DNA of 55,617 nucleotides. It comes from an uncultured Pseudomonadales bacterium. Lineage in GTDB: Bacteria; Patescibacteriota; Microgenomatia; UBA1400; PJMF01. The notes beneath the pieces were generated by a model. It was not told where the DNA came from and made no database searches. It was given only the letters and a program-made list of their open reading frames with translations. The position numbers and the translations under genes were made by a program. Shown piece by piece: positions 1 through 55,617 of this stretch (positions are counted from its first letter, which is position 1; each line of letters begins with the position of its first letter). Location: contig CAZKVV010000004.1 of the NCBI GenBank assembly GCA_964556485.1, positions 1 through 55,617 on the forward strand. The letters run 5' to 3'.

Positions 1-65
1 GGATAGTGTACGGTGCACGTGAGGCTCATAATCTCGCAGGCTAGGTTCGACTCCTCGTCCCGCAA
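1..65 (+). tRNA. tRNA-Met(CAT), probably initiator; about 4 nt of the 5' end missing at the window edge
   Basis: Cloverleaf: D-stem GTGT/GCAC (6-9/15-18), anticodon stem TGAGG/TCTCG with loop CTCATAA (CAT at 27-29), T-loop TTCGACT (46-52), 3' acceptor strand TCCCGCA plus discriminator A65. CCA is not encoded. Confidence 0.9.
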
Positions 66-69
66 CAAT

Positions 70-100
70 AAAAAAAAGACCTTTTGATGGGTCTTTTTTT
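70..100. terminator. Bidirectional intrinsic terminator after the tRNA
   Basis: AAAAAAAGACC / GGTCTTTTTTT inverted repeat. Confidence 0.8.
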
Positions 101-129
101 GTACTGTGATAGAATTTCTATATATATTT

Positions 130-1017
130 ATGCATGAAAATTCTACTGATTCACCACACAAAACATTTGCCGAACAAGTGGTAGGGCGAAAAACTGAAGG
201 TGCTAAATCTGCAGTTGGCGTGCTTGGCAAGCTTTTCTCAGCGTTAGAAAGCATTGCTGGTGACAATCGAATTGTACAAATTCTCAAGAAAAATAAAGAT
301 GCAATTGGTGATGTACTTGAGATACAAACCATACGCTGGGATTCAGGAGCGAAAGACAAGATTTTTACCTCGAAGAAATCGGTAGAACACAATTATCTTG
401 GTGAGGAAAAACCTTCACAAATAATCGTAAATTCTGATTTTTTCAACATTGAAGGATCTCGAGGATTCTTGAAGAAGGTGGAAAATGGTGATTTTGAAGC
501 TACCAAGTTGGGTAGCGGAGAAGAAAATATGGCCTTTGTTACGCAGATTGGTACGACAAAAGTTGTGGTCAGATATCCGCATCGCGAATCAAAGCAGGGG
601 GTAAATGAGCCATTTTTTGGACCAACGGGTATTGATAACTATGTAGTACTTCGATATATAGCTGAAAAAACAGCAGTTAAGACTGCACCACTGTACTTTG
701 CGACTCGCTCCATCATGGTCATGGGTATGGTTGAAGGAAGAACTCTCTTTGACTATTTTACCCAAAAGTATGGTGAAAACTATGAATATTCTCCTGAATA
801 CAAACAGGATGCTTATTTAACCAAATTGGAGTCGATAAGAAATGAAGTGCAAGAATCCATCCGTGATGGAATAAAAGATGGGTCGTTTAGTCTCTTGGAC
901 GATCCAAGAATACCAAAAAAGTACCTCGATCTCACACATAATAACTTTATGCTTGATGAAGAGTCTCAAGATTTAATTTTATTTGATCCTTTGTCTGGAT
1001 TATCGAGTGGATTTTAA
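130..1017 (+). CDS. Protein-kinase-like (PKL) fold protein
   Basis: Gly-rich loop LGSGEEN, beta-3 VVVRY, catalytic-loop-like YLDLTHNNF, metal-binding-like LFDP. ATG130 chosen because it lies downstream of TGaTAGAAT (107-115). Confidence 0.55.
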   Translation: MHENSTDSPHKTFAEQVVGRKTEGAKSAVGVLGKLFSALESIAGDNRIVQILKKNKDAIGDVLEIQTIRWDSGAKDKIFTSKKSVEHNYLGEEKPSQIIVNSDFFNIEGSRGFLKKVENGDFEATKLGSGEENMAFVTQIGTTKVVVRYPHRESKQGVNEPFFGPTGIDNYVVLRYIAEKTAVKTAPLYFATRSIMVMGMVEGRTLFDYFTQKYGENYEYSPEYKQDAYLTKLESIRNEVQESIRDGIKDGSFSLLDDPRIPKKYLDLTHNNFMLDEESQDLILFDPLSGLSSGF

Positions 1018-1070
1018 ATAGTTGTTGGTGGAAGAGTTCTAAAATTCCGTTCGCATTTAATCCCATAGTA

Positions 1071-1099
1071 TTTACTTTTTGCATAATTTGTGCTATAAT
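1071..1099 (+). promoter_or_regulatory. Sigma70-type promoter
   Basis: TTTACT-N17-TATAAT with extended TG. Confidence 0.7.
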
Positions 1100-1119
1100 A
1101 TAGGTCTGAGTTAGTCTAA

Positions 1120-1276
1120 TTTTTCACTTGCTGAGAATTCCAGGCCAACTTTGTTCTTTCACAAAATGGCAGTAACTAAAGGTCACAGCGAGGTTATTCT
1201 AATCGAGTAACTTGACTGTGGTCTTTGGCATATTGTCATGCCAAAAGTTGTTTATATTTTTTCGATCAATGAAAAA
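1120..1276 (+). ncRNA. Putative rod-like structured RNA (5' leader or 6S-like)
   Basis: Nested stems 1120-1130/1267-1276, 1146-1152/1244-1250, 1166-1174/1231-1239, 1176-1188/1216-1228 and 1191-1199/1205-1213, with many G-U pairs. Confidence 0.5.
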
Positions 1277-1293
1277 ATGAAAAGGAGAAAAAA

Positions 1294-1710
1294 ATGAGTA
1301 ACGTTGCGCTTGGACATGGTAAGTTGACGTTGTTCGACTCTTGGGGTTTGTTATCGGAAAAGGGGAGTTGGATTGTTGAGTCCCCCCTAACCGGATTTGC
1401 TTACGAGCAGAATCCGGCGCCCATCAAGAATAGAATAGAAAAAGTGATTCGACAAGATGCTGCTGCTGGGCGGGAGCATCTGATTTCATTTGTCGGGTTG
1501 TACCAGTTTGCAGGAATTCAACTGTGGCTTGAGGGCGTCATCACCCGCAAGCACGTTGAAAATTGCACCGAGGGGACAGACCCCCTTGGGGCATATGTAA
1601 TGTTTAAAAATGTTATGATCGGTGGAAAGCGGCGGACTATTAAAGTCTACCAAGACCCACCGAAGCAGTACGACTTCGCAACCTTCGACGTCAACTTTGA
1701 CGTTGTCTAA
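1294..1710 (+). CDS. Hypothetical protein (138 aa)
   Basis: SD AAGGAG at 1282-1287, own promoter and terminator; no recognised motif. Confidence 0.7.
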   Translation: MSNVALGHGKLTLFDSWGLLSEKGSWIVESPLTGFAYEQNPAPIKNRIEKVIRQDAAAGREHLISFVGLYQFAGIQLWLEGVITRKHVENCTEGTDPLGAYVMFKNVMIGGKRRTIKVYQDPPKQYDFATFDVNFDVV

Positions 1711-1747
1711 CCGCAAACTCGACACAAAAAAAACAACAAATCTTGGC

Positions 1748-1777
1748 AAAAAGCCTCCTGTAACGGGAGGCTTTTTT
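1748..1777. terminator. Bidirectional terminator between convergent genes
   Basis: AAAAAGCCTCCTG-TAA-CGGGAGGCTTTTT. Confidence 0.85.
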
Positions 1778-2132
1778 ATTCAAACAACACTCTTTTCCAC
1801 TCATCCCAAGGGCTCAGCTTGGTTTCTTTTTCAGCAACAACTTCTTGAGTACTTTCCGGTTTAACTACCTGAATCACATACTCTCCGGGTTTTTGCAGCA
1901 GTAGCTCATTGCGAGCAATTTGTTCTTTGGCAAAGTCGGTTTGAGAAAAAGCAGCCTCAGTCCGTAAGTCTGTAACTTCGGTAGCAACCTGAGCAACCTC
2001 GGTCTCTAATTTTTCGATAGTTTGAGCAGATAAATCTGTTTTTTCACTTGTTTTTCGCAAGCCAATTACAATCACTACACATACCAGACAGAAAGCAATA
2101 ATAAACAGTGGATGAGAAAATACTTTACCCAT
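1776..2132 (-). CDS. Septum formation initiator family protein (FtsB/DivIC-like)
   Basis: N-terminal TM, coiled coil, EQIARNELLLQKPGE motif; start taken at MGKVF. Confidence 0.7.
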   Translation of the reverse strand: MGKVFSHPLFIIAFCLVCVVIVIGLRKTSEKTDLSAQTIEKLETEVAQVATEVTDLRTEAAFSQTDFAKEQIARNELLLQKPGEYVIQVVKPESTQEVVAEKETKLSPWDEWKRVLFE

Positions 2133-2285
2133 TGCAAAAATCCGGTGTTGTGATATTATAAGACATGCTTTATTGCGGCAAACTAAGCCTAAATAAAGCA
2201 CTGCACGCTTTTCACAAAATAAACGTGTTTAGTAGCAGTATACCAATGAAGTAATAAATTGTACGTAGTGTAAGGTTTTTTGAAT

Positions 2286-3152
2286 ATGCAACAGACGTTA
2301 TCAGATGCACATGCCCTTTTTACCCAAAGTCTTAAAGATGCGGGCAAAGCTCATGCAACAGTGATAGCTTACAGTAAAGACATCGAGCAGTTACTCGATT
2401 TCGTTTCTAAGCGTGGAAAAGCTCATGTAGATGAGGTTTCTGACGTTGATATTAACGAATTTAAAGAAGTGCTCAAGAAGCAACGCTATACTGGTAAGTC
2501 TATTTCTCGCAAAATCAATTCTATTAAAGCCTTTTTCAGGTATCTTATTGGACAGGGAACACTCACAGAAAACCCTGCTGAAGTTATTACTCATCCAAAA
2601 TATGACTTAACACCTCCAAGAGTGCTGAGTAAAATCGAGTATCGCGCACTGAGAGATTCATGCAGAGGCGACTCCCGCATGTATGCCGTTGTTGAAGTAT
2701 TGCTTCAAACAGGTATGCGTATCTCAGAGTTAGCAGCCCTGCAACTTCATGAAGTTGATTTCGACCGCAATGTGATCATTATTTCTGCACAAAATTCTCG
2801 AGAAGCTCGTAAAGTTCCTCTTAACGATGCTGCCAAGAACTCCATTATGGACTACATGCAAATTAGACCACGTGCTAGAGAAAAGACGTTGTTCTTAACC
2901 AAGACATGCAGGCCGTTCTTAGTGAGAAACATTAGAACAGCAATTGATAGATACTTTAGACTTGCTGGTATTAAGGATGCAAAGGTTAATGACCTTCGTC
3001 ACACCTTTATTATCGAGCAGTTGAAGGCAGGTACACCACTGGTGTATGTCTCTCAATTAGTTGGTCACAAGAGAATTACAACAACGGAGAAATACTTAAA
3101 GCTTATCGAAGCTCCAGAGATGACTCCAAATATTCAAATTGAAGAGTTGTAA
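2286..3152 (+). CDS. XerC/XerD-family tyrosine recombinase
   Basis: RKINSIKAFFRYL core-binding domain; GMRISE, NDLRHTF, LVGH and catalytic Tyr (TTEKY). Confidence 0.9.
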   Translation: MQQTLSDAHALFTQSLKDAGKAHATVIAYSKDIEQLLDFVSKRGKAHVDEVSDVDINEFKEVLKKQRYTGKSISRKINSIKAFFRYLIGQGTLTENPAEVITHPKYDLTPPRVLSKIEYRALRDSCRGDSRMYAVVEVLLQTGMRISELAALQLHEVDFDRNVIIISAQNSREARKVPLNDAAKNSIMDYMQIRPRAREKTLFLTKTCRPFLVRNIRTAIDRYFRLAGIKDAKVNDLRHTFIIEQLKAGTPLVYVSQLVGHKRITTTEKYLKLIEAPEMTPNIQIEEL

Positions 3153-3207
3153 TTCATAATTATTTTTTTTGAACTGCAATATTTTGTAACTTTGATATTT
3201 GGGATAA

Positions 3208-3235
3208 AAAAACTGTGCATTTCTGCACAGTTTTT
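3208..3235. terminator. Bidirectional terminator
   Basis: AAAAACTGTGCA-TTTC-TGCACAGTTTTT. Confidence 0.85.
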
Positions 3236-3262
3236 GAACAAATAAGATTTTCCTTATCAATG

Positions 3263-5014
3263 CTACTTGCCGATGACAATCGGCAGAAAAACATACGAAT
3301 TTTCTGCTTGAGTCACGGTCAGTGACACTGACATTTCAATAGTTGTCAGATAATCCTTGTGAGGAAGTATCTGGACAACAGCGTTGTTTGATCCCAAATT
3401 TGCTGCTCTGGGATCAAACTCCAATGCAGTGACTACACTTTGGCCAGCAGGAACATACATGACTGTTGAATTTACATTCAACCAGTTTGCTGCATCTTCT
3501 TCAAGATGCACATATGTACCGTATGTGCCAGAGTTTGTAATCGTCAAACCTATGCTCTTTGGTAGCTCGTCTTGAGCCATTGTTTCATCAAGGGACGTTG
3601 GGGATATTGATAACAGCGCCCCTCCAACAGTAAATGAGACTGGAATTTCGATGATCTCATTTTGAGGATCATTTGTAAATATTACTGTTGTGTCCTGGTG
3701 TATCCCTGGATAGAGGGCTTGGGCGTTTGCATCTAAGAAAAACCCCATGCTCGTCATCTGAGGAATTGTCAGGACTTCAACATTATTTCCTGCGTCCAAC
3801 CATTCTGGTAGAGAAAAACGGAAATATTTTTCAGTTTCTCCCCCAAAAATAAATTGGATAAATTCTGAATCACCTCCATTAATCTCTGCAAAGAATTGCA
3901 TTGGAGCTGTTGAGGTTGAGATAACAGCGCGGTTTGGTCCGCCTTTAAATATGCTGTTTTCTCCTCCTTCTCGACCCACAATGACATCAAGATCGCCATC
4001 GCTGTCAGCATCTACCGATGCTGTACTCGTTCCTGTTGCGATCAATTGATTTGGCCACCACAATGGGATGATTCCCGAAAAAAACCATGAGCCATTGGAG
4101 CCGATAAAATAAATATCGTCTCCAATCTCACCGTCTAAATTTGCCAACAAAACATCGTTGGCATCATAATTGAATGGCGGATCTACGTTTTTTGCGTAAA
4201 TGCCATTTTGATTCCGATACACTCTACTTATTAGCCCTGCAACTGCAACGTCAGTCAAGCCGTCTGCATTCAGATCGCCAATTGCGATGCGATTGCCACC
4301 CGATTGATTGAGAGATGGCTGGTTGTCATCGAATGTAAATGTTGCTGCGTTACCTAGATATACGCTGTCAGCAACAATGTCGCTGACAACAAATAGATCT
4401 AAGCTTGAGTCATCATCTACATTCAGAAGTTGGACATCATTGTATCCATCTTCCGAACCAAATTCGGTTGAGAGCACTAAGCTCCCGTCCGCATTTGACA
4501 TCCAAGCTTGAAGTTGTCCGTTCTTATTGGCAACTACTAAGTCGTTGCCATTTTGACCATCTATTTGGCCTGCTGATATGCCGGAGCAAATCTCGTTTTG
4601 ACTGCCAAAATTGTAGCCAAAGATAAATTGCTCTGTGCTAGTGCCAAACCAAATTTGATTGGCGGCAGTGGCATTACAGAAGGCGATATCGAGATAGCCG
4701 TCATTATTGATGTCGGCAATGTCTGCCTCTGAAGTTCCATCGCCAGCTCCTCCGTACGAACCTACGGAGTGAAAGATTCCTAATCTGCTTTCGACAAGAT
4801 ATACCTCACTTGTCGAATTGCTTCTGGTTTCGAGAACAAATTGTTCGTCTCCAATTTCAAAGGAAACCATGTCGGTCGTTTGACCACCATTGGTTCCAAA
4901 AGTATGTACAGATTCAAAAAACTGCACATACTCTTCTGGAGCTGCAGCTATGCTGGTAACTCCAAGAAAAAACGTAAATAATAAGATGAGCAAAAAAATA
5001 GATCGTATCTTCAT
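3263..5014 (-). CDS. Secreted FG-GAP/VCBS-repeat beta-propeller with two Ig/BACON-like domains (adhesin candidate)
   Basis: Signal peptide; six Ca-binding-type repeats (ADINNDGYLD, GQIDGQNGND, LNVDDDSSLD, GDLNADGLTD, ANLDGEIGDD, VDADSDGDLD); C-terminus YVFLPIVIGK. Confidence 0.8.
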   Translation of the reverse strand: MKIRSIFLLILLFTFFLGVTSIAAAPEEYVQFFESVHTFGTNGGQTTDMVSFEIGDEQFVLETRSNSTSEVYLVESRLGIFHSVGSYGGAGDGTSEADIADINNDGYLDIAFCNATAANQIWFGTSTEQFIFGYNFGSQNEICSGISAGQIDGQNGNDLVVANKNGQLQAWMSNADGSLVLSTEFGSEDGYNDVQLLNVDDDSSLDLFVVSDIVADSVYLGNAATFTFDDNQPSLNQSGGNRIAIGDLNADGLTDVAVAGLISRVYRNQNGIYAKNVDPPFNYDANDVLLANLDGEIGDDIYFIGSNGSWFFSGIIPLWWPNQLIATGTSTASVDADSDGDLDVIVGREGGENSIFKGGPNRAVISTSTAPMQFFAEINGGDSEFIQFIFGGETEKYFRFSLPEWLDAGNNVEVLTIPQMTSMGFFLDANAQALYPGIHQDTTVIFTNDPQNEIIEIPVSFTVGGALLSISPTSLDETMAQDELPKSIGLTITNSGTYGTYVHLEEDAANWLNVNSTVMYVPAGQSVVTALEFDPRAANLGSNNAVVQILPHKDYLTTIEMSVSLTVTQAENSYVFLPIVIGK

Positions 5015-5278
5015 TTCTCTCCTTTTCTTATGAAAATCTCACTTGTTAAAGAATTGGCATCACTACAAACAAATGTAGAATGCCGAATTTGTCTACACAT
5101 TTGTTATGTATAAACAACATTGATAGTATATCATTTAATCTCATAATATACAAAGTTTGCTGAATTTGATACATTTATAGGATATAATACAACTACAAGA
5201 GCTGTAGACAACTGTAATAATGTTGTAAAACAGTTATTCTTTAAAAAATAAACGTGAAGAAAAAGGAGAAACGGCCGC

Positions 5279-7042
5279 ATGTTTAAACGAAAAAGTGTGA
5301 TAGTGATGTTTCTGTGTTTAATTATTGTGATTACTTGGGTTAATAACCATCAAGTAAAAGCTAACCAACTGACTTTTCCGCTTGCGAATGACTTTTTGTC
5401 CCCTCATTTTTTGGCAACAGATAGTAGTAATGCTAATTGGACGTCAATTCCAAATGGTACTCAGATTGTTGCTGTGAGAGGCTCAAACCAAAACGGTTAT
5501 TCAGACTTGCAATTGTTAACTCCCAATGGCGAATCGCTATTTGTAGCAACAGTTGCAATTAAAAGCAATGGGCCTCAATTAGAGCCATTGCATAATCGAG
5601 TGCTTCGCCTTCAAGCTGCTGGCGTACCTATGCAAGGTAGCTTTTCGGCTCCAGTAGTCCGTTTTTTCGAATATGCAGGAAATACAGCAGAATATCAAGG
5701 AGAATTAGTAGGTGTTAGAGATGGTGGATTATTTGTTGCATTTAATCCACCAGCAGATTGGTTTAATCCATTTGTAGACTTTCCCCTGCAACACATGTAC
5801 GTTCCAGATGAGTTAGTAATTTCGGTTGGAAATCAACAAATTCCAGCAGTCAATACTTATTCTTTGGAAACTCATATTGACGAATCTTTGAGATCTCAAC
5901 ATGTAGCATCTTTACTGGGTGTAGCGCAGATTCCTTTAGATGAGACTGTAATGAAGACTGGTGTAGGAGAAAACACTATTGAAAGAAACATATTTGGGTT
6001 TGAAATTACTGCAGACATTTATCTCAGAGCAACAAGATTGCAAACTATCGCAGCTGTTTTGATGGAATATGAAAGAGGTGTGTTGAGTAATCGGCAGATG
6101 GCAGTTGTGTTGCAAGATTTGGATATCGATCTCTTACCTTTGAGTTCAACACTTGTTTCAAGTGTATACAAGTTTTCTTTTGTACTCGAAGGTAGGGCGG
6201 TGTTGATGGTTGATGATGTCGAAGGGGAACAGTGGTTGGTGACATTGTTTGATGATCATAGCTTAGATCGAAAGTACTTGGTGAGTCGATTTAATACCGA
6301 GAGACAATCGATTCGAACAATGGTTCCAACCAGAAATGAGAGATATGTATTACTCGCAACTATTGGGGATGAAAATTTTTCATTGCAGCGGTCATTGCTG
6401 CTGCTTGATTTGAATGACCCGAACCATGAGGGAGTTCCTGTTCATTTTGCCGATAGACCAGATTTGTTTCCAATTTATGCAAAAATTGTTACAAATAGGG
6501 CGCCAAATCAAAGCAAAGATGTCATACTTGCGCGATATGGATTTAGCACAAGTCCAACGGTGAATGGACAGAATGAGCATGGCGGGTTGTATCTCCTGAA
6601 TACAGCCGAAATAATTGCTTCTTACGAGAATTTTTCGACTACCAACATCACCCTACCAGAAGCTGCTTTTCAGAACTTGTATCCCGGAAGTCATGTGTTC
6701 GATTCTTTTAGTCCAAATCACTTTATTGGTACAGTTTGGGATCAAACTCAAAATGCAGAAGTGCAACCACCCTCATTGGGTGAATTCACTATCTATCTTC
6801 CAGTGATCTCCAAACTTGAATTAGGTCAATTAGTCACACTGCAGAAAAATTGTTGGTTGGTAAAGACTAACACGGGATTAAATGGTGATGTGCCCACATC
6901 TTTAGTGAGAGGGTATACCTCTGGCTGGAATACTAACATCATCAACTTGAATGAAGCGGGTTATATGTTAGCTATTGGCTACATGGCAAATTGGCCTTAT
7001 GGTAGTTTGCCAACTACGATGGGTGTTGTAGAATTTAGATAG
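5279..7042 (+). CDS. Secreted hypothetical protein (587 aa)
   Basis: SD AAGGAG, signal-peptide-like N-terminus, internal IYLPVISK motif, own terminator. Confidence 0.7.
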   Translation: MFKRKSVIVMFLCLIIVITWVNNHQVKANQLTFPLANDFLSPHFLATDSSNANWTSIPNGTQIVAVRGSNQNGYSDLQLLTPNGESLFVATVAIKSNGPQLEPLHNRVLRLQAAGVPMQGSFSAPVVRFFEYAGNTAEYQGELVGVRDGGLFVAFNPPADWFNPFVDFPLQHMYVPDELVISVGNQQIPAVNTYSLETHIDESLRSQHVASLLGVAQIPLDETVMKTGVGENTIERNIFGFEITADIYLRATRLQTIAAVLMEYERGVLSNRQMAVVLQDLDIDLLPLSSTLVSSVYKFSFVLEGRAVLMVDDVEGEQWLVTLFDDHSLDRKYLVSRFNTERQSIRTMVPTRNERYVLLATIGDENFSLQRSLLLLDLNDPNHEGVPVHFADRPDLFPIYAKIVTNRAPNQSKDVILARYGFSTSPTVNGQNEHGGLYLLNTAEIIASYENFSTTNITLPEAAFQNLYPGSHVFDSFSPNHFIGTVWDQTQNAEVQPPSLGEFTIYLPVISKLELGQLVTLQKNCWLVKTNTGLNGDVPTSLVRGYTSGWNTNIINLNEAGYMLAIGYMANWPYGSLPTTMGVVEFR

Positions 7043-7064
7043 TTAGTTCATGTTTATTTATTTC

Positions 7065-7091
7065 ACCCTCCTGGAAACAGGAGGGTTTTTT
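7065..7091 (+). terminator. Intrinsic terminator
   Basis: ACCCTCCTG-GAAA-CAGGAGGGT followed by a T-tract. Confidence 0.9.
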
Positions 7092-7165
7092 ATTTTTTAA
7101 TGTGGAGATACCTGGTAAAAGATTCCCTTAGTACTATATAATGTCAGTTAGAAAAGGATTTCAGC

Positions 7166-8155
7166 ATGAAAAGACGAGTACTGTCGGGAATGAGAGCAAC
7201 GGGCAGATTGCATCTTGGGAATTACCTTGGTGCAGCCAAAGGCATGCTTGCTCTGCAAGAGCGTGATGATCTCGAAACCATGTATATGGTTGCCGATGTT
7301 CACACTATCACAACTCCTTACAGCGTGGATGAACTCAGGCATGATCGCAGGCAAGTATTGATTGACTATCTTTCTGTAGGACTCGATCCTCAGAAAAGCA
7401 TCCTATTTCAACAGAGTGAAGTTCCCGAGCATTTAGAGTTAGCATTTTATTTTTCGTCCGTAATGAGCATTGCTCGCATGCAACATTTGCCTACTTTTAA
7501 AGATAAGGTGAAGCAGCATCCAGACAATGCAACGATGGCGCTTTTAAACTATCCACTGCTTATGGCTGCTGATATTTTGCTCTATAAAGCCTCACTTGTT
7601 CCAGTTGGCACAGATCAAGAACCGCATTTAGAAATTGCTCGAGAAATTGCTCGAAAAATGAACGCCGAGTATGGTTTGACATTTCCTGAGCCAGTTCGAT
7701 TTGCGACTGAAGGTGAGTATGTGCCATCGCTGTTGGGTCAGGGGAAAATGAGCAAAACAGTTGAAGGAAGTGCTATCAATCTTACTGACGATCTCGATAC
7801 AATTGCAGCAAAACTCAAAAAAGCTCCAACCGACAGTGGTAGTGGCAGAGAAATACCTACTGAAGGCGGTGTGGCGTACCTCTTCAAGCTCGTGGGACTG
7901 ATTGAAGGAAAGGTAACCCAACGGATGTATGAAGCCGAGTATCTCGGATCTGGTGTGCGATATGGGGTATTAAAGTCGCAGCTATCTGAGGCTATTTTTG
8001 ATGTGCTGCTACCCATTCAACAAAAACGTGCAGAAATAGAAGCAGATTCAACATTTGTTGATGCAGTCATCAAAGAAGGTGCTCAAAAAGCGCGTGCACT
8101 CGCAGTCAAAACCTTGAATGAGGTTCGAGTAGCTTTGGGACTAAGAGAAAAATAG
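7166..8155 (+). CDS. trpS: Tryptophanyl-tRNA synthetase
   Basis: HLGN (HIGH motif), MAADILLY, VPVGTDQEPH, KMSKT. Confidence 0.97.
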   Translation: MKRRVLSGMRATGRLHLGNYLGAAKGMLALQERDDLETMYMVADVHTITTPYSVDELRHDRRQVLIDYLSVGLDPQKSILFQQSEVPEHLELAFYFSSVMSIARMQHLPTFKDKVKQHPDNATMALLNYPLLMAADILLYKASLVPVGTDQEPHLEIAREIARKMNAEYGLTFPEPVRFATEGEYVPSLLGQGKMSKTVEGSAINLTDDLDTIAAKLKKAPTDSGSGREIPTEGGVAYLFKLVGLIEGKVTQRMYEAEYLGSGVRYGVLKSQLSEAIFDVLLPIQQKRAEIEADSTFVDAVIKEGAQKARALAVKTLNEVRVALGLREK

Positions 8156-8164
8156 AAAGTCAAA

Positions 8165-8512
8165 ATGATTGATGAAACAATCCAAAAACACAGTATTTCG
8201 TATGAAGATTTCAGCAAATTAGATATTCGAGTTGCAACAGTCATTGCTTGTGAGTCTATTGAAGGTGCCGACAGATTGCTCAAGGTTACACTTGAGGTTG
8301 GTGAGTTAGGTGAAAGAACTGTTGCCGCTGGTATTAAGCAGTGGTATCAACCTGAAGAAATGGTTGGAAAAACAGTGATTTATCTGGCAAACCTTGAACC
8401 AAGAGTGTTGCGCGGAGTCACTAGTCAAGGCATGATCTTAGCTGCTGGTGGAGATGAAGCAGTGTTACTTCAGCCTGAAAAAAGTGTCTCAGTAGGCACA
8501 GTTGTACGATAG
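8165..8512 (+). CDS. Stand-alone tRNA-binding OB fold (MetRS C-terminal/Trbp111-like)
   Basis: DFSKLDIRVA...ADRLL...ANLEPRVLRGVTSQGMILAA. Confidence 0.9.
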   Translation: MIDETIQKHSISYEDFSKLDIRVATVIACESIEGADRLLKVTLEVGELGERTVAAGIKQWYQPEEMVGKTVIYLANLEPRVLRGVTSQGMILAAGGDEAVLLQPEKSVSVGTVVR

Positions 8513-8576
8513 TTTGGTCAAGAAGCTAGGTAAATTGGTGTGGGATATTCGCCTCCTTTCCTTTATAATGCCCAGC

Positions 8577-10523
8577 ATGAGTACCGATATGAAGCCCGTA
8601 AACACCCCCCCTCAAGATATCAACGCAAAGAAGCCTGCTGTAAAGCGGTTTGAAATTAGTTTCAACCCTGGAGACCTGTTTGGTAAAGGCTTACTTTTTG
8701 TGCTTGTTGGAGTATTATTTTTGCCCTATGTCATGAGTATTATTTCAGGAAGTGCTGGACCTGAAGAAGTGGGCTTGAGTCAATTTGTCACAGACGTTCG
8801 CGATGAGAAAGTTACTAAAGTTGAAGTTCGAGGTGAAGAAATTACTGCCATATATGCCGATGAAACTTCAAAAATTACTCGAAAAGAGAGCGGATCATCT
8901 GTTATTGATATTTTGTCCGCTGCAGATATCGATTTAGCAAAAACAAGTGTTGTAGTTGAAGATCTTTCTTTGTCATCTTACTTTTGGGATTTGGTGGTTG
9001 GCGTGCTTCCAGTGCTATTGATGGTGGTCTTTTTCTTGTTCCTGTTCCGTCAGGCTCGAGGTGGTCAAGATGCGATTATGGGCATTGGCAAAAGTAAGGC
9101 AAAACTGTTCGTAAAAGGTAAGCAGAACACAAAATTTGCAGATGTTGGCGGCATGGACGAGGCGAAAAAGGAATTAGAAGAAGTCGTCGACTTTTTGAAA
9201 AATCCTAAAAAATACGAAAAAGTTGGCGCACGTACACCAAAAGGAGTTTTACTCGTTGGACCTGCGGGTACCGGAAAAACCTTGCTCGCAAGGGCGGTGG
9301 CTGGTGAGGCCAACGTGCAGTTCTTATCTATTGCAGGCAGTGAATTTATGGAAATGTTAGTTGGCGTAGGCGCTTCTAGAGTTAGAGATTTGTTTGATAC
9401 AGCTAAGAGGATTGCTCCAGCAATCATTTTCATTGACGAAATTGATGCGATTGGTAGAATGCGTGGTCAAGGCAACATGGGTGGCCATGATGAGCGCGAA
9501 CAAACTTTGAATCAAATTTTGGTTGAAATGGACGGATTTACTCAAAGTGATAAAGTTATAGTTATGGCAGCAACTAATCGAGGCGACATGCTCGACACAG
9601 CTTTGATTCGACCCGGAAGATTTGACCGAAGAGTTATGGTTCGTCTACCAGATCTAGATGAGAGAAAATACATTATTAGTATTCACGCAAAAGGTAAGCC
9701 TTTTGTAGAAAACTTGGATTGGGATAGAGTTGCTCGCCGAACAGTGGGATTCTCTGGAGCCGATCTTGAAAATATGCTCAATGAAGCTGCAATTGCAGTG
9801 GCAAGAGAATCTCGCACTCAAGTAACAATGGAAGATATTGAAGAAGCTTCACTTAAAGTTAAATTGGGCCCTAGCAAACGTAGACTGCAAGATATTCATG
9901 AGCGCGAGATGACTGCCTATCATGAGGCTGGTCACGCGCTTGTTGCACATGTTTCTCAGCATGCTGATCCTGTTCATAGAATTTCAATTGTCTCTAGAGG
10001 AAGTGCGCTTGGATTTACTCTTACGCCTCCAGAAAAAGACAAGCTACAAACCACTAAGTCTGAACTTATTGATCGAATTGCAGTACTCATGGGTGGTCGT
10101 GCAGCTGAAGAGTTAGTTTTCAAAGAACTAACAGCAGGTGCAAGTAGTGACATTGAGCGAGCAACGAGAATAGCACGAGCTATGGTGGTTGAGTATGGTA
10201 TGAGTGAATTAGGACCGATGAATTTATCTCCACTCTACGAAACGTCAGATTACGGAAAAGCCTGGGGTGAACCTATTAGAATTTCAGCAGCATTGCAAGA
10301 AAAAGTTGATGCTAAAACCTCGGAGTATATTAATGCAGGCTACCAAATGGCGATTTCGATTCTTAAGAAATACAGGGTGCAACTTAATGCGGTCTCTCAA
10401 AAACTGGTTGAAATTGAATCGCTCGATGCTGATGAATTTGCTAAACTAATGAATATGCCAAAGGCTAAATTTGAGCATCAAGCGTTATTGGTTGCAAGAA
10501 CTAGTAAAACGGCAAAAAAATGA
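8577..10523 (+). CDS. ftsH: ATP-dependent zinc metalloprotease FtsH
   Basis: Two TMs, Walker A GPAGTGKT, pore FMEMLVG, SRH RPGRFDR, HEAGH; start placed 7 nt after TATAAT (8564-8569). Confidence 0.97.
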
Positions 10524-11515
10524 TCACTACTCATGCCTATGAGAAAGAGCTCGAACGCATTTCCCGTACGCGCTTTATCATTTTTGATGGACACGCACTA
10601 ATTTATCGTGCGTATCATGCTTTTCCTGAGCTCACCTCGCCAGAAGGACTACTCGTAAATGCTGTCTACGGTTTTTCTCGTATTATGCTTACCGTGATCC
10701 GTGATTTTCAGCCAGCTTATATTGCTGTCGCTTTTGATCACAAGGGAAAAACAAAACGAGCAGCTGCTTTTGAACAGTACAAGGCACATCGTCCAGAAAT
10801 GCCTGACGACCTCAAGCTGCAAATTCCACTTATCAAAGATTTGGTGACCACTCTTAATATTCCCACTTTCGAACAAGAAGGTATCGAGGCAGATGACTTA
10901 ATTGGTACAATTGCCACCTTGGTGACCGAGCAAAATACAAAAATCACAGATGCAGTGGATTCAATTTTGACTACGGTTGTTAGTGGCGACAAAGATTTAT
11001 TGCAGTTGGTCAATGATGATGTTTCAGTGTGGATTCCTGGAAACAAGTGGTCCAAGGATACTGAGTACTCTTTACCAGAAGTGGTCAAAAAAATGGGAGT
11101 TGAGCCCAAGCAAGTTCCAGATCTCAAAGCGTTGATGGGCGATAGTTCGGATAATATTCCAGGTGTAGCAGGTATTGGTAAAGTGACTGCAGAAAAATTG
11201 GTGGTGGCATTTGGATCGGTTGAGAATTTGTATCAAACCATAGACGCTGTTACTGAGGGTACTGCAACGCATCCACTCCTCAAAGGAGCCGTCCTTACTA
11301 AACTTATTGCCGATAAACCAATGGCGTACCTCAGTAAAGAGCTTGCCACCATTGATACTCAGGTGCCAGTCGATTTTTCTCTAAAAAAATGTGTGGTAAC
11401 AGATTATGATAAAGATAAAGTTGCAAACTTGTTAGAGAAACTCAATTTCCGCTCATTGGTGCAACTGTTGCCTTCAGATGCATTTCAAGAGTCAGTGCAA
11501 ACAGCATTATTTTAG
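10520..11515 (+). CDS. Stand-alone 5'-3' exonuclease (Pol I N-terminal/FEN domain)
   Basis: FDGHALIYRAYHA, YKAHR, EADDLIGT, SGDKDLLQL, H3TH GDSSDNIPGVAGIG; no polymerase domain. Confidence 0.92.
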   Translation: MITTHAYEKELERISRTRFIIFDGHALIYRAYHAFPELTSPEGLLVNAVYGFSRIMLTVIRDFQPAYIAVAFDHKGKTKRAAAFEQYKAHRPEMPDDLKLQIPLIKDLVTTLNIPTFEQEGIEADDLIGTIATLVTEQNTKITDAVDSILTTVVSGDKDLLQLVNDDVSVWIPGNKWSKDTEYSLPEVVKKMGVEPKQVPDLKALMGDSSDNIPGVAGIGKVTAEKLVVAFGSVENLYQTIDAVTEGTATHPLLKGAVLTKLIADKPMAYLSKELATIDTQVPVDFSLKKCVVTDYDKDKVANLLEKLNFRSLVQLLPSDAFQESVQTALF

Positions 11516-11552
11516 GCATGATGAGGCAGACCATTTTGAGAGTATGTCAAGT

Positions 11553-12722
11553 ATGATAGAAAAAAAAGACCAACAAAAAAAACTTCGTGTCGCATTGGTG
11601 CACGATTATCTTCGTGAGTATGGTGGTGCCGAGCGAGTTGTAGAAGCGCTGCACGAACTATTTCCAGACGCACCGCTTTTTACAGCGTTTGTCGACCAAG
11701 AAGCACTTGGCATCCACTGGCAACAGTTTGCAGGTTGGGATATCCGCCAAACCAACATGGTTAAGTTACCTTTTTATAAAAAACTGTTTTCTCCCTATCG
11801 CATTTTTGCACCTCAAGCGTTTAAAGCGATCGATTTATCTAATTACGATGTTGTTATTTCATCATCAAATGCTTATTTTGCTAAAGCTGTGACGACAGAA
11901 AATGATTCGGCTCAAGCAGTTCATCTGTGCTATTGCCATACTCCAGCCCGGTCGTTGTACGGGTACACCACTATGAGCAACTGGAAACAAAATCCAGTTA
12001 CTCGTTTTTTTGGCACTTTGTTAAATCATTACTTGCGGGTTGTAGATTTTAAGATTTCTCAGGGTCCTATGCAGTTTTTGGCTAATTCTCAGGAAACACA
12101 ACGCAGGATTACTAAGTTTTATCGTCGTGATTCCCAAGTGATATATCCGCCAGTAACTATACCAAGTAATCCTCCTGTAAAAAAAACAGGAGAGTATTTT
12201 TTATATGTTGGCAGGTTGGCTGCTAGCAAACATGTTGAATTAGCAATTAAGGCTTGCACGCAATTGTCAGTACCATTAAAAGTAGTGGGGAGTGGTAAGG
12301 GCATGTTTTATTTGAAAGAGCTTGCGGGACCAACGGTGTCATTTGAAGGCGCTGTTGATGATGATAAGTTGGCCGAATTGTATAGAGGTGCCAAAGCTCT
12401 CATTTTTCCTGCTGAAGATGAAGATTTTGGCATTGTCCCAGTTGAGGCAATGGGACATGGGGTGCCGGTAATTGCGCATAGATCGGGTGGACCAAAAGAA
12501 ACAATACTTGAGGGTAGAACGGGTCTCTTTTTTGATGCACTAACTACTCAAGCAGTTGTCGAAGCGCTTTGCTCTTTTGAAACGTACACATTTGACAAAA
12601 AAATAATTTATCAACACGCTATAACATTTAGCAAAGAGCGATTCCAAAAAGAAATTTTCAAAGTTGTTGAAAAAAGTAGGTTTATGAATCTGAGATCATG
12701 TCGAGGAGCATTTGATCAATAA
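11553..12722 (+). CDS. GT4-family glycosyltransferase
   Basis: VALVHDYL..YGGAERV, YCHTP, EDFGIVPVEAMGHG; start could be 11544. Confidence 0.92.
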   Translation: MIEKKDQQKKLRVALVHDYLREYGGAERVVEALHELFPDAPLFTAFVDQEALGIHWQQFAGWDIRQTNMVKLPFYKKLFSPYRIFAPQAFKAIDLSNYDVVISSSNAYFAKAVTTENDSAQAVHLCYCHTPARSLYGYTTMSNWKQNPVTRFFGTLLNHYLRVVDFKISQGPMQFLANSQETQRRITKFYRRDSQVIYPPVTIPSNPPVKKTGEYFLYVGRLAASKHVELAIKACTQLSVPLKVVGSGKGMFYLKELAGPTVSFEGAVDDDKLAELYRGAKALIFPAEDEDFGIVPVEAMGHGVPVIAHRSGGPKETILEGRTGLFFDALTTQAVVEALCSFETYTFDKKIIYQHAITFSKERFQKEIFKVVEKSRFMNLRSCRGAFDQ

Positions 12723-12968
12723 TTGGCACTTTGTCAACAAATTCACCCCGATCATTTGCCTGGATGATTCTAATTTTTGCAATGTCATCTCCAAATGACT
12801 CGTATTTTTGTGTTAAGTAGGTACTATCTGAAAAGTATTTTCTCTATATATGCTTACCTCATGATTAACGGCTTTTGCTCCCAAAAAAGCTGCGATGGCC
12901 TAAGTTGCAATTTGTAAAAATTCTCTTCGAGAAACTAGTTTTTCTAAGTGTGACTCATGCTCTTGCAT
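12682..12968 (-). pseudogene. Disrupted small membrane-anchored gene downstream of GH39
   Basis: ATG 2 nt after the GH39 stop: MQEHESHLEKLVSRREFLQIAT-(TAG)-AIAAFLGAKAVNHEVSIY..., then a frameshift into RKYFSDSTYLTQKYESFGDDIAKIRIIQANDRGEFVDKVPIIDQMLLDMISDS-stop. Confidence 0.5.
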
Positions 12969-12970
12969 CT

Positions 12971-14386
12971 TTACATTTTTTTGAACGTTATTAGTACCAC
13001 TGTATTTGGTGCAAGTGAGACTGTGGTTTTGATCTGTGATTCAGAAATTGCTACAGTGCCAGACTGCACCGCGCCGGTATGAAATTCTTTGGTTATGGTG
13101 TAGCTACCAGTGGGCATGCCGGAAATAGTAATTGGGACGTTTTCACTATGACTACCAGATTTATCAAAGTTTGAAAGCACAATTTGAATTTGTCCGTCAT
13201 CATTTTTTGCTGCCAGACCTTTAACCCAACTTCCTTTTCCAAGCAATTGCACTCGCTGTGTTCCAATCTTATCTAACAGGCGTAAGCCGTTATAGCGAGG
13301 TTTGGCGACGGCTCCATGGTCGTTGTGAGTAAACAGTCCCCAGCGACCCCATTTAGCTTGGCCATTAGGGTCTTTTCCGTCCTGTATTTCAAAAACAAAT
13401 GCTCGTTCTACAATTCCCACCATCTCGATTGCTCCTGCTACCGCATGTGCAGCTCCATAGTTGGTATCATATCCAGGGTCATTTTCACTGTCATGACCCC
13501 ACTCTGTGATGTGTAATTCAAGCGTTCCTGCTAAGCTTGGATAGTCACTAAGCCAGGTGCGAGCATCAGTCATATCTTTTTTGTATTGATCGATATCATG
13601 GTTGTAGCGGTGCCAAGAAAAGAAATCTAAGCGTGTTCCGGTTTTTGTGGCATGATCGGCTAATGCTATAAACCAGTTTTTATAGAGGGCAGTTATGCCT
13701 GGTCCGCCAAACTTGAAAGCTTGAACTCCTCGCGCATTTTGTGCACCTTTTGCCGCGTAATCATAGAGAGTAATGTAGTTGCGATCGCCGTAGTATTTCC
13801 AGTCGCCAAAGAGGTCTGGTTCATTCCAAACTTCATAATAGACATTTGTAATACCTCGAGTTCCACTGATATGCTCGATTGTTTTTTGGATCACCAGTTG
13901 CCAGTCACTGTAGCTCTTTGGTGGGGAAACGATATCACCAGAAGCAATTACTGGCGGCATGTATGAAAGTGCAATATAGGGTTTGGCCCCAACTGCCAAA
14001 ATATCGTCAATGACAAGATCGAGTTTTGAAAAGTTGAAAGTCAAGTTGCCTGGTGTGCCGCCAACAATGTCATAAAAATCGTAGATGTGGTCAATTCGAA
14101 TATAGGTTGGTCGTAATGCTTTTACCTGAGGAATAAGGCCGCCAATTCTCCAAGCATGATCTTCACCGCCTTGTGCAAGATTTCTCCATGGTCTTGGCAT
14201 GGGGCCAAGAACTCGATCTGCGGCAACGATAATATTGGCAGGTTCGCCGCTGGCTTTTGAGAAAAATTCCCTCACTTGATCAAGTTGCAATGCGCCAACA
14301 ACAGCAACACTGAGTACTCCCAGTAATACAATTCCCTGGGCAATGAGTTTCATTCTGTTAACGTAGCGATATCTAGTGACGTGCAT
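12971..14386 (-). CDS. Membrane-anchored GH39-like (clan GH-A) glycoside hydrolase
   Basis: N-terminal TM, YIRIDHIY, acid/base YEVWNEPD, FFSWHRY, nucleophile ITEWG; start may be 14353. Confidence 0.85.
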   Translation of the reverse strand: MHVTRYRYVNRMKLIAQGIVLLGVLSVAVVGALQLDQVREFFSKASGEPANIIVAADRVLGPMPRPWRNLAQGGEDHAWRIGGLIPQVKALRPTYIRIDHIYDFYDIVGGTPGNLTFNFSKLDLVIDDILAVGAKPYIALSYMPPVIASGDIVSPPKSYSDWQLVIQKTIEHISGTRGITNVYYEVWNEPDLFGDWKYYGDRNYITLYDYAAKGAQNARGVQAFKFGGPGITALYKNWFIALADHATKTGTRLDFFSWHRYNHDIDQYKKDMTDARTWLSDYPSLAGTLELHITEWGHDSENDPGYDTNYGAAHAVAGAIEMVGIVERAFVFEIQDGKDPNGQAKWGRWGLFTHNDHGAVAKPRYNGLRLLDKIGTQRVQLLGKGSWVKGLAAKNDDGQIQIVLSNFDKSGSHSENVPITISGMPTGSYTITKEFHTGAVQSGTVAISESQIKTTVSLAPNTVVLITFKKM

Positions 14387-14418
14387 GTGGATAATAGTGT
14401 AGCATCTGATCAGTATTG

Positions 14419-14447
14419 TTGACAATTTAGCAATCTATAGCTATTAT
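14419..14447 (+). promoter_or_regulatory. hrcA promoter
   Basis: TTGACA-N17-TATTAT. Confidence 0.75.
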
Positions 14448-14453
14448 TGCTAA
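14427..14453. promoter_or_regulatory. CIRCE operator
   Basis: TTAGCAATC-N9-TATTGCTAA versus consensus TTAGCACTC-N9-GAGTGCTAA, directly upstream of hrcA. Confidence 0.85.
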
Positions 14454-14468
14454 TAAGGAATCAGTATT

Positions 14469-15191
14469 ATGATTGATCTTACCGCGCGACAAATTCAAAT
14501 TTTACGTGCAGTCATTGAAGAATTTATAAATACTGCAGAGGCAGTTGGTTCCGAAACAATAGATAAAAAGTATACTATTGGCGTTTCTCCAGCGACTATT
14601 CGTAACGAAATGGTTTACCTTGAAAAGCAAGGATATCTCAAGAAAAGTCATAGTAGTGCCGGCCGAATTCCGTCACCGTTGGCAATGAAATTATTCGTTA
14701 ATGAATTGATGAAGGAGAAAGAACTTTCAGTTGCGGATGAAGTTTCAGCAAAAGAAAAAATTTGGAATAGTCGTAATGAAATTGATGAATTGTTGTATCA
14801 AATGACAAAGGTTTTGGCAGAAAAATCAAAGGCACTAGCTGTAACGATTCTTGATGACGATCGCATTTATCATGCTGGATATGCAAACTTGCTCAAGATG
14901 CCTGAGTTTTTTGATATTACAGTGATGCGCAATGTGCTACAACTTTCCGAAGAAATTAAATTGCTTGAAGAAATTTTTAATTCGGGGGCCAGTGAAAATT
15001 TAGTGCATGTTATTTATGGTCCTGAATTGGGAAATAAACATCTCGAACCAATTGGTATGATTCATATGTCGTTTGTAATAGATCAGCGACCAATTCATGT
15101 TGGCATATTGGGTTCATGCCGATTCGACTACCCATACATCATTCCAGTGATGAAATATTTGCGCGGTTTGATTCGTGAAATTGTTGAATAA
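14469..15191 (+). CDS. hrcA: Heat-inducible transcription repressor HrcA (short form)
   Basis: RQIQILRAVIEEFI, VGS, VSPATIRNEM, HSSAGRIPS. Confidence 0.95.
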   Translation: MIDLTARQIQILRAVIEEFINTAEAVGSETIDKKYTIGVSPATIRNEMVYLEKQGYLKKSHSSAGRIPSPLAMKLFVNELMKEKELSVADEVSAKEKIWNSRNEIDELLYQMTKVLAEKSKALAVTILDDDRIYHAGYANLLKMPEFFDITVMRNVLQLSEEIKLLEEIFNSGASENLVHVIYGPELGNKHLEPIGMIHMSFVIDQRPIHVGILGSCRFDYPYIIPVMKYLRGLIREIVE

Positions 15192-15234
15192 AATAGTACA
15201 AGAACTGCCCTGCAAAGATATTAAAAGGACAGCT

Positions 15235-15714
15235 ATGCAAGTTACAAGCAAAAAAATGACAGATAAAAATGTAGATGTGTCAGAGGTAGAAGTATCAGAA
15301 TTTGAGCAAAAGATCGCTGAGCTTGAAGAAAAACTAGAGTTGGCTCAACTCAAGGAACAACGAGCGCTGGCAGATTATCAAAACTTAGTCAGACGTACGC
15401 AACAAGATATGCTCAGACGCAGTAAGTTAGCTGCTAAGGATTTTGTAACCTCCTTGTTGCAACCACTCGAACACCTTCATTTGGCGGCCGAGCAACTTAA
15501 TGATCCTGGATTACACATGGTGGTTGGTGAATTATGGAAAAACTTGGATGAACAAGGTTTAACCAAAATAGAATGTCTAGGCAAACCATTTGATCTTGAT
15601 TATATGGAGGCTGTTGAGAAAGCCGGTAAGGGTGAAAAAGTTACCAAAGTGGTGCGAAATGGTTATGAATTGAATGGTGAAACAGTGCAGGTTGCACGAG
15701 TGATACTCGATTAG
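15235..15714 (+). CDS. grpE: Nucleotide exchange factor GrpE
   Basis: RALADYQNLVRR, GKPFD, VRNGYELNG; SD AAGGA before ATG15235. Confidence 0.92.
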   Translation: MQVTSKKMTDKNVDVSEVEVSEFEQKIAELEEKLELAQLKEQRALADYQNLVRRTQQDMLRRSKLAAKDFVTSLLQPLEHLHLAAEQLNDPGLHMVVGELWKNLDEQGLTKIECLGKPFDLDYMEAVEKAGKGEKVTKVVRNGYELNGETVQVARVILD

Positions 15715-15745
15715 TAGAGGTGATTAGTTTGGTACATACTGCAAA

Positions 15746-15795
15746 TTAGCAGTCAAAATAGTTTACTGCTTGCAGTCAATCACCTCGTTTGCTAA
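15746..15795. promoter_or_regulatory. Two interlocked CIRCE-like operators upstream of dnaK
   Basis: TTAGCAGTC-N9-TACTGCTTG (15746-15772) and CTTGCAGTC-N9-GTTTGCTAA (15769-15795), overlapping TGcTAAAAT. Confidence 0.7.
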
Positions 15796-15844
15796 AATGG
15801 CATCGTAATATAAGAACTAAGCTACTATTTGTAGGAGGAAAACT

Positions 15845-17773
15845 ATGTCAAATACAAATAAAATAATTGGTATCGATCTTGGAACCACAAATTCAGCTGT
15901 CGCTGTGATGGAAGGTGGATCTCCAAAAATTATCGCTACAGCAGAAGGCAGAAATACTTATCCTTCTATCGTTTCATTTAAGAGCGGTGATGTCTCGGTT
16001 GGTGATATTGCTAAGCGCCAGATGGTTTTAAACCCTAAAAAGACGGTTAACTCTGTTAAGCGTTTTATGGGTGGCAAATTTAATGACAAACAAGTTAAAG
16101 AATCAATTAAGCATGTTGCTTATTCTGTCGTTGAAGGTAAAGATGGTATGGCTGTGGTTGATATTGACGGCAAGCAGTTTACTCCACAAGAAGTTTCAGC
16201 CAAAATTTTAGCCAAAGCTAAAGCAGATGCAGAGAGTTACTTGGGCGGCACTGTAACTCGGGCAGTTATCACTGTTCCAGCATATTTCAACGATGCGCAA
16301 CGCCAAGCAACCAAGCAAGCAGGTGAAATTGCTGGCCTAACTGTTGAGCGTATTGTTAATGAACCAACTGCTGCAGCATTAGCCTATGGTTTAGAGAAAA
16401 AGGGTAACGAAGTTATTGCTGTCTACGACCTTGGTGGTGGTACCTTTGACATTTCAATTTTAGATATTGGTGATGGTGTGTTTGAAGTGAAATCTACCAA
16501 TGGAGACACATTTCTTGGTGGTGACGACTTCGATAGCAAGATCATTGATTGGGTTGTTGCAGAGTTCAAAAAAGAACAAGGCAAAGATCTCTCAAAAGAT
16601 CCGCAAGCTCTGCAGCGTATCAAAGATGCGGCTGAGAAGGCTAAAATTGAACTTTCAAGTGCGCAACAAACTGAGATTAACCAACCCTTTATTACTCAAG
16701 GTTCCGATGGCCAGCCATTACACCTCACCCTCACCCTTACTCGAGCCAAGCTTGAAGAGTTGGTAGACGAACTGGTGAAGAAATCATTTGAGCCAGTTAA
16801 AAAAGCACTTAAAGATGCTGGTCTTTCAGCAAAAGACATCAGCGATGTGGTCTTGGTTGGTGGTATGACTCGTATGCCAAAAATTCAACAAGAAGTTGAA
16901 AAATTCTTTGGCAAGGCTCCTCACAAAGGTGTAAATCCTGATGAAGTAGTGGCTATTGGTGCTGCAATCCAGGCAGGTGTGATTGGTGGCGACGTGACTG
17001 ACGTCGTCCTTTTGGATGTAACACCATTAACACTCGGTTTGGAAACGTTGGGTGGTGTGAGAACTCCGCTTATTGAACGAAATACAACCATTCCAACCAG
17101 CAAATCTCAGGTTTTTTCAACTGCTGCAGATAATCAAACTTCAGTAGAAATTAACGTGTTGCAGGGTGAGCGAGAAATGGCCGCTGACAATAAAACATTG
17201 GGTCGATTTATCCTTGATGGTATCCCACCAGCCCGCAGAGGTATGCCACAGGTCGAAGTTACTTTCGATATCGACAGTAATGGCATCTTGCATGTAACCG
17301 CAAAAGATAAAACTTCTGGCAAAGAACAGAAAATTACCATTCAGAACTCAACTAACCTTTCTGAGGAAGAAGTTGAGCGCATGAAGGCTGATGCTGAAAA
17401 GCATGCTGAAGAAGACAAGCTCAAAAAAGAGTTGGTAGAAGCAAGGAATCATGCTCACAGTGTTGTATTTGAAATCGAGAAACAACTTGCTGATTATGGC
17501 GACAAGCTCGAAGAAAAAGACAAATCTGAGATTGAAGAAACGGTCAAAAAACTTAAAGAACTCGCAGATAGTTCAGATGCAACCAAAGAATCAATTGATA
17601 GTGCCGTTGATGAAACATTCAAGTCTGCACAAAAAATTGGTGAAGTGATGCAAAAAGTTCAGCAAGAAGAAGCTGCAAAAGCTGGCGTTTCTGGACAAGA
17701 CTCTGAGTCAAAAGTAGGGGCAAAGGATGCTTCTAAAGACGGAGCTCAAGAAGGTGAAGTAGTTAACGAGTAA
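15845..17773 (+). CDS. dnaK: Chaperone DnaK
   Basis: [34 protein letters not shown]. Confidence 0.99.
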
Positions 17774-17779
17774 TCTTTC

Positions 17780-18643
17780 ATGCCTACCAAACGCGATTAC
17801 TACGAAATTTTGGGAGTGAGTAAGGGTGCAACCGAGCAAGAGTTGAAATCTGCCTACCGCAAGATGGCTCTCAAGTGGCATCCTGATAAAAATCCAAAGA
17901 ATAAAGAAGAAGCGGAAAAAACGTTTAAGGAAATAAACGAAGCATATCAAGTGCTTTCAGACAAAGAAAAGCGCCAAACGTACGATCAGTTTGGACATGC
18001 AGCTTTCGATCCAGCCAGTGGTATGGGTGGAGGTCCATTTTCTGGTGGTTTTGGTACTGGCCAGGGACCATTTACATATACCTACTCATCTGGGGGAGGC
18101 AATCCGTTTGGTAACTCTGATTTTGGTGACCCGTTTGAAATTTTTGAACAGTTTTTTGGTGGTGGTTTTGCCAGAGCGCAACAGCGACCTCGTTATTCAT
18201 TATCCATAGAGTTTATGGAAGCGGTGACGGGTACAACCAAAGAAGTAAATATTGATGGTAAAAAACATTCCATTAAAGTTCCTGCCGGTGCCAATGATGG
18301 CACGCGCATTCGTTTTGACCAGTTTGACGTGAGTATTAATGTACGAACACATCCTCGGTTTAAGCGTGATGGTTACGATGTCTTTGTAGATCACGCCATT
18401 CCCTTTAGCTTGGCAACATTGGGAGGAACTACCAAAGTTGAAACCCTGCGCGAGCAATTAAGTCTTAAAATTAGACCTGGAACTCAAACACATACGCTTG
18501 TTCGCCTTCGTGAGGAAGGCATTCCACATATCCGTGGAGGTGGTAATGGCGATCTGTATGTGCGTTTGATGGTGGCTGTGCCAGAAAAACTCAACCGACA
18601 GCAACGCAAAGAACTCGAACGTTTGCAAGAAGTTGGTCTGTAA
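17780..18643 (+). CDS. dnaJ: DnaJ-class co-chaperone lacking the zinc finger
   Basis: J-domain with HPD, G/F-rich region, C-terminal domains; no Cys residues. Confidence 0.92.
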
Positions 18644-18696
18644 AAGCTGATACTTTTTCTTTGCAGTACTGTTCTCAATAAGACCACCCATTTTTA

Positions 18697-18725
18697 TTGC
18701 CATTTCTAATGCGCGGTGGTATAAT
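18697..18725 (+). promoter_or_regulatory. nusA operon promoter
   Basis: TTGCCA-N17-TATAAT with extended TG. Confidence 0.8.
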
Positions 18726-18745
18726 GATGCAGTTGCTGATAAGGG

Positions 18746-18770
18746 AAGGGCTCAAGATAGAGCTCTTTTT
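18746..18770 (+). terminator. Putative attenuator hairpin in the nusA leader
   Basis: AAGGGCTC-AAGATA-GAGCTCTT followed by TTT, between the promoter and nusA. Confidence 0.55.
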
Positions 18771-18824
18771 ACTTATATAGGCACAATACGTACAAAACAC
18801 ACAATAGGAAAATAAAGGAAGCGT

Positions 18825-20093
18825 ATGTCAACTTCTACCAGTAAAGTAGTTCGCACAGAGTTCGCAGCAGCTATTAATCAGATAGCAAATGAACGCAAGA
18901 TTAGTTCAGATTCTATTTTTGAAGCAATTCGTCAGGCACTCATCTCAGCATATCGCAAGCAATATGGTGATTTGGGTGAAGGTTTTCACTACTATGTGCA
19001 TCTCAATGAAGATACTGGTGAATCTCGTATTTTCAAAGCTCCAGCAATTAAGATTGATGAAGAAACACTCGAAGTATTAGAGTGGGATGAAAAAAAAGCT
19101 GAAGATGTTACGCCAGCAGGGTTTGGTCGCATTGCCGCGCAAACTGCTAAGCAAGTTATTTTGCAAAAGATTAGAGAGTCTGAAAAAGATCAAATTATTT
19201 CTGAATACGCTTCTCGAATAGGTGAAATTGTGACAGCGCAAATTTTGCGTATGGATGGACGTAAAGTGATCCTCGATTTAGGTCGCGGTCAAGGTATTAT
19301 GCCTCCTGAAGAACAGATGCGTGGTGAGTTTTATAAGGTGAACACCAGAATTACAGTGCTCATCAAAGAAATTCGCGATACTCACAAAGGTGATGCTATT
19401 ATCGTCTCTCGCGCAAGTGAAGCCCTGGTAGTTAAACTTTTTGAGAGAGAAGTCCCAGAAGTTTCAACCGGAGCCGTCGAAATTGCTTTGATTGCCCGCG
19501 AGGCTGGTGTCAGAACCAAACTTGCAGTCAAATCTACGCAAGAAGGTGTTGATCCAGTTGGTTCGTGTGTTGGTCAACGAGGCGTACGTGTTCAAGAAGT
19601 TATTAGAGAACTCAACAACGAAAAACTCGACATCATTCCTTGGTCAGACAATACTCGAGTATTGTTACAGGGAGCATTAGCTCCTGCTGAAGGATTAAAG
19701 ATCAGTATCGATGAAGAAAACAGAGTAGTTGAAGTAACAGCTCCTGACGATCAATTATCCCTCGCAATTGGTAGAGGCGGACAAAATGTTCGCTTAGCGG
19801 CAAAATTAACAGGCTATAAGATTACTATTAAGTCTGCTGATGGTACGGTTGAATCAGCAGTGACCGGTAAAGAAGAGTATGAAATTGACACGTTTGAAGG
19901 CTTAACAGCTGAAACTCGCGAACTCTTAGTCAGTCACAAACTAACCACACTTATGGACTTAGCTCGATTTAAGATTAAGTGGCAAGAATTCGAAATTGAA
20001 GAAGATCAGAAACAAATGTTATTAGAAAAAGTAACAGCATTTGAGGTAACAGAACAAGCTCATGCGGCTGCATATGCTGCAAAGAGTGCGTAA
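18825..20093 (+). CDS. nusA: Transcription termination factor NusA
   Basis: FGRIAAQTAKQV, S1 domain, REAGVRTKLAV, GSCVGQRG, LAIGRGGQNVRLAAKLTG. Confidence 0.97.
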   Translation: MSTSTSKVVRTEFAAAINQIANERKISSDSIFEAIRQALISAYRKQYGDLGEGFHYYVHLNEDTGESRIFKAPAIKIDEETLEVLEWDEKKAEDVTPAGFGRIAAQTAKQVILQKIRESEKDQIISEYASRIGEIVTAQILRMDGRKVILDLGRGQGIMPPEEQMRGEFYKVNTRITVLIKEIRDTHKGDAIIVSRASEALVVKLFEREVPEVSTGAVEIALIAREAGVRTKLAVKSTQEGVDPVGSCVGQRGVRVQEVIRELNNEKLDIIPWSDNTRVLLQGALAPAEGLKISIDEENRVVEVTAPDDQLSLAIGRGGQNVRLAAKLTGYKITIKSADGTVESAVTGKEEYEIDTFEGLTAETRELLVSHKLTTLMDLARFKIKWQEFEIEEDQKQMLLEKVTAFEVTEQAHAAAYAAKSA

Positions 20094-20105
20094 AGAAGGA
20101 TAGTA

Positions 20106-21566
20106 ATGGCTTTGCAAGCTAGACCACCAGTAATCACTATCATGGGTCATGTTGACCATGGCAAAACATCGCTCCTCGATTACATTCGTAAAACAAATGT
20201 GACCTCACATGAAGCCGGTGGTATCACCCAGCATATTGGTGCCTACAGTATTGTCCACGATGGCAAGGCTTTAACTTTCATTGACACACCAGGCCATGCT
20301 GCCTTCAACAAAATGCGTGAACGTGGTGCAAAAATCACCGATATCGTTATCTTAGTTGTTGCTGCAAATGATGGTGTGAAGCCTCAAACTATTGAATCAA
20401 TTCGTCATATTAAAAATAGTAACGTGCCAGTCATAGTTGCAATTAATAAAATTGATCTTCCAAATGTTGATACAAATGTAGCTAAGTCTCAGTTAGCCGA
20501 GCATGGCATTGTCGTTGCAGACTATGGTGGTGATGTGGAAACCGTTGAAGTTTCTGCAACCAAAGGTATTGGTATTGATAAGTTGTTTGAAACCTTACAT
20601 CTGGTTTCTGAACTACTTGAACTGGAGGCAGATCCTTCAGCTCCACTTGAGGCAGTTGTGATCGAGTCAAGTAAAGACAGTCGTCGAGGAACTGTTGCTA
20701 CTGTTATCGTGCAAAACGGTACGTTAGCAGTTAGGCAAGATCTCTACACCGATTCAACTGATGGAAGAGTAAAACTGCTTACTAATGAACAAGGCGAGCA
20801 ACTCAATTTAGTATTGCCTGGTTATCCAGCCGAAATTATTGGTTTTAAGGAAGCTCCTACTGTTGGTTCGATTGTTCAGGATAGTGCTGCAGAGTACGCC
20901 CAAGAAGAACTTGCCGACGAGGAAGAAGTTGTTGCCAAACCTCACTTTGGTGTCGATTTTGCTGCAATGCTTGTTGAAAAGCCAAAACTAAAGTTAATCA
21001 TCAAGGCAGATACTGAGGGTACACTTGAGGCAATTTTGCAAACACTCGATGAAGAAAGTACCGATCTACTTTCATTTGGCGTAGGTGAAGTTTCTGAAGG
21101 TGATGTCGATATGGCAAAAGCTAGTGGCGCATTGTTAATTTCCTTCCACAGCAAAGTTTCGGGTAAGATTAAGCGTTTGGCAAAAGATGAAGGCGTTAAG
21201 TTGCGCATCTACGATATTATCTACAAACTTATTGAAGACTTACAGAAGCAACAACTCAAACTTATCGAACCTACCATTGACGAAGAAGTCCGTGCCGAAA
21301 TTGAAGTCATGCAGATCTTTGAAATGCGTGGCGAACGAATTGCTGGTTGTAAAGTTAAAACAGGTGAACTCAAAAAGACAGACTTATTGCATCTTAAACG
21401 TGACGGTGAAATTATTTCAGATCCCAAAATCAAATCTTTGATGCATGGAAAAGAAGAAATTACTTCGGTGAAGGCAAAAAATGAGTTTGGTATGACATTC
21501 ACAAGCAAAAAGCAAGATTTCCAAGTGGGCGATATTTTAGTTGCCTACGTGATTAAAGAAGACTAA
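20106..21566 (+). CDS. infB: Translation initiation factor IF-2 (no N-terminal domain)
   Basis: [39 protein letters not shown]. Confidence 0.97.
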
Positions 21567-21672
21567 TTGCAGGTTGTGTTATAATAAGTAGTATACATAT
21601 ATAGTTAGGTCACTGTACTGTTTTGGTGAAAACGAGAACACTACGGGCGCTCAAGTAAAGGGAGCAAATACC

Positions 21673-21942
21673 ATGGCACTATCAAAAGCCCAAAAAATCC
21701 AAATTATTAAAGACTTTCAGTTGTTTGAAGGCGATACTGGATCTCCAGAAGTGCAGGTGGCATTGCTTACTGCTTCTGTTCAAGAACTCACTTCGCATCT
21801 TGGTTCTCACAAAAAAGACGATCACTCTCGACGTGGTCTTCTTAAACAGGTGGCAAAGCGCCGCAGACTTCTCAACTTCTTGCTTTCACGCAGTGAAGAG
21901 AGATATCGCAAGCTTATTGACTCACTTGGTCTCTCTAAGTAA
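21673..21942 (+). CDS. rpsO: 30S ribosomal protein S15
   Basis: [24 protein letters not shown]. Confidence 0.98.
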
Positions 21943-22032
21943 TTTCACTAACGCAATCTCAATAACGTAGTAGCCAGATTGGAAGAGTAAAACGCTCTAT
22001 CTTCTGGTATACTGTACTCAAGTACAAGTGTA

Positions 22033-22111
22033 GGGAGAGCTGAGGATTCAAGAGAGACGATAACGTATTTTAGTGTTGTTATCTTTTCTCCAGAATACTT
22101 CCAGTTCTCTC
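22033..22111 (+). promoter_or_regulatory. Long hairpin in the pnp leader
   Basis: GAGAGCTG/CAGTTCTC, ATTC/GAAT, GAGAGA/TTTTCTC and GATAACG/TGTTATC; extended -10 TGgTATACT at 22005-22013. Confidence 0.6.
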
Positions 22112-22145
22112 AAGTTAAGTGCCCTTTATGGGCGAAAGGAATCGC

Positions 22146-24452
22146 ATGTCATATCCTACGTATCCAAATACGTTTAAGAGAGATATTGTCGTGGGTGATA
22201 AGACTATCACCATAGAAGTAGGTAAATACTCCCAACAAGCAAGCGCAGCTGTGCTTGCCACCTGTGGTGAAACCACCGTTCACGCTACTATTGCCTTGGG
22301 AAGAAAAGTTAACTTGGGGTATTTTCCTCTTTCAGTCGATTTTTCAGAAAAATTAAATGCAGCTGGAATCATTAAAGGTTCACGTTGGGTTAAACGTGCT
22401 GGCAGACCACTCGATGAAGAGGTACTCAAAGGTCGTGTTATTGACCGCTCACTTCGTCCACTTTTTCCAGACGGAATTACTAATGAAGTGCAAATCATTG
22501 TAACTGTGTTTTCATATGATGGTGAAAACGATCCAGATATGTTGGGCTTGCTCGCAAGTGCAATTGGTCTCTCTATTTCTGAAATTCCATTTGATGGTCC
22601 TATGGCAGGACTTCGTGTGGCTTACAGCAAAGAAACCCAAAAATTTATCTATAACCCAACCGATACAGAACTCAAAGAGTACTCAGATTTGGACTTAGTT
22701 GTTTCAGGTTCGGGTGATGCAATTGTCATGGTTGAATCTGGAGCTAACGAAGTTTCAGAGAAAGTAATGGTGGAAGCACTGCTTAAAGCTCAAGATGAGT
22801 TGGGTAAAGTGTGTACCGCAATTACTGCCATCACTGCAGAAATTGGCAAGAAAAAAGTTGAGTTAGTTTCAGCAGAAGACATTGCAAAAAAGGAAGCTAC
22901 TACGGCACTTGCCGAAGAAATTTTTGCTGGATTTAGTGCTGAACTCAAGGCAGCAGTCCTCAAGTTGGCTCAGTTAGAAGAAGCTGGCTTGCCAGAAATC
23001 GAAGCTACTATCTTGGAGAAGCTCAATGCAGATAGAACTGAAGAAGAACAGTTAGAAAAAGGTGCTGTTTCAGCAGCTGTACAAAAAGTTCTCAAAAAGA
23101 TTGCTCGTACTATGATCATTGACGAAAAAACTCGTCCTGATGGTCGCAAAACTGATGAAATCAGACAAATTTGGTGTGAAGTTGATGTTTTCGCAAGAAC
23201 CCATGGTTCAGCAATGTTTAAACGTGGCGCAACGCAAGCTATTACAGTTGCAACCTTAGGCAACCCATCTTTAGGTCAACTCATTGAGAGCATCGATGGT
23301 GAAGAAACTCGACACTACTTGCATCACTACAGCATGCCTCCCTATGCATCTGGTGAAGCAGGTAGATTTGGTGCGCCAAAACGCCGCGAAATCGGTCATG
23401 GTGCGCTAGCAGAACGTGCGCTTCGTCCAATGATCCCAACACATGCGGAGTTCCCTTACACTATTCACGTCGTGTCAGAGATCGTCAGTTCTAATGGTTC
23501 TACCTCACAGGCATCTGTCTGTGGTTCAACTTTGTCACTCATGGCAGCAGGTGTTCCACTGAAAAGACCAGTTGCAGGCATTGCGATGGGACTTATGAGT
23601 GATGGCAAAACCTACGTTGTCCTTTCTGACATTCAAGGACTAGAGGATCACGTTGGCGACATGGACTTTAAAGTTTCAGGTACTAGCGAAGGTATTACTG
23701 CAATTCAGATGGACATTAAGCTGAAGGGAATTCCTCGTGAAGTGCTCGAGCAAGCGCTCGAACAAGCACGTATCGGTAGAGTTCATATTCTCGGTGAAAT
23801 GGCTAAAACGATTGATCAGCCAAGAACGGAGTTGAGTGAGTTTGCACCAAAGGTAAAACAACTTACCATTCCAGCTAACCGCATTGGCGAGTTGATTGGT
23901 CCTGGAGGCAAAGTTATTAAGGGAATCATCGAGGTGACAGGTGCAGACATTAATGTTGATGAAGACGAAGAAAATGAGCTCGGTATTGTGAACATTTCTT
24001 CTTCAGATCAAGCAAAAATTGAGCACGCATATAGCATAATCACTGGCATGATGCGCACTGTTGAAGTTGGCGAGTCCTTTGAAGGAACCGTTACTAGAGT
24101 TGAAAGCTATGGAGCTTTTGTGCAGTATTTGCCCGAACGCGAAGGTCTCGTTCACGTTAGTGCTATGAGTACGGAATATGTTCGTGATGCAAGCGACTTA
24201 GTTAAAGTGGGCGACACCGTCCAGGTTAGAATTGCCGAAATCAAAGATGATGGTAAGATCGGCCTCACAATGCTTACACCAGAACAAGAAGAAGCAGCAA
24301 AAGCACAACGTGCTCAAGCACGCAGTGAACGTGGTGACTCTCCCGATAGGGGAGGCTACCGTGGTGGCGCTGGCGGAGGAGACCGACGTGGTGGAGGTGG
24401 CAGCAGAGGTGGAGATCGCGGTGGAAACCGTGGTTACGATCGAAGACGCTAA
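22146..24452 (+). CDS. pnp: Polyribonucleotide nucleotidyltransferase
   Basis: RLIDR-like RVIDRSLRPLF, HGSAMFKRG, RREIGHG, SNGSTSQAS, GDMDFKV, KH and S1 domains, RGG-rich tail. Confidence 0.98.
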   Translation: MSYPTYPNTFKRDIVVGDKTITIEVGKYSQQASAAVLATCGETTVHATIALGRKVNLGYFPLSVDFSEKLNAAGIIKGSRWVKRAGRPLDEEVLKGRVIDRSLRPLFPDGITNEVQIIVTVFSYDGENDPDMLGLLASAIGLSISEIPFDGPMAGLRVAYSKETQKFIYNPTDTELKEYSDLDLVVSGSGDAIVMVESGANEVSEKVMVEALLKAQDELGKVCTAITAITAEIGKKKVELVSAEDIAKKEATTALAEEIFAGFSAELKAAVLKLAQLEEAGLPEIEATILEKLNADRTEEEQLEKGAVSAAVQKVLKKIARTMIIDEKTRPDGRKTDEIRQIWCEVDVFARTHGSAMFKRGATQAITVATLGNPSLGQLIESIDGEETRHYLHHYSMPPYASGEAGRFGAPKRREIGHGALAERALRPMIPTHAEFPYTIHVVSEIVSSNGSTSQASVCGSTLSLMAAGVPLKRPVAGIAMGLMSDGKTYVVLSDIQGLEDHVGDMDFKVSGTSEGITAIQMDIKLKGIPREVLEQALEQARIGRVHILGEMAKTIDQPRTELSEFAPKVKQLTIPANRIGELIGPGGKVIKGIIEVTGADINVDEDEENELGIVNISSSDQAKIEHAYSIITGMMRTVEVGESFEGTVTRVESYGAFVQYLPEREGLVHVSAMSTEYVRDASDLVKVGDTVQVRIAEIKDDGKIGLTMLTPEQEEAAKAQRAQARSERGDSPDRGGYRGGAGGGDRRGGGGSRGGDRGGNRGYDRRR

Positions 24453-24509
24453 TCTAGGTTGCGCAATAGCTCGCTAAACAATACTCTCACAATCGAGTAT
24501 ACTTGTAAC

Positions 24510-25379
24510 ATGCATATTTCTGCGCTAAAAACTGCCCAGCAGATGTTCTGCTTACTAGAACTTGATAGAGCTCCAATGCTCGCTGAGGCTATGGGACTTT
24601 CAATTGTAGACCCGGCACATCAGGTCGTGCTAGATAGATTGTTATCACAGATGGTGGAGCTGTATAGTCCGCATGTCTCAGGAATTGTACTGAGTCCCGA
24701 GCACACCTTTCATCATGTAGGTGTGCTTGATGTGAATTGCGCTCCCATTCTGTCAATGGAAAAGAAAACAACTTCGGTAGATCCATTGATTCCACCAACA
24801 TTTGTGGATAACTGGAGTATTGAAAATATCGCTAATAACTATGCTGTAGCAAAGTTAGAGTTGTATTATCATCCCTCAGAAGAACATGCAGCCCTTAAAA
24901 AGCAGATGGTTGCTGAAATTTACGACTATTGTCACTATGAAGGCATCGACTTTATTTTAGAACTACTTGTATATCATCCTGGAGCGGAAAAACCTTCACT
25001 GCAGAACTACACAGAGTCACAATTGGTGGCAGTGCAAGAATTTAGAGACAGTTGTGATTTGATGGCACTCGAATACTTAGGAGATAGTCTTTCAGCGGTT
25101 ACGATAACTGCCGAGCTTGATATTCCTTGGATTATGACCATGCGAGAGCTCGAGTATGATCAATGTAAGCGTGAACTACGAGCTTCACTAGAAAGTGGTG
25201 CGCAGGGTTTTCTTATTGGTGATGTGTTTTGGCCACGCCTAGATCCCGCTCTTGGTACCGAAGGACAAGTTGATGTGAGTGTGCTTGAGCAAGAGATTGC
25301 GCATCAAAGTCGAGACAGAGTGCTAGAATTAGTGAGAATAACAACTGAATTTGGTAAGAATGATTCAGCAAAAGAATAG
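24510..25379 (+). CDS. LacD/tagatose-bisphosphate-aldolase-like TIM barrel, probably catalytically altered
   Basis: SGIVLSPEH, LSMEK, WSI, AKLELYYHP, FILELLVY, GFLIGDVFW match class I LacD segments. Confidence 0.75.
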   Translation: MHISALKTAQQMFCLLELDRAPMLAEAMGLSIVDPAHQVVLDRLLSQMVELYSPHVSGIVLSPEHTFHHVGVLDVNCAPILSMEKKTTSVDPLIPPTFVDNWSIENIANNYAVAKLELYYHPSEEHAALKKQMVAEIYDYCHYEGIDFILELLVYHPGAEKPSLQNYTESQLVAVQEFRDSCDLMALEYLGDSLSAVTITAELDIPWIMTMRELEYDQCKRELRASLESGAQGFLIGDVFWPRLDPALGTEGQVDVSVLEQEIAHQSRDRVLELVRITTEFGKNDSAKE

Positions 25380-25388
25380 GAGGGGGCT

Positions 25389-25694
25389 ATGAAACAACTT
25401 GTTCAGAACTTAACCTATGTGACCGTCATGCTGGTTGAAGTGATGCTCAGTCTTCGATTTATTACTAGACTCCTCGGAGCAAACTCTAAAGCGCCATTCA
25501 TTGTTTGGTTGTATGACAACACCACACCATTACTTGCCCCATTTGCGCAAGTATTTCCTTCACCCTCAGTAAATGGTAGATTTGTACTAGAATTTACCAC
25601 GCTGTTTGCAATTTTTGTGTACACTTTTATTGCCTATTTAGCCTTAGAATTACTCAGTATTTTTGACAGCTTTGGAGCGACAAAGAAAAAATGA
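25389..25694 (+). CDS. YggT-family membrane protein
   Basis: LRFITRLLGAN..APFIVWLYDNTTPLLAPF. Confidence 0.75.
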   Translation: MKQLVQNLTYVTVMLVEVMLSLRFITRLLGANSKAPFIVWLYDNTTPLLAPFAQVFPSPSVNGRFVLEFTTLFAIFVYTFIAYLALELLSIFDSFGATKKK

Positions 25695-26170
25695 AAATTG
25701 TAGTTAAAAGATCATTTCCCATTGTTTTTTCACTGTTAGTGCATTCGGTGCAGAGAGCGGCAGTCATTTTCGTGGTTGCAGTTATTGGGCTCTCAATTGT
25801 TCTCAACACTGCACTGCAAATTGATGCGCAGGCAGTACGACCAGTAGCAATTGGAATAAGCACGCTCGCTGCAGTTGCTTTTTTGTTGTCAAAGATTATT
25901 GAAGGTGTATTGCACGCTAAGGGCACAGAGTTAGAAGTCACACCTCAACAGCTTTCAGGAGTAATATCTGGCTTTTCGAGCAATTCATTCACACTGCCCC
26001 TGTCAAAAGTTGGTACCTTGTATGTGTATCAAAATTTTGTTGACAAGCTTTTTGGTATTTGCGCCGTTGTGTACACCCAGATGAATGCTACGATGACCGT
26101 ATATGGTTTTGATATTAAGGATGCTCAAGCACTAATAAAAAAGTGCGCTGAGTATCAAAGTAAAAAGTAA
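25691..26170 (+). CDS. Two-TM membrane protein with a bacterial PH-like domain
   Basis: Two TMs, then GVISG...[21 protein letters not shown]. Confidence 0.55.
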
Positions 26171-26189
26171 CAACACTATAAGGATTACA

Positions 26190-26792
26190 ATGTTTTCACT
26201 TCCTACATTGCCGTACGACTATGCAGCTCTCGAGCCTCACATTGATGCAAAAACAATGCAGATTCATCACACAAAGCACCATCAAGTCTACATTGATAAA
26301 CTGACTATAGCGGTGGCAAGTACCCCTCATGAGGGTAAGTCTGTTGAAGAACTCTGTGCTATAGCCGGAACTTTGCCAGCAGCAATTCGTAATAACGCTG
26401 GAGGACACTACAATCATTCGCTGTTTTGGACATTACTATCTCCAGACGCTGGTGAACCAACAGGCGCTATGCTCGAGGCACTTTTGACAAGTTTTGGTTC
26501 ACTCGAAACATTTAAAGAGCAGTTTGCTGCTGCAGCTGTAGGTCAGTTTGGTTCGGGATGGGCATGGTTGGTACATGATGGTTCAAAATTAGTTGTTGGA
26601 TCAACCCCAAATCAAGATAATCCACTAATGGATGTATCTGCGCTGAAAGGCACCCCACTCCTAGGACTAGATGTGTGGGAACATGCCTACTATTTGCAAT
26701 ATCAGAACAGAAGGCCAGAGTATGTAACTGCATTTTGGAATGTAATTAACTGGTCTGAAGTAGCCAAAAGATACGCAGCGGTGACTGCTTAG
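26190..26792 (+). CDS. sodA: Superoxide dismutase, Mn-type signature
   Basis: [37 protein letters not shown]. Confidence 0.95.
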
Positions 26793-26802
26793 TAAAGTTT
26801 TC

Positions 26803-27387
26803 ATGTTACAGTTGATATTAGACGTTGAAACCAAACGTACTTTTGAAGAAGTTGGTGGATTTTTCCCTGAAAAATTGGGTATTTCATTTGTTGGCGTGTG
26901 TGTTCGCGAAGGATTTGCTGGTAAGGGTGAAATGCTGAGTTTTTTTGAGGCTGACATTCCTAAATTATTTCCCTTGCTCGAAAAGGCAGACGTTGTAATT
27001 GGTTTTAATATTGACGCGTTTGATATGCCTACGTTTACAACCTATTATCAGTCTGATATCAGTGCTATTCCCACCCTCGATTTGATGCTGCGAATTAAAG
27101 ATAGTGTGGGTCATCGCATTGGTCTAGATGCTGTTGCAAAAGAGACTCTGGGAATTGGTAAATCTGGTGATGGTTTAGATGCTATTAAGTACTATCAGCA
27201 AAAAGAGTGGGACAAGTTGGCATCATACTGTTTGCAAGATGTAGCAGTTACCAGAGATATTTATGATTTTGGCTTGCAAAAAGGACTGGTTAAGTTTAAA
27301 AATAAGTGGAACAGACTGATTGAAGCTTCAGTTGATTTTGCATTTACTCCAAAGAAAAATGCTGGAGTGCAGATGAGTTTGTTATAG
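26803..27387 (+). CDS. RNase H-like DEDD 3'-5' exonuclease domain protein
   Basis: ILDVET, IGFNIDAFD, LDAVA, YCLQDV. Confidence 0.85.
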   Translation: MLQLILDVETKRTFEEVGGFFPEKLGISFVGVCVREGFAGKGEMLSFFEADIPKLFPLLEKADVVIGFNIDAFDMPTFTTYYQSDISAIPTLDLMLRIKDSVGHRIGLDAVAKETLGIGKSGDGLDAIKYYQQKEWDKLASYCLQDVAVTRDIYDFGLQKGLVKFKNKWNRLIEASVDFAFTPKKNAGVQMSLL

Positions 27388-27411
27388 AGAAGAATTTTTA
27401 AGATTGATGGA

Positions 27412-29490
27412 ATGATTAATGAATTCCCAAGCGAAATAAAAGATGCCCTTTCAACACCAGAGGATGAGAGAAAAAAGAGATTAACTGATATCCTTGCTAC
27501 GCAGTTTGCACTGAAGCCAAAACGTGACAGTTGGTCTGAAAATAGGCTGTGGTTTTATGAACAGTTGAGATATCTTGTTGAGAATCCTGAAAAATTACTT
27601 GAAAGAACAACATTTAATCTGTCTCCAACTGAACGTACGTATTTTCATGAGTCTATCGACTTTCCTAGATATCAACAAAATGGTGTAAATAGAAACATTA
27701 CATTTGCTGAGCTGCAATCCCTGGCAGAACTATATCAAGGTTTCATGGAAAGTTTGCAGTTCGATTTAGATCAATCTGTTTCAATTGATAGGTTGTTAGC
27801 TACGATTAGATGCGAACTGATCGGTCAGGAGTTAGCTAGACATGCGCTAAATATAGCTATATCTCTGATGGAAGAATTTACACCAGCAATGGTGCCTGAA
27901 AACGAGATCATGATTTTAATTGAGCATGTAAAAAAAGGTGAAGCAATAAATGGAGCTTACTATGGCAAATTACATAAAAAAGGTATTATTGCAGTTGATA
28001 TGATTAAAGATCCCTTTCGGGATTTCACTCCCTATAGCTTAGATCAAGAAATGATTGCAAAAATCATCATTTTAGTTCATGAGCTTGGGCATGCGTGGCA
28101 AGATGAAATGATTTTTGCAAGCAAGCAACGAACTGATATAAATGTAGACCAAATTGTTTTTCCAGGAGCACCTTCTGGAATTGTGGTTGAGCGCTATTCA
28201 CCGGGAGTTCTACTCGCACTCATAACCAAAGAGATTAAAACAGGGAATAGAAAAGAAAGTATAACCAAAGGTGAAAACCTTAGTTTGGTTGTTATAGAAG
28301 GTTTAGCAGTACTGCTTGAAATCTATATTGAGTCAGAGTGGAAAAAAAAGCAGTTGCGGGTGGGCGCACAAGAGAGAGCGCAGTTTATCCAAGATCAGAT
28401 AAATGATAGATTTAAAATCCATTCTGAAATTAAGTTTACTCGCAGTTATGATCCATATCGCATTGGTTTAGATTTGATCAGAAAGTTGTCAACTTACTTT
28501 TCCAAAGAACAGATGATGGATGTAGTAGGTCAAATCGATCTTTTTTCATGTGCTGCAGTTCCTACTTACTCACCTTTGGGATTGGCAATGCAAGAAGATC
28601 CTAGGTTACTACCTGGCCTTTCAGAACAACAAGTGGTAAAAGACTCGTTGAGAAATGATGATAAATTGCCATTACAAGAAAACGAGCAGTTCTCAGCAAT
28701 TGATGTTCAAATGGCACGACTATTCTCTGAACAGGATGCGGGCAATGTGCGAGAGCTTGAGGTTGAGCTAGATGGTAAATCTACATCAGTTGCTTTGTCC
28801 AATCCAGTTAAACAGCGCGATAGGTTTCTATATAACGCAAAAATAGCAGGTCAAAACTGCGTGGTGGAGATACCATATTGCGAAGATGTCTTGACAGTTG
28901 TGCAAAAAATCCAAGAGCAGGCTCGGTTCAGTGCGCAGCTACACGCAGCAGGCGCTTTTTTACCACATCCATGCTATGCGACGGTAGGAATAATTGCTGG
29001 TGACAGTTTTCCTGTGATAATTCGTTTGGATGAGCAAGATTTACATCAAAGATTACTATTAGGCGTCGAAGACACTTTAAGTGTTGAATACGATTTGAAG
29101 CACGACAAGCAACATGAGGCATGGAGCAGAAACGAGTTTATGCAAAATTTTTATCCACTCATTGAAACGTTGTATGCAGTTGCTCAACTTGGTCTGCATA
29201 TACCGGATGGTGCATGGGGGCTGAGGTTGCAAAGTCAAAGACTTGAGTTTTACATTCATGATGTGAGTCAAATTAGAAAGGCTACGGATTCTTCCGAACA
29301 ATTTTCTTCACATAGAGCTGCATTACTTGCTGGGACTATTTTCACTAATAGCCTGAGTCTGAAATATCGGGAAGAGTCGGATATTGTTGAGTATTGGTTT
29401 GACGACACCTATGTTCAAAATGAAATTGCCAATCTTCACAAATCGATTAAAGAAAAAAAACAATTTAGTGCGCAGTTTGAAAGAAAATGA
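27412..29490 (+). CDS. Large hypothetical protein with a zincin HExxH motif
   Basis: VHELGH plus downstream IEGLA; C-terminal half weakly kinase-like. Confidence 0.55.
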   Translation: MINEFPSEIKDALSTPEDERKKRLTDILATQFALKPKRDSWSENRLWFYEQLRYLVENPEKLLERTTFNLSPTERTYFHESIDFPRYQQNGVNRNITFAELQSLAELYQGFMESLQFDLDQSVSIDRLLATIRCELIGQELARHALNIAISLMEEFTPAMVPENEIMILIEHVKKGEAINGAYYGKLHKKGIIAVDMIKDPFRDFTPYSLDQEMIAKIIILVHELGHAWQDEMIFASKQRTDINVDQIVFPGAPSGIVVERYSPGVLLALITKEIKTGNRKESITKGENLSLVVIEGLAVLLEIYIESEWKKKQLRVGAQERAQFIQDQINDRFKIHSEIKFTRSYDPYRIGLDLIRKLSTYFSKEQMMDVVGQIDLFSCAAVPTYSPLGLAMQEDPRLLPGLSEQQVVKDSLRNDDKLPLQENEQFSAIDVQMARLFSEQDAGNVRELEVELDGKSTSVALSNPVKQRDRFLYNAKIAGQNCVVEIPYCEDVLTVVQKIQEQARFSAQLHAAGAFLPHPCYATVGIIAGDSFPVIIRLDEQDLHQRLLLGVEDTLSVEYDLKHDKQHEAWSRNEFMQNFYPLIETLYAVAQLGLHIPDGAWGLRLQSQRLEFYIHDVSQIRKATDSSEQFSSHRAALLAGTIFTNSLSLKYREESDIVEYWFDDTYVQNEIANLHKSIKEKKQFSAQFERK

Positions 29491-30032
29491 TACAAAACCC
29501 ACTCACCCCAAAACTTTGTTACACCGCTGGTGGCATGTTGTTACATCAAGGAAAAGTGTTGTTAGTAAAACATAAAAAGTTGGGCATTTGGCTCAATCCC
29601 GGTGGACATATTGATGAGGGTGAACTACCTCACCAGGCAGCAGAACGTGAATTTTTTGAAGAGACTGGGGTGGAGGTACGCGCCATTGATGTTATGCCAA
29701 ATTCACTTATGGCACATTCTAATGAAGAGAGCACTTTTTATCCAAATCCCATCAGTACCAATGTGCACTGGGTAAACAAGGAAAGTTATAACCTGCGTCA
29801 ACAGGCTGCAGATCCATCTTTACCAGTGCCAACAAAAACTTGGAAGCGCGGATGCGAACAGCATGTGGGATTCTTTTTCATGTTGAAGGCGGTCGACGGC
29901 GTAGCATTTGAGCAAAACAAAGATGAAACTGATGGTATTGACTGGTTCTTAGAGGAAGATATTGATTCACTTGAAACACATGAAAATGTGAAAGCAGAAC
30001 TGAGGTTAGGATTTTCTTTGTCACCTTTTTAA
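29487..30032 (+). CDS. NUDIX hydrolase
   Basis: GGHIDEGELPHQAAEREFFEETG. Confidence 0.92.
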   Translation: MIQNPLTPKLCYTAGGMLLHQGKVLLVKHKKLGIWLNPGGHIDEGELPHQAAEREFFEETGVEVRAIDVMPNSLMAHSNEESTFYPNPISTNVHWVNKESYNLRQQAADPSLPVPTKTWKRGCEQHVGFFFMLKAVDGVAFEQNKDETDGIDWFLEEDIDSLETHENVKAELRLGFSLSPF

Positions 30033-30067
30033 AGTGCGCCCTCTTACAAGCAAAAATGGTTTAATAC

Positions 30068-30096
30068 TTGACCTATAGTATATTTATATATACAAT
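30068..30096 (+). promoter_or_regulatory. Sigma70-type promoter
   Basis: TTGACC-N17-TACAAT. Confidence 0.75.
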
Positions 30097-30177
30097 ATGC
30101 TCACCGGACCTTATTCGGATGAGGTTTGGCGTTCGTGGCAAACTTTTGCCACAAAATTCTTTAAAATGGAGAGAAAA

Positions 30178-30780
30178 ATGAAAGGAAAATTCCTGATGTT
30201 GCTGACATTTTTTGTTGTTTTTTCAGCATTGATGTCACCTTTGAATGCATCGGCCCAAGTGCAAATGCCGCCTCCTCCTGGGTCGGAACAGTTTTTTAGA
30301 GATGCTATCAAGGCAATTCAAGAAAAAGGCGGAACTTTTCGCGGCTTCCGCGCATCGTCAGATGCAGATGGCTACGGAACAAGTTACTGCCGGGCAGAAA
30401 TTTTATATGATGCCTCAAGTGAAGCCGTGCATCGAGACATTCAGGGCCTAACAAATCAGTACGCCATTTTTCCTGAGGTGGTCCATGGCGGCCTGACAGT
30501 GTTTTTTGGCGAAGCCCTGAACTTTGTTTGGCAGTCAACAGATCAGTTCCCATGTCCACCGCCTTTCTTACCAACTCTGGCAGCTGCTTATGGCCTAAAT
30601 TTGACCGATTCAGGTCATTACCTGAATGGCTTGAGTGGTGGTGCGGTTGTTTCTGCGCATTCTAATTCAATCTCAGGATTATTTTCACCGGCGTGGTTTA
30701 TTTTGCCGATTGGAATAATTTTGTTGGCATTTTTAATTTTCGGACGACCATTCTCGTCGGTCCCTTCATTAAAAGGATAG
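30178..30780 (+). CDS. Surface hypothetical protein (signal peptide plus C-terminal TM)
   Basis: SD GGAG before MKGKFLMLL; AQV-type cleavage site; C-terminal hydrophobic helix. Confidence 0.7.
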   Translation: MKGKFLMLLTFFVVFSALMSPLNASAQVQMPPPPGSEQFFRDAIKAIQEKGGTFRGFRASSDADGYGTSYCRAEILYDASSEAVHRDIQGLTNQYAIFPEVVHGGLTVFFGEALNFVWQSTDQFPCPPPFLPTLAAAYGLNLTDSGHYLNGLSGGAVVSAHSNSISGLFSPAWFILPIGIILLAFLIFGRPFSSVPSLKG

Positions 30781-30788
30781 CTATATCA

Positions 30789-30813
30789 TGCGCGAGGCTT
30801 TATGCCTCGCGCA
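30789..30813 (+). terminator. Strong hairpin, likely terminator
   Basis: TGCGCGAGGC-TTTAT-GCCTCGCGCA followed by a pyrimidine tract. Confidence 0.65.
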
Positions 30814-30877
30814 CTTTCACCTTCTTCTCTCCATTTTTTCCTTTTTCATTTTCTTTGTATTGTTAAATAGATCGTGT

Positions 30878-30898
30878 TGTACCAGTCTGGTACAGACT
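30878..30898. promoter_or_regulatory. Palindromic putative operator upstream of sufC
   Basis: TGTACCAG-T-CTGGTACA (30878-30894) overlapping AGTCTG-GTA-CAGACT (30884-30898). Confidence 0.4.
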
Positions 30899-30940
30899 AA
30901 GTTCGCGCATCCAGGCTCATTCCTGTATAATCCCTCGCAT

Positions 30941-31699
30941 ATGCCAAGCTTATTGACACTCAAAAATCTCAAAGTAGCTATTGCCGAGACTCAAATTTTA
31001 AAAGGCATAAATCTTTCTGTGAATGCGGGTGAAGTTCATGCGATTATGGGTCCAAATGGCTCAGGCAAATCAACTACTGCTGCTACTTTAGCTGGTCATC
31101 CAGATTATGAAGTGATAGGTGGTGATGTGTTGTTGGCAGGAAAATCTATTTTAGAGTTATCTCCAGATCAACGAGCTCAAGCTGGTTTGTTTTTAGCCTT
31201 TCAGTATCCTGTAGAAGTTCCCGGTGTGAAAGTGCAAAACTTTTTACGCCATGTGCACCAAGCTCGTTTTGCCGATGAACCAAAGAAACAGTTTGCCAAA
31301 ACGCTCGAATTCAGAAAACATTTGCAAAAACTGGCTGAGGAATTACAAATTGATCCAACACTGCTTACCAGAGGTCTCAATGAAGGTTTTAGCGGTGGGG
31401 AGAAAAAGCAGTTAGAAATTTTACAAATGGCGGTTCTTGAGCCCAAAATTGCCATTTTAGATGAGACAGACTCTGGCTTGGATATTGATGCCATCAAAAA
31501 GGTTTCGGCTGGAGTGATGAAAATCATCAAAAAGTACAACACGGGAGTGTTGGTAATTACCCATTATAAGCGAATTTTAGAGTATCTTAAGCCAAATTTT
31601 GTACACGTGATGATTAAAGGCGAGCTAGTGCAAAGTGGTGGTCCAGAATTAGTTGATACAATTGAGGCTTCAGGATATAAAACAGTACTTGAAAAGTAG
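30941..31699 (+). CDS. sufC: Fe-S cluster assembly ATPase SufC
   Basis: MGPNGSGKST, FLAFQYPVEVPGV, NEGFSGGEKK, LDETDSGLD. Confidence 0.97.
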   Translation: MPSLLTLKNLKVAIAETQILKGINLSVNAGEVHAIMGPNGSGKSTTAATLAGHPDYEVIGGDVLLAGKSILELSPDQRAQAGLFLAFQYPVEVPGVKVQNFLRHVHQARFADEPKKQFAKTLEFRKHLQKLAEELQIDPTLLTRGLNEGFSGGEKKQLEILQMAVLEPKIAILDETDSGLDIDAIKKVSAGVMKIIKKYNTGVLVITHYKRILEYLKPNFVHVMIKGELVQSGGPELVDTIEASGYKTVLEK

Positions 31700-31709
31700 A
31701 AGGCATATC

Positions 31710-32195
31710 ATGACACGCGCTTCACATCATCTGACAGAAAACGTAAAGTTGCTGCAAAAAGCGGTGGTAGTGCATCGTGGTGAAGTATTATTGCTGCGAC
31801 GAGATGCTAACTCCGCCTCGCGAGCCCTACAGTGGGATTTACCAGGTGGAAATTCTGAGTGGCCAGATGGTAGTCGTAGTGGAAATAACTTGCATGCTCA
31901 AGACATTGCTCGAGAAATTGAAGAAGAAACTGCAATTCATATTATTCCCGATCAATTTAAACATGACACACTGTTGCTTTTCGAAACCTATTTTTTTGCT
32001 GAAGTGTTCACCATACTTGTCGGTTGGTTAGTTGAATTGCCAGAAGATTTTGACAGAGATCAAGTGAAAATTAGCCACGAGCACGACCAACTGGTATGGC
32101 AGCCTTTTGAAGAAAGTGCAGGATATGACTTTGGTTTTGCCAATGAGTTTATTGTGCCAATGATTCGACGCGCAAAGGATAAAACGCATGGCTAG
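31710..32195 (+). CDS. NUDIX hydrolase inserted in the SUF operon
   Basis: WDLPGG...IAREIEEETA, ISHEH. Confidence 0.85.
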   Translation: MTRASHHLTENVKLLQKAVVVHRGEVLLLRRDANSASRALQWDLPGGNSEWPDGSRSGNNLHAQDIAREIEEETAIHIIPDQFKHDTLLLFETYFFAEVFTILVGWLVELPEDFDRDQVKISHEHDQLVWQPFEESAGYDFGFANEFIVPMIRRAKDKTHG

Positions 32196-33609
32196 GTTTG
32201 CACAAAAAACCACCACTCAGTTTGAGGCTACAGATGTGTATGAGCACGGTTATTCCTATCCCATTTCTACCTACACACACATTTCGAAACCAGGTTTGAG
32301 TGAAGCAGTGGTGCGTGAGATTTCGCACTTGAAGCAAGAGCCTGAGTGGATGCTTGGGTATCGTTTGCAAGCACTGGCACAATTTGAAGCAAAAAAAAAT
32401 CCACTTTGGGGAGCAGATCTTTCTGACATTCATTTTGATGCGATTCGTTATTATTTACGTGCTAGTGATGAACAAAGCAAATCTTGGGATGATGTCCCGC
32501 CTGAGGTGAAAGCTACTTTTGATCGTTTGGGAATTCCCGAGGCAGAACGAGATGTCTTAGCTGGTGTAAAAGCTCAGTACGATTCAGAAGTGGTGTATGG
32601 ATCGCTCAAAGATGTTTGGGCAAAAGACGGTGTGGTATTTTTATCAATGGATGATGGATTGAAACAGTATCCAGAGTTGGTAAAAGAGTACTTCGGCACG
32701 CTCATTCCTAGCGGTGACAATAAGTATTCAGCATTGAACTCAGCAGTTTGGAGTGGTGGATCTTTTGTATACATCCCAAAAGGTGTTAATGTAAAAATGC
32801 CGCTGCAAACGTATTTTAGAATTAATGCTGAGAATGCTGGACAGTTTGAGCGTACGCTCATCATTGTGGATGAAGGTGCTAATGTTCACTATATCGAAGG
32901 CTGCACAGCTCCTAACTTCAGCAGTGGTTCTCTCCATTCAGCAGTTGTTGAAATTTTTGTCAAAAAAGGAGCGCGTTGTCAGTACACCACCGTCCAAAAC
33001 TGGTACAAGAATGTGTATAACTTGGTGACCAAACGTGCCCATGTGGATGAAGAGGCTCAAATGATTTGGACAGACTTTAACATGGGTTCCAAAGTGACAA
33101 TGAAGTATCCTGGTTTTGTGTTGGCTGGTAAAGGTGCCAAGGGTGAAACACTTTCTATGGCGTTAGCGGGAAGTGGACAGCATCAAGATACTGGTTCAAA
33201 AGCAATTCATTTAGCTCCATATACCAGTTCAACCATTTTATCGAAATCAATCAGTAAAGATGGTGGACGCACCAGTTATCGTGGACTCGTCAATGTTGGG
33301 CCGCATGCGCATGACAGTAAAAATACGGTGATTTGTGATGCGCTGCTGCTTGATAGTCGTTCACGCTCTGACACGTATCCTGTCGACAAAATTTTTAATT
33401 CTCGTGTTGAAGTACAGCATGAAGCAACGGTGTCAAAGATCGGTGATGATCAGCTGTTTTATCTGATGAGTAGAGGAGTAACCGAGGAAAATGCACGCAA
33501 AATGATTGTAAATGGCTTTGTTGAAGATTTGGTTAAAAAATTGCCACTCGAGTATGCAGTGGAGATGAATCGACTCATTGATCACGAAATGGAAGGAAGC
33601 ATTGGCTAA
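32188..33609 (+). CDS. sufB: Fe-S cluster assembly protein SufB
   Basis: NSAVWSGGSF, GQFERTLI, EGCTAP, CDALL, QHEATV. Confidence 0.98.
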   Translation: MARFAQKTTTQFEATDVYEHGYSYPISTYTHISKPGLSEAVVREISHLKQEPEWMLGYRLQALAQFEAKKNPLWGADLSDIHFDAIRYYLRASDEQSKSWDDVPPEVKATFDRLGIPEAERDVLAGVKAQYDSEVVYGSLKDVWAKDGVVFLSMDDGLKQYPELVKEYFGTLIPSGDNKYSALNSAVWSGGSFVYIPKGVNVKMPLQTYFRINAENAGQFERTLIIVDEGANVHYIEGCTAPNFSSGSLHSAVVEIFVKKGARCQYTTVQNWYKNVYNLVTKRAHVDEEAQMIWTDFNMGSKVTMKYPGFVLAGKGAKGETLSMALAGSGQHQDTGSKAIHLAPYTSSTILSKSISKDGGRTSYRGLVNVGPHAHDSKNTVICDALLLDSRSRSDTYPVDKIFNSRVEVQHEATVSKIGDDQLFYLMSRGVTEENARKMIVNGFVEDLVKKLPLEYAVEMNRLIDHEMEGSIG

Positions 33610-34097
33610 TGCAGACGTTTACCATCGACCGCGACCAATATCAAGAAATACAACTCACCAAACCTGGTGAGTACACTGTGGAGTTAGTTGGCGAAGGGGC
33701 CCAGGCAACCATCACTGGTGTTTGGGATGCGCGTGGTAAAGATGTGGTCAGTGTTACAGTTATCATTCATCACAAAGCGCCAAATACTCGGGCTCAAACA
33801 ACACTGCATGGCGTGGGTCGTGACACCTCTTTTGTGCGATTTGTAGGCCGAATCATTATCGAACCTAACTGTGGGAATAGTAATTCATTCTTAACTGAAA
33901 GAGTGTTGCTACTATCAGATACTGCCAGAGCAGAAACAGTGCCCGACTTAGAAATTCACACTGATGATGTTAAGTGCTCGCACGCTGCAAGTATTAGCAG
34001 AATTCCAGAACAACAATTATTTTATTTACAAAGTCGCAGCATTGCTCGCGCAACTGCGGAGGACATGATAGTTGCGGGTTTTTTAGAGTTAGCATAA
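33609..34097 (+). CDS. sufD: Short SufD-like protein
   Basis: VPDLEIHTDDVKCSHAAS, LFYLQSR; only 162 aa. Confidence 0.85.
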   Translation: MQTFTIDRDQYQEIQLTKPGEYTVELVGEGAQATITGVWDARGKDVVSVTVIIHHKAPNTRAQTTLHGVGRDTSFVRFVGRIIIEPNCGNSNSFLTERVLLLSDTARAETVPDLEIHTDDVKCSHAASISRIPEQQLFYLQSRSIARATAEDMIVAGFLELA

Positions 34098-34126
34098 TTT
34101 CTTGATGAGACTGGTACAATACTCGT

Positions 34127-35365
34127 ATGTTGGATGTTGCCTCAATTCGTACCGATTTTCCCATTCTTACTAAAAGTGTGCATTCCAAGCCGCTAGTGTA
34201 TCTGGATAATGCGGCAACTTCACAAAAACCTCAACAAGTTATAGATGCAATTACTAATTATTACACGAGCCATACCGCCAACGTGCACAGAGGCGTGCAT
34301 CTACTTTCGGATGAAAGCACGCTAGCTTGGGAAGTGGCAAGAAAAACCATTGCGTCTTTTTTTGAAGCAGAGCCGAGTGAGTTGATTTTTGTCCGCAACA
34401 CTACCGAGGCTATCAATGGTTTGGCATACGGTTGGGCAGATTACAACCTCAAACCTGGTGATGTCATTTTGACTTCTCAACTTGAGCATCATGCCAACTT
34501 AGTCGTATGGCAACAAGTGTGCAAGAGAACAGGTTGTAAGTTACAGGTTGCGCCAGTTACCCAGCAAGGTGAACTTGATTATGCTTGGTTGGAAGAACAC
34601 ATGTCGAGCGTAAAGCTGGTGACTTTGGGTCACGTTTCAAATACACTGGGAACGGTGTTAGACGTGCCACGAGTGGTTGCGTTAGCCAAGAAGGCTGGTG
34701 CGCGAGTGCATCTTGATGGTGCTCAGTCTGCTCCTCATATGCCGGTTAGCTTTGCCAATGTAGACGTCGATTTTTTTTCATTTAGTGGTCACAAAATGCT
34801 CGGACCAATGGGTAGTGGTGGACTGTTAGTGAAACGCTCAATTCTTGAGAGTGGTGAAATGCAGCCTTGGTTATTTGGAGGAGGAATGATTGCTGAAGTT
34901 TCCGATCAAGAAACAATTTTTCATCCAGATGTAGTTGAACGTTTTACGGCTGGAACCCCCGACGTTGCTTCTGCAGTTGGTTTGGCAGCGGCCTGCAGTT
35001 ATTTGCAGTCACTTGATATGAAAAAAGTGCTCGAACATGACCAAAAACTTGTTGCATATGCACTTTCAGCATTAAGAGCAGTGTCAGAGATTGAGGTTGT
35101 TGGTCCAGTGACTGACAGAATTGGTAGTGTGGCATTTGTCTATAAAGGCGTGCATGCTCATGATGTTGCGCAAGTGTTAGATAGTGAAGGTGTTGCGGTT
35201 CGATCTGGTCACCACTGCACAATGCCATTGCACACAGCTTGCAACTGGATCGCAACAGTACGCGCTAGTTTTCAGGTTTACAATGATCTACATGAAGTAG
35301 ATGCATTAGTTGCAGCACTCAAAAAAGTAGTAGTAGTGTTTGGAAGAAAAGAGCATGGTGGTTGA
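34127..35365 (+). CDS. sufS: Cysteine desulfurase SufS
   Basis: YLDNAATSQKP, SGHKMLGP, RSGHHC. Confidence 0.98.
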   Translation: MLDVASIRTDFPILTKSVHSKPLVYLDNAATSQKPQQVIDAITNYYTSHTANVHRGVHLLSDESTLAWEVARKTIASFFEAEPSELIFVRNTTEAINGLAYGWADYNLKPGDVILTSQLEHHANLVVWQQVCKRTGCKLQVAPVTQQGELDYAWLEEHMSSVKLVTLGHVSNTLGTVLDVPRVVALAKKAGARVHLDGAQSAPHMPVSFANVDVDFFSFSGHKMLGPMGSGGLLVKRSILESGEMQPWLFGGGMIAEVSDQETIFHPDVVERFTAGTPDVASAVGLAAACSYLQSLDMKKVLEHDQKLVAYALSALRAVSEIEVVGPVTDRIGSVAFVYKGVHAHDVAQVLDSEGVAVRSGHHCTMPLHTACNWIATVRASFQVYNDLHEVDALVAALKKVVVVFGRKEHGG

Positions 35366-35741
35366 CGATTTATATAAGGAAGTGTTGCTTGAAGAAGCAG
35401 AAAATCCAAAAAACAAAGGGGTCTTAACAGATGCTCAAGTGGTTGTGCCGCTTAAAAATGCTTCATGTGGTGATATGGTAACTCTGTACCTAAAAATGTC
35501 AGACGACGGCCTGATTGAAGCAATATCATGGGAGGGCGATGGCTGCGTGATTTCACAAGCTGCCGCAAGTGTGGTTAGTGAGACTGTCAAAGGTAAATCG
35601 ATTGCAGATGTGACTGCACTGGGTTTGCCAGAGGTGCTTGAGTTGCTTCATTTTGACACCATTTCTCCTGGCCGTATAAAGTGTAGTATGCTAGGACTCA
35701 CTGCAATTAAAAATGCATTACAAAAAATAGCGGGAGAATGA
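35355..35741 (+). CDS. sufU: SufU/NifU-N sulfur-transfer protein
   Basis: NASCGD, GCVISQAAAS, RIKC. Confidence 0.92.
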   Translation: MVVDDLYKEVLLEEAENPKNKGVLTDAQVVVPLKNASCGDMVTLYLKMSDDGLIEAISWEGDGCVISQAAASVVSETVKGKSIADVTALGLPEVLELLHFDTISPGRIKCSMLGLTAIKNALQKIAGE

Positions 35742-35744
35742 TAT

Positions 35745-36341
35745 ATGGGAGAGGGACTAAGTTTATTACATAAGCTTTTTCTTAAAAAGGATGATGAGCG
35801 AACAACAGTGGGGTTAGCCAATAAATTAGCTAACGATCCTAGCATGATTAGAATTAAGGCTGAAAATCAAGCAAGGATTGATGCTGCTGAGTTAAAAAAG
35901 CAACAGCATGAGCAGTTGATCAAACAAACTGAACAGCGGGTTGCAACAGTGTATAAAATGGTACAAAGACTCCTTTCTGAAGCAAAATCAACAAGTCTTA
36001 ATCATGATTTGTTGGAGAATGGCCAAAAAGTACATTTTCGAATTGAACAAGAACAAATGACTCGGGGAACATTTCGCTTGTATAAAGAAACGCAAGATGG
36101 ATCTAAGCTTGACCTTGCACTCAATATGCAAGACGAAAAGCCAACCTTGCAAGTGAGAGATTATCAAAATAACATCTGGCGCAAGTCTACTAGTGGTAGT
36201 GGTATATTTTCAGGTGAGCAACTGCTAGAACTTATTCCAGAACTAGATGCAGCAGAAGAAGTGCTGTCATCATTCCAAGACTTTTCAACAGAATTATCAG
36301 ATGCTGTTGAGCCATTTGTTGTTGGTACTAATAATGAGTAG
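35745..36341 (+). CDS. Hypothetical protein
   Basis: 198 aa ORF tightly packed after sufU; coiled-coil N-terminal half. Confidence 0.65.
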   Translation: MGEGLSLLHKLFLKKDDERTTVGLANKLANDPSMIRIKAENQARIDAAELKKQQHEQLIKQTEQRVATVYKMVQRLLSEAKSTSLNHDLLENGQKVHFRIEQEQMTRGTFRLYKETQDGSKLDLALNMQDEKPTLQVRDYQNNIWRKSTSGSGIFSGEQLLELIPELDAAEEVLSSFQDFSTELSDAVEPFVVGTNNE

Positions 36342-36356
36342 GATATACTACTAACC

Positions 36357-36911
36357 ATGCACATCTTTGTTGGCTCACATAATCCTGTTAAGCTTAATGC
36401 CGTCACCAATGCTGCCAGTGAAACATGGCCGGAAGCTAAGCTTTTAGGACATGATGTGGCCAGTGGTATTCCAGAACAACCCATAGGAGATGAGGAAACA
36501 CGTACCGGTGCACAAAACAGAGCGCGGGCAGTACTCGAGTGGGGTTTGCAGCAAAACCTTGAAGGCGCTGAGGAAGTCTTAGGAGTTGGTCTTGAAGGCG
36601 GAGTGATAGATCTTGGTTATGAAATGTGGTCGACTGTTTGGGTAGCTGTTATTGATAAGGATGGTTACTTGGCAGAATCGAATGGGGCGCGATTTATTGT
36701 TCCAGAGCTAGTAGCACAACGTATCAGACTTGGTGAAGAGATGGGTCCGATAGTTGATAAGGTTTCAGGCACAGCAGACATTCGCAAAAAACAAGGTTTT
36801 ATTGGTGTGTTAACGCAAGGTTTTGTAGACCGCACAGAGGAGTACTCAAGTATTGCAAAAATGGCTCTAGGAATATGGTATGGTAGAAATTGGTTAGATA
36901 CAGTACAGTAG
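36357..36911 (+). CDS. yjjX: Inosine/xanthosine triphosphatase (YjjX/DUF84 family)
   Basis: GSHNPVK, SGIPEQP, GAQNRA, GVGLEGG, GFIGVLT. Confidence 0.9.
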   Translation: MHIFVGSHNPVKLNAVTNAASETWPEAKLLGHDVASGIPEQPIGDEETRTGAQNRARAVLEWGLQQNLEGAEEVLGVGLEGGVIDLGYEMWSTVWVAVIDKDGYLAESNGARFIVPELVAQRIRLGEEMGPIVDKVSGTADIRKKQGFIGVLTQGFVDRTEEYSSIAKMALGIWYGRNWLDTVQ

Positions 36912-36919
36912 AAAAAGTT

Positions 36920-37630
36920 ATGCCAACAACTCAAGTTTTTAAAGCACGCATTGAAGATAGAACTGTGTTTAACGACAAGTTCATCTCAGTTTTTTTTGAA
37001 TTATTAGAGCCACACCATTTGCAGTTTGCTGCTGGTCAGTACGTGTCTCTTAAGGTTCATGAAAATGGCGCTCGTCGTAGTTATTCTATTGCAAGTAGTC
37101 CAAATATTACCCATGGTTTTGAGTTGGCAGTAGACGTGACCCCAGCTGGTCTTGGCTGTCAGTTTTTGCAAAATGCGCCAATCGGTACAGAGGTTGAATT
37201 GCTGGGTCCATTGGGTTCATTTGTGATTGCCGACGATCCAACTGAAAAAGCAATTGTATTAGTTGGAACGGGATCTGGCATTGCACCTCTCCGATCCATG
37301 ACTCTCGATTTACTACAAGTAAAACATGATCCTCGACCAATTACTCTCCACTGGGGACTCAGAGAAGTTGCTTCTCTGTATTGGGAAAATGATTTTCAAG
37401 ATTTAGTTGAATCTTTCTCTAACTTCCAGTTTCATCCAGTAATTTCTCGTGCCCATGATCAATGGACGCTCTGCCGTGGTAGAGTTACTGATTGTCTTGA
37501 GCAACATGAAATGGTTCAAGATGCCGGATACTATTTGTGTGGCGGCAAACCAATGATTGTAGACGTAGTTGCTTTCTTGCAATCTCGAGGCGTCAAACCG
37601 GAAAACATTCATCATGAAAAGTTTTTTTAG
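36920..37630 (+). CDS. Ferredoxin-NADP(H)-reductase-like FAD/NAD oxidoreductase
   Basis: FAAGQY, RRSYSIAS, GPLG, GTGSGIAP, YLCG, C-terminal aromatic residues. Confidence 0.92.
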   Translation: MPTTQVFKARIEDRTVFNDKFISVFFELLEPHHLQFAAGQYVSLKVHENGARRSYSIASSPNITHGFELAVDVTPAGLGCQFLQNAPIGTEVELLGPLGSFVIADDPTEKAIVLVGTGSGIAPLRSMTLDLLQVKHDPRPITLHWGLREVASLYWENDFQDLVESFSNFQFHPVISRAHDQWTLCRGRVTDCLEQHEMVQDAGYYLCGGKPMIVDVVAFLQSRGVKPENIHHEKFF

Positions 37631-37650
37631 TAGTTAGAAAAAAGGAATCA

Positions 37651-37962
37651 ATGCAAGATCAATCACAAACACCAAATGCAGCAACTGGCGTAGTTACCGA
37701 CCAATCTGGTGATTCAACCGTTCAAACAAAGCAAATTGGCAAATATAAAGTAGAAGTTATCCGTGACAAATGCATTAGTGCAGGAAGTTGTGTTGCAATT
37801 GCTCCTGGAGTTTTTGCATTAGACGAAGAAAGCTTGGCAATAATTTTGTCTCAAGATGGTAATGATGACCAAACAAAATTGCTTGCAGCACAGAGTTGTC
37901 CAACAGCTGCAGTTATTGTGACAGATACCGAAACTGGTCAACAGGTTTGGCCATTGGGTTAA
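37651..37962 (+). CDS. Single-cluster ferredoxin, [3Fe-4S]-type motif
   Basis: CISAGSC...CP (CxxAxxC...CP). Confidence 0.88.
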   Translation: MQDQSQTPNAATGVVTDQSGDSTVQTKQIGKYKVEVIRDKCISAGSCVAIAPGVFALDEESLAIILSQDGNDDQTKLLAAQSCPTAAVIVTDTETGQQVWPLG

Positions 37963-38041
37963 CCTTGTTGGTTAAACTGCTACTGACAGCATATTGTGCT
38001 TTGTGATATATAAAATACTAGTTAATTGATGAGAGTCTTGT

Positions 38042-38713
38042 ATGAAGAATGTTCCATTGCTGCTTGGTACCATGGCTGTAACACTCGTATTAGTTGTGGG
38101 AGTTGCCTTCTTCTTTTCTGGTGACGCTGCTACTACAAGTACCACACAACCAATTACAGATACTTCACTTTTACTTTCAGACACCAAAAATGTTCGTGGC
38201 GCAACAGAATCTGCCCAGGTTGCCATCGTTGAGTTTAGTGATTTTCAGTGTCCGGCCTGCAAAGCAGCGCATCCTCTCGTAAATCAAGTCATGCAGAAGT
38301 ATGGTGATAAAGTTACATTGGTTTTTCGGCATTTTCCTTTAGAAACCATTCATAAAAATGCAAAGTACGCAGCACAGTTTGCAGAATCTGCGGCACTGCA
38401 GGGTAAGTTTTGGGAAGTTTCAGATGCGCTCTTTGAGCATCAACAAGAGTGGGCAGATATAGGCAGCAAGGAAGAGCTTAATACTGCCTTTTTAAGTTAT
38501 CTTGATGGATTAGAGATTGACAAAACAGCCTTGTTGGCGAAAATAGAAGACACTTCGGTTATACGTAGGGTTGAGCAAGATATAATTGATGGCAACAAAG
38601 CTAGCATTAATTCGACACCAACCTTTTTTGTAAACGGAGTGCCAACTTCTGCCCCGCAGTTGGTAACAGCTGTTGAATCGATAGTAACTAACGCACCAGA
38701 AAAAACTGAGTAA
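38042..38713 (+). CDS. Membrane-anchored DsbA-family thiol-disulfide oxidoreductase
   Basis: EFSDFQCPAC, RHFPL, STPTFFVNG. Confidence 0.92.
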   Translation: MKNVPLLLGTMAVTLVLVVGVAFFFSGDAATTSTTQPITDTSLLLSDTKNVRGATESAQVAIVEFSDFQCPACKAAHPLVNQVMQKYGDKVTLVFRHFPLETIHKNAKYAAQFAESAALQGKFWEVSDALFEHQQEWADIGSKEELNTAFLSYLDGLEIDKTALLAKIEDTSVIRRVEQDIIDGNKASINSTPTFFVNGVPTSAPQLVTAVESIVTNAPEKTE

Positions 38714-38746
38714 TAACCAGTTAGGTGCAACAGAAGAAGGGGTTTG

Positions 38747-39256
38747 ATGAAAAAGTTTACACCATATATTTTTCCACTCTTAGTGTTGGGAGTTGTCTTT
38801 TTGCTCGTATACCGCTGGTACAGTCTAAGAACAGACCGGATGGAAGCAGGCTTGCTAAGCGAAGGCGTTGTTATCGAGAATCTTTCAGAAGAGCAAATGG
38901 CTGCACTTACAGAAGTTGACGATTTTCAGACCGCTAAAATGGAATCAACTGTCGAAGGAGCTATGGGTGAAGTGAAGTATGACGTTACTGAAGAAAAGGT
39001 TACATTCACCGTTGCAGCAACTTTACCAGAAAGTGAAACGGCTCGGTATCAAGTTTGGTTGAAAGAAGTTGGTTCAGAAACAACTCGTCATGCATTCGAT
39101 TTAGTTGCTAAAAAAGGTGGGTATGTAGGTAGTGCAGCACTCTCAGCTGAGCTTCTTCCACTCGAGGTATTGGTCAAAGATGCCTCAGTGGCTTCAGAAC
39201 TTTCAACACAGCCATTACTCAAAGGAGTGATGATGCAGCAGGAAGCGGAAAAGTAA
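38747..39256 (+). CDS. Membrane-anchored protein, weakly RskA-C-like
   Basis: N-terminal TM; LPESETARYQVWL resembles anti-sigma-K C-terminal domains. Confidence 0.4.
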   Translation: MKKFTPYIFPLLVLGVVFLLVYRWYSLRTDRMEAGLLSEGVVIENLSEEQMAALTEVDDFQTAKMESTVEGAMGEVKYDVTEEKVTFTVAATLPESETARYQVWLKEVGSETTRHAFDLVAKKGGYVGSAALSAELLPLEVLVKDASVASELSTQPLLKGVMMQQEAEK

Positions 39257-39382
39257 ATTGCTTCTTGATGCGCACGCCGAGTGTGCTAAGCTAGAAAAAC
39301 AGGCGTGTCATCTGGAGTACAATGACACAGTATAAAGTACAGTACAAATAACCCGGATTCCGGGTAGTTATAAAGGAGAAAT

Positions 39383-39589
39383 ATGGCAACTGCATTTAGC
39401 TATACCAATGCAAAAGGTCAAACTTACTACTTGCACACTAAAGAGGTAACCCTCAAGAATGGTCGTGTTCAAAGAATTTATTTCTTTGCTCGCGATGTTC
39501 GTGATGGCTCACTTGCTGCAGTTCCAGCTGGTTACGAAGTGATGGAAACCAAGAGAACAAATATGCCAGTTTTGAAGAGAAGTAAGTAA
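39383..39589 (+). CDS. Small basic conserved hypothetical protein (68 aa)
   Basis: SD AAAGGAG, own promoter and terminator; YTNAKGQTYYLH..RIYFF pattern. Confidence 0.8.
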   Translation: MATAFSYTNAKGQTYYLHTKEVTLKNGRVQRIYFFARDVRDGSLAAVPAGYEVMETKRTNMPVLKRSK

Positions 39590-39610
39590 ACTTTTCGTTA
39601 CATTTGATAG

Positions 39611-39644
39611 AGAGCCCCTCAGAGCAAAGCTCTGGGGGGCTTTT
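39611..39644 (+). terminator. Intrinsic terminator
   Basis: AGAGCCCCTCAGAGC-AAA-GCTCTGGGGGGCTTTT. Confidence 0.88.
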
Positions 39645-39671
39645 GGGTAAGATGCATTGTAGAATAAGCAT

Positions 39672-40010
39672 ATGCAGTTTACTCAAAAAGAAGTCTGGCA
39701 GCGGTTAGAAACAGTGATAGATCCCGAGCTATTCATTGATGTGGTGAGTTTGGGTTTGGTGTATTCAGTAGAAGTTCGAGAAGTCCAAGGTCCGAATGGA
39801 CCACAACCTTGGGTTCATATTGTCTTCACACTTACCACTCCTGGATGCCCGTTAGCTGGCGCATTTGATGGAATGTTGCGAACAGCGCTGGAAGGTTTGC
39901 CAGAGCTAGATGTAGTTAGAGATGTTACTATAGAGTTAACTTTCGACCCACCATGGGTGATTGATATGATGACGGAAGAAGCCCGAGCAGAACTGGGTTT
40001 TGACACATAA
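39672..40010 (+). CDS. DUF59/SufT (MIP18/PaaD-like) Fe-S maturation protein
   Basis: VIDPEL..DVVSLGLVY, TLTTPGCP, FDPPW. Confidence 0.92.
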   Translation: MQFTQKEVWQRLETVIDPELFIDVVSLGLVYSVEVREVQGPNGPQPWVHIVFTLTTPGCPLAGAFDGMLRTALEGLPELDVVRDVTIELTFDPPWVIDMMTEEARAELGFDT

Positions 40011-40041
40011 AAATTGGTTACTAAAATTGATAAATATAATT

Positions 40042-40509
40042 ATGCAAAAAATATATATTGGAGCTGATCATCGCGGTTACGCACTTAAACATGAACTTGC
40101 TACATCTTTGCAGCAAGAAGGGCATGAAGTTGAAGACTTAGGTAATACGGTGCTCAATGCGCATGATGATTATGTTGAGTTTGCGCAAAAAGTGGCGAGA
40201 AGTGTTGTAGCAGATACCCAAAGTTTGGGAATTGTTATTTGTGGTTCTGGAATTGGCGTGAGCGTAGTTGCAAACAAGGTGACATCTGTGAGATGCGCAT
40301 TGGTAACAAACCTAGAACAGGCGCACCATGCTCGAGAGAGTGATAATTGTAATGTAATTGCCCTAGCTGCAGACACGACAACTGCTGCAGATGCTAAAGA
40401 ATTTGTTGCACAATTTATAAAAACTGAGTATGTAGTTGAAGAACGAAGAGAAAGACGACTAGTGCAAATTTCAGTACTCGAAGAACAAGAAAGAACACGA
40501 AACGCATGA
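40042..40509 (+). CDS. rpiB: Ribose-5-phosphate isomerase B family
   Basis: GADHRG, DDY, ICGSGIG, ANK. Confidence 0.92.
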   Translation: MQKIYIGADHRGYALKHELATSLQQEGHEVEDLGNTVLNAHDDYVEFAQKVARSVVADTQSLGIVICGSGIGVSVVANKVTSVRCALVTNLEQAHHARESDNCNVIALAADTTTAADAKEFVAQFIKTEYVVEERRERRLVQISVLEEQERTRNA

Positions 40510-41174
40510 CAATTATTCCAAGTATTCTCACTGATAGCCAGGAAATTTTTGCAAGTCAGCTTGCAGAAATAGTAGAGCTTGCTGATGTGTGTGAAACGCT
40601 GCAAATAGACATTATTGATGGCGAGTTTGCCGATAATGTGACAGTGACACCCTTAGATTTGCCGCAGTTTGCGTTTGGTGAGTTGCAGTTGGATTTGCAC
40701 CTTATGACGATTGAACCTCTCGATTATGTGTATGAACTAAAGAATGTTTCAGAAGAATTGAACATTAGGGCTGTAATTGCGCAGGTTGAGAAAATGACTT
40801 CACAAGAGCACTTTGTTGAAGAGGTGAAGAAAAATAATTGGTTGCCAGGATTATCACTCAATCCATTCACTCCGCTTTCAAGCATTGCTACAAGTGTTTG
40901 GGAAGACCTGAGGGTATTGCAGATAATGGGAGTTGAGGCTGGTTTTCAGGGACAACCATTTATTGAACAGAGTATGTTGCTCGTCAAAGAAGCGCGATCA
41001 TACATAAATGAACACGGTTATGAAATTGAGTTGATTGTTGATGGTGGTGTCAAACCAGAGAGAGTGGTTCAACTAGAGGAATTTGGCGCAGATGCTATTT
41101 CAATTGGAAGCTCATTATTTGATGCTCCATCTGTGGCTGCAGGATTAGAAACATTTGAAGAAATATTAGGATAG
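40506..41174 (+). CDS. rpe: Ribulose-phosphate 3-epimerase family
   Basis: IPSIL, QIDIIDG, DLHLM, MGVEAGFQGQ, VDGGV. Confidence 0.88.
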   Translation: MTIIPSILTDSQEIFASQLAEIVELADVCETLQIDIIDGEFADNVTVTPLDLPQFAFGELQLDLHLMTIEPLDYVYELKNVSEELNIRAVIAQVEKMTSQEHFVEEVKKNNWLPGLSLNPFTPLSSIATSVWEDLRVLQIMGVEAGFQGQPFIEQSMLLVKEARSYINEHGYEIELIVDGGVKPERVVQLEEFGADAISIGSSLFDAPSVAAGLETFEEILG

Positions 41175-41180
41175 GACGGT

Positions 41181-41810
41181 ATGAAGACACAAATTAAAGT
41201 TCCTAAGCCACAACAACACTGCACCATCGAAAACATTGCTATTTTTGGAAGCGCAGATGTTGATGAGCAACATCCGCTGTATCAAGAAGTATTTACCATC
41301 GCTCGATATTTGGCATACCATGAATACACCATTGTGAATGGTGGCGGCCCAGGTGTTATGGATGCGGCAACAAGAGGAGCAGAGTCTGCGGGCGGAAATA
41401 CCTTAGTTGTGACATTTTACCCCAAGGATATGCCGGAATTTGAGGGCAGATATGATAAAAATATTGCTGATAAAGAGATTAAAACTGCTAACTATATTGA
41501 GCGCATGTTTGGTCTGATGGAGCATGCGGATGCGTTTATCTGTTTTGAAGGTGGTACGGGGACACTGAGTGAATGGGCTACCGCTTGGTTGTTAGCACAT
41601 CTATACTATGGTAATCATAAACCCTTAATTTTATATGGTGCTTTTTGGCATGAATTGATGAGAGTTGTGAATGACAACTTCTTAATAGGTGAAAAGGAAA
41701 AAAGCGTTTACAAGATTGTTAACAACGAAGATGAGATGATAGCTGCACTGAAAGAATACTCGCTAGAACTTTCGGATAGATGTGGGTTGCCAGTGCGATC
41801 ACTTAAATAA
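41181..41810 (+). CDS. LOG-family nucleotide phosphoribohydrolase
   Basis: IFGS, GGGPGVMDA, ER, EGGTGTLSE. Confidence 0.88.
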   Translation: MKTQIKVPKPQQHCTIENIAIFGSADVDEQHPLYQEVFTIARYLAYHEYTIVNGGGPGVMDAATRGAESAGGNTLVVTFYPKDMPEFEGRYDKNIADKEIKTANYIERMFGLMEHADAFICFEGGTGTLSEWATAWLLAHLYYGNHKPLILYGAFWHELMRVVNDNFLIGEKEKSVYKIVNNEDEMIAALKEYSLELSDRCGLPVRSLK

Positions 41811-41823
41811 TATCCTTAGAAAC

Positions 41824-41852
41824 TTTACTATAGGAGCTTTTTGAGTTATAAT
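41824..41852 (+). promoter_or_regulatory. Sigma70-type promoter
   Basis: TTTACT-N17-TATAAT. Confidence 0.7.
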
Positions 41853-41912
41853 CATTTTTGATTTGCTTAAAGGCTCGTTAATTTTCCCCTTTTTTTTGCA
41901 TGGAGGTGCAAA

Positions 41913-42284
41913 GTGAAAAAAATGACCATGTTACTTTTTGTAACCGCCATTTTTCTTTTTGGGTGTACATCTGGCTTTGAAACAGAGGCTCAGAAAAATG
42001 AAACCGTGTCCGCACCTGTTCTTGCGGGAACAGGGGAAGTATCAGTGATTTATTTTCAGGAAGTGCAGAAAGGTGAATCTGGTTATTATAACCAAGAAGT
42101 CAGTAACAATACTGACTCCACGGTAGTTATTCATGCAATTTCCGTAGTGGCTAATAACGGGGAAATCACCAGAAGCGTCGAGATTCTTCGTCCAGGAGAA
42201 ACATGTACGTTTAATTCCTCAATTTTCCTCAGATATTACGTTTTTGAAGATGGAAAATTGGTTGGATTCTTGAGACCTTCATAG
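41913..42284 (+). CDS. Putative lipoprotein
   Basis: SD GGAGGT, GTG start, lipobox LFGC. Confidence 0.7.
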   Translation: MKKMTMLLFVTAIFLFGCTSGFETEAQKNETVSAPVLAGTGEVSVIYFQEVQKGESGYYNQEVSNNTDSTVVIHAISVVANNGEITRSVEILRPGETCTFNSSIFLRYYVFEDGKLVGFLRPS

Positions 42285-42290
42285 CATTCG

Positions 42291-42326
42291 TATGGGCGAC
42301 CTAAATAGGTCGCCCATATTTCTTTT
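42291..42326 (+). terminator. Intrinsic terminator
   Basis: Perfect 13-bp TATGGGCGACCTA/TAGGTCGCCCATA followed by TTTCTTTT. Confidence 0.88.
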
Positions 42327-42407
42327 GAACCATATTCATAATTTGTTGTACACTTATATACGCAATTGCAGTTGATGTAGTAGTTGCGATGAAAGTGCGC
42401 CTGCCCT

Positions 42408-43343
42408 ATGTATGACATTATCACTATTGGTTCCTCACTTGTAGATATTTTTGTGCAGTCGCACGACTTTTCAATACAAAAATCACATGAAGGATTGATG
42501 TTGTGCCAGTCTTATGGTGAAAAGATCGATGTAGATAGTTTTGTTGTTTGTAGCGGTGGTGGTGGTAGTAACACAGCAGTTGGCTTTGCCCGGATGGGAT
42601 TTAGAGTAGCAACCATTACTGAAACGGGTAAAGATCCATGGGCTGATGTCGTTATAAAAGATTTTCATAACGAAAGTGTTGCAACCAATTTAGTGATTCA
42701 TGAACGAAAAGAAGCTACAGGTGGCTCAGTCATCCTTATTGGAAATGACGGCGGCAGAACAGTGCTTGTTCACCGTGGTGCATCATCATTGCTCGATCCT
42801 AAGGATATTTCGGTTGGAGCACTAAATCAAGCAAAATGGATACACCTTTCTAGCATTTCGGGAAGATTAGATACGCTTAAAACTCTTTTTAATGCGTTAA
42901 AAAAGCGAAGAGGCAAGTCAGTGCTTTCATGGAATCCTGGAAAAAAAGAACTCGAGTTGCTTAGAGAGCGAGAAATTCATTGTTCAGAGGTTCCAGTTGA
43001 AATTTTTATGGTGAATAAAGAAGAATGGCAGCTCTTAGCCGGAGTTCGCGACCAACTTATTGCAACTATTCCGCAGCTAATCATCACAGATGGTGCCAAA
43101 GGCGTTGAGCTCATTTTGGGTGGTGTTCGACACCACTATGTGCCAACGGTTGTTGAGTCTGTCGATGATACTGGTGCGGGCGATGCTTTTATTGTGGGAT
43201 ATGCTTCAGCGCAACTATACGGACAACTTCCAGAGACGGCGGTAGCATGGGCTTCAACTAATTCTCGCAACGTTGTGGGTCATATTGGGTCAAAAAAAGG
43301 ACTTTGCACAAAAGAATATATGGAAAGACACGCAAGTGTGTAA
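42408..43343 (+). CDS. PfkB-family carbohydrate kinase
   Basis: GGGGSNTAVGFARMG, WNPG, ITDG, DDTGAGDAF. Confidence 0.92.
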   Translation: MYDIITIGSSLVDIFVQSHDFSIQKSHEGLMLCQSYGEKIDVDSFVVCSGGGGSNTAVGFARMGFRVATITETGKDPWADVVIKDFHNESVATNLVIHERKEATGGSVILIGNDGGRTVLVHRGASSLLDPKDISVGALNQAKWIHLSSISGRLDTLKTLFNALKKRRGKSVLSWNPGKKELELLREREIHCSEVPVEIFMVNKEEWQLLAGVRDQLIATIPQLIITDGAKGVELILGGVRHHYVPTVVESVDDTGAGDAFIVGYASAQLYGQLPETAVAWASTNSRNVVGHIGSKKGLCTKEYMERHASV

Positions 43344-43355
43344 TAATGAAGAGTG

Positions 43356-43865
43356 ATGAAAAAAGTCTTACTGCCCTCAATTTTATTACTAATTGTTTTA
43401 TTCTTTCCAAGTTCAGCGTTTGCACAGTCGATCGGTATAACTAGTATCGGTGGCGTTCCCACTACAGGAAACATAACGACATGGACTCACCAAGGTTTTA
43501 ACCCATTACTCGTTGGTGTTGCTACGCCTTCCGCAGTCGTGCGTATCGATATTGGTAGCGCAACTGCTTCAACAGCTGCGGCTTCAACAGGTGCATGGCA
43601 GTACAAACCAACCGACCTTGATGCATTGGGTAGTTATTCCGTTTCAGTTTCTTCAGGTGGTCAGAGCATGTTATTTACACTCGGAATAACTGCAACCGCT
43701 TCGGCGACTCCAACTCCTGCAAGTACTGCTAGCGCACAACTTCCAACCGAACTTCCTAAGACAGGTTCTGATGACATTGTATTGTTATTTGTCGGTGGAG
43801 CATTCTTAATATTGACAGGAAGCTACACGGGAGCATATCTTATGGGATTTTTTAGAGAAGAATAG
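43356..43865 (+). CDS. Secreted Ser/Thr-rich protein with an LPxTG sorting motif
   Basis: Signal peptide (AFA|Q), LPKTG at 43752-43766 followed by a TM helix. Confidence 0.7.
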   Translation: MKKVLLPSILLLIVLFFPSSAFAQSIGITSIGGVPTTGNITTWTHQGFNPLLVGVATPSAVVRIDIGSATASTAAASTGAWQYKPTDLDALGSYSVSVSSGGQSMLFTLGITATASATPTPASTASAQLPTELPKTGSDDIVLLFVGGAFLILTGSYTGAYLMGFFREE

Positions 43866-43900
43866 TCAATAACAAAACAATCGCAAGGTTTCCTCAGATT

Positions 43901-44962
43901 ATGAGTGACTACAAACAGGTACTTGAACAAGAGATTCAGCAAATTAAAGATAAGGTTGCAGCCGCGACCGATCTTCCCGAAGAGATGCGCAGTAAGATTG
44001 ATAAAGATATAATTGCGCTTGAACGTAGCGTAGCTGTTGGCAACTACGACGAGAAGTACGAGAAGGTTTCTCGCTATGTTGACTGGATGCTAAAAGTGCC
44101 CTGGAAAAAAGAGTCAGAAGACATTTTGGACGTTCAAAAAACCGCTGCCATCTTCGAAAAGCATCATTTCGGCATGATGGAGGTCAAAGAACGTTTTTTG
44201 GAATACGTTTCAGTGCTTAAACTCAGAAAGCAGAATTTTGGTGATGCGGAGTTTAGAGCCCCAATTTTGCTTTTAGTTGGTTTGGTAGGTACTGGTAAAA
44301 CGACGTTTGCTATTTCTCTGGCTGAAGCGCTGGGTAGGCAGCTTGTTCGCATTCCTTTTGGAGGTATGGGATCAGCCTTAGAACTTCGTGGTAGCTCACG
44401 ATTGAATTTAGAGGCTGAGCCGGGCAAAATTCTCAAGGGCGTATGTGAAGCCGGCGTACGAAATCCCATCATTTTGCTAGATGAAATTGATCGCGGTAGC
44501 GAAGACGCAAACAAAGACATTATGGGCGTTTTGGTTGAGTTACTTGACCCCAATCAGAACGTTGCATTTAGAGATGCCTACGTCGATTTTCCAATTAACC
44601 TTTCACATGCAATTTTTATTGCTACAGCAAACAATACAGTTGCTATTGCAACAGCTGTTATGGACCGTATGGAAAAAATCACCATGCCGTCTTATACCGA
44701 CCAAGAAAAGATAGTTATTGCTCAACGCTATGTGTTGCCGGGTTTGCTGAAAGAGGCCGGACTCAAGCCTGAACAATTAGTAATTAAAGATGAAGTATGG
44801 CCCAATATTACTCGTCCTCTTGGATATGATGCTGGAATTCGTACACTCCAAAGGACTTTGCAAGGTGCAGTGCGCAAAGCTGCCAGATTAATAGTTGAAA
44901 AAGGTTATCCCGTCATTGTAATTAACATGGACAATCGAAAAATATTTTTACCTCAGTACTAA
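43901..44962 (+). CDS. Lon-type AAA+ module without N-domain or protease domain
   Basis: YVDWMLKVPW, HFGMMEVKERFLEY, GLVGTGKT, LLDEID, ELLDPNQN..FRD, ATAN, MDRME, AGIRTL. Confidence 0.9.
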   Translation: MSDYKQVLEQEIQQIKDKVAAATDLPEEMRSKIDKDIIALERSVAVGNYDEKYEKVSRYVDWMLKVPWKKESEDILDVQKTAAIFEKHHFGMMEVKERFLEYVSVLKLRKQNFGDAEFRAPILLLVGLVGTGKTTFAISLAEALGRQLVRIPFGGMGSALELRGSSRLNLEAEPGKILKGVCEAGVRNPIILLDEIDRGSEDANKDIMGVLVELLDPNQNVAFRDAYVDFPINLSHAIFIATANNTVAIATAVMDRMEKITMPSYTDQEKIVIAQRYVLPGLLKEAGLKPEQLVIKDEVWPNITRPLGYDAGIRTLQRTLQGAVRKAARLIVEKGYPVIVINMDNRKIFLPQY

Positions 44963-44999
44963 CTCGGGTGGCATTAGTTGTTCATGGTACGATATCGCT

Positions 45000-45626
45000 A
45001 TGGATTTCATCACGACCATCGACGAATTGCGAGAACATATCGAATCCCAGGCTAATGTGTTGCCACTGGTTGCAAACAAGTTGGAAATTATTCCAGGTGA
45101 AGGCCCACAAACGGCAGAAATAGTTTTTATCGGTGAAGCACCTGGATATCATGAAACAGTTGCGCGGAAGCCGTTTGTTGGTAGGTCTGGGCAGTTGTTT
45201 AGATCTGCGTTGCGTGATGCTGGCTTTGCTGAGACGGATGTATTCATCACTAATATTGTAAAAGCGAGACCGCCTGAAAATAGAGATCCACTTCCCTATG
45301 AAATTGGAGCGTATGCACCATTTTTAGATAAAGAAATCGAGTTGATTTCGCCAAAGCTCATTGTTACTCTCGGCAGATTAAGTATGGCAAAATTTTTACC
45401 AGATGTGAAAATTTCACAAGTTCATGGTCGACTGCACAAAGTCAAGTGGAATGAAGTAAGTCAGTTTGTTCTGCCAATGTATCATCCTGCAGCTGCATTA
45501 AGGGCAACACAAGTAAAGAACTCTTTTCTCTCTGACTTTGGTAAAATAAACAAGATTGTGCAGTGGATAAGGGAACAAAACAGCTCAGCTTTACTTACTG
45601 AAGCCGTCACAGAATACCTCTTTTAG
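45000..45626 (+). CDS. Family-4 uracil-DNA glycosylase lacking Fe-S cysteines
   Basis: GEAPG, PFVGRSG, TNIVKARPPENRDP, HPAA; no Cys. Confidence 0.92.
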   Translation: MDFITTIDELREHIESQANVLPLVANKLEIIPGEGPQTAEIVFIGEAPGYHETVARKPFVGRSGQLFRSALRDAGFAETDVFITNIVKARPPENRDPLPYEIGAYAPFLDKEIELISPKLIVTLGRLSMAKFLPDVKISQVHGRLHKVKWNEVSQFVLPMYHPAAALRATQVKNSFLSDFGKINKIVQWIREQNSSALLTEAVTEYLF

Positions 45627-45634
45627 AAAAAATA

Positions 45635-46438
45635 ATGAAGATTCTTTTACTTTCGATTCCATTCATAACCACTTTGCTTGGTTTTATCATTTATCGTTAT
45701 CAAGATAAAAGGCAGTGGCAGATTTTTAGGTTAGATCTAGTGCAGTTCACTTATTTATTTTTATTTGCACCAACCATTTATGTATGGTCGAAGTCGTTTT
45801 TATTTTATTTGCTTCGCAATGAGCTTAATTTGAGCTTAACTCCCACAGGACTTTTTGTGATTGATACGGTGTACTCGGTGCTTGCCTTTGTTGTGTTTGG
45901 AGCAACAGCTATGCACTCACTTACCAAGACATTTTGGCTGCGACGTCATCATGATCCCAAGTTTGACATTTATAGTTTGTCAGAATATTTTCACCTGTAT
46001 TGGACGCATATAGTTATGTGGAATGGAATAATGATCCTCTTAACCTTTATTGCTTTTGTCAACGTTTTCGTACCATTTGCTGGTGAAAATATGCAAAAAA
46101 CATTTTGGGCAATAATTGTGTTAGGTCTTGCATCTGGTGTAAGTACCTTTATGGGTATTTGGGGTTCAGATCCGGGCCAGGGCAACTTTATGAGATTGAT
46201 GAAACTGTGTTTTATGATGTTCTTTTTCATTCATGTTGTGATGTACTTTGTTTTTGATCCACCATTTAAGTTAGCTCATAGTATGTATTGGTTTTCGTTT
46301 TTCCACTTTTTGGGAGGTGCTGTAGGCGCATTCTTCTTTGAAAAATCGGAAAAAGCTAAGCAAGTTCGAGGATTATGGTTGCATGTAGGTTGGGGGGAGA
46401 ATAAAGATATTCAGCTCTTCCCGTTCAAAAAGAAATAA
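45635..46438 (+). CDS. Multi-pass membrane protein of unknown function
   Basis: About seven hydrophobic helices. Confidence 0.7.
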   Translation: MKILLLSIPFITTLLGFIIYRYQDKRQWQIFRLDLVQFTYLFLFAPTIYVWSKSFLFYLLRNELNLSLTPTGLFVIDTVYSVLAFVVFGATAMHSLTKTFWLRRHHDPKFDIYSLSEYFHLYWTHIVMWNGIMILLTFIAFVNVFVPFAGENMQKTFWAIIVLGLASGVSTFMGIWGSDPGQGNFMRLMKLCFMMFFFIHVVMYFVFDPPFKLAHSMYWFSFFHFLGGAVGAFFFEKSEKAKQVRGLWLHVGWGENKDIQLFPFKKK

Positions 46439-46465
46439 TAGTAGATACAACAAAAAGGATTTTGT

Positions 46466-48130
46466 ATGGACACTTTAAAAATTATTCCACTTGGCGGCAT
46501 GGGTAATGTTACCCAAAATATGTTTGTGTATGAGTATGGAGATGAAATGCTCATCGTTGATTGTGGCATTGGCTTTCCTGATTCATATATGCCAGGTGTT
46601 GATATTCTCATTCCTGACACTTCATACGTGTTAAAAAGAATAGAGCAGGGCGCGCGTATTGTTGGTATGATCTTCAGTCATGGTCATGATGACCATATTG
46701 CTGCAACACCATATATTTTTCCACAGCTGCCTGACGATTTTCCACTTTTTGCCTCTGCATTGACTGCTGGATTTGCTGAGCAGCGAATGATGGATGGAAA
46801 AATTTCAAGATCTGTACAAATCATGGCTGATCTCGAGACATTTTCTATCGGCACTCATTTTTCAGCCTATCTTATTCCAGTTACTCATTCAGTTCCCGAT
46901 ACACGACATGTGGTTATTCAAACTCCAGAGGGAATTGTATATCACGGAAGTGATTTTAAGCTCGATCCAGCCCCAGTTGATGGACAATTGACAGATATGG
47001 CTTCGATCAGAGCACTCAAAGATAAAGATGTGTTGTTAATGCTCGTAGACTGTTTACGTGTTGAAAATAGCGAATGGGTGAAGTCTGAGTCAACAGTGGG
47101 TCCTACTATTCAAAAAATTATGGAGAACACTCAGGGCAAACTGGTAATGACATTGATGAGTTCGCATATTCATCGCATTCAACAAACCCTTGATGCAGCT
47201 GAAAAAGTTGGCAGAAAAGTGGTGTTTATTGGTCGTTCTGTTGAGCAAAATGTCGAAGTTGCTTCGCGTCTGGGTAAGCTCATAATCCCAGTTGGCATGC
47301 AAGTTGATAAAAAGCATCTCGATCAAGTTGCTGATAAAGAACTATGCATCATTATTGCAGGCAGCCAGGGTCAAGAAGGTTCATCTTTGGTGCGAGCAAT
47401 TTACGGAGATCACCCAAGTGTGCATATTAAACCAACGGATACAGTGGTCTTTTCGGCAGATGCGATTCCTGGAAACGAAATTAATTTTTATAGCGCAATC
47501 GACGAACTATCAAGAAATAATGTTAAAGTTATTTATCCAGCAATTATGCCTGACTTGCATCAATCAGGTCACGCAAGTTTGCCAGAGCAAATTGAGTTGG
47601 TTGAAGCAGTTAAACCAAAGTACCTTATGCCAGTTGGTGGTGCAGACAGACATAGAGTGCTGTTTTATCATAAAGTTGCGACTCCACTAGGATACACGCA
47701 AGGAACAACTTTGCTTCCTGAAACGGGTGAGGTGTTGGGATTTAGAGATAGAACCTTCTCGGTTGTTGATTCCATAATGCTTCGACCCCAAATTATTGAT
47801 GGTCTTGGTGTGGGAGACGTGGGTCCTATGGTGCTTTCTGACAGAAGAACACTTGGTCAATCCGGTATAGTCGTAGTAGTCATTCCTCGACGACAACGAG
47901 AGTTTGATCTCAAAAACATGCAGATTATTTCTCGAGGATTTGTGTTCATGCAAGATGCTGAAGAAGTCATCTCTTTTATTGAGCGCGAGGCCGCGAGCGT
48001 AGTGGCCAATCCAGAAGGATATAGCTCGGATGAGCAACTGGTGAAACTGATCGAAAAACGATTAGCGCGAAAACTGTACAAAGTAATTCGTCGTGAACCA
48101 ATGATAGTTCCTGTTATTCTTGATATGTAG
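46466..48130 (+). CDS. rnj: Ribonuclease J
   Basis: PLGGMG, DCG, HGHDDH, THSVPD, DFK, SSHIHRIQQ, GSQGQE, HQSGH. Confidence 0.95.
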   Translation: MDTLKIIPLGGMGNVTQNMFVYEYGDEMLIVDCGIGFPDSYMPGVDILIPDTSYVLKRIEQGARIVGMIFSHGHDDHIAATPYIFPQLPDDFPLFASALTAGFAEQRMMDGKISRSVQIMADLETFSIGTHFSAYLIPVTHSVPDTRHVVIQTPEGIVYHGSDFKLDPAPVDGQLTDMASIRALKDKDVLLMLVDCLRVENSEWVKSESTVGPTIQKIMENTQGKLVMTLMSSHIHRIQQTLDAAEKVGRKVVFIGRSVEQNVEVASRLGKLIIPVGMQVDKKHLDQVADKELCIIIAGSQGQEGSSLVRAIYGDHPSVHIKPTDTVVFSADAIPGNEINFYSAIDELSRNNVKVIYPAIMPDLHQSGHASLPEQIELVEAVKPKYLMPVGGADRHRVLFYHKVATPLGYTQGTTLLPETGEVLGFRDRTFSVVDSIMLRPQIIDGLGVGDVGPMVLSDRRTLGQSGIVVVVIPRRQREFDLKNMQIISRGFVFMQDAEEVISFIEREAASVVANPEGYSSDEQLVKLIEKRLARKLYKVIRREPMIVPVILDM

Positions 48131-48235
48131 AATACTTGAACTGTTTGTTATAGTAAGAACGACATCCTTGACAACACGCGTATTATCCTATAATATTTAT
48201 GTAGATGCGATATTGTTATAGATATATGGAAACTA

Positions 48236-50422
48236 ATGGGAAGAAAAAAGAAATTTAGTCCACTGAAGCTTTCTCTAAAACCAGAGACAATTCATGCAAT
48301 CCTGGGCATAGTTTTTGTGCTTGTAGGATTATTGGTTATTGTCTCGTTTACGGGTCAAGGCAGTGCGCTCTCATGGCTCAATGATCTCCTCAAGCAAAAA
48401 CTAGGTTTATCAACCTTGTTTATTCCATTCGTGATGATTTCGGCCGGGATGATGCTATTTCAAACCAAATGGGCCTGGTCCAAGCCAAATGTGCTACTGG
48501 GGGCTTTGCTGATTTTCTTTGGCGTTCTTGGAGTTGGTAAAACAGGCGCGATTGGTCAACAAGTATTTTTGAACGTCGCGGATTTAATTTCACCAGTTGG
48601 TGCATTTTTATTCTTTACTGCAGTTGCTGTGAGTGGGTTCTTTGTGGTAACTCAGTTCTCAGTGACCGAGTTGTTTGAGCTAAAAGCTGTACTTTTCCCA
48701 GCAAAATTTGACAAGTCTGGTAAAACAGTAAAAGAAGAGGCTAAGCAAAAAGATGAGATTGCTGCAGCTAAAGGCTTCACTTTACCCAAGTTGGCTTTGC
48801 CTTTTGGTAAGAAAGACACATCGTTTAGTATTAATCCTCATACAGATGCAGTCCAACCTGCAGAGGATGAAGCAACTGGTACTGCAGTTGCAGGTGTTCC
48901 TCCAACTCCTCAAGTAAAATCGGGTGAGATTGATATCAATGAAACCATTCTTCAACCCAACACTACTCAAATGATTTGGGAGTATCCACCGCTATCACTG
49001 CTTTCTAATTCAGAAGGTGGCGAAGCAAATAGAGGTGACGTCAAGCATAATGCCGATGTTATTGAAGCAACACTCGAATCTTTTGGAATTAAAGCAAAAG
49101 TTGCTGAGGTTAATTTTGGTCCATCAGTTACTCAATATGCATTGGAAATTTCTCGAGGCACTAAGCTTTCAAAGATCACTGGTTTAGCGACTGATATGGC
49201 TTTGGCATTGGCCGCACCAGGCGGTCAGGTGCGTATTGAAGCTCCGATTGCTGGGAGATCATTAGTTGGTGTAGAGGTTCCAAACTATTCTGCGCAGTAT
49301 GTGACGTTAAAGAAGATGCTGGGTAGTAAGGCGATGAAGCAGCATCCATCTAAGTTGGCAACGGCACTTGGTATTAACGTTGCAGGTAAACCAGTAATTA
49401 TGGACATTTCTAAAATGCCTCATTTGCTTATTGCTGGTGCTACTGGTTCAGGTAAGTCTGTTGCAGTTAACACCTTTTTGATGTCCATGTTGTTTAGATC
49501 AAGTCCAAGCGAAGTTAAGTTTATTTTGGTCGATCCTAAGCGCGTGGAACTAACTGGATATAATGACATTCCTCATCTCCTGGTTCCAGTGATTGTCGAG
49601 CCTAAAAAGGTGGTTTCTGCACTTAAATGGGCCACTCATGAAATGGATCGTCGCTACAAGCAGTTGGCTGAAGTTGGTGTTAGAAACATTACGGGCTTTA
49701 ATGAGTTGGCAGGCTATGCAGCAATGCCGAATATCGTCATTATCATTGATGAATTAGCAGATATTATGCTGTTTGCACCAAGTGAAGTTGAAGAAAGTAT
49801 TACTCGCATTGCGCAGATGGCACGTGCGGTTGGTATTCATTTGGTGTTGGCAACTCAACGACCTTCTGTTGATGTTATCACTGGTTTGATCAAAGCAAAC
49901 ATTCCAGGAAGAATTTGCTTTAATGTATCATCTATGACAGATTCGCGTGTGGTTCTAGACTCACCAGGTGCTGAAAAGTTGTTGGGTAAGGGTGATATGT
50001 TATTTTTGCCTCCAGATCAAGCTAAGCCAATGCGTTTGCAAGGTACCTACGTTTCTGATCAAGAAATTAAATCGCTCATCGACTTTATTAAAGCACAGGG
50101 GCAAGCTCCAAACTATGAAGAAGACATCACCACGAAGTATAAGGTTGGTGAAGGTGGCAACGCGGGGGCTTCTGCATTAGATGATAAAGATGAGCTCTTC
50201 GACGATGTCGTTGATTTTGTCGCTCAACAACAAAAAGGTTCATCCTCACTTATTCAGAGAAGATTTTCAGTAGGATATAATCGAGCTGCACGCATTCTAG
50301 ACCAACTCTATATAGCAGGCATGGTTGGTCCTCAAGATGGCAGCAAACCCAGAGATGTGATTATGCAAGCAATTGCAGAGTATAAATCTAAGCGTGCTGG
50401 TCAACATACGTCAGAGTCGTAA
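48236..50422 (+). CDS. ftsK: DNA translocase FtsK/SpoIIIE
   Basis: 4-TM N-terminus, HLLIAGATGSGKS, IDELAD, LATQRPSVDV, GAEKLLGKGDML, gamma domain GYNRAAR. Confidence 0.97.
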   Translation: MGRKKKFSPLKLSLKPETIHAILGIVFVLVGLLVIVSFTGQGSALSWLNDLLKQKLGLSTLFIPFVMISAGMMLFQTKWAWSKPNVLLGALLIFFGVLGVGKTGAIGQQVFLNVADLISPVGAFLFFTAVAVSGFFVVTQFSVTELFELKAVLFPAKFDKSGKTVKEEAKQKDEIAAAKGFTLPKLALPFGKKDTSFSINPHTDAVQPAEDEATGTAVAGVPPTPQVKSGEIDINETILQPNTTQMIWEYPPLSLLSNSEGGEANRGDVKHNADVIEATLESFGIKAKVAEVNFGPSVTQYALEISRGTKLSKITGLATDMALALAAPGGQVRIEAPIAGRSLVGVEVPNYSAQYVTLKKMLGSKAMKQHPSKLATALGINVAGKPVIMDISKMPHLLIAGATGSGKSVAVNTFLMSMLFRSSPSEVKFILVDPKRVELTGYNDIPHLLVPVIVEPKKVVSALKWATHEMDRRYKQLAEVGVRNITGFNELAGYAAMPNIVIIIDELADIMLFAPSEVEESITRIAQMARAVGIHLVLATQRPSVDVITGLIKANIPGRICFNVSSMTDSRVVLDSPGAEKLLGKGDMLFLPPDQAKPMRLQGTYVSDQEIKSLIDFIKAQGQAPNYEEDITTKYKVGEGGNAGASALDDKDELFDDVVDFVAQQQKGSSSLIQRRFSVGYNRAARILDQLYIAGMVGPQDGSKPRDVIMQAIAEYKSKRAGQHTSES

Positions 50423-50441
50423 GCTTTGACAGAAAGGATAT

Positions 50442-51458
50442 ATGAAAACTAGTTCCTCAAAAGGAAGGCAGCTTGCCATAGGATTAGTGATCATTGCTGT
50501 TTTGGCATTGGTTACTACCTTTGCAACAAAGCTATTTTCTGGTTATCAGATGGGCACTATGTATGGGGATGCAAGTGTGATTTCATCTCATCAGATGATG
50601 GAAGAAGCCATTGAGCCAAGTAGTTACGTGGGCAGCGAAATGGGGATGGGAGGAAGTAATTCTAAGATGGCATACCAAGCTACTGATAGCTACATGATGC
50701 CACCGGTCTATCCAGGGTATGACGATTATTCACTCTCCGTTGAAAGTCGTTTGTATGAACGGTATGCAGACTTTTCAGTCATTACTAAAGATGTCCAGGG
50801 GTATTTGCGAGCCATACGTGAGTATGTACTCAGTGTAAATGGAGTAGTAATTTCTGATTCATATAGTAATTCAAATGAATATAAATCTGGATCGTTGTAC
50901 GTCAAAGTTCCGGTGGAGTCATTTGAACAAGCAACAGCGCGCGCAGTAGAAGGTGTTAAAGAAGTATATAGCAGTAATATTAGCTCGAGCGATGTGACTG
51001 GTATGCACCAGAATATATCAGAAATGGTTTCGAACATTGAAGAAGAGTTGACTATGGTTAAGGCTCAGCTGTCTGATGCGCAACTCAGTTTGTCAAAAGT
51101 TGAAGAAGGTTCAGCACTTTGGAGACAGTACCGTAATGAGGTGCTTTCTTTTGAGAGAACCATCCGCAATTTAGAAAAGCAGTTGGAAAATTACAAACAG
51201 AATGCTGAATCAGTTGAAACTCAAGCTGAGTATGCAACCATAAATATTACGGCTGCAGATAACAAGCGCTATTACGAGCCAATGCCTTACTATACTGGTG
51301 GTAGCAGTTTGTGGTATCACTTTGAAAATGCAAGAGCTTCACTAGGACAGTTTGGATACACCGCGTCTGTGTTCATAGTCTGGTTTTTGGTCTATGCAGT
51401 TGTATGGATGCCGGCATTAGTGTTGTTTAGATTAATTAAGAGAAAACTTTCTCATTAA
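50442..51458 (+). CDS. DUF4349-like membrane-anchored protein
   Basis: N-terminal TM, VKVPVE, DVT plus coiled coil, YATINI, C-terminal TM. Confidence 0.65.
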   Translation: MKTSSSKGRQLAIGLVIIAVLALVTTFATKLFSGYQMGTMYGDASVISSHQMMEEAIEPSSYVGSEMGMGGSNSKMAYQATDSYMMPPVYPGYDDYSLSVESRLYERYADFSVITKDVQGYLRAIREYVLSVNGVVISDSYSNSNEYKSGSLYVKVPVESFEQATARAVEGVKEVYSSNISSSDVTGMHQNISEMVSNIEEELTMVKAQLSDAQLSLSKVEEGSALWRQYRNEVLSFERTIRNLEKQLENYKQNAESVETQAEYATINITAADNKRYYEPMPYYTGGSSLWYHFENARASLGQFGYTASVFIVWFLVYAVVWMPALVLFRLIKRKLSH

Positions 51459-51480
51459 TTCTTCTTATGAAGTTATTGAA

Positions 51481-51510
51481 GGGGGGGTCGCAAATGCGGC
51501 CCCCACTTTT
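51481..51510 (+). terminator. Intrinsic terminator
   Basis: GGGGGTCGCA-AA-TGCGGCCCCC followed by ACTTTT. Confidence 0.8.
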
Positions 51511-51537
51511 ACTTGCTTGGTCTGCTATACTAGCCGA

Positions 51538-52476
51538 ATGTCTCGAATTTTAGAAGTTACCGATCTTGTTAAGATATACCCCTCAGAAAAAAAAGGTGGT
51601 GAGCCTTTTGCTGCGGTAAAGGGGATTTCCTTTGGTCTTGAAGAAGGTCAAATCTTAGGATTATTGGGTCCCAATGGCGCTGGAAAATCTACGACAATTT
51701 CAATGCTCCTGGGTAATTTGACGCCAACTTCAGGAACTATTAAGTATTTTGGCAAAGACTTCAGCGAGCATAAGAGTGATATTTTAGAAACGGTAACTTT
51801 TGCGAGTACCTACATTCGCATGCCATGGCGTTTAACCGTTATGGAAAATTTGCAGATTTACGCAATGCTCTATGGCGTTAGCGGCGATTTGTTTGTTTCT
51901 CGAGCCAAAAAATTCTTAGATTTCTTTGAAGTGTGGTCGCAACGAAATAAAACCATGAATCAGCTTTCAGCTGGTCAGGTCACTCGAATTATGTTAGCAA
52001 AAGCATTTATTCCTCATCCAAAAGTGGTGTTACTTGATGAACCAACTGCTTCACTCGATCCTGATATTGCTCACCAAGTACGTGATTTTGTGCGGATGCA
52101 GCAGGCAGAATATCAAACGAGTGTGCTCTATACTTCTCACAATATGGATGAAGTTGCCGATTTATGTGACAGCGTAATGTTCTTAAAGGGTGGCGAAATT
52201 ATTGCTCACGATACACCAGAAAAGTTAGCAAATTCAGTTTCAACAGCTAAGATGACCATTAGAATTAAGGATGGACTCAAGCGAGTCACGCGCTTTGCCA
52301 GTGAACTATCCCTGGAATTAGCAGTGGTAGGCAGAGACGCTACATTGACCATTGATGAACAACAGGTTGCAGAGTTTCTTCGCAAGTTAGCTGACGAGAA
52401 GATTACCTACACCCAAATCAGTATCGATAAACCCACGCTCGAAGATTACTTTTTAAGTATGGCAGGAAAGAAATAA
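51538..52476 (+). CDS. ABC-2-type exporter ATPase (NodI-like)
   Basis: GPNGAGKST, LSAGQ, LLDEPT, TSH. Confidence 0.95.
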   Translation: MSRILEVTDLVKIYPSEKKGGEPFAAVKGISFGLEEGQILGLLGPNGAGKSTTISMLLGNLTPTSGTIKYFGKDFSEHKSDILETVTFASTYIRMPWRLTVMENLQIYAMLYGVSGDLFVSRAKKFLDFFEVWSQRNKTMNQLSAGQVTRIMLAKAFIPHPKVVLLDEPTASLDPDIAHQVRDFVRMQQAEYQTSVLYTSHNMDEVADLCDSVMFLKGGEIIAHDTPEKLANSVSTAKMTIRIKDGLKRVTRFASELSLELAVVGRDATLTIDEQQVAEFLRKLADEKITYTQISIDKPTLEDYFLSMAGKK

Positions 52477-52478
52477 TC

Positions 52479-53267
52479 ATGAAATGGCATAGGATTAACG
52501 CGCTTTTCTTGCGACACTTATACCCTCTCAAACGTGATTTTGATTTGTTGTCAGATATGATTTACTGGCCACTTATCGACACCGTATTGTGGGGTGTGAC
52601 AGGACAGTGGTTAAGTAGTAATGCAGCTGATGGTGGCGCAACTTTATTAGTTTCGATTTTACTGGGATTAGTCCTGTGGAATGTGATTTGGCGCTCTCAA
52701 GCTGAAGTTTCTCGTAATTTAATGGATGAAATTTGGAATAATAATTTGATTAATTTATTCTCAACACCACTGACGGTGCCGGAATGGTTAATCTCGGTGT
52801 TATTACTTTCCATGGTGAAAACGGTGATCACATTAACTTTGTTAGTTCCGGTGATTTTCTTTTTGTATGCCATCAATGTATTCCAACTTGGCTGGTGGTT
52901 GCCTGTCTTTTTCCTCGGCACCACAATGACAGGCTGGTGGATTGGCTTTATTTCAGCAGGCATTGTGCTTCGTTATGGTCCAAAGATGCAGACGGTTATC
53001 TGGACATTACCCGGAATTCTGTTGCCATTTAGTGCCATTTACTTTCCGCTCGATAGATTACCAGAAGTCATTCAACCAATAAGCAGGATCCTTCCAACAA
53101 CTTACATTTTTGAAGTAATGCGACAGTTAGTATATGGACAGCCAGTCCAAATAGAGTACATGTTCTACAGTTTTGCGCTTAACATTTTGTATGTTGGCCT
53201 CACATTGGTTTATTTTGCAAAAAGCTTTAAATACAGTTGCAATCTTGGTTTAGGTCGTTTTAATTAG
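52479..53267 (+). CDS. ABC-2-type permease
   Basis: Six TMs, YWPLID, FPLDRLP..LPTTY. Confidence 0.9.
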   Translation: MKWHRINALFLRHLYPLKRDFDLLSDMIYWPLIDTVLWGVTGQWLSSNAADGGATLLVSILLGLVLWNVIWRSQAEVSRNLMDEIWNNNLINLFSTPLTVPEWLISVLLLSMVKTVITLTLLVPVIFFLYAINVFQLGWWLPVFFLGTTMTGWWIGFISAGIVLRYGPKMQTVIWTLPGILLPFSAIYFPLDRLPEVIQPISRILPTTYIFEVMRQLVYGQPVQIEYMFYSFALNILYVGLTLVYFAKSFKYSCNLGLGRFN

Positions 53268-53308
53268 GTGCATGTTTTTCGTGTTTCTGCTGTGGTACTA
53301 TGAAGTAT

Positions 53309-54574
53309 ATGCAAGAAATCCTTCCTGATGCTTCCGAGCAATCACAATCAAACTTCGCCTTTGTTCCTAAGAAGAATTCGCCGTTATTAGTGGTCTATGG
53401 TCTGGGAATTGTGTTGCTGATCTTGCTTTTTGCCAAGAGTTACAGCTTTTTTATGTCTGGTAAGGATGTGGAGTCGCCAGAAACTGACGTAGCTGTTGTT
53501 GCTTCACCAGAACTTGCAACTGATTCTGAATCAACCTCACTGGCAACTATTACTGACAGTGACAGTCCTGCAGGTGCTGGTACCACTAACAGTGCACTTG
53601 TACCTGTAACCAGTAAGTATCGTGCATATACCCATGTTGGTAAGGATGGCATTTTACAAGTTGTGCCTATTGATGTTGCAGATGCACCATATGCCGCAAC
53701 TAAGTATGGGACAGTGTATGGTGGTGGTAGTTTGGGCCAAGGTTCATCTGGTCCAGAATTAGCACCAGACATGCAAAAATTTGCATTTGCTCGTGAAGGC
53801 GTTCTCAAACTTGTAAGTGTGGATGGTGCCACAGAGCGTGTTATTCCACTTGCAAATGTTGAATATGTTACAGGCTGGTCTCCAGACAGTTCTAAAATGA
53901 TTGCCTACGTTTCATCAAAAAGTATTGAAAACCTTTTCGCACAAGGTGGCCCAGGATCTCCAGTTAAACTTGAAGTTACAGTTGATCTCACACAGCCAAC
54001 TGGCGGTTTTTATCTCATCGATTTCAACAAAAACACTCTTCGACATATGTCAGAGCTAGATGGAATGTTAGTGCATTCATGGGTTGATGCTGATTCTCTT
54101 ATTATTTCTGATGGGGCAGGTCAATATGAAAACTTTATGTACTACAACCTGGCAACGCAAAAGGTGAGTACAGAGACTGTTAAGAAACTTAATGATGTAT
54201 TTGGTCATCAAATGTCCTTTTCAGCAAATGGCAGCAAGTGGTCAACGGTAACGTCTGTGATAAAAAATAACCTTGATAAGGCACAGATAACTATGGGTAA
54301 CTTTCCTAACTTTGGAGATATTGCCCGCATTGAAGTGCCATGGGCTCGCAAACAAGGTCCAGTTATGTCGCCTAGTGGTGATAAAGTTGCAATTTGGGGT
54401 TCACCTGGAGATGGTACAGTCGGTGATGTCTATATTTATCGTGGTACCACTTTGGACTATGTTGCAAAAGGCAGGCCATCACGATGGATAGATAACGATA
54501 GATTAGTATTTGTGAATGAAGATGCTGTGTACACGTACAACTTTGCAACTAGTGAGACGAAGCAGCTAAAATAG
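53309..54574 (+). CDS. Membrane-anchored TolB/PD40-like beta-propeller
   Basis: N-terminal TM, Ser/Thr linker, repeats LAPDMQKFAF, WSPDSSKM, FSANGSKW, MSPSGDKVA. Confidence 0.7.
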   Translation: MQEILPDASEQSQSNFAFVPKKNSPLLVVYGLGIVLLILLFAKSYSFFMSGKDVESPETDVAVVASPELATDSESTSLATITDSDSPAGAGTTNSALVPVTSKYRAYTHVGKDGILQVVPIDVADAPYAATKYGTVYGGGSLGQGSSGPELAPDMQKFAFAREGVLKLVSVDGATERVIPLANVEYVTGWSPDSSKMIAYVSSKSIENLFAQGGPGSPVKLEVTVDLTQPTGGFYLIDFNKNTLRHMSELDGMLVHSWVDADSLIISDGAGQYENFMYYNLATQKVSTETVKKLNDVFGHQMSFSANGSKWSTVTSVIKNNLDKAQITMGNFPNFGDIARIEVPWARKQGPVMSPSGDKVAIWGSPGDGTVGDVYIYRGTTLDYVAKGRPSRWIDNDRLVFVNEDAVYTYNFATSETKQLK

Positions 54575-54599
54575 GCATAGGTATGGCATAATACCAACT

Positions 54600-55617
54600 G
54601 TGCCTCGCATAATTAAGCTCTATTATTTACAACGTTTTTTTCATCATCTCAATTTTTTTTGGGCTATTGATAAACTTTTTTTTGCTAGTAATGGGATGAA
54701 TCCATTTCAGATCAGCATTATCCTGGCTGTTTGGAGCGCGTATGTTCTGATCTTCGAGATTCCATCTGGTGCTCTTGCAGATAAATGGAGTCGTCGCTGG
54801 GTGATGACGATAGGTTCAGTATTCCATACGTTATCCTATGTAGTTTGGTATTTTGCTGAGGGTTTTTGGGGATTTTTAATTGGTTATTTGGTTCGAGGTA
54901 CCGGAGGATTTCTACAATCAGGAACACGTGAGGCATTAGTATATGATCATTTGAAGGCTATTAATCAAGCTGATAAATATGAAAAGTACACTGGTGGATT
55001 ATGGATTGTCACAACTCTGGCATTTTTGAGTGCAAGTATTTTTTCAGGGTATTTATCCGATACGTTCTCATTTGGAGTAGTGATTTTGTTGACAGTTCTT
55101 ACTAATACTATCTCGACTATTTTTACAGCCATGATGCCTGAAGCACCAAGAAATAAAAGTACAGAGGAAACAACGTATTTTACATTTTTGAAGTCAGCCT
55201 GGAATACTGCAATGAAAAATCCACTCCTATTGCAGGCCTTATTTTATACAATGACAGTTTTAGTTGTAGATGGAGTGCTAGATGAATATGACCAACTGTA
55301 TGTTACTGCTCTTGGTCTGCCATTAGTTGGAATTGGAGTTTGGTGGATACTTAGAATGTCTGCAGAAATGCTTGCTGGTTTACTAGCGCATAAATTAAAA
55401 GTATTGGGAAGAGATAGGGTACTGGAATCGATTGCAGTTATTACTTTCCTTTTATTACTTGTGGCTAGCTTTGTTAATTCACTGCTCATGATTGGCGTGT
55501 TAGCGGTATGTTTTTTCTTTTTCTCAGTGGCTGTAATTTTAAATGAAGGTAGATTGCAAGCACTCATACGTTCGCACGAAAGAGCTACCATTAACTCAAT
55601 TAATGCTTTTGCAAAAG
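54600..55617 (+). CDS. MFS transporter, partial (runs off the window; absent from the ORF track)
   Basis: Open frame from GTG54600: VPRIIKLYYLQRFF...FEIPSGALADKWSRR...SGTREALVYD...; no stop before the window end. Confidence 0.9.
   Translation, partial: MPRIIKLYYLQRFFHHLNFFWAIDKLFFASNGMNPFQISIILAVWSAYVLIFEIPSGALADKWSRRWVMTIGSVFHTLSYVVWYFAEGFWGFLIGYLVRGTGGFLQSGTREALVYDHLKAINQADKYEKYTGGLWIVTTLAFLSASIFSGYLSDTFSFGVVILLTVLTNTISTIFTAMMPEAPRNKSTEETTYFTFLKSAWNTAMKNPLLLQALFYTMTVLVVDGVLDEYDQLYVTALGLPLVGIGVWWILRMSAEMLAGLLAHKLKVLGRDRVLESIAVITFLLLLVASFVNSLLMIGVLAVCFFFFSVAVILNEGRLQALIRSHERATINSINAFAK

What the first reader, a model, noticed from the sequence alone, without database searches (positions are those of the whole stretch)
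1071..1293. About 157-nt rod-like RNA behind a strong promoter: 6S-like RNA or switchable leader
Seen: a TTTACT-17-TATAAT promoter and a leader of about 188 nt folding into five nested stems. It has a closing stem (1120-1130/1267-1276), a 15/16-nt central bubble and a long apical stem with many G-U pairs that work only on the + strand. A perfect competing hairpin TTGGCAT/ATGCCAA (1225-1244) and a 14-codon uORF (1166-1210, MAVTKGHSEVILIE) are also present, and the structure ends 5 nt before the SD. Known: 6S RNAs are about 180-190 nt rods with a central bubble and can be co-transcribed with a downstream gene. Inference: an undescribed ncRNA or a translational switch.
Basis: partly seen in the sequence, partly recalled or inferred. 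Interest (0 to 1): 0.65.

Follow-up and report, generated by a model that had tools for sequence, protein, structure and literature searches.

The report
Conserved structured mRNA leader, not 6S
The stretch is a real, previously uncatalogued folded RNA leader that sits between a strong promoter and a small gene of unknown function in three ultra-small (Patescibacteria-type) bacteria and is kept more strictly than the gene itself, but it is a gene-attached control leader and not a 6S-like RNA.

Summary
The rod with closing stems and a central bubble is only one of several equal-energy folds, and relatives do not keep it. No Rfam family matches, 6S included.

A covariance model found two homologues (G249, L064). 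Both start right after a consensus promoter and precede a homologous ~140-aa gene with no fold match in the PDB or BFVD. The leader is 78-91% identical between genomes, against 57-72% for the coding sequence.

Conserved parts:
- hairpin P1
- an invariant box UUCACAAAAU (BoxA-like, 10/11 in the window)
- a 20-25-bp hairpin P2
- hairpin P3, whose extended form competes with P2

The AUG uORF is not conserved. A different 15-16-codon UUG ORF is weakly supported.

Best reading: a cis-acting leader controlling transcription elongation, termination or processing. The same layout recurs at other leaders in this genome. Support comes from three lineages with no double-sided covariation, and no transcript data could be obtained.

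The parts
1061..1099 (+). Promoter. Lineage-typical upstream element TCCCATAGTATT abuts the -35 TTTACT (1071-1076). A 17-nt spacer follows, then TG (1091-1092) and the -10 TATAAT (1094-1099).
   Evidence: 10/12, TG. The same layout occurs in G249 (TTGACT-17-TATAAT, 11/12), in L064 (TTGACA-17-TATAAT, 12/12) and at other loci.
1105..1252 (+). Conserved core of the leader RNA. The inferred 5' end is about 1105, and the core runs to the conserved tail AAAAGUUGU.
   Evidence: Models R1 and R2 match full length in G249 (74 and 175 bits) and L064 (152 bits). Identity is 78-91%, against 57-72% for the CDS.
1114..1145 (+). P1 hairpin. Outer helix GUCU/AGGC is 1114-1117 with 1142-1145. Inner helix is 1122-1126 with 1132-1136, with loop CUUGC.
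   Evidence: All cells pair in four sequences. Two outer pairs change on one side only (G-C/G·U, U·G/C-G).
1128..1175 (+). Candidate 15-codon leader ORF, UUG to UAA (MLRIPGQLCSFTKWQ). It starts in the P1 loop and stops at the 5' base of P2.
   Evidence: G249 and L064 encode MLGIPGFLCTFTKCT(A/V). Several changes are synonymous. Permutation P is about 0.025 (W vs G249) and 0.08 (G249 vs L064). There is no SD. This part is tentative.
1153..1167 (+). BoxA-like box GUUCUUUCACA, lying within the invariant block UUCACAAAAU.
   Evidence: 10/11 to GYTCTTTAANA (PMC5725501); 8/11 in G249 and L064. It is invariant from UUCACAAAAU onward in all members. Related boxes sit in the rRNA leader and in other leaders.
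1166..1240 (+). P2 long hairpin. The basal stem (1166-1174/1231-1239) is specific to the window. The lower stem (1176-1188/1216-1228) and apical stem (1191-1199/1205-1213) are conserved, with an invariant 2x2 internal loop CG/GA.
   Evidence: Across P2 including its basal extension (25 pairs), 93.9% of cells pair; seven pairs vary on one side only and none on both sides.
1166..1210 (+).
   Evidence: Present, but neither the peptide nor the length is conserved in the homologues.
1224..1262 (+). P3 hairpin: 1224-1231 pairs with 1238-1245 (core GGCAU/AUGCC), followed by the tail AAAAGUUGU and a U-rich run. It is terminator-like in the window.
   Evidence: The core is invariant in all members. The U-tract is weaker in G249 and L064 and is not flagged there.
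1255..1279 (+). A/U hairpin (9 bp, -4 kcal/mol) in the non-conserved tail.
   Evidence: It is absent from G249 and L064.
1284..1710 (+). SD GGAG (1284-1287) and the 138-aa gene (1294-1710), a member of an uncharacterised family.
   Evidence: No match in Pfam, NCBIfam, PHROGs, PADLOC, PDB or BFVD.
1747..1777 (+). Canonical intrinsic terminator of the unit: AGCCUCC...GGGAGGCU followed by U6.
   Evidence: Read directly from the sequence. It is conserved in L009.

Best explanation
This is a cis-acting, structured 5' leader of an mRNA. It belongs to a small RNA family absent from Rfam 15; no published description was found in a limited search.

A strong sigma-70-type promoter starts transcription at about 1105. 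The first ~150 nt fold into:
- P1, a hairpin
- a single-stranded invariant box (GUUCUUUCACAAAAU, BoxA-like)
- P2, a long hairpin of 20-31 bp rich in G·U pairs
- P3, a short hairpin

A variable tail with the SD of a ~140-aa gene follows.

Inferred mechanism: the leader controls whether RNA polymerase reaches the gene, and how long the message lasts.
- The box would load NusB/NusE-type elongation factors. These would carry polymerase through about 190 nt of leader ahead of the gene's start codon, which would otherwise be open to Rho.
- P2 sequesters the 5' arm (CUUU(A)GG) of the extended P3 hairpin, so it acts as an anti-terminator.
- P2 is also long enough to be an RNase III site or a 5' stabiliser.

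What is shown: the sequence features, conservation, strandedness, the competing pairings, and the presence of nusB, rho and rnc.
What is inferred: transcription itself, factor binding, termination and cleavage.

That it is a gene-attached leader and not a 6S-type RNA is about 85% likely. The specific BoxA-plus-antiterminator mechanism is about 35% likely.
For: - Three independent members all begin within a few nt of a consensus promoter and precede homologous genes in unrelated genomic contexts.
- The leader is 78-91% identical, against 57-72% for the CDS and about 51% for the flanks. Within the species there is 1 change in the leader against 15 in the CDS.
- P2 is strongly strand-specific: z -8.1 against -2.9.
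- 95.6% of cells pair across the members. The nine further pair types all arise from one-sided, wobble-compatible changes.
- The P2 base and the extended P3 are mutually exclusive in all three members.
- The box matches GYTCTTTAANA at 10/11 positions in the window.
- The layout promoter, small hairpin, C(U/A)UUAACAA box, long hairpin, short hairpin, SD recurs at C8:34458, C8:35213, C7:27401 and C8:7339. The box also occurs in this genome's rRNA leader.
- That box is enriched about 3-fold in intergenic DNA: 10/36 copies against 8.6% non-coding.
- nusB, rho and rnc are all present.
Against: - There are only three lineages. No pair changes on both sides, so statistical covariation is absent.
- The box carries C where all the enriched copies and the E. 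coli consensus carry A. This C variant is not enriched in intergenic DNA (6/52).
- G249 and L064 match the consensus at only 8/11 positions.
- The P3 core (5 bp) can coexist with most of P2. P3 is flagged as terminator-like only in the window.
- The same nucleotides could instead be constrained by a small ORF.
- There are no transcript data.
Confidence: 0.4

Rival explanations
1. Leader-peptide (trp-type, ribosome-sensing) attenuator. A 15-16-codon ORF (UUG 1128 to UAA 1175) is translated. A ribosome that reaches its stop codon at the foot of P2 melts the lower stem of P2. This frees CUGUGGUCUUUGG to form the extended P3 terminator. Without translation, or with stalling, P2 forms and polymerase reads through.
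For: - The frame is open in all three members, and the peptides are similar: MLRIPGQLCSFTKWQ against MLGIPGFLCTFTKCT(A/V).
- Several changes are synonymous: GGC/GGU, CUU/CUG, UGU/UGC, AUU/AUA.
- Permutation P is about 0.025 and 0.08 in this frame and not significant in the other two.
- The stop codon lies at or inside the 5' foot of P2 in every member. With the 5' side blocked through stop+13, the extended P3 forms in the window and G249; in L064 only the 5-bp core P3 forms.
- Starts without an SD appear common in this genome.
Against: - The ORF has no SD and a UUG start inside a hairpin loop.
- There is no run of regulatory codons.
- P is about 0.07 after correcting for three frames.
- Two further apparently synonymous changes lie upstream of any possible start, so the pattern can arise by chance.
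- The U-tract is poor in G249 and L064.
- The same nucleotides are covered by P1 pairing and by the box.
Confidence: 0.2
2. A plain stability and processing leader. P2 is an RNase III substrate or a 5'-proximal protective hairpin that sets mRNA half-life, as in the pnp and rnc leaders. There is no elongation-factor box and no switch.
For: - P2 is a 20-31-bp duplex.
- rnc is present.
- Long hairpins of unrelated sequence occur in the leaders of distant homologues L020 and L066 and in other leaders of this genome.
Against: A stabilising hairpin does not explain three things: the invariant single-stranded blocks (UUCACAAAAU and GCCAAAAGUUGU), the near-invariant 3' arm, and a leader more conserved than its CDS.
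Confidence: 0.15
3. A ligand- or protein-sensing leader. It would be either a new riboswitch or an autoregulatory site bound by the ~140-aa product. Binding would shift the P2/P3 balance or SD access.
For: - The leader is strictly linked to one gene family.
- Unpaired nucleotides and an internal loop (CG/GA) are conserved.
- The leader is more conserved than the CDS.
Against: - There is no multi-helix junction typical of aptamers.
- P2 is a long, regular helix.
- The protein has no recognisable RNA-binding fold or marked charge.
- Members of the family with 42% identity or less lack the leader.
Confidence: 0.12
4. An independent small RNA, 6S-like or another trans-acting kind. It would end at P3 and be co-transcribed with the gene only by read-through.
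For: - The promoter is strong.
- P3 plus its U-run in the window would give a species of about 150 nt.
- A rod-like fold is possible.
- No 6S gene is detectable elsewhere in the genome.
Against: - No 6S model hit at E up to 10.
- The closing stems are not conserved, and there is no conserved central bubble.
- The RNA is found in only 2 of the roughly 290 representative genomes of its order that were searched, always with the same rare gene. A housekeeping RNA would not show this pattern.
- The U-tract is poor in the other members.
Confidence: 0.05

Closest known systems
BoxA-containing mRNA leaders controlled by the Nus factor complex (E. coli and Salmonella suhB 5' UTR; rrn leader boxB-boxA-boxC; Baniulyte et al. 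2017, PMC5725501)
   Same: - A box matching GYTCTTTAANA at 10/11 positions in the window.
- The box lies in a 5' leader shortly after the promoter, behind a hairpin and ahead of a long helix.
- The same genome carries a related box in its rRNA leader and in several mRNA leaders.
- nusB and rho are present.
   Different: - The box carries C at the position that is A in the consensus and in all enriched copies here.
- The other two members match at only 8/11.
- The box lies about 130 nt from the start codon.
- Binding of NusB/NusE is untested.
Leader-peptide transcription attenuators (trp, his and pheA type)
   Same: - A short ORF in the leader.
- Its stop codon sits at the foot of a hairpin that competes with a downstream terminator-like hairpin.
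   Different: - No SD, and a UUG start.
- No tandem regulatory codons.
- The controlled gene is not biosynthetic.
- The terminator U-tract is weak in two of the three members.
RNase III-processed autoregulatory leaders (pnp and rnc 5' UTR hairpins)
   Same: - A long (at least 20 bp), slightly imperfect hairpin in a 5' UTR.
- RNase III is encoded in the genome.
   Different: - The single-stranded blocks are conserved as well.
- The downstream gene is not a ribonuclease.
- Cleavage has not been shown.
6S RNA (Rfam RF00013)
   Same: - Similar length: about 150-190 nt behind a strong promoter.
- It can be drawn as a rod.
- 6S can be co-transcribed with a downstream gene.
   Different: - No model match.
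- No conserved closing stem or central bubble.
- A sporadic distribution tied to one rare gene.

Membership tests
6S RNA (RF00013) | Match to the Rfam covariance model | tested here: not met
   There is no hit at the gathering score in the window. There is none at E up to 10 in 900-1500 or in the whole genome, and none at E up to 1 in the homologous loci.
6S RNA (RF00013) | Conserved rod: 5' and 3' ends form a closing stem around a large central bubble | tested here: not met
   The rod is the minimum-energy fold only for the cut 1120-1276, with 8/8 and 13/4 loops. The closing helices are marked non-canonical in G249 and are absent from the consensus fold.
6S RNA (RF00013) | Discrete stable RNA that binds sigma-70 holoenzyme and templates pRNAs | not testable with these tools
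   No RNA run holds the sequence.
BoxA / Nus-factor leader | Box matching the BoxA consensus (GYTCTTTAANA) and the organism's own rRNA-leader box | tested here: inconclusive
   The window matches 10/11 and G249 and L064 match 8/11. The organism's own rRNA leader carries CAUUAACAAG. The variant found here (CUUUCACAA) is not enriched in intergenic DNA, at 6/52, whereas C[UA]UUAACAA is, at 10/36.
BoxA / Nus-factor leader | Position in a transcribed leader close behind a promoter, with the Nus machinery encoded | tested here: met
   The box lies about 50 nt after the inferred start in all three members. The same layout occurs at four other leaders. NusB and Rho are present.
BoxA / Nus-factor leader | NusB/NusE binding and an effect on termination | not testable with these tools
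   This needs binding and reporter assays.
Leader-peptide attenuator | Conserved, translatable short ORF in the leader | tested here: inconclusive
   The frame is open in all three members, with similar peptides. P is about 0.025 and 0.08. There is no SD and the start is UUG, though many genes in this genome lack a detectable SD.
Leader-peptide attenuator | Mutually exclusive anti-terminator and terminator hairpins placed so that ribosome position decides between them | tested here: inconclusive
   The geometry fits in all three members. The terminator is flagged only in the window. The P3 core can coexist with most of P2.
Leader-peptide attenuator | Run of regulatory codons | tested here: not met
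   No amino acid is repeated in tandem in any of the three peptides.
RNase III-processed leader | Duplex of about two helical turns, with RNase III encoded | tested here: met
   P2 has 20 conserved bp, extended to 25 bp in G249 and L064 and 31 bp in the window. rnc lies at C1:185778-186050.
RNase III-processed leader | Cleavage within the hairpin | not testable with these tools
   No transcript end data are available.
Riboswitch (any Rfam class) | Match to a known aptamer model | tested here: not met
   Only chance-level hits appear, the best being preQ1-II at 17.7 bits against a gathering score of 47. The homologues give none.

The most novel reading that the evidence does not exclude
The leader is a new kind of sensing RNA specific to Patescibacteria. 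One form would be a ribosome-sensing attenuator whose SD-less UUG start codon is displayed in a hairpin loop. The other would be a ligand- or protein-binding switch dedicated to a family of ~140-aa proteins with a previously unseen fold. Either would make it one of the first gene-specific RNA switches defined in these uncultured ultra-small bacteria.
Probability: 0.25. Interest if true: 0.6.

Novelty: new member of a known kind. Interest (0 to 1): 0.4.

Why it matters
Almost nothing is known experimentally about gene control in Patescibacteria.

This is a compact cassette of promoter, leader, gene and terminator. Its RNA leader is under stronger purifying selection than its protein. Its layout (hairpin, BoxA-like box, long hairpin, short hairpin) recurs at other genes and resembles the rRNA leader of the same genome. 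If the box does recruit Nus factors, rRNA-type antitermination signals would be a general expression device for accessory genes in these reduced genomes.

The cassette is small enough (about 700 bp) to test in a surrogate laboratory host.

The controlled protein family was modelled with high confidence and has no fold match in the PDB or BFVD, so it is a further target in its own right.

Tried and rejected
**DNA search of 41 relatives with 1060-1300.** Only promoter-like pieces matched.

**Protein searches for the 138-aa and 303-aa neighbours.**
- Neither has a relative in the family or order genomes.
- The word-index search gave one 94% hit.
- The genome-contig scan with the protein found nothing.
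- An alignment of 30 relatives was too diverse for the search for related loci.
- The metagenome scan gave one distant locus without the leader.
- The viral scans found nothing.

**Strain variants from DNA runs.** All were identical apart from one SNP upstream of the promoter.

**Covariance models.**
- R1 and R2 on eight loci of distant protein homologues gave no leader.
- R2 over the order (286 genomes) and a class sample (401 genomes) found only G000 and G249. One marginal hit lay inside a large gene and is a false positive.
- A degenerate 19-mer scan of 185,579 species genomes returned only the G249 contig as a true hit.

**Readings rejected.**
- 6S RNA, for the reasons given in the membership test.
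- The window's closing helix CAACUUU/AAAGUUG, which is not conserved.
- A DNA palindrome or mobile repeat: the hairpin needs G·U pairs, works on one strand only and has no other copy in the genome.
- A specific operator in the promoter: the upstream element is shared by unrelated promoters.
- A phage or defence origin for the gene.

Full report
**1. What is in the sequence**

The window is the first 55.6 kb of contig C4 of a 1.09-Mb genome with 40.5% G+C. Earlier notes call it Patescibacteria-type.

Between a species-specific 303-aa gene (106-1017) and a 138-aa gene (1294-1710) lies a 276-nt spacer. It holds:
- A promoter, TTTACT-17-TATAAT, with a TG extended -10 at 1071-1099 (10/12).
- A leader of about 188 nt that folds better than shuffled controls: -50.8 kcal/mol, z -3.26 on the + strand, against z -2.36 on the - strand.

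The robust feature is one hairpin at 1166-1240. It has 31 bp with 7 G·U pairs. On the + strand it gives -33.9 kcal/mol and z -8.1; its reverse complement gives -15.2 kcal/mol and z -2.9. It therefore works as + strand RNA and not as a DNA palindrome. It ranks 14th among 172 non-coding hairpin loci in the genome.

The 8-bp hairpin 1224-1245 overlaps the 3' arm of the long hairpin. It is followed by a U-rich tail and is flagged as terminator-like. The 14-codon AUG uORF at 1166-1210 exists.

The five-stem rod is the minimum-energy fold only if the RNA is cut at 1120-1276. In that fold the loops are 8/8 and 13/4. For the full leader, a three-domain fold has the same energy.

**2. Known families**

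No Rfam family reaches its threshold anywhere in the window. At E up to 10, only chance-level hits appear in 900-1500. The 6S model finds nothing in the whole genome.

**3. Relatives**

Plain DNA and protein searches first suggested an orphan:
- Only promoter-like pieces matched in 41 relatives.
- The gene was absent from 200 genomes of the order.
- One 94%-identical protein turned up on a 1.4-kb contig of the same species.

On that contig the leader differs at one base (A1232C). This base lies in the P3 loop and breaks one basal P2 pair. The CDS differs at 15 bases, giving 8 amino-acid changes.

A full HMMER scan showed that the protein does have a family: 58 representatives, mostly about 140 aa.

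A covariance model of the leader (R1) then found a full-length match of 74 bits in G249, another genus of the same family. It lies directly after TTGACT-17-TATAAT and before a gene 53% identical to the window's.

Searching with that protein led to P0063 and a third member on a 588-kb metagenome contig, L064. It scores 152 bits with the second model R2 and sits behind a perfect TTGACA-17-TATAAT.

No further members were found:
- in the 286 genomes of the order or in 401 of the class
- in 185,579 species genomes by a degenerate 19-mer
- in viral contigs
- upstream of eight more distant protein homologues

The three cassettes lie in unrelated gene neighbourhoods.

**4. Conservation**

| Region | W vs G249 | W vs L064 | G249 vs L064 |
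|---|---|---|---|
| Leader core | 78% | 79% | 91% |
| CDS | 58% | 57% | 72% |
| Flanks further out (upstream / downstream) | 51% / 51% | 51% / 51% | 45% / 68% |

Conservation begins a few nucleotides after the -10 box and ends at AAAAGUUGU. The tail down to the SD is variable. The RNA is therefore under stronger constraint than the protein it precedes.

**5. Consensus anatomy**

- P1, a hairpin with an outer and an inner helix.
- A linker ending in the invariant UUCACAAAAU.
- P2, with 20 conserved bp, an invariant 2x2 internal loop (CG/GA) and a variable apical loop.
- P3, with core GGCAU/AUGCC.
- The tail AAAAGUUGU.

On the four-sequence alignment, 95.6% of cells pair. There are nine further pair types, all from one-sided changes (G·U to G-C or A-U). 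No pair changes on both sides, and L064 has two broken cells. The structure is therefore supported by energy, strand asymmetry and wobble-compatible substitutions. Statistical covariation is absent, because three lineages are too few.

The window's closing helices are not kept. This removes the rod.

P2 extends at its base in every member, using different sequences, and always covers GG(CA) of P3. Full P2 is favoured over P2 core plus P3 by 2.7-6.6 kcal/mol. The 5-bp P3 core can coexist with most of P2. Only the extended P3, CUUU(A)GGCAU/AUGCC(A)AAAG followed by UUGUYU, competes with lower P2. That extended hairpin is terminator-like in the window, but its U-tract is weak in the other two members.

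**6. ORFs in the leader**

The peptide is unrelated in G249, and in L064 the frame runs on into the gene.

In another frame, a UUG in the P1 loop opens a 15-16-codon ORF that stops at the foot of P2 in all three members:
- window: MLRIPGQLCSFTKWQ
- G249 and L064: MLGIPGFLCTFTKCT(A/V)

It shows synonymous third-position changes. A permutation test gives P of about 0.025 (window vs G249) and 0.08 (G249 vs L064) in this frame, and nothing in the other two.

Points against it:
- The ORF has no SD. SD-less starts do seem common here.
- Two further apparently synonymous changes lie upstream of any possible start, so chance remains a real option.

**7. The box**

GUUCUUUCACA (1153-1163) matches the gamma-proteobacterial BoxA consensus GYTCTTTAANA at 10 of 11 positions (PMC5725501). 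G249 and L064 match at 8 of 11.

Earlier notes of this scan prompted me to test this. The results:
- The genome's rRNA leader carries CAUUAACAAG.
- C[UA]UUAACAA is enriched about 3-fold in intergenic DNA: 10/36 copies, and 5/8 with a trailing G, against 8.6% non-coding.
- At C8:34458, C8:35213, C7:27401 and C8:7339 the box lies behind a promoter and a small hairpin and just before a long hairpin, a short hairpin and an SD. This is the same layout as the leader studied here.
- However, the variant here has C where the others have A, and that variant is not enriched (6/52).
- nusB, rho and rnc are all encoded.

**8. The gene**

The family has no match in Pfam, NCBIfam, PHROGs or PADLOC. The AlphaFold model is very confident (pLDDT 95.7), but it has no significant fold match in the PDB or BFVD and no PDB sequence relative. 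It gives no clue to a ligand.

**9. Verdict**

It is a gene-attached, cis-acting leader; the 6S reading fails every testable criterion.

The mechanism I rank first is a BoxA-type elongation signal combined with a P2 anti-terminator and processing hairpin (about 35%). A leader-peptide attenuator follows at about 20%. Next come a plain RNase III or stability hairpin (about 15%) and a ligand or protein switch (about 12%). An independent sRNA is unlikely (about 5%).

No transcript evidence could be obtained.

Noticed in passing
window 1445-1620, with the 3' UTR 1711-1735: Compared with a same-species contig (L009), the 138-aa gene carries 15 clustered differences giving 8 amino-acid changes, plus indels in its 3' UTR. 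The 490 nt upstream have one change and the 470 nt downstream have none. This looks like local diversifying selection or a recombination patch in the gene.
   Followed up: partly
window 1294-1710: The 138-aa protein belongs to an uncharacterised family of about 140-aa proteins with 58 representatives. The model is confident (pLDDT 95.7). There is no match in the PDB, BFVD, Pfam, NCBIfam, PHROGs or PADLOC. Distant members sit between hisS and tig. NUDIX genes are nearby in three contexts.
   Followed up: partly
window 5043-5051 (- strand), upstream of the FG-GAP gene 3263-5014; also G000 C6:72687, C8:34458, C8:35213, C7:27401 and C8:7339: The motif C(T/A)TTAACAA(G) occurs in the rRNA leader and, behind promoters and small hairpins, in several mRNA leaders. 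It is enriched about 3-fold in intergenic DNA. It is probably this lineage's BoxA, used widely on mRNAs.
   Followed up: partly
window 1061-1076; L007 1501-1541; L002; L012 822-838; L064 2744-2760; L066 140-156: The element TCC(C/T)ATA(A/G)TATT directly abuts the -35 hexamer at unrelated promoters in several genera. It looks like a lineage-typical promoter extension and not a gene-specific operator.
   Followed up: partly
L020 724-795; L066 about 243-297: Distant homologues of the gene have unrelated long leader hairpins (26 bp, and about 24 bp with G·U pairs) between promoter and SD. A long 5' hairpin may therefore be a recurrent feature of this gene family even where the sequence has diverged.
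   Followed up: no
window 1-100: The contig starts inside the 3' part of a tRNA-like gene, followed by a strong bidirectional terminator at 71-100. ARAGORN and Rfam do not call it because it is truncated.
   Followed up: no
G000 C1:185778-186726: nusB and rnc (RNase III) lie within about 500 bp of each other on the same strand.
   Followed up: no
L049 (= G249 contig C84, CAZBTU010000084.1): The public record is titled 'uncultured Pseudomonadales bacterium'. Yet the genome groups in the same family as this 1.1-Mb Patescibacteria-type genome, so the label is probably wrong.
   Followed up: no

What the first reader, a model, noticed from the sequence alone, without database searches (positions are those of the whole stretch)
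43901..44962. Protease-less, pore-loop-less Lon ATPase: candidate new AAA+ machine
Seen: 353 aa covering only the pre-AAA helices and the AAA+ module, with a clean start and stop and no adjacent Ser-Lys protease gene. Walker A (GLVGTGKT), Walker B (LLDE), sensor-1, the Arg finger (MDRME) and sensor-2 (GIRTL) are retained. The substrate-gripping loop RGHRRTYIG is replaced by RGSSRLNLE, which has no aromatic residue. Inference: ATP hydrolysis is selected but polypeptide threading is not, pointing to a remodeller, scaffold or DNA-binding switch, or a modulator that co-assembles with a full Lon.
Basis: partly seen in the sequence, partly recalled or inferred. Interest (0 to 1): 0.7.

Follow-up and report, generated by a model that had tools for sequence, protein, structure and literature searches.

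The report
Conserved protease-less Lon ATPase of Patescibacteria
This gene encodes an intact, strongly conserved relative of the Lon protease that keeps only the ATP-burning motor and lacks the protease; it belongs to an old, undescribed family in the ultra-small Patescibacteria whose substrate-gripping residues are no longer conserved.

Summary
ORF 43901-44962 (+) encodes 353 aa that match LonA only over the last three helices of the HI(CC) domain plus the AAA+ module. Every ATPase motif is present, and pore-loop-1 reads RGSSRLNLE instead of RGHRRTY[IV]G. It is not a truncation or an assembly error. 247 species-level genomes hold a close relative, and 78 complete copies are 351-354 aa in the same gene order, with dN/dS of 0.005-0.04. 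No Lon protease or Lon N-domain sequence lies in the window, or within ±10 kb in 80 relatives. The gene belongs to a monophyletic, protease-less clade (50/50 NJ bootstraps against canonical Lon) found in Microgenomatia-type lineages, Dojkabacteria and Saccharimonadales. Only four module positions that are ≥90% conserved in Lon fall below 50% in the clade. Two of them are the pore-loop-1 Thr-Tyr, and the pore-loop-2 aromatic is also gone. A new acidic loop motif is fixed around them. Best reading: a ring-forming, hydrolysis-competent Lon-derived ATPase that no longer threads substrates into a protease, and so probably a non-degradative remodeller. Its client is unknown. Whether these genomes also hold a full Lon could not be tested. 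I found no paper describing the family. Verdict: new variant of a known kind, moderately high interest.

The parts
43901..44962 (+). Complete gene for the protease-less Lon-type AAA+ ATPase (353 aa, stop included)
   Evidence: The AF2 model has mean pLDDT 85.3. Foldseek TMq is 0.78-0.87 to LonA/LONP1 ATPase modules; against 6n2i, the E. coli Lon AAA+ fragment, TMq is 0.86 and TMt 0.90.
43901..44095 (+). N-terminal three-helix bundle (aa 1-65), equivalent to the C-terminal part of the LonA HI(CC) domain
   Evidence: Helices 2-21, 27-46 and 50-65 in the model. It aligns to LonA residues ~250-310. The domain name is from PMC6722904.
44132..44686 (+). Nucleotide-binding (large alpha/beta) domain of the AAA+ module (aa 78-262)
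   Evidence: Pfam AAA at aa 123-261; secondary structure.
44279..44302 (+). Walker A GLVGTGKT (aa 127-134); canonical Lon has GPPGVGKT
   Evidence: G127, G130, G132, K133 and T134 are invariant in the 50- and 16-sequence alignments. L128 versus Pro in Lon is a clade-specific fixed difference.
44387..44425 (+). Rebuilt pore-loop 1, RGSSRLNLEAEPG (aa 163-175); the Lon Tyr corresponds to N169
   Evidence: At position 169 Lon has Y in 100%; the clade has F25/R23/H23/Y7 %; the window's subfamily has L/I/H/V/N/Y/R/F, with L168 and L170 invariant.
44468..44485 (+). Walker B IILLDE (aa 190-195) with catalytic Glu195
   Evidence: D194 and E195 are invariant.
44492..44530 (+). Rebuilt pore-loop 2, RGSEDANKDIMGV (aa 198-210); the aromatic seen in most Lons is replaced
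   Evidence: position 203: clade A66/G15 %, Lon F43/Y19/H7/W7 %. An aromatic occurs in this loop in 0% of the clade and 71% of Lons.
44618..44635 (+). Sensor-1 segment IATANN (aa 240-245; N244)
   Evidence: N244 is invariant.
44660..44674 (+). Arg-finger segment MDRME (aa 254-258; R256, which acts in trans)
   Evidence: D255 and R256 are invariant.
44687..44905 (+). Lid (small alpha-helical) domain (aa 263-335), including sensor-2 GIRTL (aa 312-316, nt 44834-44848)
   Evidence: Pfam Lon_lid at aa 284-335; G312, R314 and L316 are invariant.
44906..44959 (+). C-terminal strand and tail (aa 336-353, ...RKIFLPQY), homologous to the Lon linker that normally leads into the protease domain
   Evidence: Aligned with the Lon '..NLK.[FY]LG' segment. 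The protein ends exactly at the AAA/protease boundary in the whole clade.
46466..50422 (+). Context only: RNase J (46466-48130) and FtsK (48236-50422), part of the inherited backbone pnp - [Lon-AAA] - rnj - ftsK
22119..24452 (+). Context only: PNPase. It lies directly upstream of the Lon-AAA gene in other lineages and is separated by ~20 kb here.

Best explanation
The gene encodes an intact member of an old, monophyletic offshoot of LonA that lost both the N-terminal substrate-binding domain and the Ser-Lys protease domain. It has been inherited vertically in Patescibacteria ever since. What remains is the last three helices of the HI(CC) domain, the nucleotide-binding domain and the lid. This is the natural counterpart of the laboratory fragment EcLon(235-584). 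Shown here: the fold, the domain boundaries, the absence of protease sequence, the clade's breadth, very strong purifying selection, and invariance of every residue needed to bind and hydrolyse ATP, including the trans-acting Arg finger. Inferred: it assembles into a ring or spiral (probably a hexamer) and hydrolyses ATP. The two aromatic pore-loop residues that LonA uses to pull polypeptides are unconstrained or lost here, and a new conserved, acidic loop motif replaces them (clade LRG-Q-S-R-x-x-P-D-A-E-P-G; this subfamily S-R-L-x-L-[GE]-[SA]-E-P-G). So the ATP cycle is probably no longer used for processive threading into a degradation chamber. It more likely drives non-degradative remodelling, holding or assembly of a specific, still unknown client at the rebuilt axial face.
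For: Identity and boundaries. Not a truncation: the top 120 database relatives are all 352-389 aa with 99-100% query coverage. 247 species genomes hold a close relative. 78 complete copies are 351-354 aa with no internal stop. Gene order is the same (PfkB 79/80, RNase J 71/80, UDG 59/80). Selection: dN/dS is 0.005-0.042 in pairs with dS 0.16-1.0; K133, T134, D194, E195, N244, R256 and R314 are invariant. No protease: tblastn with 61 Lon_C and Lon-N queries gives no Lon_C and no significant N-domain hit in the window, and none in 80 + 18 related loci. Among 69 canonical-Lon control loci, 68 have Lon_C and 67 have the N-domain. The extensions found in other members are disordered Q/P/S-rich tails, not domains. 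Monophyly: 50/50 NJ bootstraps. Loss of grip constraint: only E159, E161, T168 and Y169 equivalents are >=90% conserved in Lon and <50% in the clade. An aromatic occurs in loop 1 in 33% of the clade against 100% of Lons, and in loop 2 in 0% against 71%. In MtaLonA, Tyr397 and Trp431 contact the substrate and are required for degrading Ig2 (PMC8503904). Ring assembly without the protease domain is plausible: EcLon(235-584) packs as an open helical hexamer in crystals, and the paper describes closed-ring hexamers for the MtLon fragments 242-793 (4YPL) and 207-492 (4YPN) (PMC6722904).
Against: There is no experimental evidence for this family. A third of the clade keeps Phe or Tyr at the Tyr site, and the window's subfamily keeps invariant Leu168 and Leu170, so polypeptide contact and even translocation are not excluded. 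In substrate-free E. coli Lon the nucleotide-binding domains do not touch each other (PMC8244335). From that I infer the hexamer depends largely on the protease-domain ring, so stand-alone assembly is an assumption. Whether the same genomes encode a full Lon or another peptidase partner was not testable here. No CIRCE operator lies upstream, so there is no sign of HrcA heat-shock control to back a chaperone role. The family is missing from a cultivated Saccharibacterium, so it is not universally required.
Confidence: 0.55

Rival explanations
1. Split Lon or trans-acting unfoldase. The ATPase docks onto a separately encoded peptidase (a stand-alone Lon_C, ClpP or other) elsewhere in the genome and still feeds it substrates.
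For: The protein ends exactly at the AAA/protease linker, and the linker-like tail K.[FY][LIV]P is conserved. ClpP without an annotated ClpX exists in one Patescibacterium. One divergent member lies next to M16 and M23 peptidase genes.
Against: No Lon_C coding sequence lies within ±10 kb in 80 genomes, in 18 diverse loci, or in the 55.6-kb window. The residues needed for threading are the very ones that lost constraint. The alignment to Lon shows no inserted loop that could serve as a docking element. From memory, ClpX docks on ClpP through an IGF loop. The only Lon_C-like domain in the Southlakia proteome is in ComM.
Confidence: 0.12
2. Accessory ATPase of RNA decay or nucleoid/division machinery. 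It acts with PNPase, RNase J or FtsK, between whose genes it has sat since before the Saccharimonadia-Microgenomatia split.
For: The order pnp - [Lon-AAA] - rnj - ftsK recurs on one strand with gaps of 14-200 bp in distant lineages. Among 18 diverse loci, PNPase is upstream in 9, RNase J downstream in 10 and FtsK nearby in 8. Among 69 canonical lon loci each appears once. LonA and LONP1 are reported to bind nucleic acids (the abstract of PMC9657610, mentions mitochondrial DNA binding; otherwise from memory).
Against: The same pnp-X-rnj-ftsK backbone exists in Southlakia with an unrelated, non-essential gene in the slot. From memory, rpsO-pnp ... rnj-ftsK is also an old gene order in Firmicutes and Actinobacteria, so adjacency may be inherited order only. 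The family core is not basic (median pI 6.1 against 6.8 for Lon modules), and the new loop motif is acidic. The link to PNPase is broken in the window's own lineage (about 20 kb apart), and neither neighbour is present in L008 or L092.
Confidence: 0.15
3. Modulator of a full-length Lon encoded elsewhere, either mixing into its hexamer or capping it.
For: It retains the Lon-type interface elements (Arg finger, lid). Natural Lons with 2-3 tandem Lon-type AAA+ modules exist, so stacked or multi-module Lon ATPase arrangements are possible in nature.
Against: Per module, the tandem Lons are no closer to this family than ordinary Lon (130-250 against 250-290 bits). Among the ten closest canonical Lon clusters checked, the three that carry organism names belong to Clostridiales, Veillonellaceae and Deinococcus, not CPR. 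One fully annotated Patescibacterium has no Lon at all. The family is ~60% diverged from Lon with 13 fixed differences, which argues for an independent function.
Confidence: 0.08
4. Recent truncation, pseudogene or assembly/gene-calling artefact.
For: None beyond the unusual architecture.
Against: searches show the same length in hundreds of genomes from many assemblies, dN/dS <= 0.04, no internal stops, and only 37 bp to the next gene, which is UDG.
Confidence: 0.01

Closest known systems
LonA protease ATPase module (e.g. E. coli Lon fragment 235-584, PDB 6N2I; B. subtilis 3M6A; M. taiwanensis 4YPL/7FD4)
   Same: Same fold and the same boundaries as the excised fragment (against 6n2i TMq 0.86, TMt 0.90). 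36-41% identity. Same Walker A/B, sensor-1, Arg finger, sensor-2 and Lon-type lid.
   Different: It is a natural stand-alone protein with no N domain and no Ser-Lys protease domain. The pore-loop-1 Thr-Tyr and the pore-loop-2 aromatic are unconstrained or lost. There are thirteen clade-specific fixed substitutions, for example GL.G.GKT for GPPGVGKT and LG.DAGIR for YT.EAGVR.
LonC (Lon-like protease with no ATP-powered unfolding activity; PMC3391209)
   Same: A natural Lon derivative in which one of the two coupled activities has been given up.
   Different: It is the mirror image. By that paper's title, LonC is a Lon-like protease without ATP-powered unfolding; that it keeps an ATPase-dead AAA-like module is from memory. 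This family keeps a hydrolysis-competent ATPase and has no protease at all.
Non-proteolytic members of the Lon-related AAA+ group, such as RuvB (grouping of HslU/ClpX/Lon/RuvB from memory)
   Same: About 350-aa stand-alone ATPases with a large and a small AAA+ domain.
   Different: By sequence the family is unambiguously Lon-derived: TIGR00763 E 2e-87, and no RuvB family model matches the query. It has no winged-helix DNA-binding domain, and its axial loops are acidic rather than basic.
ClpB/Hsp104 disaggregases
   Same: Non-degradative AAA+ remodellers. The LonA HI(CC) + AAA+ arrangement has been likened to ClpB H1(M) + NBD2 (PMC6722904).
   Different: It has a single AAA+ module, no M-domain coiled coil (only its last three helices) and no aromatic pore-loop signature. 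There is only a weak generic match to ClpA/ClpB-type models.
BrxL and other Lon-like defence ATPases
   Same: Lon-related AAA+ proteins with non-housekeeping roles.
   Different: No BrxL match; the defence library gives only weak generic P-loop hits, E >= 1.7e-5. The gene sits in a housekeeping backbone, not a defence island.

Membership tests
LonA protease (endopeptidase La, MEROPS S16, TIGR00763) | C-terminal Ser-Lys proteolytic domain (Pfam Lon_C, PF05362) | tested here: not met
   No Pfam hit. tblastn with 61 Lon_C domains finds nothing in any frame of the window, and the control was positive. The next gene, 37 bp downstream, is UDG.
LonA protease (endopeptidase La, MEROPS S16, TIGR00763) | N-terminal substrate-binding domain (PF02190) and full HI(CC) coiled coil | tested here: not met
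   The protein starts at the equivalent of LonA residue ~250. An in-frame stop lies 46 nt upstream of the ATG. The only Lon-N tblastn hit in the window is a chance-level match (E 0.004) on the opposite strand ~20 kb away.
LonA protease (endopeptidase La, MEROPS S16, TIGR00763) | Whole-protein score above the curated equivalog cutoff | tested here: not met
   294.6 bits against a cutoff of 608.05; NF008053 gives 228.6 against 891.
LonA protease (endopeptidase La, MEROPS S16, TIGR00763) | Pore-loop-1 Tyr, 100% conserved in 68 canonical Lons and in contact with the substrate | tested here: not met
   It is Asn169 here. The Tyr site reads F25/R23/H23/Y7 % in the clade. The role of the Tyr is from PMC8503904.
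AAA+ ATPase, Lon-type module | Walker A GxxGxGK[ST], Walker B hhhhDE, sensor-1 Asn, trans Arg finger, sensor-2 Arg | tested here: met
   G127-T134, D194/E195, N244, R256 and R314 are all invariant across the clade.
AAA+ ATPase, Lon-type module | Lon-specific lid domain (PF22667) and Lon-like fold | tested here: met
   Lon_lid E 6e-10. All 50 listed Foldseek matches are Lon ATPase modules, TMq 0.77-0.87.
AAA+ ATPase, Lon-type module | Hexameric ring or spiral assembly and measurable ATP hydrolysis | not testable with these tools
   Inferred only, from the invariant trans-acting Arg finger and from crystal packing of Lon fragments.
LonB / LonC | A protease domain, plus a membrane insertion in the AAA+ module (LonB) or a degenerate ATPase (LonC) | tested here: not met
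   No protease domain. The ATPase motifs are intact. The alignment to LonA shows no insertion.
BREX BrxL / defence-system ATPases | A match to BrxL or another defence model, and a defence-island context | tested here: not met
   Only weak generic hits. The context is housekeeping.
HrcA/CIRCE heat-shock regulon | A CIRCE operator upstream | tested here: not met
   The only CIRCE-like site in the window lies before hrcA at 14427-14453. None of 80 relatives has one within 1.2 kb upstream.

The most novel reading that the evidence does not exclude
The family is a previously unrecognised, non-proteolytic AAA+ machine that is core to many Patescibacteria. In this reading it is a Lon-derived ATPase whose rebuilt acidic axial loops act on a dedicated client, and it works with the RNA-decay enzymes PNPase and RNase J, between whose genes it has been kept since before the Saccharimonadia-Microgenomatia split. 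That would make it a degradosome-type ATP-dependent accessory replacing a DEAD-box helicase or a chaperone.
Probability: 0.12. Interest if true: 0.8.

Novelty: new variant of a known kind. Interest (0 to 1): 0.6.

Why it matters
In every Lon described so far, the ATPase and the protease sit on one chain. LonC showed that the ATPase activity can be given up. This family shows the opposite: the protease is discarded, and the motor is kept under very strong selection for what looks like a very long time. The sequence record amounts to a clean natural experiment. Across the whole module, the positions that lost constraint are essentially the substrate-gripping ones. That helps separate the residues an AAA+ motor needs to hydrolyse ATP from those it needs to thread polypeptides. 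It also bears on proteostasis in Patescibacteria, whose small genomes carry few AAA+ proteins (FtsH here, and no Lon in a cultivated Saccharibacterium). Finally, it flags a database problem: JGI labels many members 'ATP-dependent Lon protease', although they have no protease domain.

Tried and rejected
1. Detached tier of a stacked Lon. The deep search ranked Lons with 2-3 tandem AAA+ modules first. Cutting them into modules showed each scores 130-250 bits, no closer than ordinary Lon, so they ranked high only because module scores add up. Rejected as an explanation and kept as a side observation.

2. Degenerate protease or N-domains in longer members (P0161, P0141, P0128, P0148, P0360). The extensions are low-complexity disordered tails.

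3. C-terminal 'FLPQY' as a new docking motif of the HbYX type. It aligns with the ordinary Lon linker, and the last residues are not conserved outside the subfamily. Dropped.

4. Heat-shock control through HrcA/CIRCE. No operator was found.

5. Nucleic-acid specialisation judged from composition. The family is not basic.

6. Defence-system membership. No match.

7. Functional coupling to UDG. The two genes are adjacent only within the Microgenomatia subgroup, and even there in 59 of 80 loci.

8. Literature. Seven searches for a protease-less Lon or for Lon in CPR found nothing relevant. Several returned zero papers, so this is weak negative evidence.

9. Tn-seq phenotype from the Southlakia study. 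That organism lacks the gene.

10. Whole-genome co-occurrence with a full Lon.

11. The first all-pairs dN/dS run timed out. It was repeated on close pairs only.
Full report
**1. The observation**

ORF 43901-44962 (+) is real and complete. It starts with ATG and ends with TAA, giving 353 aa. An in-frame stop at 43853-43855 and the lack of any in-frame start in between exclude a longer N-terminus. An AAGG lies 12 nt before the ATG, and a sigma-70-like site lies at 43812-43841.

Pfam sees only AAA (aa 123-261) and the Lon-specific lid (aa 284-335). The NCBIfam equivalog for Lon, TIGR00763, matches only its positions 253-567 of 795. The score is 294.6 bits, far below the 608 cutoff. Against solved structures the best match is B. 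subtilis LonA (3m6a, E 9e-67). There 'RGHRRTYVGAMPG' aligns with 'RGSSRLNLEAEPG'.

- Walker A, aa 127-134
- Walker B, aa 190-195
- sensor-1, N244
- Arg finger, R256
- sensor-2, R314

**2. Not a truncation or an artefact**

- The 120 best database relatives are all 352-389 aa, cover 99-100% of the query and are 73-94% identical. Where named, they come from Woesebacteria, Pacebacteria, Microgenomates or Patescibacteria.
- A scan of one genome per species found 247 genomes with a close relative.
- 78 complete copies taken from the 80 fetched loci are 351-354 aa and have no internal stop.
- Gene order is nearly fixed and on one strand: RpiB, RPE, LOG-like, PfkB, Lon-AAA, UDG, (TM protein), RNase J, FtsK. 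PfkB is found in 79/80 loci, RNase J in 71/80 and UDG in 59/80.
- NG86 dN/dS for pairs with unsaturated synonymous sites (dS 0.16-1.0) is 0.005-0.042.
- tblastn with the protease domains and N-domains of 61 canonical Lons finds no Lon_C and no significant N-domain match in any frame of the window, and none within ±10 kb in the 80 genomes. It did find both Lon genes of a control locus.

**3. The wider family**

An exhaustive search of 1.84 billion cluster representatives, followed by cutting hits into modules, separates three groups:
- Short proteins of 350-670 aa that score 273-430 bits against the family profile.
- Ordinary ~800-aa Lons at about 250-290 bits.
- Lons with two or three tandem AAA+ modules, whose individual modules score only 130-250 bits.

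The short proteins all stop at the AAA/protease boundary. A profile search shows them in Dojkabacteria, Shapiro-, Gottesman-, Roizman- and Levybacteria, the Microgenomates group and Saccharimonadales. They are 348-548 aa long and have only AAA and Lon_lid domains. Extra length in some members consists of Q/P/S/T-rich disordered tails, not degenerate domains.

In NJ trees the clade separates from 34 canonical Lons in 50 of 50 bootstrap replicates. Ten of the closest canonical Lon clusters were checked; the three that carry organism names belong to Clostridiales, Veillonellaceae and Deinococcus. No CPR full-length Lon bridges the gap. This points to one old loss of both flanking domains.

**4. 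What changed and what did not**

I compared 150 clade members with 68 canonical Lon modules, column by column.

*Kept.* The ATPase residues are invariant in both groups.

*Lost constraint.* Only four positions are ≥90% conserved in Lon and <50% in the clade:
- Two acidic residues just before pore-loop 1.
- The pore-loop-1 Thr-Tyr pair, which is T100/Y100 % in Lon. In the clade it reads L36/V17/A17/F13 % and F25/R23/H23/Y7 %.

An aromatic residue occurs in loop 1 in 33% of the clade against 100% of Lons. In loop 2 it occurs in 0% against 71%.

*Newly fixed.* Around the variable apex the clade has its own motif: LRG-Q-S-R-x-x-P-D-A-E-P-G. Lon has IRG-H-R-R-T-Y-[VI]-G-A-[ML]-P-G. In the window's subfamily the loop is S-R-L-x-L-[GE]-[SA]-E-P-G. 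Leu168 and Leu170 are invariant, and only the Tyr-equivalent position varies (L, I, H, V, N, Y, R, F; Asn in the window). Thirteen further positions are fixed differently in the two groups. Examples are GL.G.GKT against GPPGVGKT, D-I-M-G-V against D-P-[AS]-[SA]-A after loop 2, and L-G-x-D-A-G-I-R against Y-T-x-E-A-G-V-R at sensor-2.

In M. taiwanensis LonA, Tyr397 (loop 1) and Trp431 (loop 2) contact the translocating chain and are required for degrading Ig2 (PMC8503904). So the pattern is the one expected if hydrolysis stayed under selection while the aromatic grip did not.

**5. Structure**

AlphaFold2 on a 50-sequence alignment gives mean pLDDT 85.3 and pTM 0.79. The model has a three-helix bundle (aa 2-65), the α/β domain and the lid. 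All 50 Foldseek matches listed against the PDB are Lon ATPase modules, with TMq 0.77-0.87. Against 6n2i, the E. coli fragment 235-584, TMq is 0.86 and TMt 0.90.

That fragment was produced by limited proteolysis and is described as the C-terminal part of HI(CC) plus the full AAA+ module. It packs as an open helical hexamer in crystals. The same paper describes closed-ring hexamers for the MtLon fragments 242-793 (4YPL) and 207-492 (4YPN) (PMC6722904). The natural protein is thus the genomic equivalent of a well-studied laboratory fragment.

One caveat applies. In substrate-free E. coli Lon the nucleotide-binding domains do not contact each other (PMC8244335). From that I infer the protease ring contributes much of the hexamer's stability. 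Assembly of the stand-alone protein therefore rests on the invariant trans-acting Arg finger and is not shown.

**6. Context**

The window is a Patescibacteria chromosome segment of housekeeping genes. It carries XerC/D-type recombinase, TrpRS/TyrRS-class synthetase, FtsH, a 5'-3' exonuclease, HrcA-GrpE-DnaK-DnaJ, NusA, IF-2, PNPase, SOD, SufBCDS/NifU, RpiB, RPE, PfkB, UDG, RNase J and FtsK.

In more distant lineages the Lon-AAA gene sits directly between PNPase and RNase J or FtsK. In L094 the order is PNPase, 156 bp, Lon-AAA, 46 bp, RNase J, FtsK. In L091 it is PNPase, Lon-AAA, FtsK. In the Saccharimonadales locus L090 it is S15, PNPase, two genes, Lon-AAA, RNase J.

| Neighbour found in the locus | 18 diverse clade loci | 69 canonical lon loci |
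|---|---|---|
| PNPase | 9 (upstream) | 1 |
| RNase J | 10 (downstream) | 1 |
| FtsK | 8 | 1 |
| Lon_C | 0 | 68 |
| Lon N-domain | 0 | 67 |

(All.)

This shows vertical inheritance from before the split of these classes. It is a lead towards RNA decay or cell division, but a weak one. Southlakia epibionticum has the same PNPase-X-RNase J-FtsK backbone with an unrelated, non-essential gene in the slot (PMC10633639, Table S1). From memory, rpsO-pnp ... rnj-ftsK is also an old gene order in Firmicutes and Actinobacteria.

**7. Is there a full Lon elsewhere?**

I could not scan whole genomes. The complete proteome table of S. epibionticum shows Lon_C only inside ComM/YifB. It has no Lon N-domain and no K01338; FtsH is essential and ClpP non-essential. 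So at least one Patescibacterium lives without any Lon, and it also lacks this family. For the Microgenomatia-type lineage of the window, the question stays open. It is the most important next computation.

**8. Other tests**

- The only CIRCE-like operator in the window lies before hrcA (14427-14453). None lies upstream of the Lon-AAA gene here or in 80 relatives.
- The family core is mildly acidic, with median pI 6.1 against 6.8 for Lon modules.
- The defence-system library gives only weak generic P-loop hits.
- Seven literature searches found no description of a protease-less Lon family.

**9. Conclusion**

The gene is a member of an old, monophyletic, strongly constrained, protease-less branch of LonA that is widespread in Patescibacteria.

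The most likely mechanism is an oligomeric, hydrolysis-competent Lon-type motor whose axial loops have been rebuilt. Its work would no longer be processive delivery of polypeptides to a protease, but some non-degradative remodelling of an unknown client.

I put about 0.9 on the identity and evolutionary statements. I put about 0.45-0.5 on the non-threading remodeller reading. The remainder is shared between a trans-acting peptidase partner, an RNA-decay or division accessory role, and modulation of a full Lon.

It is a new variant of a known kind. Database labels are uninformative ('AAA family ATPase') or wrong ('ATP-dependent Lon protease').

Noticed in passing
P0121-P0125, P0127 and others; L005:57-3398 and L005:3581-6355: Some Lon proteases carry two or three tandem Lon-type AAA+ modules (each with its own Lon_lid) ahead of a single Lon_C domain. 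They are 1000-1700 aa long. One (P0122, 1113 aa) sits directly upstream of a second, 924-aa Lon. I know of no described multi-module Lons; their organisms were not identified.
   Followed up: partly
window 18825-24452 and 43901-50422; L006, L009, L090, L091, L094-L100: The gene order nusA-infB-(rpsO)-pnp-[Lon-AAA]-rnj-ftsK is conserved from Saccharimonadales to Microgenomatia. In the window's lineage about 20 kb (SOD, Suf, pentose-phosphate genes and others) has been inserted between pnp and the Lon-AAA gene.
   Followed up: partly
window 43353-43865 (+): This 170-aa secreted protein has a weak Ig-like (Big_13) hit and a C-terminal LPKTG motif followed by a hydrophobic stretch and a charged tail, which is a sortase-type anchor signal. 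It lies between PfkB and the Lon-AAA gene in only 7 of 80 related genomes, so it is a lineage-specific insertion.
   Followed up: partly
window 14427-14453 (+): A CIRCE-like inverted repeat, TTAGCAATC-N9-ATTGCTAA with 3 mismatches to the consensus, lies immediately upstream of the hrcA-grpE-dnaK-dnaJ operon (14469-18643). It is the only such site in the window.
   Followed up: yes
P0141 aa 1-326, P0128 aa 1-145, P0148 aa 1-143, P0360 aa 1-~95, P0161 aa 346-548: Saccharimonadales-type and Dojkabacteria members of the family carry long Q/P/S/T/N-rich, apparently disordered N- or C-terminal tails that the Microgenomatia-type proteins lack.
   Followed up: partly
L010-L089 record titles; L084 = CP011212.1: Many MAG records holding this CPR gene in CPR synteny are titled 'uncultured Pseudomonadales', 'Methylococcaceae', 'Limisphaerales' or 'Vitreimonas'. 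CP011212.1 is titled TM6 GW2011_GWF2_28_16, but the locus has 36.7% GC and Microgenomates-type gene order. The taxon labels or titles are probably wrong.
   Followed up: no
window 27412-29490, 5279-7042, 53300-54574, 24459-25379 (+): These large ORFs (692, 587, 424 and 306 aa) have no Pfam match at E <= 1e-5. They are uncharacterised proteins in an otherwise housekeeping region.
   Followed up: no
window 32188-34097 (+): A full SufB/D-type gene (473 aa) is followed, with a one-base overlap, by a 162-aa ORF that matches only the C-terminal part of the SUFBD core (profile positions 95-232). It is either a short SufD or a truncated paralogue.
   Followed up: no
PMC10633639 Table S1, SEML1_0493-0495: In Southlakia epibionticum, ClpP is present and non-essential, but no ClpX orthologue (K03544) is assigned. 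A 507-aa hypothetical protein lies between trigger factor and clpP, near where clpX sits in many bacteria (from memory, the usual order is tig-clpP-clpX).
   Followed up: no

What the first reader, a model, noticed from the sequence alone, without database searches (positions are those of the whole stretch)
45000..45626. Family-4 UDG with all four [4Fe-4S] cysteines gone
The protein has zero Cys. The N-terminal CxxC is absent, KCRPP is KARPP, and the E-x-x-x-C position is EIGAY. Catalytic motifs GEAPG and HPAA are intact. Known: family-4 UDGs use a structural [4Fe-4S] cluster. This is a naturally cluster-free variant in a genome that still encodes SUF, and it could show how the cluster is replaced.
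Basis: partly seen in the sequence, partly recalled or inferred. Interest (0 to 1): 0.65.

Follow-up and report, generated by a model that had tools for sequence, protein, structure and literature searches.

The report
Iron-sulfur-free family-4 uracil-DNA glycosylase
This gene encodes an apparently working uracil-removing DNA repair enzyme whose four iron-sulfur-cluster cysteines are all replaced by ordinary hydrophobic residues. The same change is shared by hundreds of ultra-small (Patescibacteria) bacteria, arose several times, and I found no paper describing it for this enzyme family.

Summary
ORF 45000-45626 (+) encodes a 208-aa protein with no cysteine. It passes NCBI's family-4 UDG model (TIGR00758, 160.6 bits against a cut-off of 125.3). 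Its AlphaFold model (pLDDT 91) matches solved family-4 UDGs (TM 0.84 to 4zbx). The four [4Fe-4S] ligand positions are A18, L21, A89 and Y105. Motif A (GEAPG), F59, N85 and motif B (HPAA) are intact.

It is not a one-off and it is not decaying:
- 111 of the 120 closest homologues have no Cys at all.
- At least 318 species genomes carry the K[VA]RPP variant.
- pN is 0.14-0.32 while synonymous sites are saturated.
- It is the only UDG-superfamily gene in a 96.5%-complete 1.09-Mb genome that also has Xth- and Nfo-type AP endonucleases.
- A complete SUF operon lies 10 kb upstream.

In its class, 43 of 90 family-4 UDGs have no ligand Cys and 37 keep CCHC or CCCC. The tree requires at least 4-5 independent losses. 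The fourth ligand became Tyr or Phe each time.

Most likely this is an active, cofactor-free UDG with the cluster cavity filled by side-chain packing, as in clusterless MutY. I found no description of this in the literature. It is a new variant of a known kind, of moderate interest.

The parts
45000..45626 (+). Family-4 uracil-DNA glycosylase gene, 208 aa plus TAG stop, no Cys
   Evidence: ORF. Pfam UDG 3e-31. TIGR00758 160.6 bits, above the 125.3 cut-off. PDB 4zbx 5.9e-36. AF2 pLDDT 91.4; Foldseek TM 0.84 to 4zbx.
45051..45062 (+). A18-N-V-L21: the place of the N-terminal C-x2-C ligands, followed by the conserved P22-L23
   Evidence: Alignment to TM0511 'CTACPL'. Codons checked.
45264..45266 (+). 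A89: the place of the third ligand (KCRPP becomes KARPP)
   Evidence: This position is A or V in the query's close clade and H, F, Y or D in other clusterless clades.
45312..45314 (+). Y105: the place of the fourth ligand. It is aromatic (Y or F) in every independent fully clusterless clade of several sequences.
45132..45146 (+). Motif A, G45-E46-A47-P48-G49 (catalytic water-activating motif of family 4)
   Evidence: Invariant in 121 homologues. GEAPG or GEGPG in 87 of 90 genes of the class.
45174..45176 (+). F59 of 'PFVGRSG', the uracil-pocket aromatic of family 4 by homology
   Evidence: Invariant. Aligned to PFVG in 4zbx, 1l9g and 1ui0.
45252..45254 (+). N85 of 'ITNIVK', the uracil-recognising Asn by homology
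   Evidence: Invariant. F plus N present in 85 of 90 genes of the class.
45483..45494 (+). Motif B, H162-P-A-A165 (HPAAALR)
   Evidence: H162 and P163 invariant. HPAA in 75 of 90 genes of the class.
30788..35741 (+). Context: SUF Fe-S assembly operon (SufC, a Nudix-like ORF, SufB, short SufD-like, SufS, SufU), 10 kb upstream
   Evidence: PF01458 hits. ORFs. Pfam ABC_tran, SUFBD_core x2, Aminotran_5 and NifU_N. The 'Nudix-like' label for ORF 31653-32195 comes from reading the sequence; I did not test it.

Best explanation
The gene encodes a functional uracil-DNA glycosylase of family 4 that works without the family's [4Fe-4S] cluster. Shown: it has the family-4 sequence signature and fold and all catalytic motifs, and none of the four cluster ligands. 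It belongs to a large, strongly conserved clade of such proteins in Patescibacteria. It is the genome's only UDG-superfamily gene, and AP endonucleases for the next repair step are present. Inferred: in family 4 the cluster is a structural clamp. It ties the N-terminal helix end (CxxC) to the loop between ligands 3 and 4, which lies next to the DNA-binding surface. Here the clamp is replaced, without any insertion or deletion, by side-chain packing in the former cluster cavity. L21 and the aromatic Y105 are the conserved core, and small or bulky hydrophobics at positions 18 and 89 fill the rest. The enzyme then flips out and excises uracil as other family-4 UDGs do (E46 of GEAPG, F59, N85, H162), and hands the abasic site to an Xth- or Nfo-type endonuclease. 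The cluster was probably lost because a stabilising cofactor that is costly and oxygen-sensitive is dispensable in a mesophilic organism with a reduced genome. Repeated independent losses in the same class support dispensability.
For: Family and fold:
- TIGR00758 scores 160.6 bits, above the 125.3 cut-off.
- Best PDB matches are family-4 UDGs 4zbx, 1l9g and 1ui0, E 1e-36 to 1e-29.
- The AF2 model has pLDDT 91.4 and pTM 0.88. The segments holding the former ligands have block pLDDT 96-98.
- Foldseek gives TM 0.81-0.84 to the same structures.

Ligand loss: A18, L21, A89 and Y105 replace the four Cys.

Not a one-off:
- 111 of the 120 nearest homologues (55-94% identical) have no Cys, and all have hydrophobic residues at the four sites.
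- 318 species-representative genomes encode a relative matched through the patterns K[VA]RPP[EDG]NRD or [FYV][VI][LM]PM[YF]HPA. The 80 examined all lack the ligands.

Selection:
- pN is 0.14-0.32 against pS 0.72-0.85, which is saturated. dN/dS is at most about 0.09-0.16.
- 51 columns are invariant in 121 sequences, including GEAPG, F59, N85 and H162-P163.

Only UDG in the genome. Two Xth-like genes and one Nfo-like gene are present.

Repeated loss:
- In the class, 43 of 90 genes have no ligand Cys, 10 have a partial set, 33 are CCHC and 4 are CCCC. Patterns are family-specific.
- The tree has at least 4-5 separately supported clusterless clades.
- Ligand 4 is Y or F in each of them.

Precedents from papers:
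- Cys-to-Ser mutants of P. furiosus and A. fulgidus family-4 UDGs lose only about 40% of activity (PMC5295032).
- Clusterless MutYs are active, and their cavity is modelled as filled by bulky residues (PMC12631127).
Against: - No biochemical data exist for any member, so activity and metal content are inferred.
- I could not read model coordinates, so contact between residues 18, 21, 89 and 105 is inferred from homology with the cluster site, not measured.
- The covariation that would support direct packing is strong in raw counts: aromatic at position 18 with Phe at 105, odds ratio 7; Val at 89 with Phe at 105, odds ratio 5.6. It is inconclusive once relatedness is controlled for, because there are too few independent pairs.
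- In UdgX, mutating one ligand Cys inactivated the protein (PMC4787834). Loss of the cluster is therefore not harmless in every relative.
- 56 of 151 genomes of the class have no homologue at all, so the function is not indispensable in this lineage.
Confidence: 0.75

Rival explanations
1. The fold and pocket are kept but the job has changed. The clusterless protein would be a weaker or differently specific glycosylase (for example another deaminated or modified base, or ssDNA only), or a uracil-DNA binding protein rather than an efficient housekeeping UDG.
For: Its score on the archaeal equivalog model NF040953 is below the cut-off (167.8 against 250). The basic residue inside the CxxC (R or K in 57 of 68 cluster-type sequences) is lost in all clusterless clades. 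Since the CxxC segment lies next to the DNA-binding surface, I suspect this could alter DNA contacts. UdgX shows that small changes in this fold can turn excision into covalent binding.
Against: Motif A is GEAPG, the family-4 form, not GEQPG. There is no KRRIH loop in the sequence. The UdgX model TIGR03914 is far below its cut-off (94.6 against 189.95). F59, N85 and H162 are invariant. It is the only UDG-superfamily gene in the genome, so uracil repair would otherwise be missing.
Confidence: 0.13
2. The gene is an inactive relic that is decaying after losing its cofactor.
For: All four ligands are gone. 37% of genomes in the class have lost the gene altogether.
Against: The frame is intact. 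pN is far below the saturated pS. There are 51 invariant columns across 121 homologues down to 55% identity. Catalytic motifs are conserved in all clusterless clades. The AF2 model is confident.
Confidence: 0.03
3. The site still binds a metal or another cofactor through non-cysteine ligands.
For: Sister families carry D-L-H-Y, N-L-R-Y or L-S-D-Y at the four positions. Asp, His and Tyr can ligate metals.
Against: This protein and its close clade have Ala, Leu, Ala or Val, and Tyr or Phe there. That leaves at most one possible ligand, and Phe replaces the Tyr freely.
Confidence: 0.04
4. It belongs to a UDG family already known to lack a cluster (family 1 Ung, 2 MUG/TDG, 3 SMUG, 6 HDG) and only looks like family 4.
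For: None beyond the absence of Cys.
Against: TIGR00758 is above its cut-off. The top sequence and fold matches are all family 4, then UdgX; TDG comes only at TM 0.62-0.66 and 17-18% identity. The gene tree nests it inside cluster-bearing family-4 UDGs of the same class.
Confidence: 0.02

Closest known systems
Family-4 UDG (UDGa): S. tokodaii (4zbx), T. maritima TM0511 (1l9g/1vk2), T. thermophilus UDGA (1ui0)
   Same: 34-38% identical. Same fold (TM 0.81-0.84). Same motif A (GE[AG]PG), PFVG, ITN[IV]VK and motif B (HPAA). Same length of the loop between ligands 3 and 4.
   Different: All four [4Fe-4S] Cys ligands are replaced (A, L, A, Y). It has about 20 extra C-terminal residues forming a long helix, but cluster-bearing relatives in the same class have this too. 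It comes from a mesophilic, genome-reduced bacterium rather than a thermophile.
CCHC/CCCC family-4 UDGs of other Patescibacteria
   Same: These are the immediate relatives: same class and phylum, same length, same motifs, 40-55% identity.
   Different: They keep three Cys plus His, the ligand set that holds a cluster in UdgX (PMC4787834), or four Cys. They are the natural comparison partners for experiments.
Clusterless MutY / MutYX adenine glycosylases (PMC12631127)
   Same: A DNA glycosylase family that normally carries a [4Fe-4S] cluster has lost it more than once. The clusterless enzymes are active. The cavity is proposed to be filled by bulky residues.
   Different: Unrelated fold (HhH-GPD, not the alpha/beta UDG fold). 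It is shown experimentally there and only inferred here.
UdgX (M. smegmatis; 6ail and others)
   Same: Family-4-like fold (TM 0.67-0.78).
   Different: UdgX has GEQPG and the KRRIH loop, binds a cluster, and cross-links to DNA. The query has none of these, and TIGR03914 is below its cut-off.
UDG domain fused to phage SPO1-type family-A DNA polymerases
   Same: The N-terminal UDG-like domain of SPO1 gp31 also has no Cys at the four positions (S, D, Y, S), with Tyr at ligand 3 as in some Patescibacteria forms.
   Different: It is about 30% identical and fused to a polymerase. Motif A is degenerate (QENPF). The solved phiLo polymerase (9qhs) keeps all four Cys. The two phage-polymerase papers I searched, PMC13697223 and PMC10201439, do not discuss the cluster.

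Membership tests
Family-4 UDG (UDGa, TIGR00758) | Score above the curated cut-off of the family HMM | tested here: met
   TIGR00758 160.6 bits against cut-off 125.3.
Family-4 UDG (UDGa, TIGR00758) | Motif A GE(A/G)PG. UDG families are classified by motifs A and B (PMC4787834). | tested here: met
   G45-E-A-P-G49; invariant in the clade.
Family-4 UDG (UDGa, TIGR00758) | Motif B HPAA(V/L)L | tested here: met
   H162-P-A-A-A-L-R.
Family-4 UDG (UDGa, TIGR00758) | Alpha/beta UDG fold closest to solved family-4 structures | tested here: met
   AF2 pLDDT 91.4. Top six Foldseek hits are 4zbx, 4zby, 1l9g, 1ui0, 1vk2 and 1ui1, TM 0.81-0.84.
Family-4 UDG (UDGa, TIGR00758) | Four Cys ligating a [4Fe-4S] cluster. 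This is a hallmark in the literature but not the classifying criterion. | tested here: not met
   0 of 4: A18, L21, A89, Y105, and no Cys anywhere. I therefore file it as a cofactor-less variant of family 4, not as a typical member.
Family-4 UDG (UDGa, TIGR00758) | Uracil excision from ss and ds DNA, insensitive to Ugi | not testable with these tools
   Needs a recombinant enzyme assay.
Archaeal type-4 UDG equivalog (NF040953) | Score above the equivalog cut-off | tested here: not met
   167.8 bits against 250.
UdgX | Motif A GEQPG, the KRRIH loop, and TIGR03914 above its cut-off | tested here: not met
   GEAPG; no KRRIH in the sequence; TIGR03914 94.6 against 189.95.
Family 5 UDG (UDGb) | Motif A GLAPA, motif B HPSPLN | tested here: not met
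   The motifs differ. 2d3y scores only E 1e-5 by sequence and TM 0.59-0.62 by fold.

The most novel reading that the evidence does not exclude
A large part of the Patescibacteria (about half of the family-4 UDGs in this class, plus lineages in other classes) does its uracil repair with naturally [4Fe-4S]-free family-4 UDGs. These arose at least four or five times and each time converged on an aromatic residue at the fourth ligand position. This genome also has no Nth or MutY, so it would carry out base excision repair without any iron-sulfur glycosylase while still making Fe-S clusters for other proteins. If these enzymes are as proficient as their CCHC sisters, they are a natural experiment. 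It would show that the cluster in this family is a replaceable structural brace and is not needed for finding lesions.
Probability: 0.55. Interest if true: 0.65.

Novelty: new variant of a known kind. Interest (0 to 1): 0.55.

Why it matters
Family-4 UDGs are textbook examples of Fe-S DNA repair enzymes. Whether their cluster is only structural or also serves redox-based lesion search is still debated (reviews PMC9266487 and PMC12631127). A natural, diverse set of cluster-free enzymes, with closely related cluster-bearing sisters in the same class, gives matched pairs for testing what the cluster contributes to stability, DNA binding and search. It also shows by convergent evolution how a cubane can be replaced by side chains without changing loop lengths. 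That is useful for engineering oxygen-tolerant, cofactor-free UDGs. It adds a point about cofactor economy in genome-reduced symbionts. It also flags that automatic 'type-4 UDG' annotations should not imply a bound cluster.

Tried and rejected
- C-terminal helix as compensation: rejected. The extra helix (residues 170-207) is not specific to clusterless forms. The median length after the motif-B His is 47 residues in clusterless genes and 52 in cluster-type genes of the same class.
- Covariation among the ex-ligand positions as proof of contact: inconclusive. The raw associations are strong, but the phylogenetically independent-pairs test had too few informative pairs.
- 'Zero Cys' as a statistic: not remarkable on its own, P about 0.2 given 0.76% Cys in the genome.
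A narrower one worked.
- Cluster names gave little taxonomy.
- Aravind & Koonin 2000, Lucas-Lledó 2011 and Engstrom 2012 are not in the held library. I could not check whether they mention Cys-less family-4 sequences.
- The solved phage polymerase 9qhs is not a clusterless precedent. Its UDG domain keeps all four Cys.
- Model coordinates are not exposed, so I measured no inter-residue distances.

Full report
**1. What is there**

The window has an ORF at 45000-45626 on the + strand: ATG to TAG, 208 aa. The translation contains no cysteine.

It matches Pfam UDG (PF03167, 3e-31). It matches NCBIfam TIGR00758 'uracil-DNA glycosylase, family 4' at 160.6 bits, above the curated cut-off of 125.3. 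The archaeal equivalog NF040953 (167.8 against 250) and the UdgX model TIGR03914 (94.6 against 189.95) are below theirs.

The best solved relatives are the family-4 UDGs of S. tokodaii (4zbx, 5.9e-36), T. maritima (1l9g/1vk2, about 3e-32) and T. thermophilus (1ui0, 3e-29). UdgX follows at about 1e-10.

**2. The ligand positions**

In an alignment with those three enzymes, the four cluster cysteines of TM0511 fall on A18, L21, A89 and Y105 of the query (codons checked).
- The anchors are unambiguous. 'C-P-L' becomes 'L21-P22-L23'. 'NVVKCRPP' becomes 'NIVKARPP'. 'EEQAAC' becomes 'YEIGAY'.
- The loop between ligands 3 and 4 has the same length.
- The first ligand is uncertain by one residue in another alignment (Q17 or A18). 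This is immaterial, because there is no Cys anywhere.
- Motif A (G45-E-A-P-G49), F59 of PFVG, N85 of ITNIVK and motif B (H162-P-A-A) are present.

Zero Cys in 208 residues is not rare for this genome. Cys is 0.76% of long ORFs. The meaningful fact is the loss at the four homologous sites.

**3. Fold**

I built an AlphaFold2 model from 121 aligned sequences. It has mean pLDDT 91.4 and pTM 0.88. The 10-residue blocks holding the former ligands score 96-98. Foldseek against the PDB returns family-4 UDGs as the top six hits (4zbx, TM 0.84, rmsd 2.4 Å, 37% identity; then 1l9g, 1ui0 and others). UdgX follows, then family 5 and TDG much further down. Every solved relative at the top carries a cluster. 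No clusterless family-4 structure is in the PDB copy searched.

**4. Not a one-off**

- The word-indexed search found 7,916 proteins at E ≤ 1e-10 among the 8,000 candidates scored. The best 120 are 55-94% identical. Of these, 111 have no Cys, 7 have one and 2 have two. At the four sites they carry ALAY, ALVY, YFVF, FLVY, FLVF and similar patterns.
- The exhaustive search of 50%-identity representatives found 11,921 proteins at E ≤ 1e-10. Among the best 150, 79 are CCCC, 34 have no Cys at any ligand site, and the rest are partial or C/H variants.
- A scan of one genome per species found 318 relatives through the peptide patterns K[VA]RPP[EDG]NRD or [FYV][VI][LM]PM[YF]HPA. The titles name Pacebacteria, Woesebacteria, Microgenomates and 'Patescibacteria group'. 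Some carry labels such as 'uncultured Pseudomonadales' and 'Vitreimonas', which I take to be submitter mislabels. All 80 loci kept lack the ligands.

**5. The organism and its repair kit**

The assembly is 1.09 Mb in 15 contigs and 96.5% complete.
- The UDG is the only match to the UDG superfamily in it.
- There is no HhH-GPD protein, so no Nth, MutY, Ogg or AlkA.
- Two Exo_endo_phos (Xth-like) genes and one AP_endonuc_2 (Nfo-like) gene are present. The step after uracil excision is therefore covered.
- SUF is complete and lies in the same window: SufC, SufB, a short SufD-like protein, SufS and SufU.

The loss of the cluster in UDG is therefore not part of a general loss of Fe-S biogenesis.

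**6. Selection**

Against homologues 48-79% identical in protein, the non-synonymous proportion is 0.14-0.34. The synonymous proportion is 0.72-0.85, which is saturated. dN/dS is therefore at most about 0.09-0.16. In 121 sequences, 51 columns are invariant, including all catalytic positions. This excludes a decaying gene.

**7. Distribution and number of losses**

In 401 genomes sampled across the phylum, 286 have a TIGR00758 match. The 30 best-scoring are all CCHC (17), CCCC (12) or CCDC (1). The cluster-type enzyme is therefore common in Patescibacteria.

In 151 genomes of the window's class, 95 have a homologue. I fetched 90 of the genes.
- 43 have no Cys at the ligand sites, 8 have one and 2 have two.
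- 33 are CCHC and 4 are CCCC.
- CCHC is the ligand set that holds a cluster in UdgX (PMC4787834).
- Patterns are constant within GTDB families: f5 DLHY, f7 FL[FY]C, f154 TG[FY]F, f163 LGHY, f8 and f10 DLFF. An 'LSDY' type is spread over eight families.
- Motif A is GEAPG or GEGPG in 87 of 90, motif B is HPAA in 75 of 90, and F plus N are present in 85 of 90.

I built a maximum-likelihood tree of these genes plus the phylum's cluster-type genes.
- The query sits in a supported clade (SH-aLRT 97) of 19 genes from eight families. Eighteen are clusterless and one has a single Cys.
- Separate clusterless clades are f154+f7 (96), f163+f169, the LSDY group (98, sister to cluster-type genes of other classes), and one AIAF gene inside the CCHC family f155 (95).
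- Well-supported branches alone force at least 4-5 changes of state.

A search with the clusterless profile also found ligand-less forms in families of other classes. These are f86 DLFF, f120 NLRY, f140 DLRY, f34 -LHY and f69 -LAY, plus forms with one Cys left in f62 (FLFC) and f22 (NCYF/KCYF). Transfer within the phylum and further independent losses cannot be told apart with these data.

**8. What replaces the cluster**

I compared 68 cluster-type and 50 clusterless or partial sequences column by column. The strongest differences are the four ligand columns and the residue between the two N-terminal cysteines. That residue is R or K in 57 of 68 cluster-type sequences, and S, G, L or E in the others.

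Ligand 4 is Tyr or Phe in every fully clusterless clade. That is convergence. Ligand 2 is Leu in the query's clade and in f7. Ligand 3 is Ala or Val in the query's close relatives, and His, Phe, Tyr or Asp elsewhere. There is no indel. The simplest reading is that side chains fill the cavity and hold the N-terminal helix end against the ligand-3/4 loop.

Within the query's clade (195 sequences), an aromatic at position 18 goes with Phe at 105 (odds ratio 7). Val at 89 also goes with Phe at 105 (odds ratio 5.6). The test on phylogenetically independent pairs had too few informative pairs to confirm coupling. I could not read model coordinates, so contact is inferred, not measured.

The long C-terminal helix is not a compensation. 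Cluster-type relatives in the class have it too.

**9. What is known**

Every paper I could search treats families 4 and 5 as [4Fe-4S] proteins (PMC4787834, PMC8307549, PMC9266487, PMC5295032). Searches for clusterless or Cys-less family-4 UDGs, and for UDG in Patescibacteria, found nothing relevant. The library lacks most subscription papers and three I asked for. Absence is therefore not proof.

Relevant background:
- Cys-to-Ser mutants of archaeal family-4 UDGs keep about 60% of activity (PMC5295032).
- Mutating a ligand Cys inactivated UdgX.
- Clusterless MutYs are active, arose more than once, and are thought to fill the cavity with bulky residues (PMC12631127).
- Among phage UDG-polymerase fusions, SPO1 gp31 has S, D, Y, S at the four sites with a degenerate motif A. 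phiLo (PDB 9qhs) keeps all four Cys.

It is an AI note, not independent evidence. I tested its claim here on my own data.

**10. Verdict**

The most likely explanation (0.75) is an active, cofactor-free family-4 UDG in which side-chain packing replaces the cluster.

It is a new variant of a known kind. Interest is moderate (0.55). It would mildly surprise specialists, and the MutY work is a close conceptual precedent. However, it offers matched natural pairs for a direct test of what the cluster does in this family.

Noticed in passing
window 43901-44962 (+): The gene just upstream is a 353-aa Lon-like AAA+ ATPase (Pfam AAA plus Lon_lid) with no protease domain.
   Followed up: no
whole genome G000: No HhH-GPD protein (Nth, MutY, Ogg, AlkA) in a 96.5%-complete genome. 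The clusterless UDG is the only UDG-superfamily gene. The organism may therefore have no Fe-S DNA glycosylase at all. I did not search for Fpg/Nei or Tag-type glycosylases.
   Followed up: partly
window 33609-34097 (+): The SufD-like gene next to SufB is only 162 aa and matches only positions 95-232 of the SUFBD core. This is a truncated SufD in an otherwise complete SufCBDSU operon.
   Followed up: no
window 43353-43865 (+): A 170-aa protein with a signal-peptide-like N-terminus, a Thr/Ala/Ser-rich stretch, 'LPKTGS' followed by a hydrophobic tail (a sortase-type anchor signal), and no Pfam match.
   Followed up: no
window 45635-46438 (+): A 267-aa multi-pass membrane protein directly downstream of the UDG with no Pfam match. 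RNase J follows at 46466-48130.
   Followed up: no
loci L127, L139, L141, L143, L147, L148, L171, L179 (family f5/f166 genes) and L150-L159 (f163): Sister families carry Asp-Leu-His-Tyr or Leu-Gly-His-Tyr at the four ex-ligand positions. Asp, His and Tyr could form a mononuclear metal site, an alternative way of replacing the cubane.
   Followed up: no
loci L085-L114 and the class set: The commonest cluster-type ligand set in Patescibacteria family-4 UDGs is C-C-H-C, with His at the third ligand as in UdgX. It occurs in 33 of 37 cluster-type genes in the class and 17 of the 30 best in the phylum, together with ordinary GEAPG/GEGPG motifs. States with one Cys left (FLFC, FLYC, NCYF, HLCY) look like intermediates of decay.
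   Followed up: partly
L208 (Bacillus phage SPO1 gp31, N-terminal domain): The UDG-like domain of the SPO1 DNA polymerase has S, D, Y, S at the four ligand positions and QENPF for motif A. The phiLo polymerase (PDB 9qhs) keeps C, C, C, C. SP-15 gp100 keeps the last two plus an N-terminal C-x3-C.
   Followed up: partly
loci L005, L008, L010, L011 and others: Many species-representative MAGs that carry this Patescibacteria-type gene are titled 'uncultured Pseudomonadales bacterium' or 'Vitreimonas sp.'. These are probably taxonomic mislabels in the public records.
   Followed up: no
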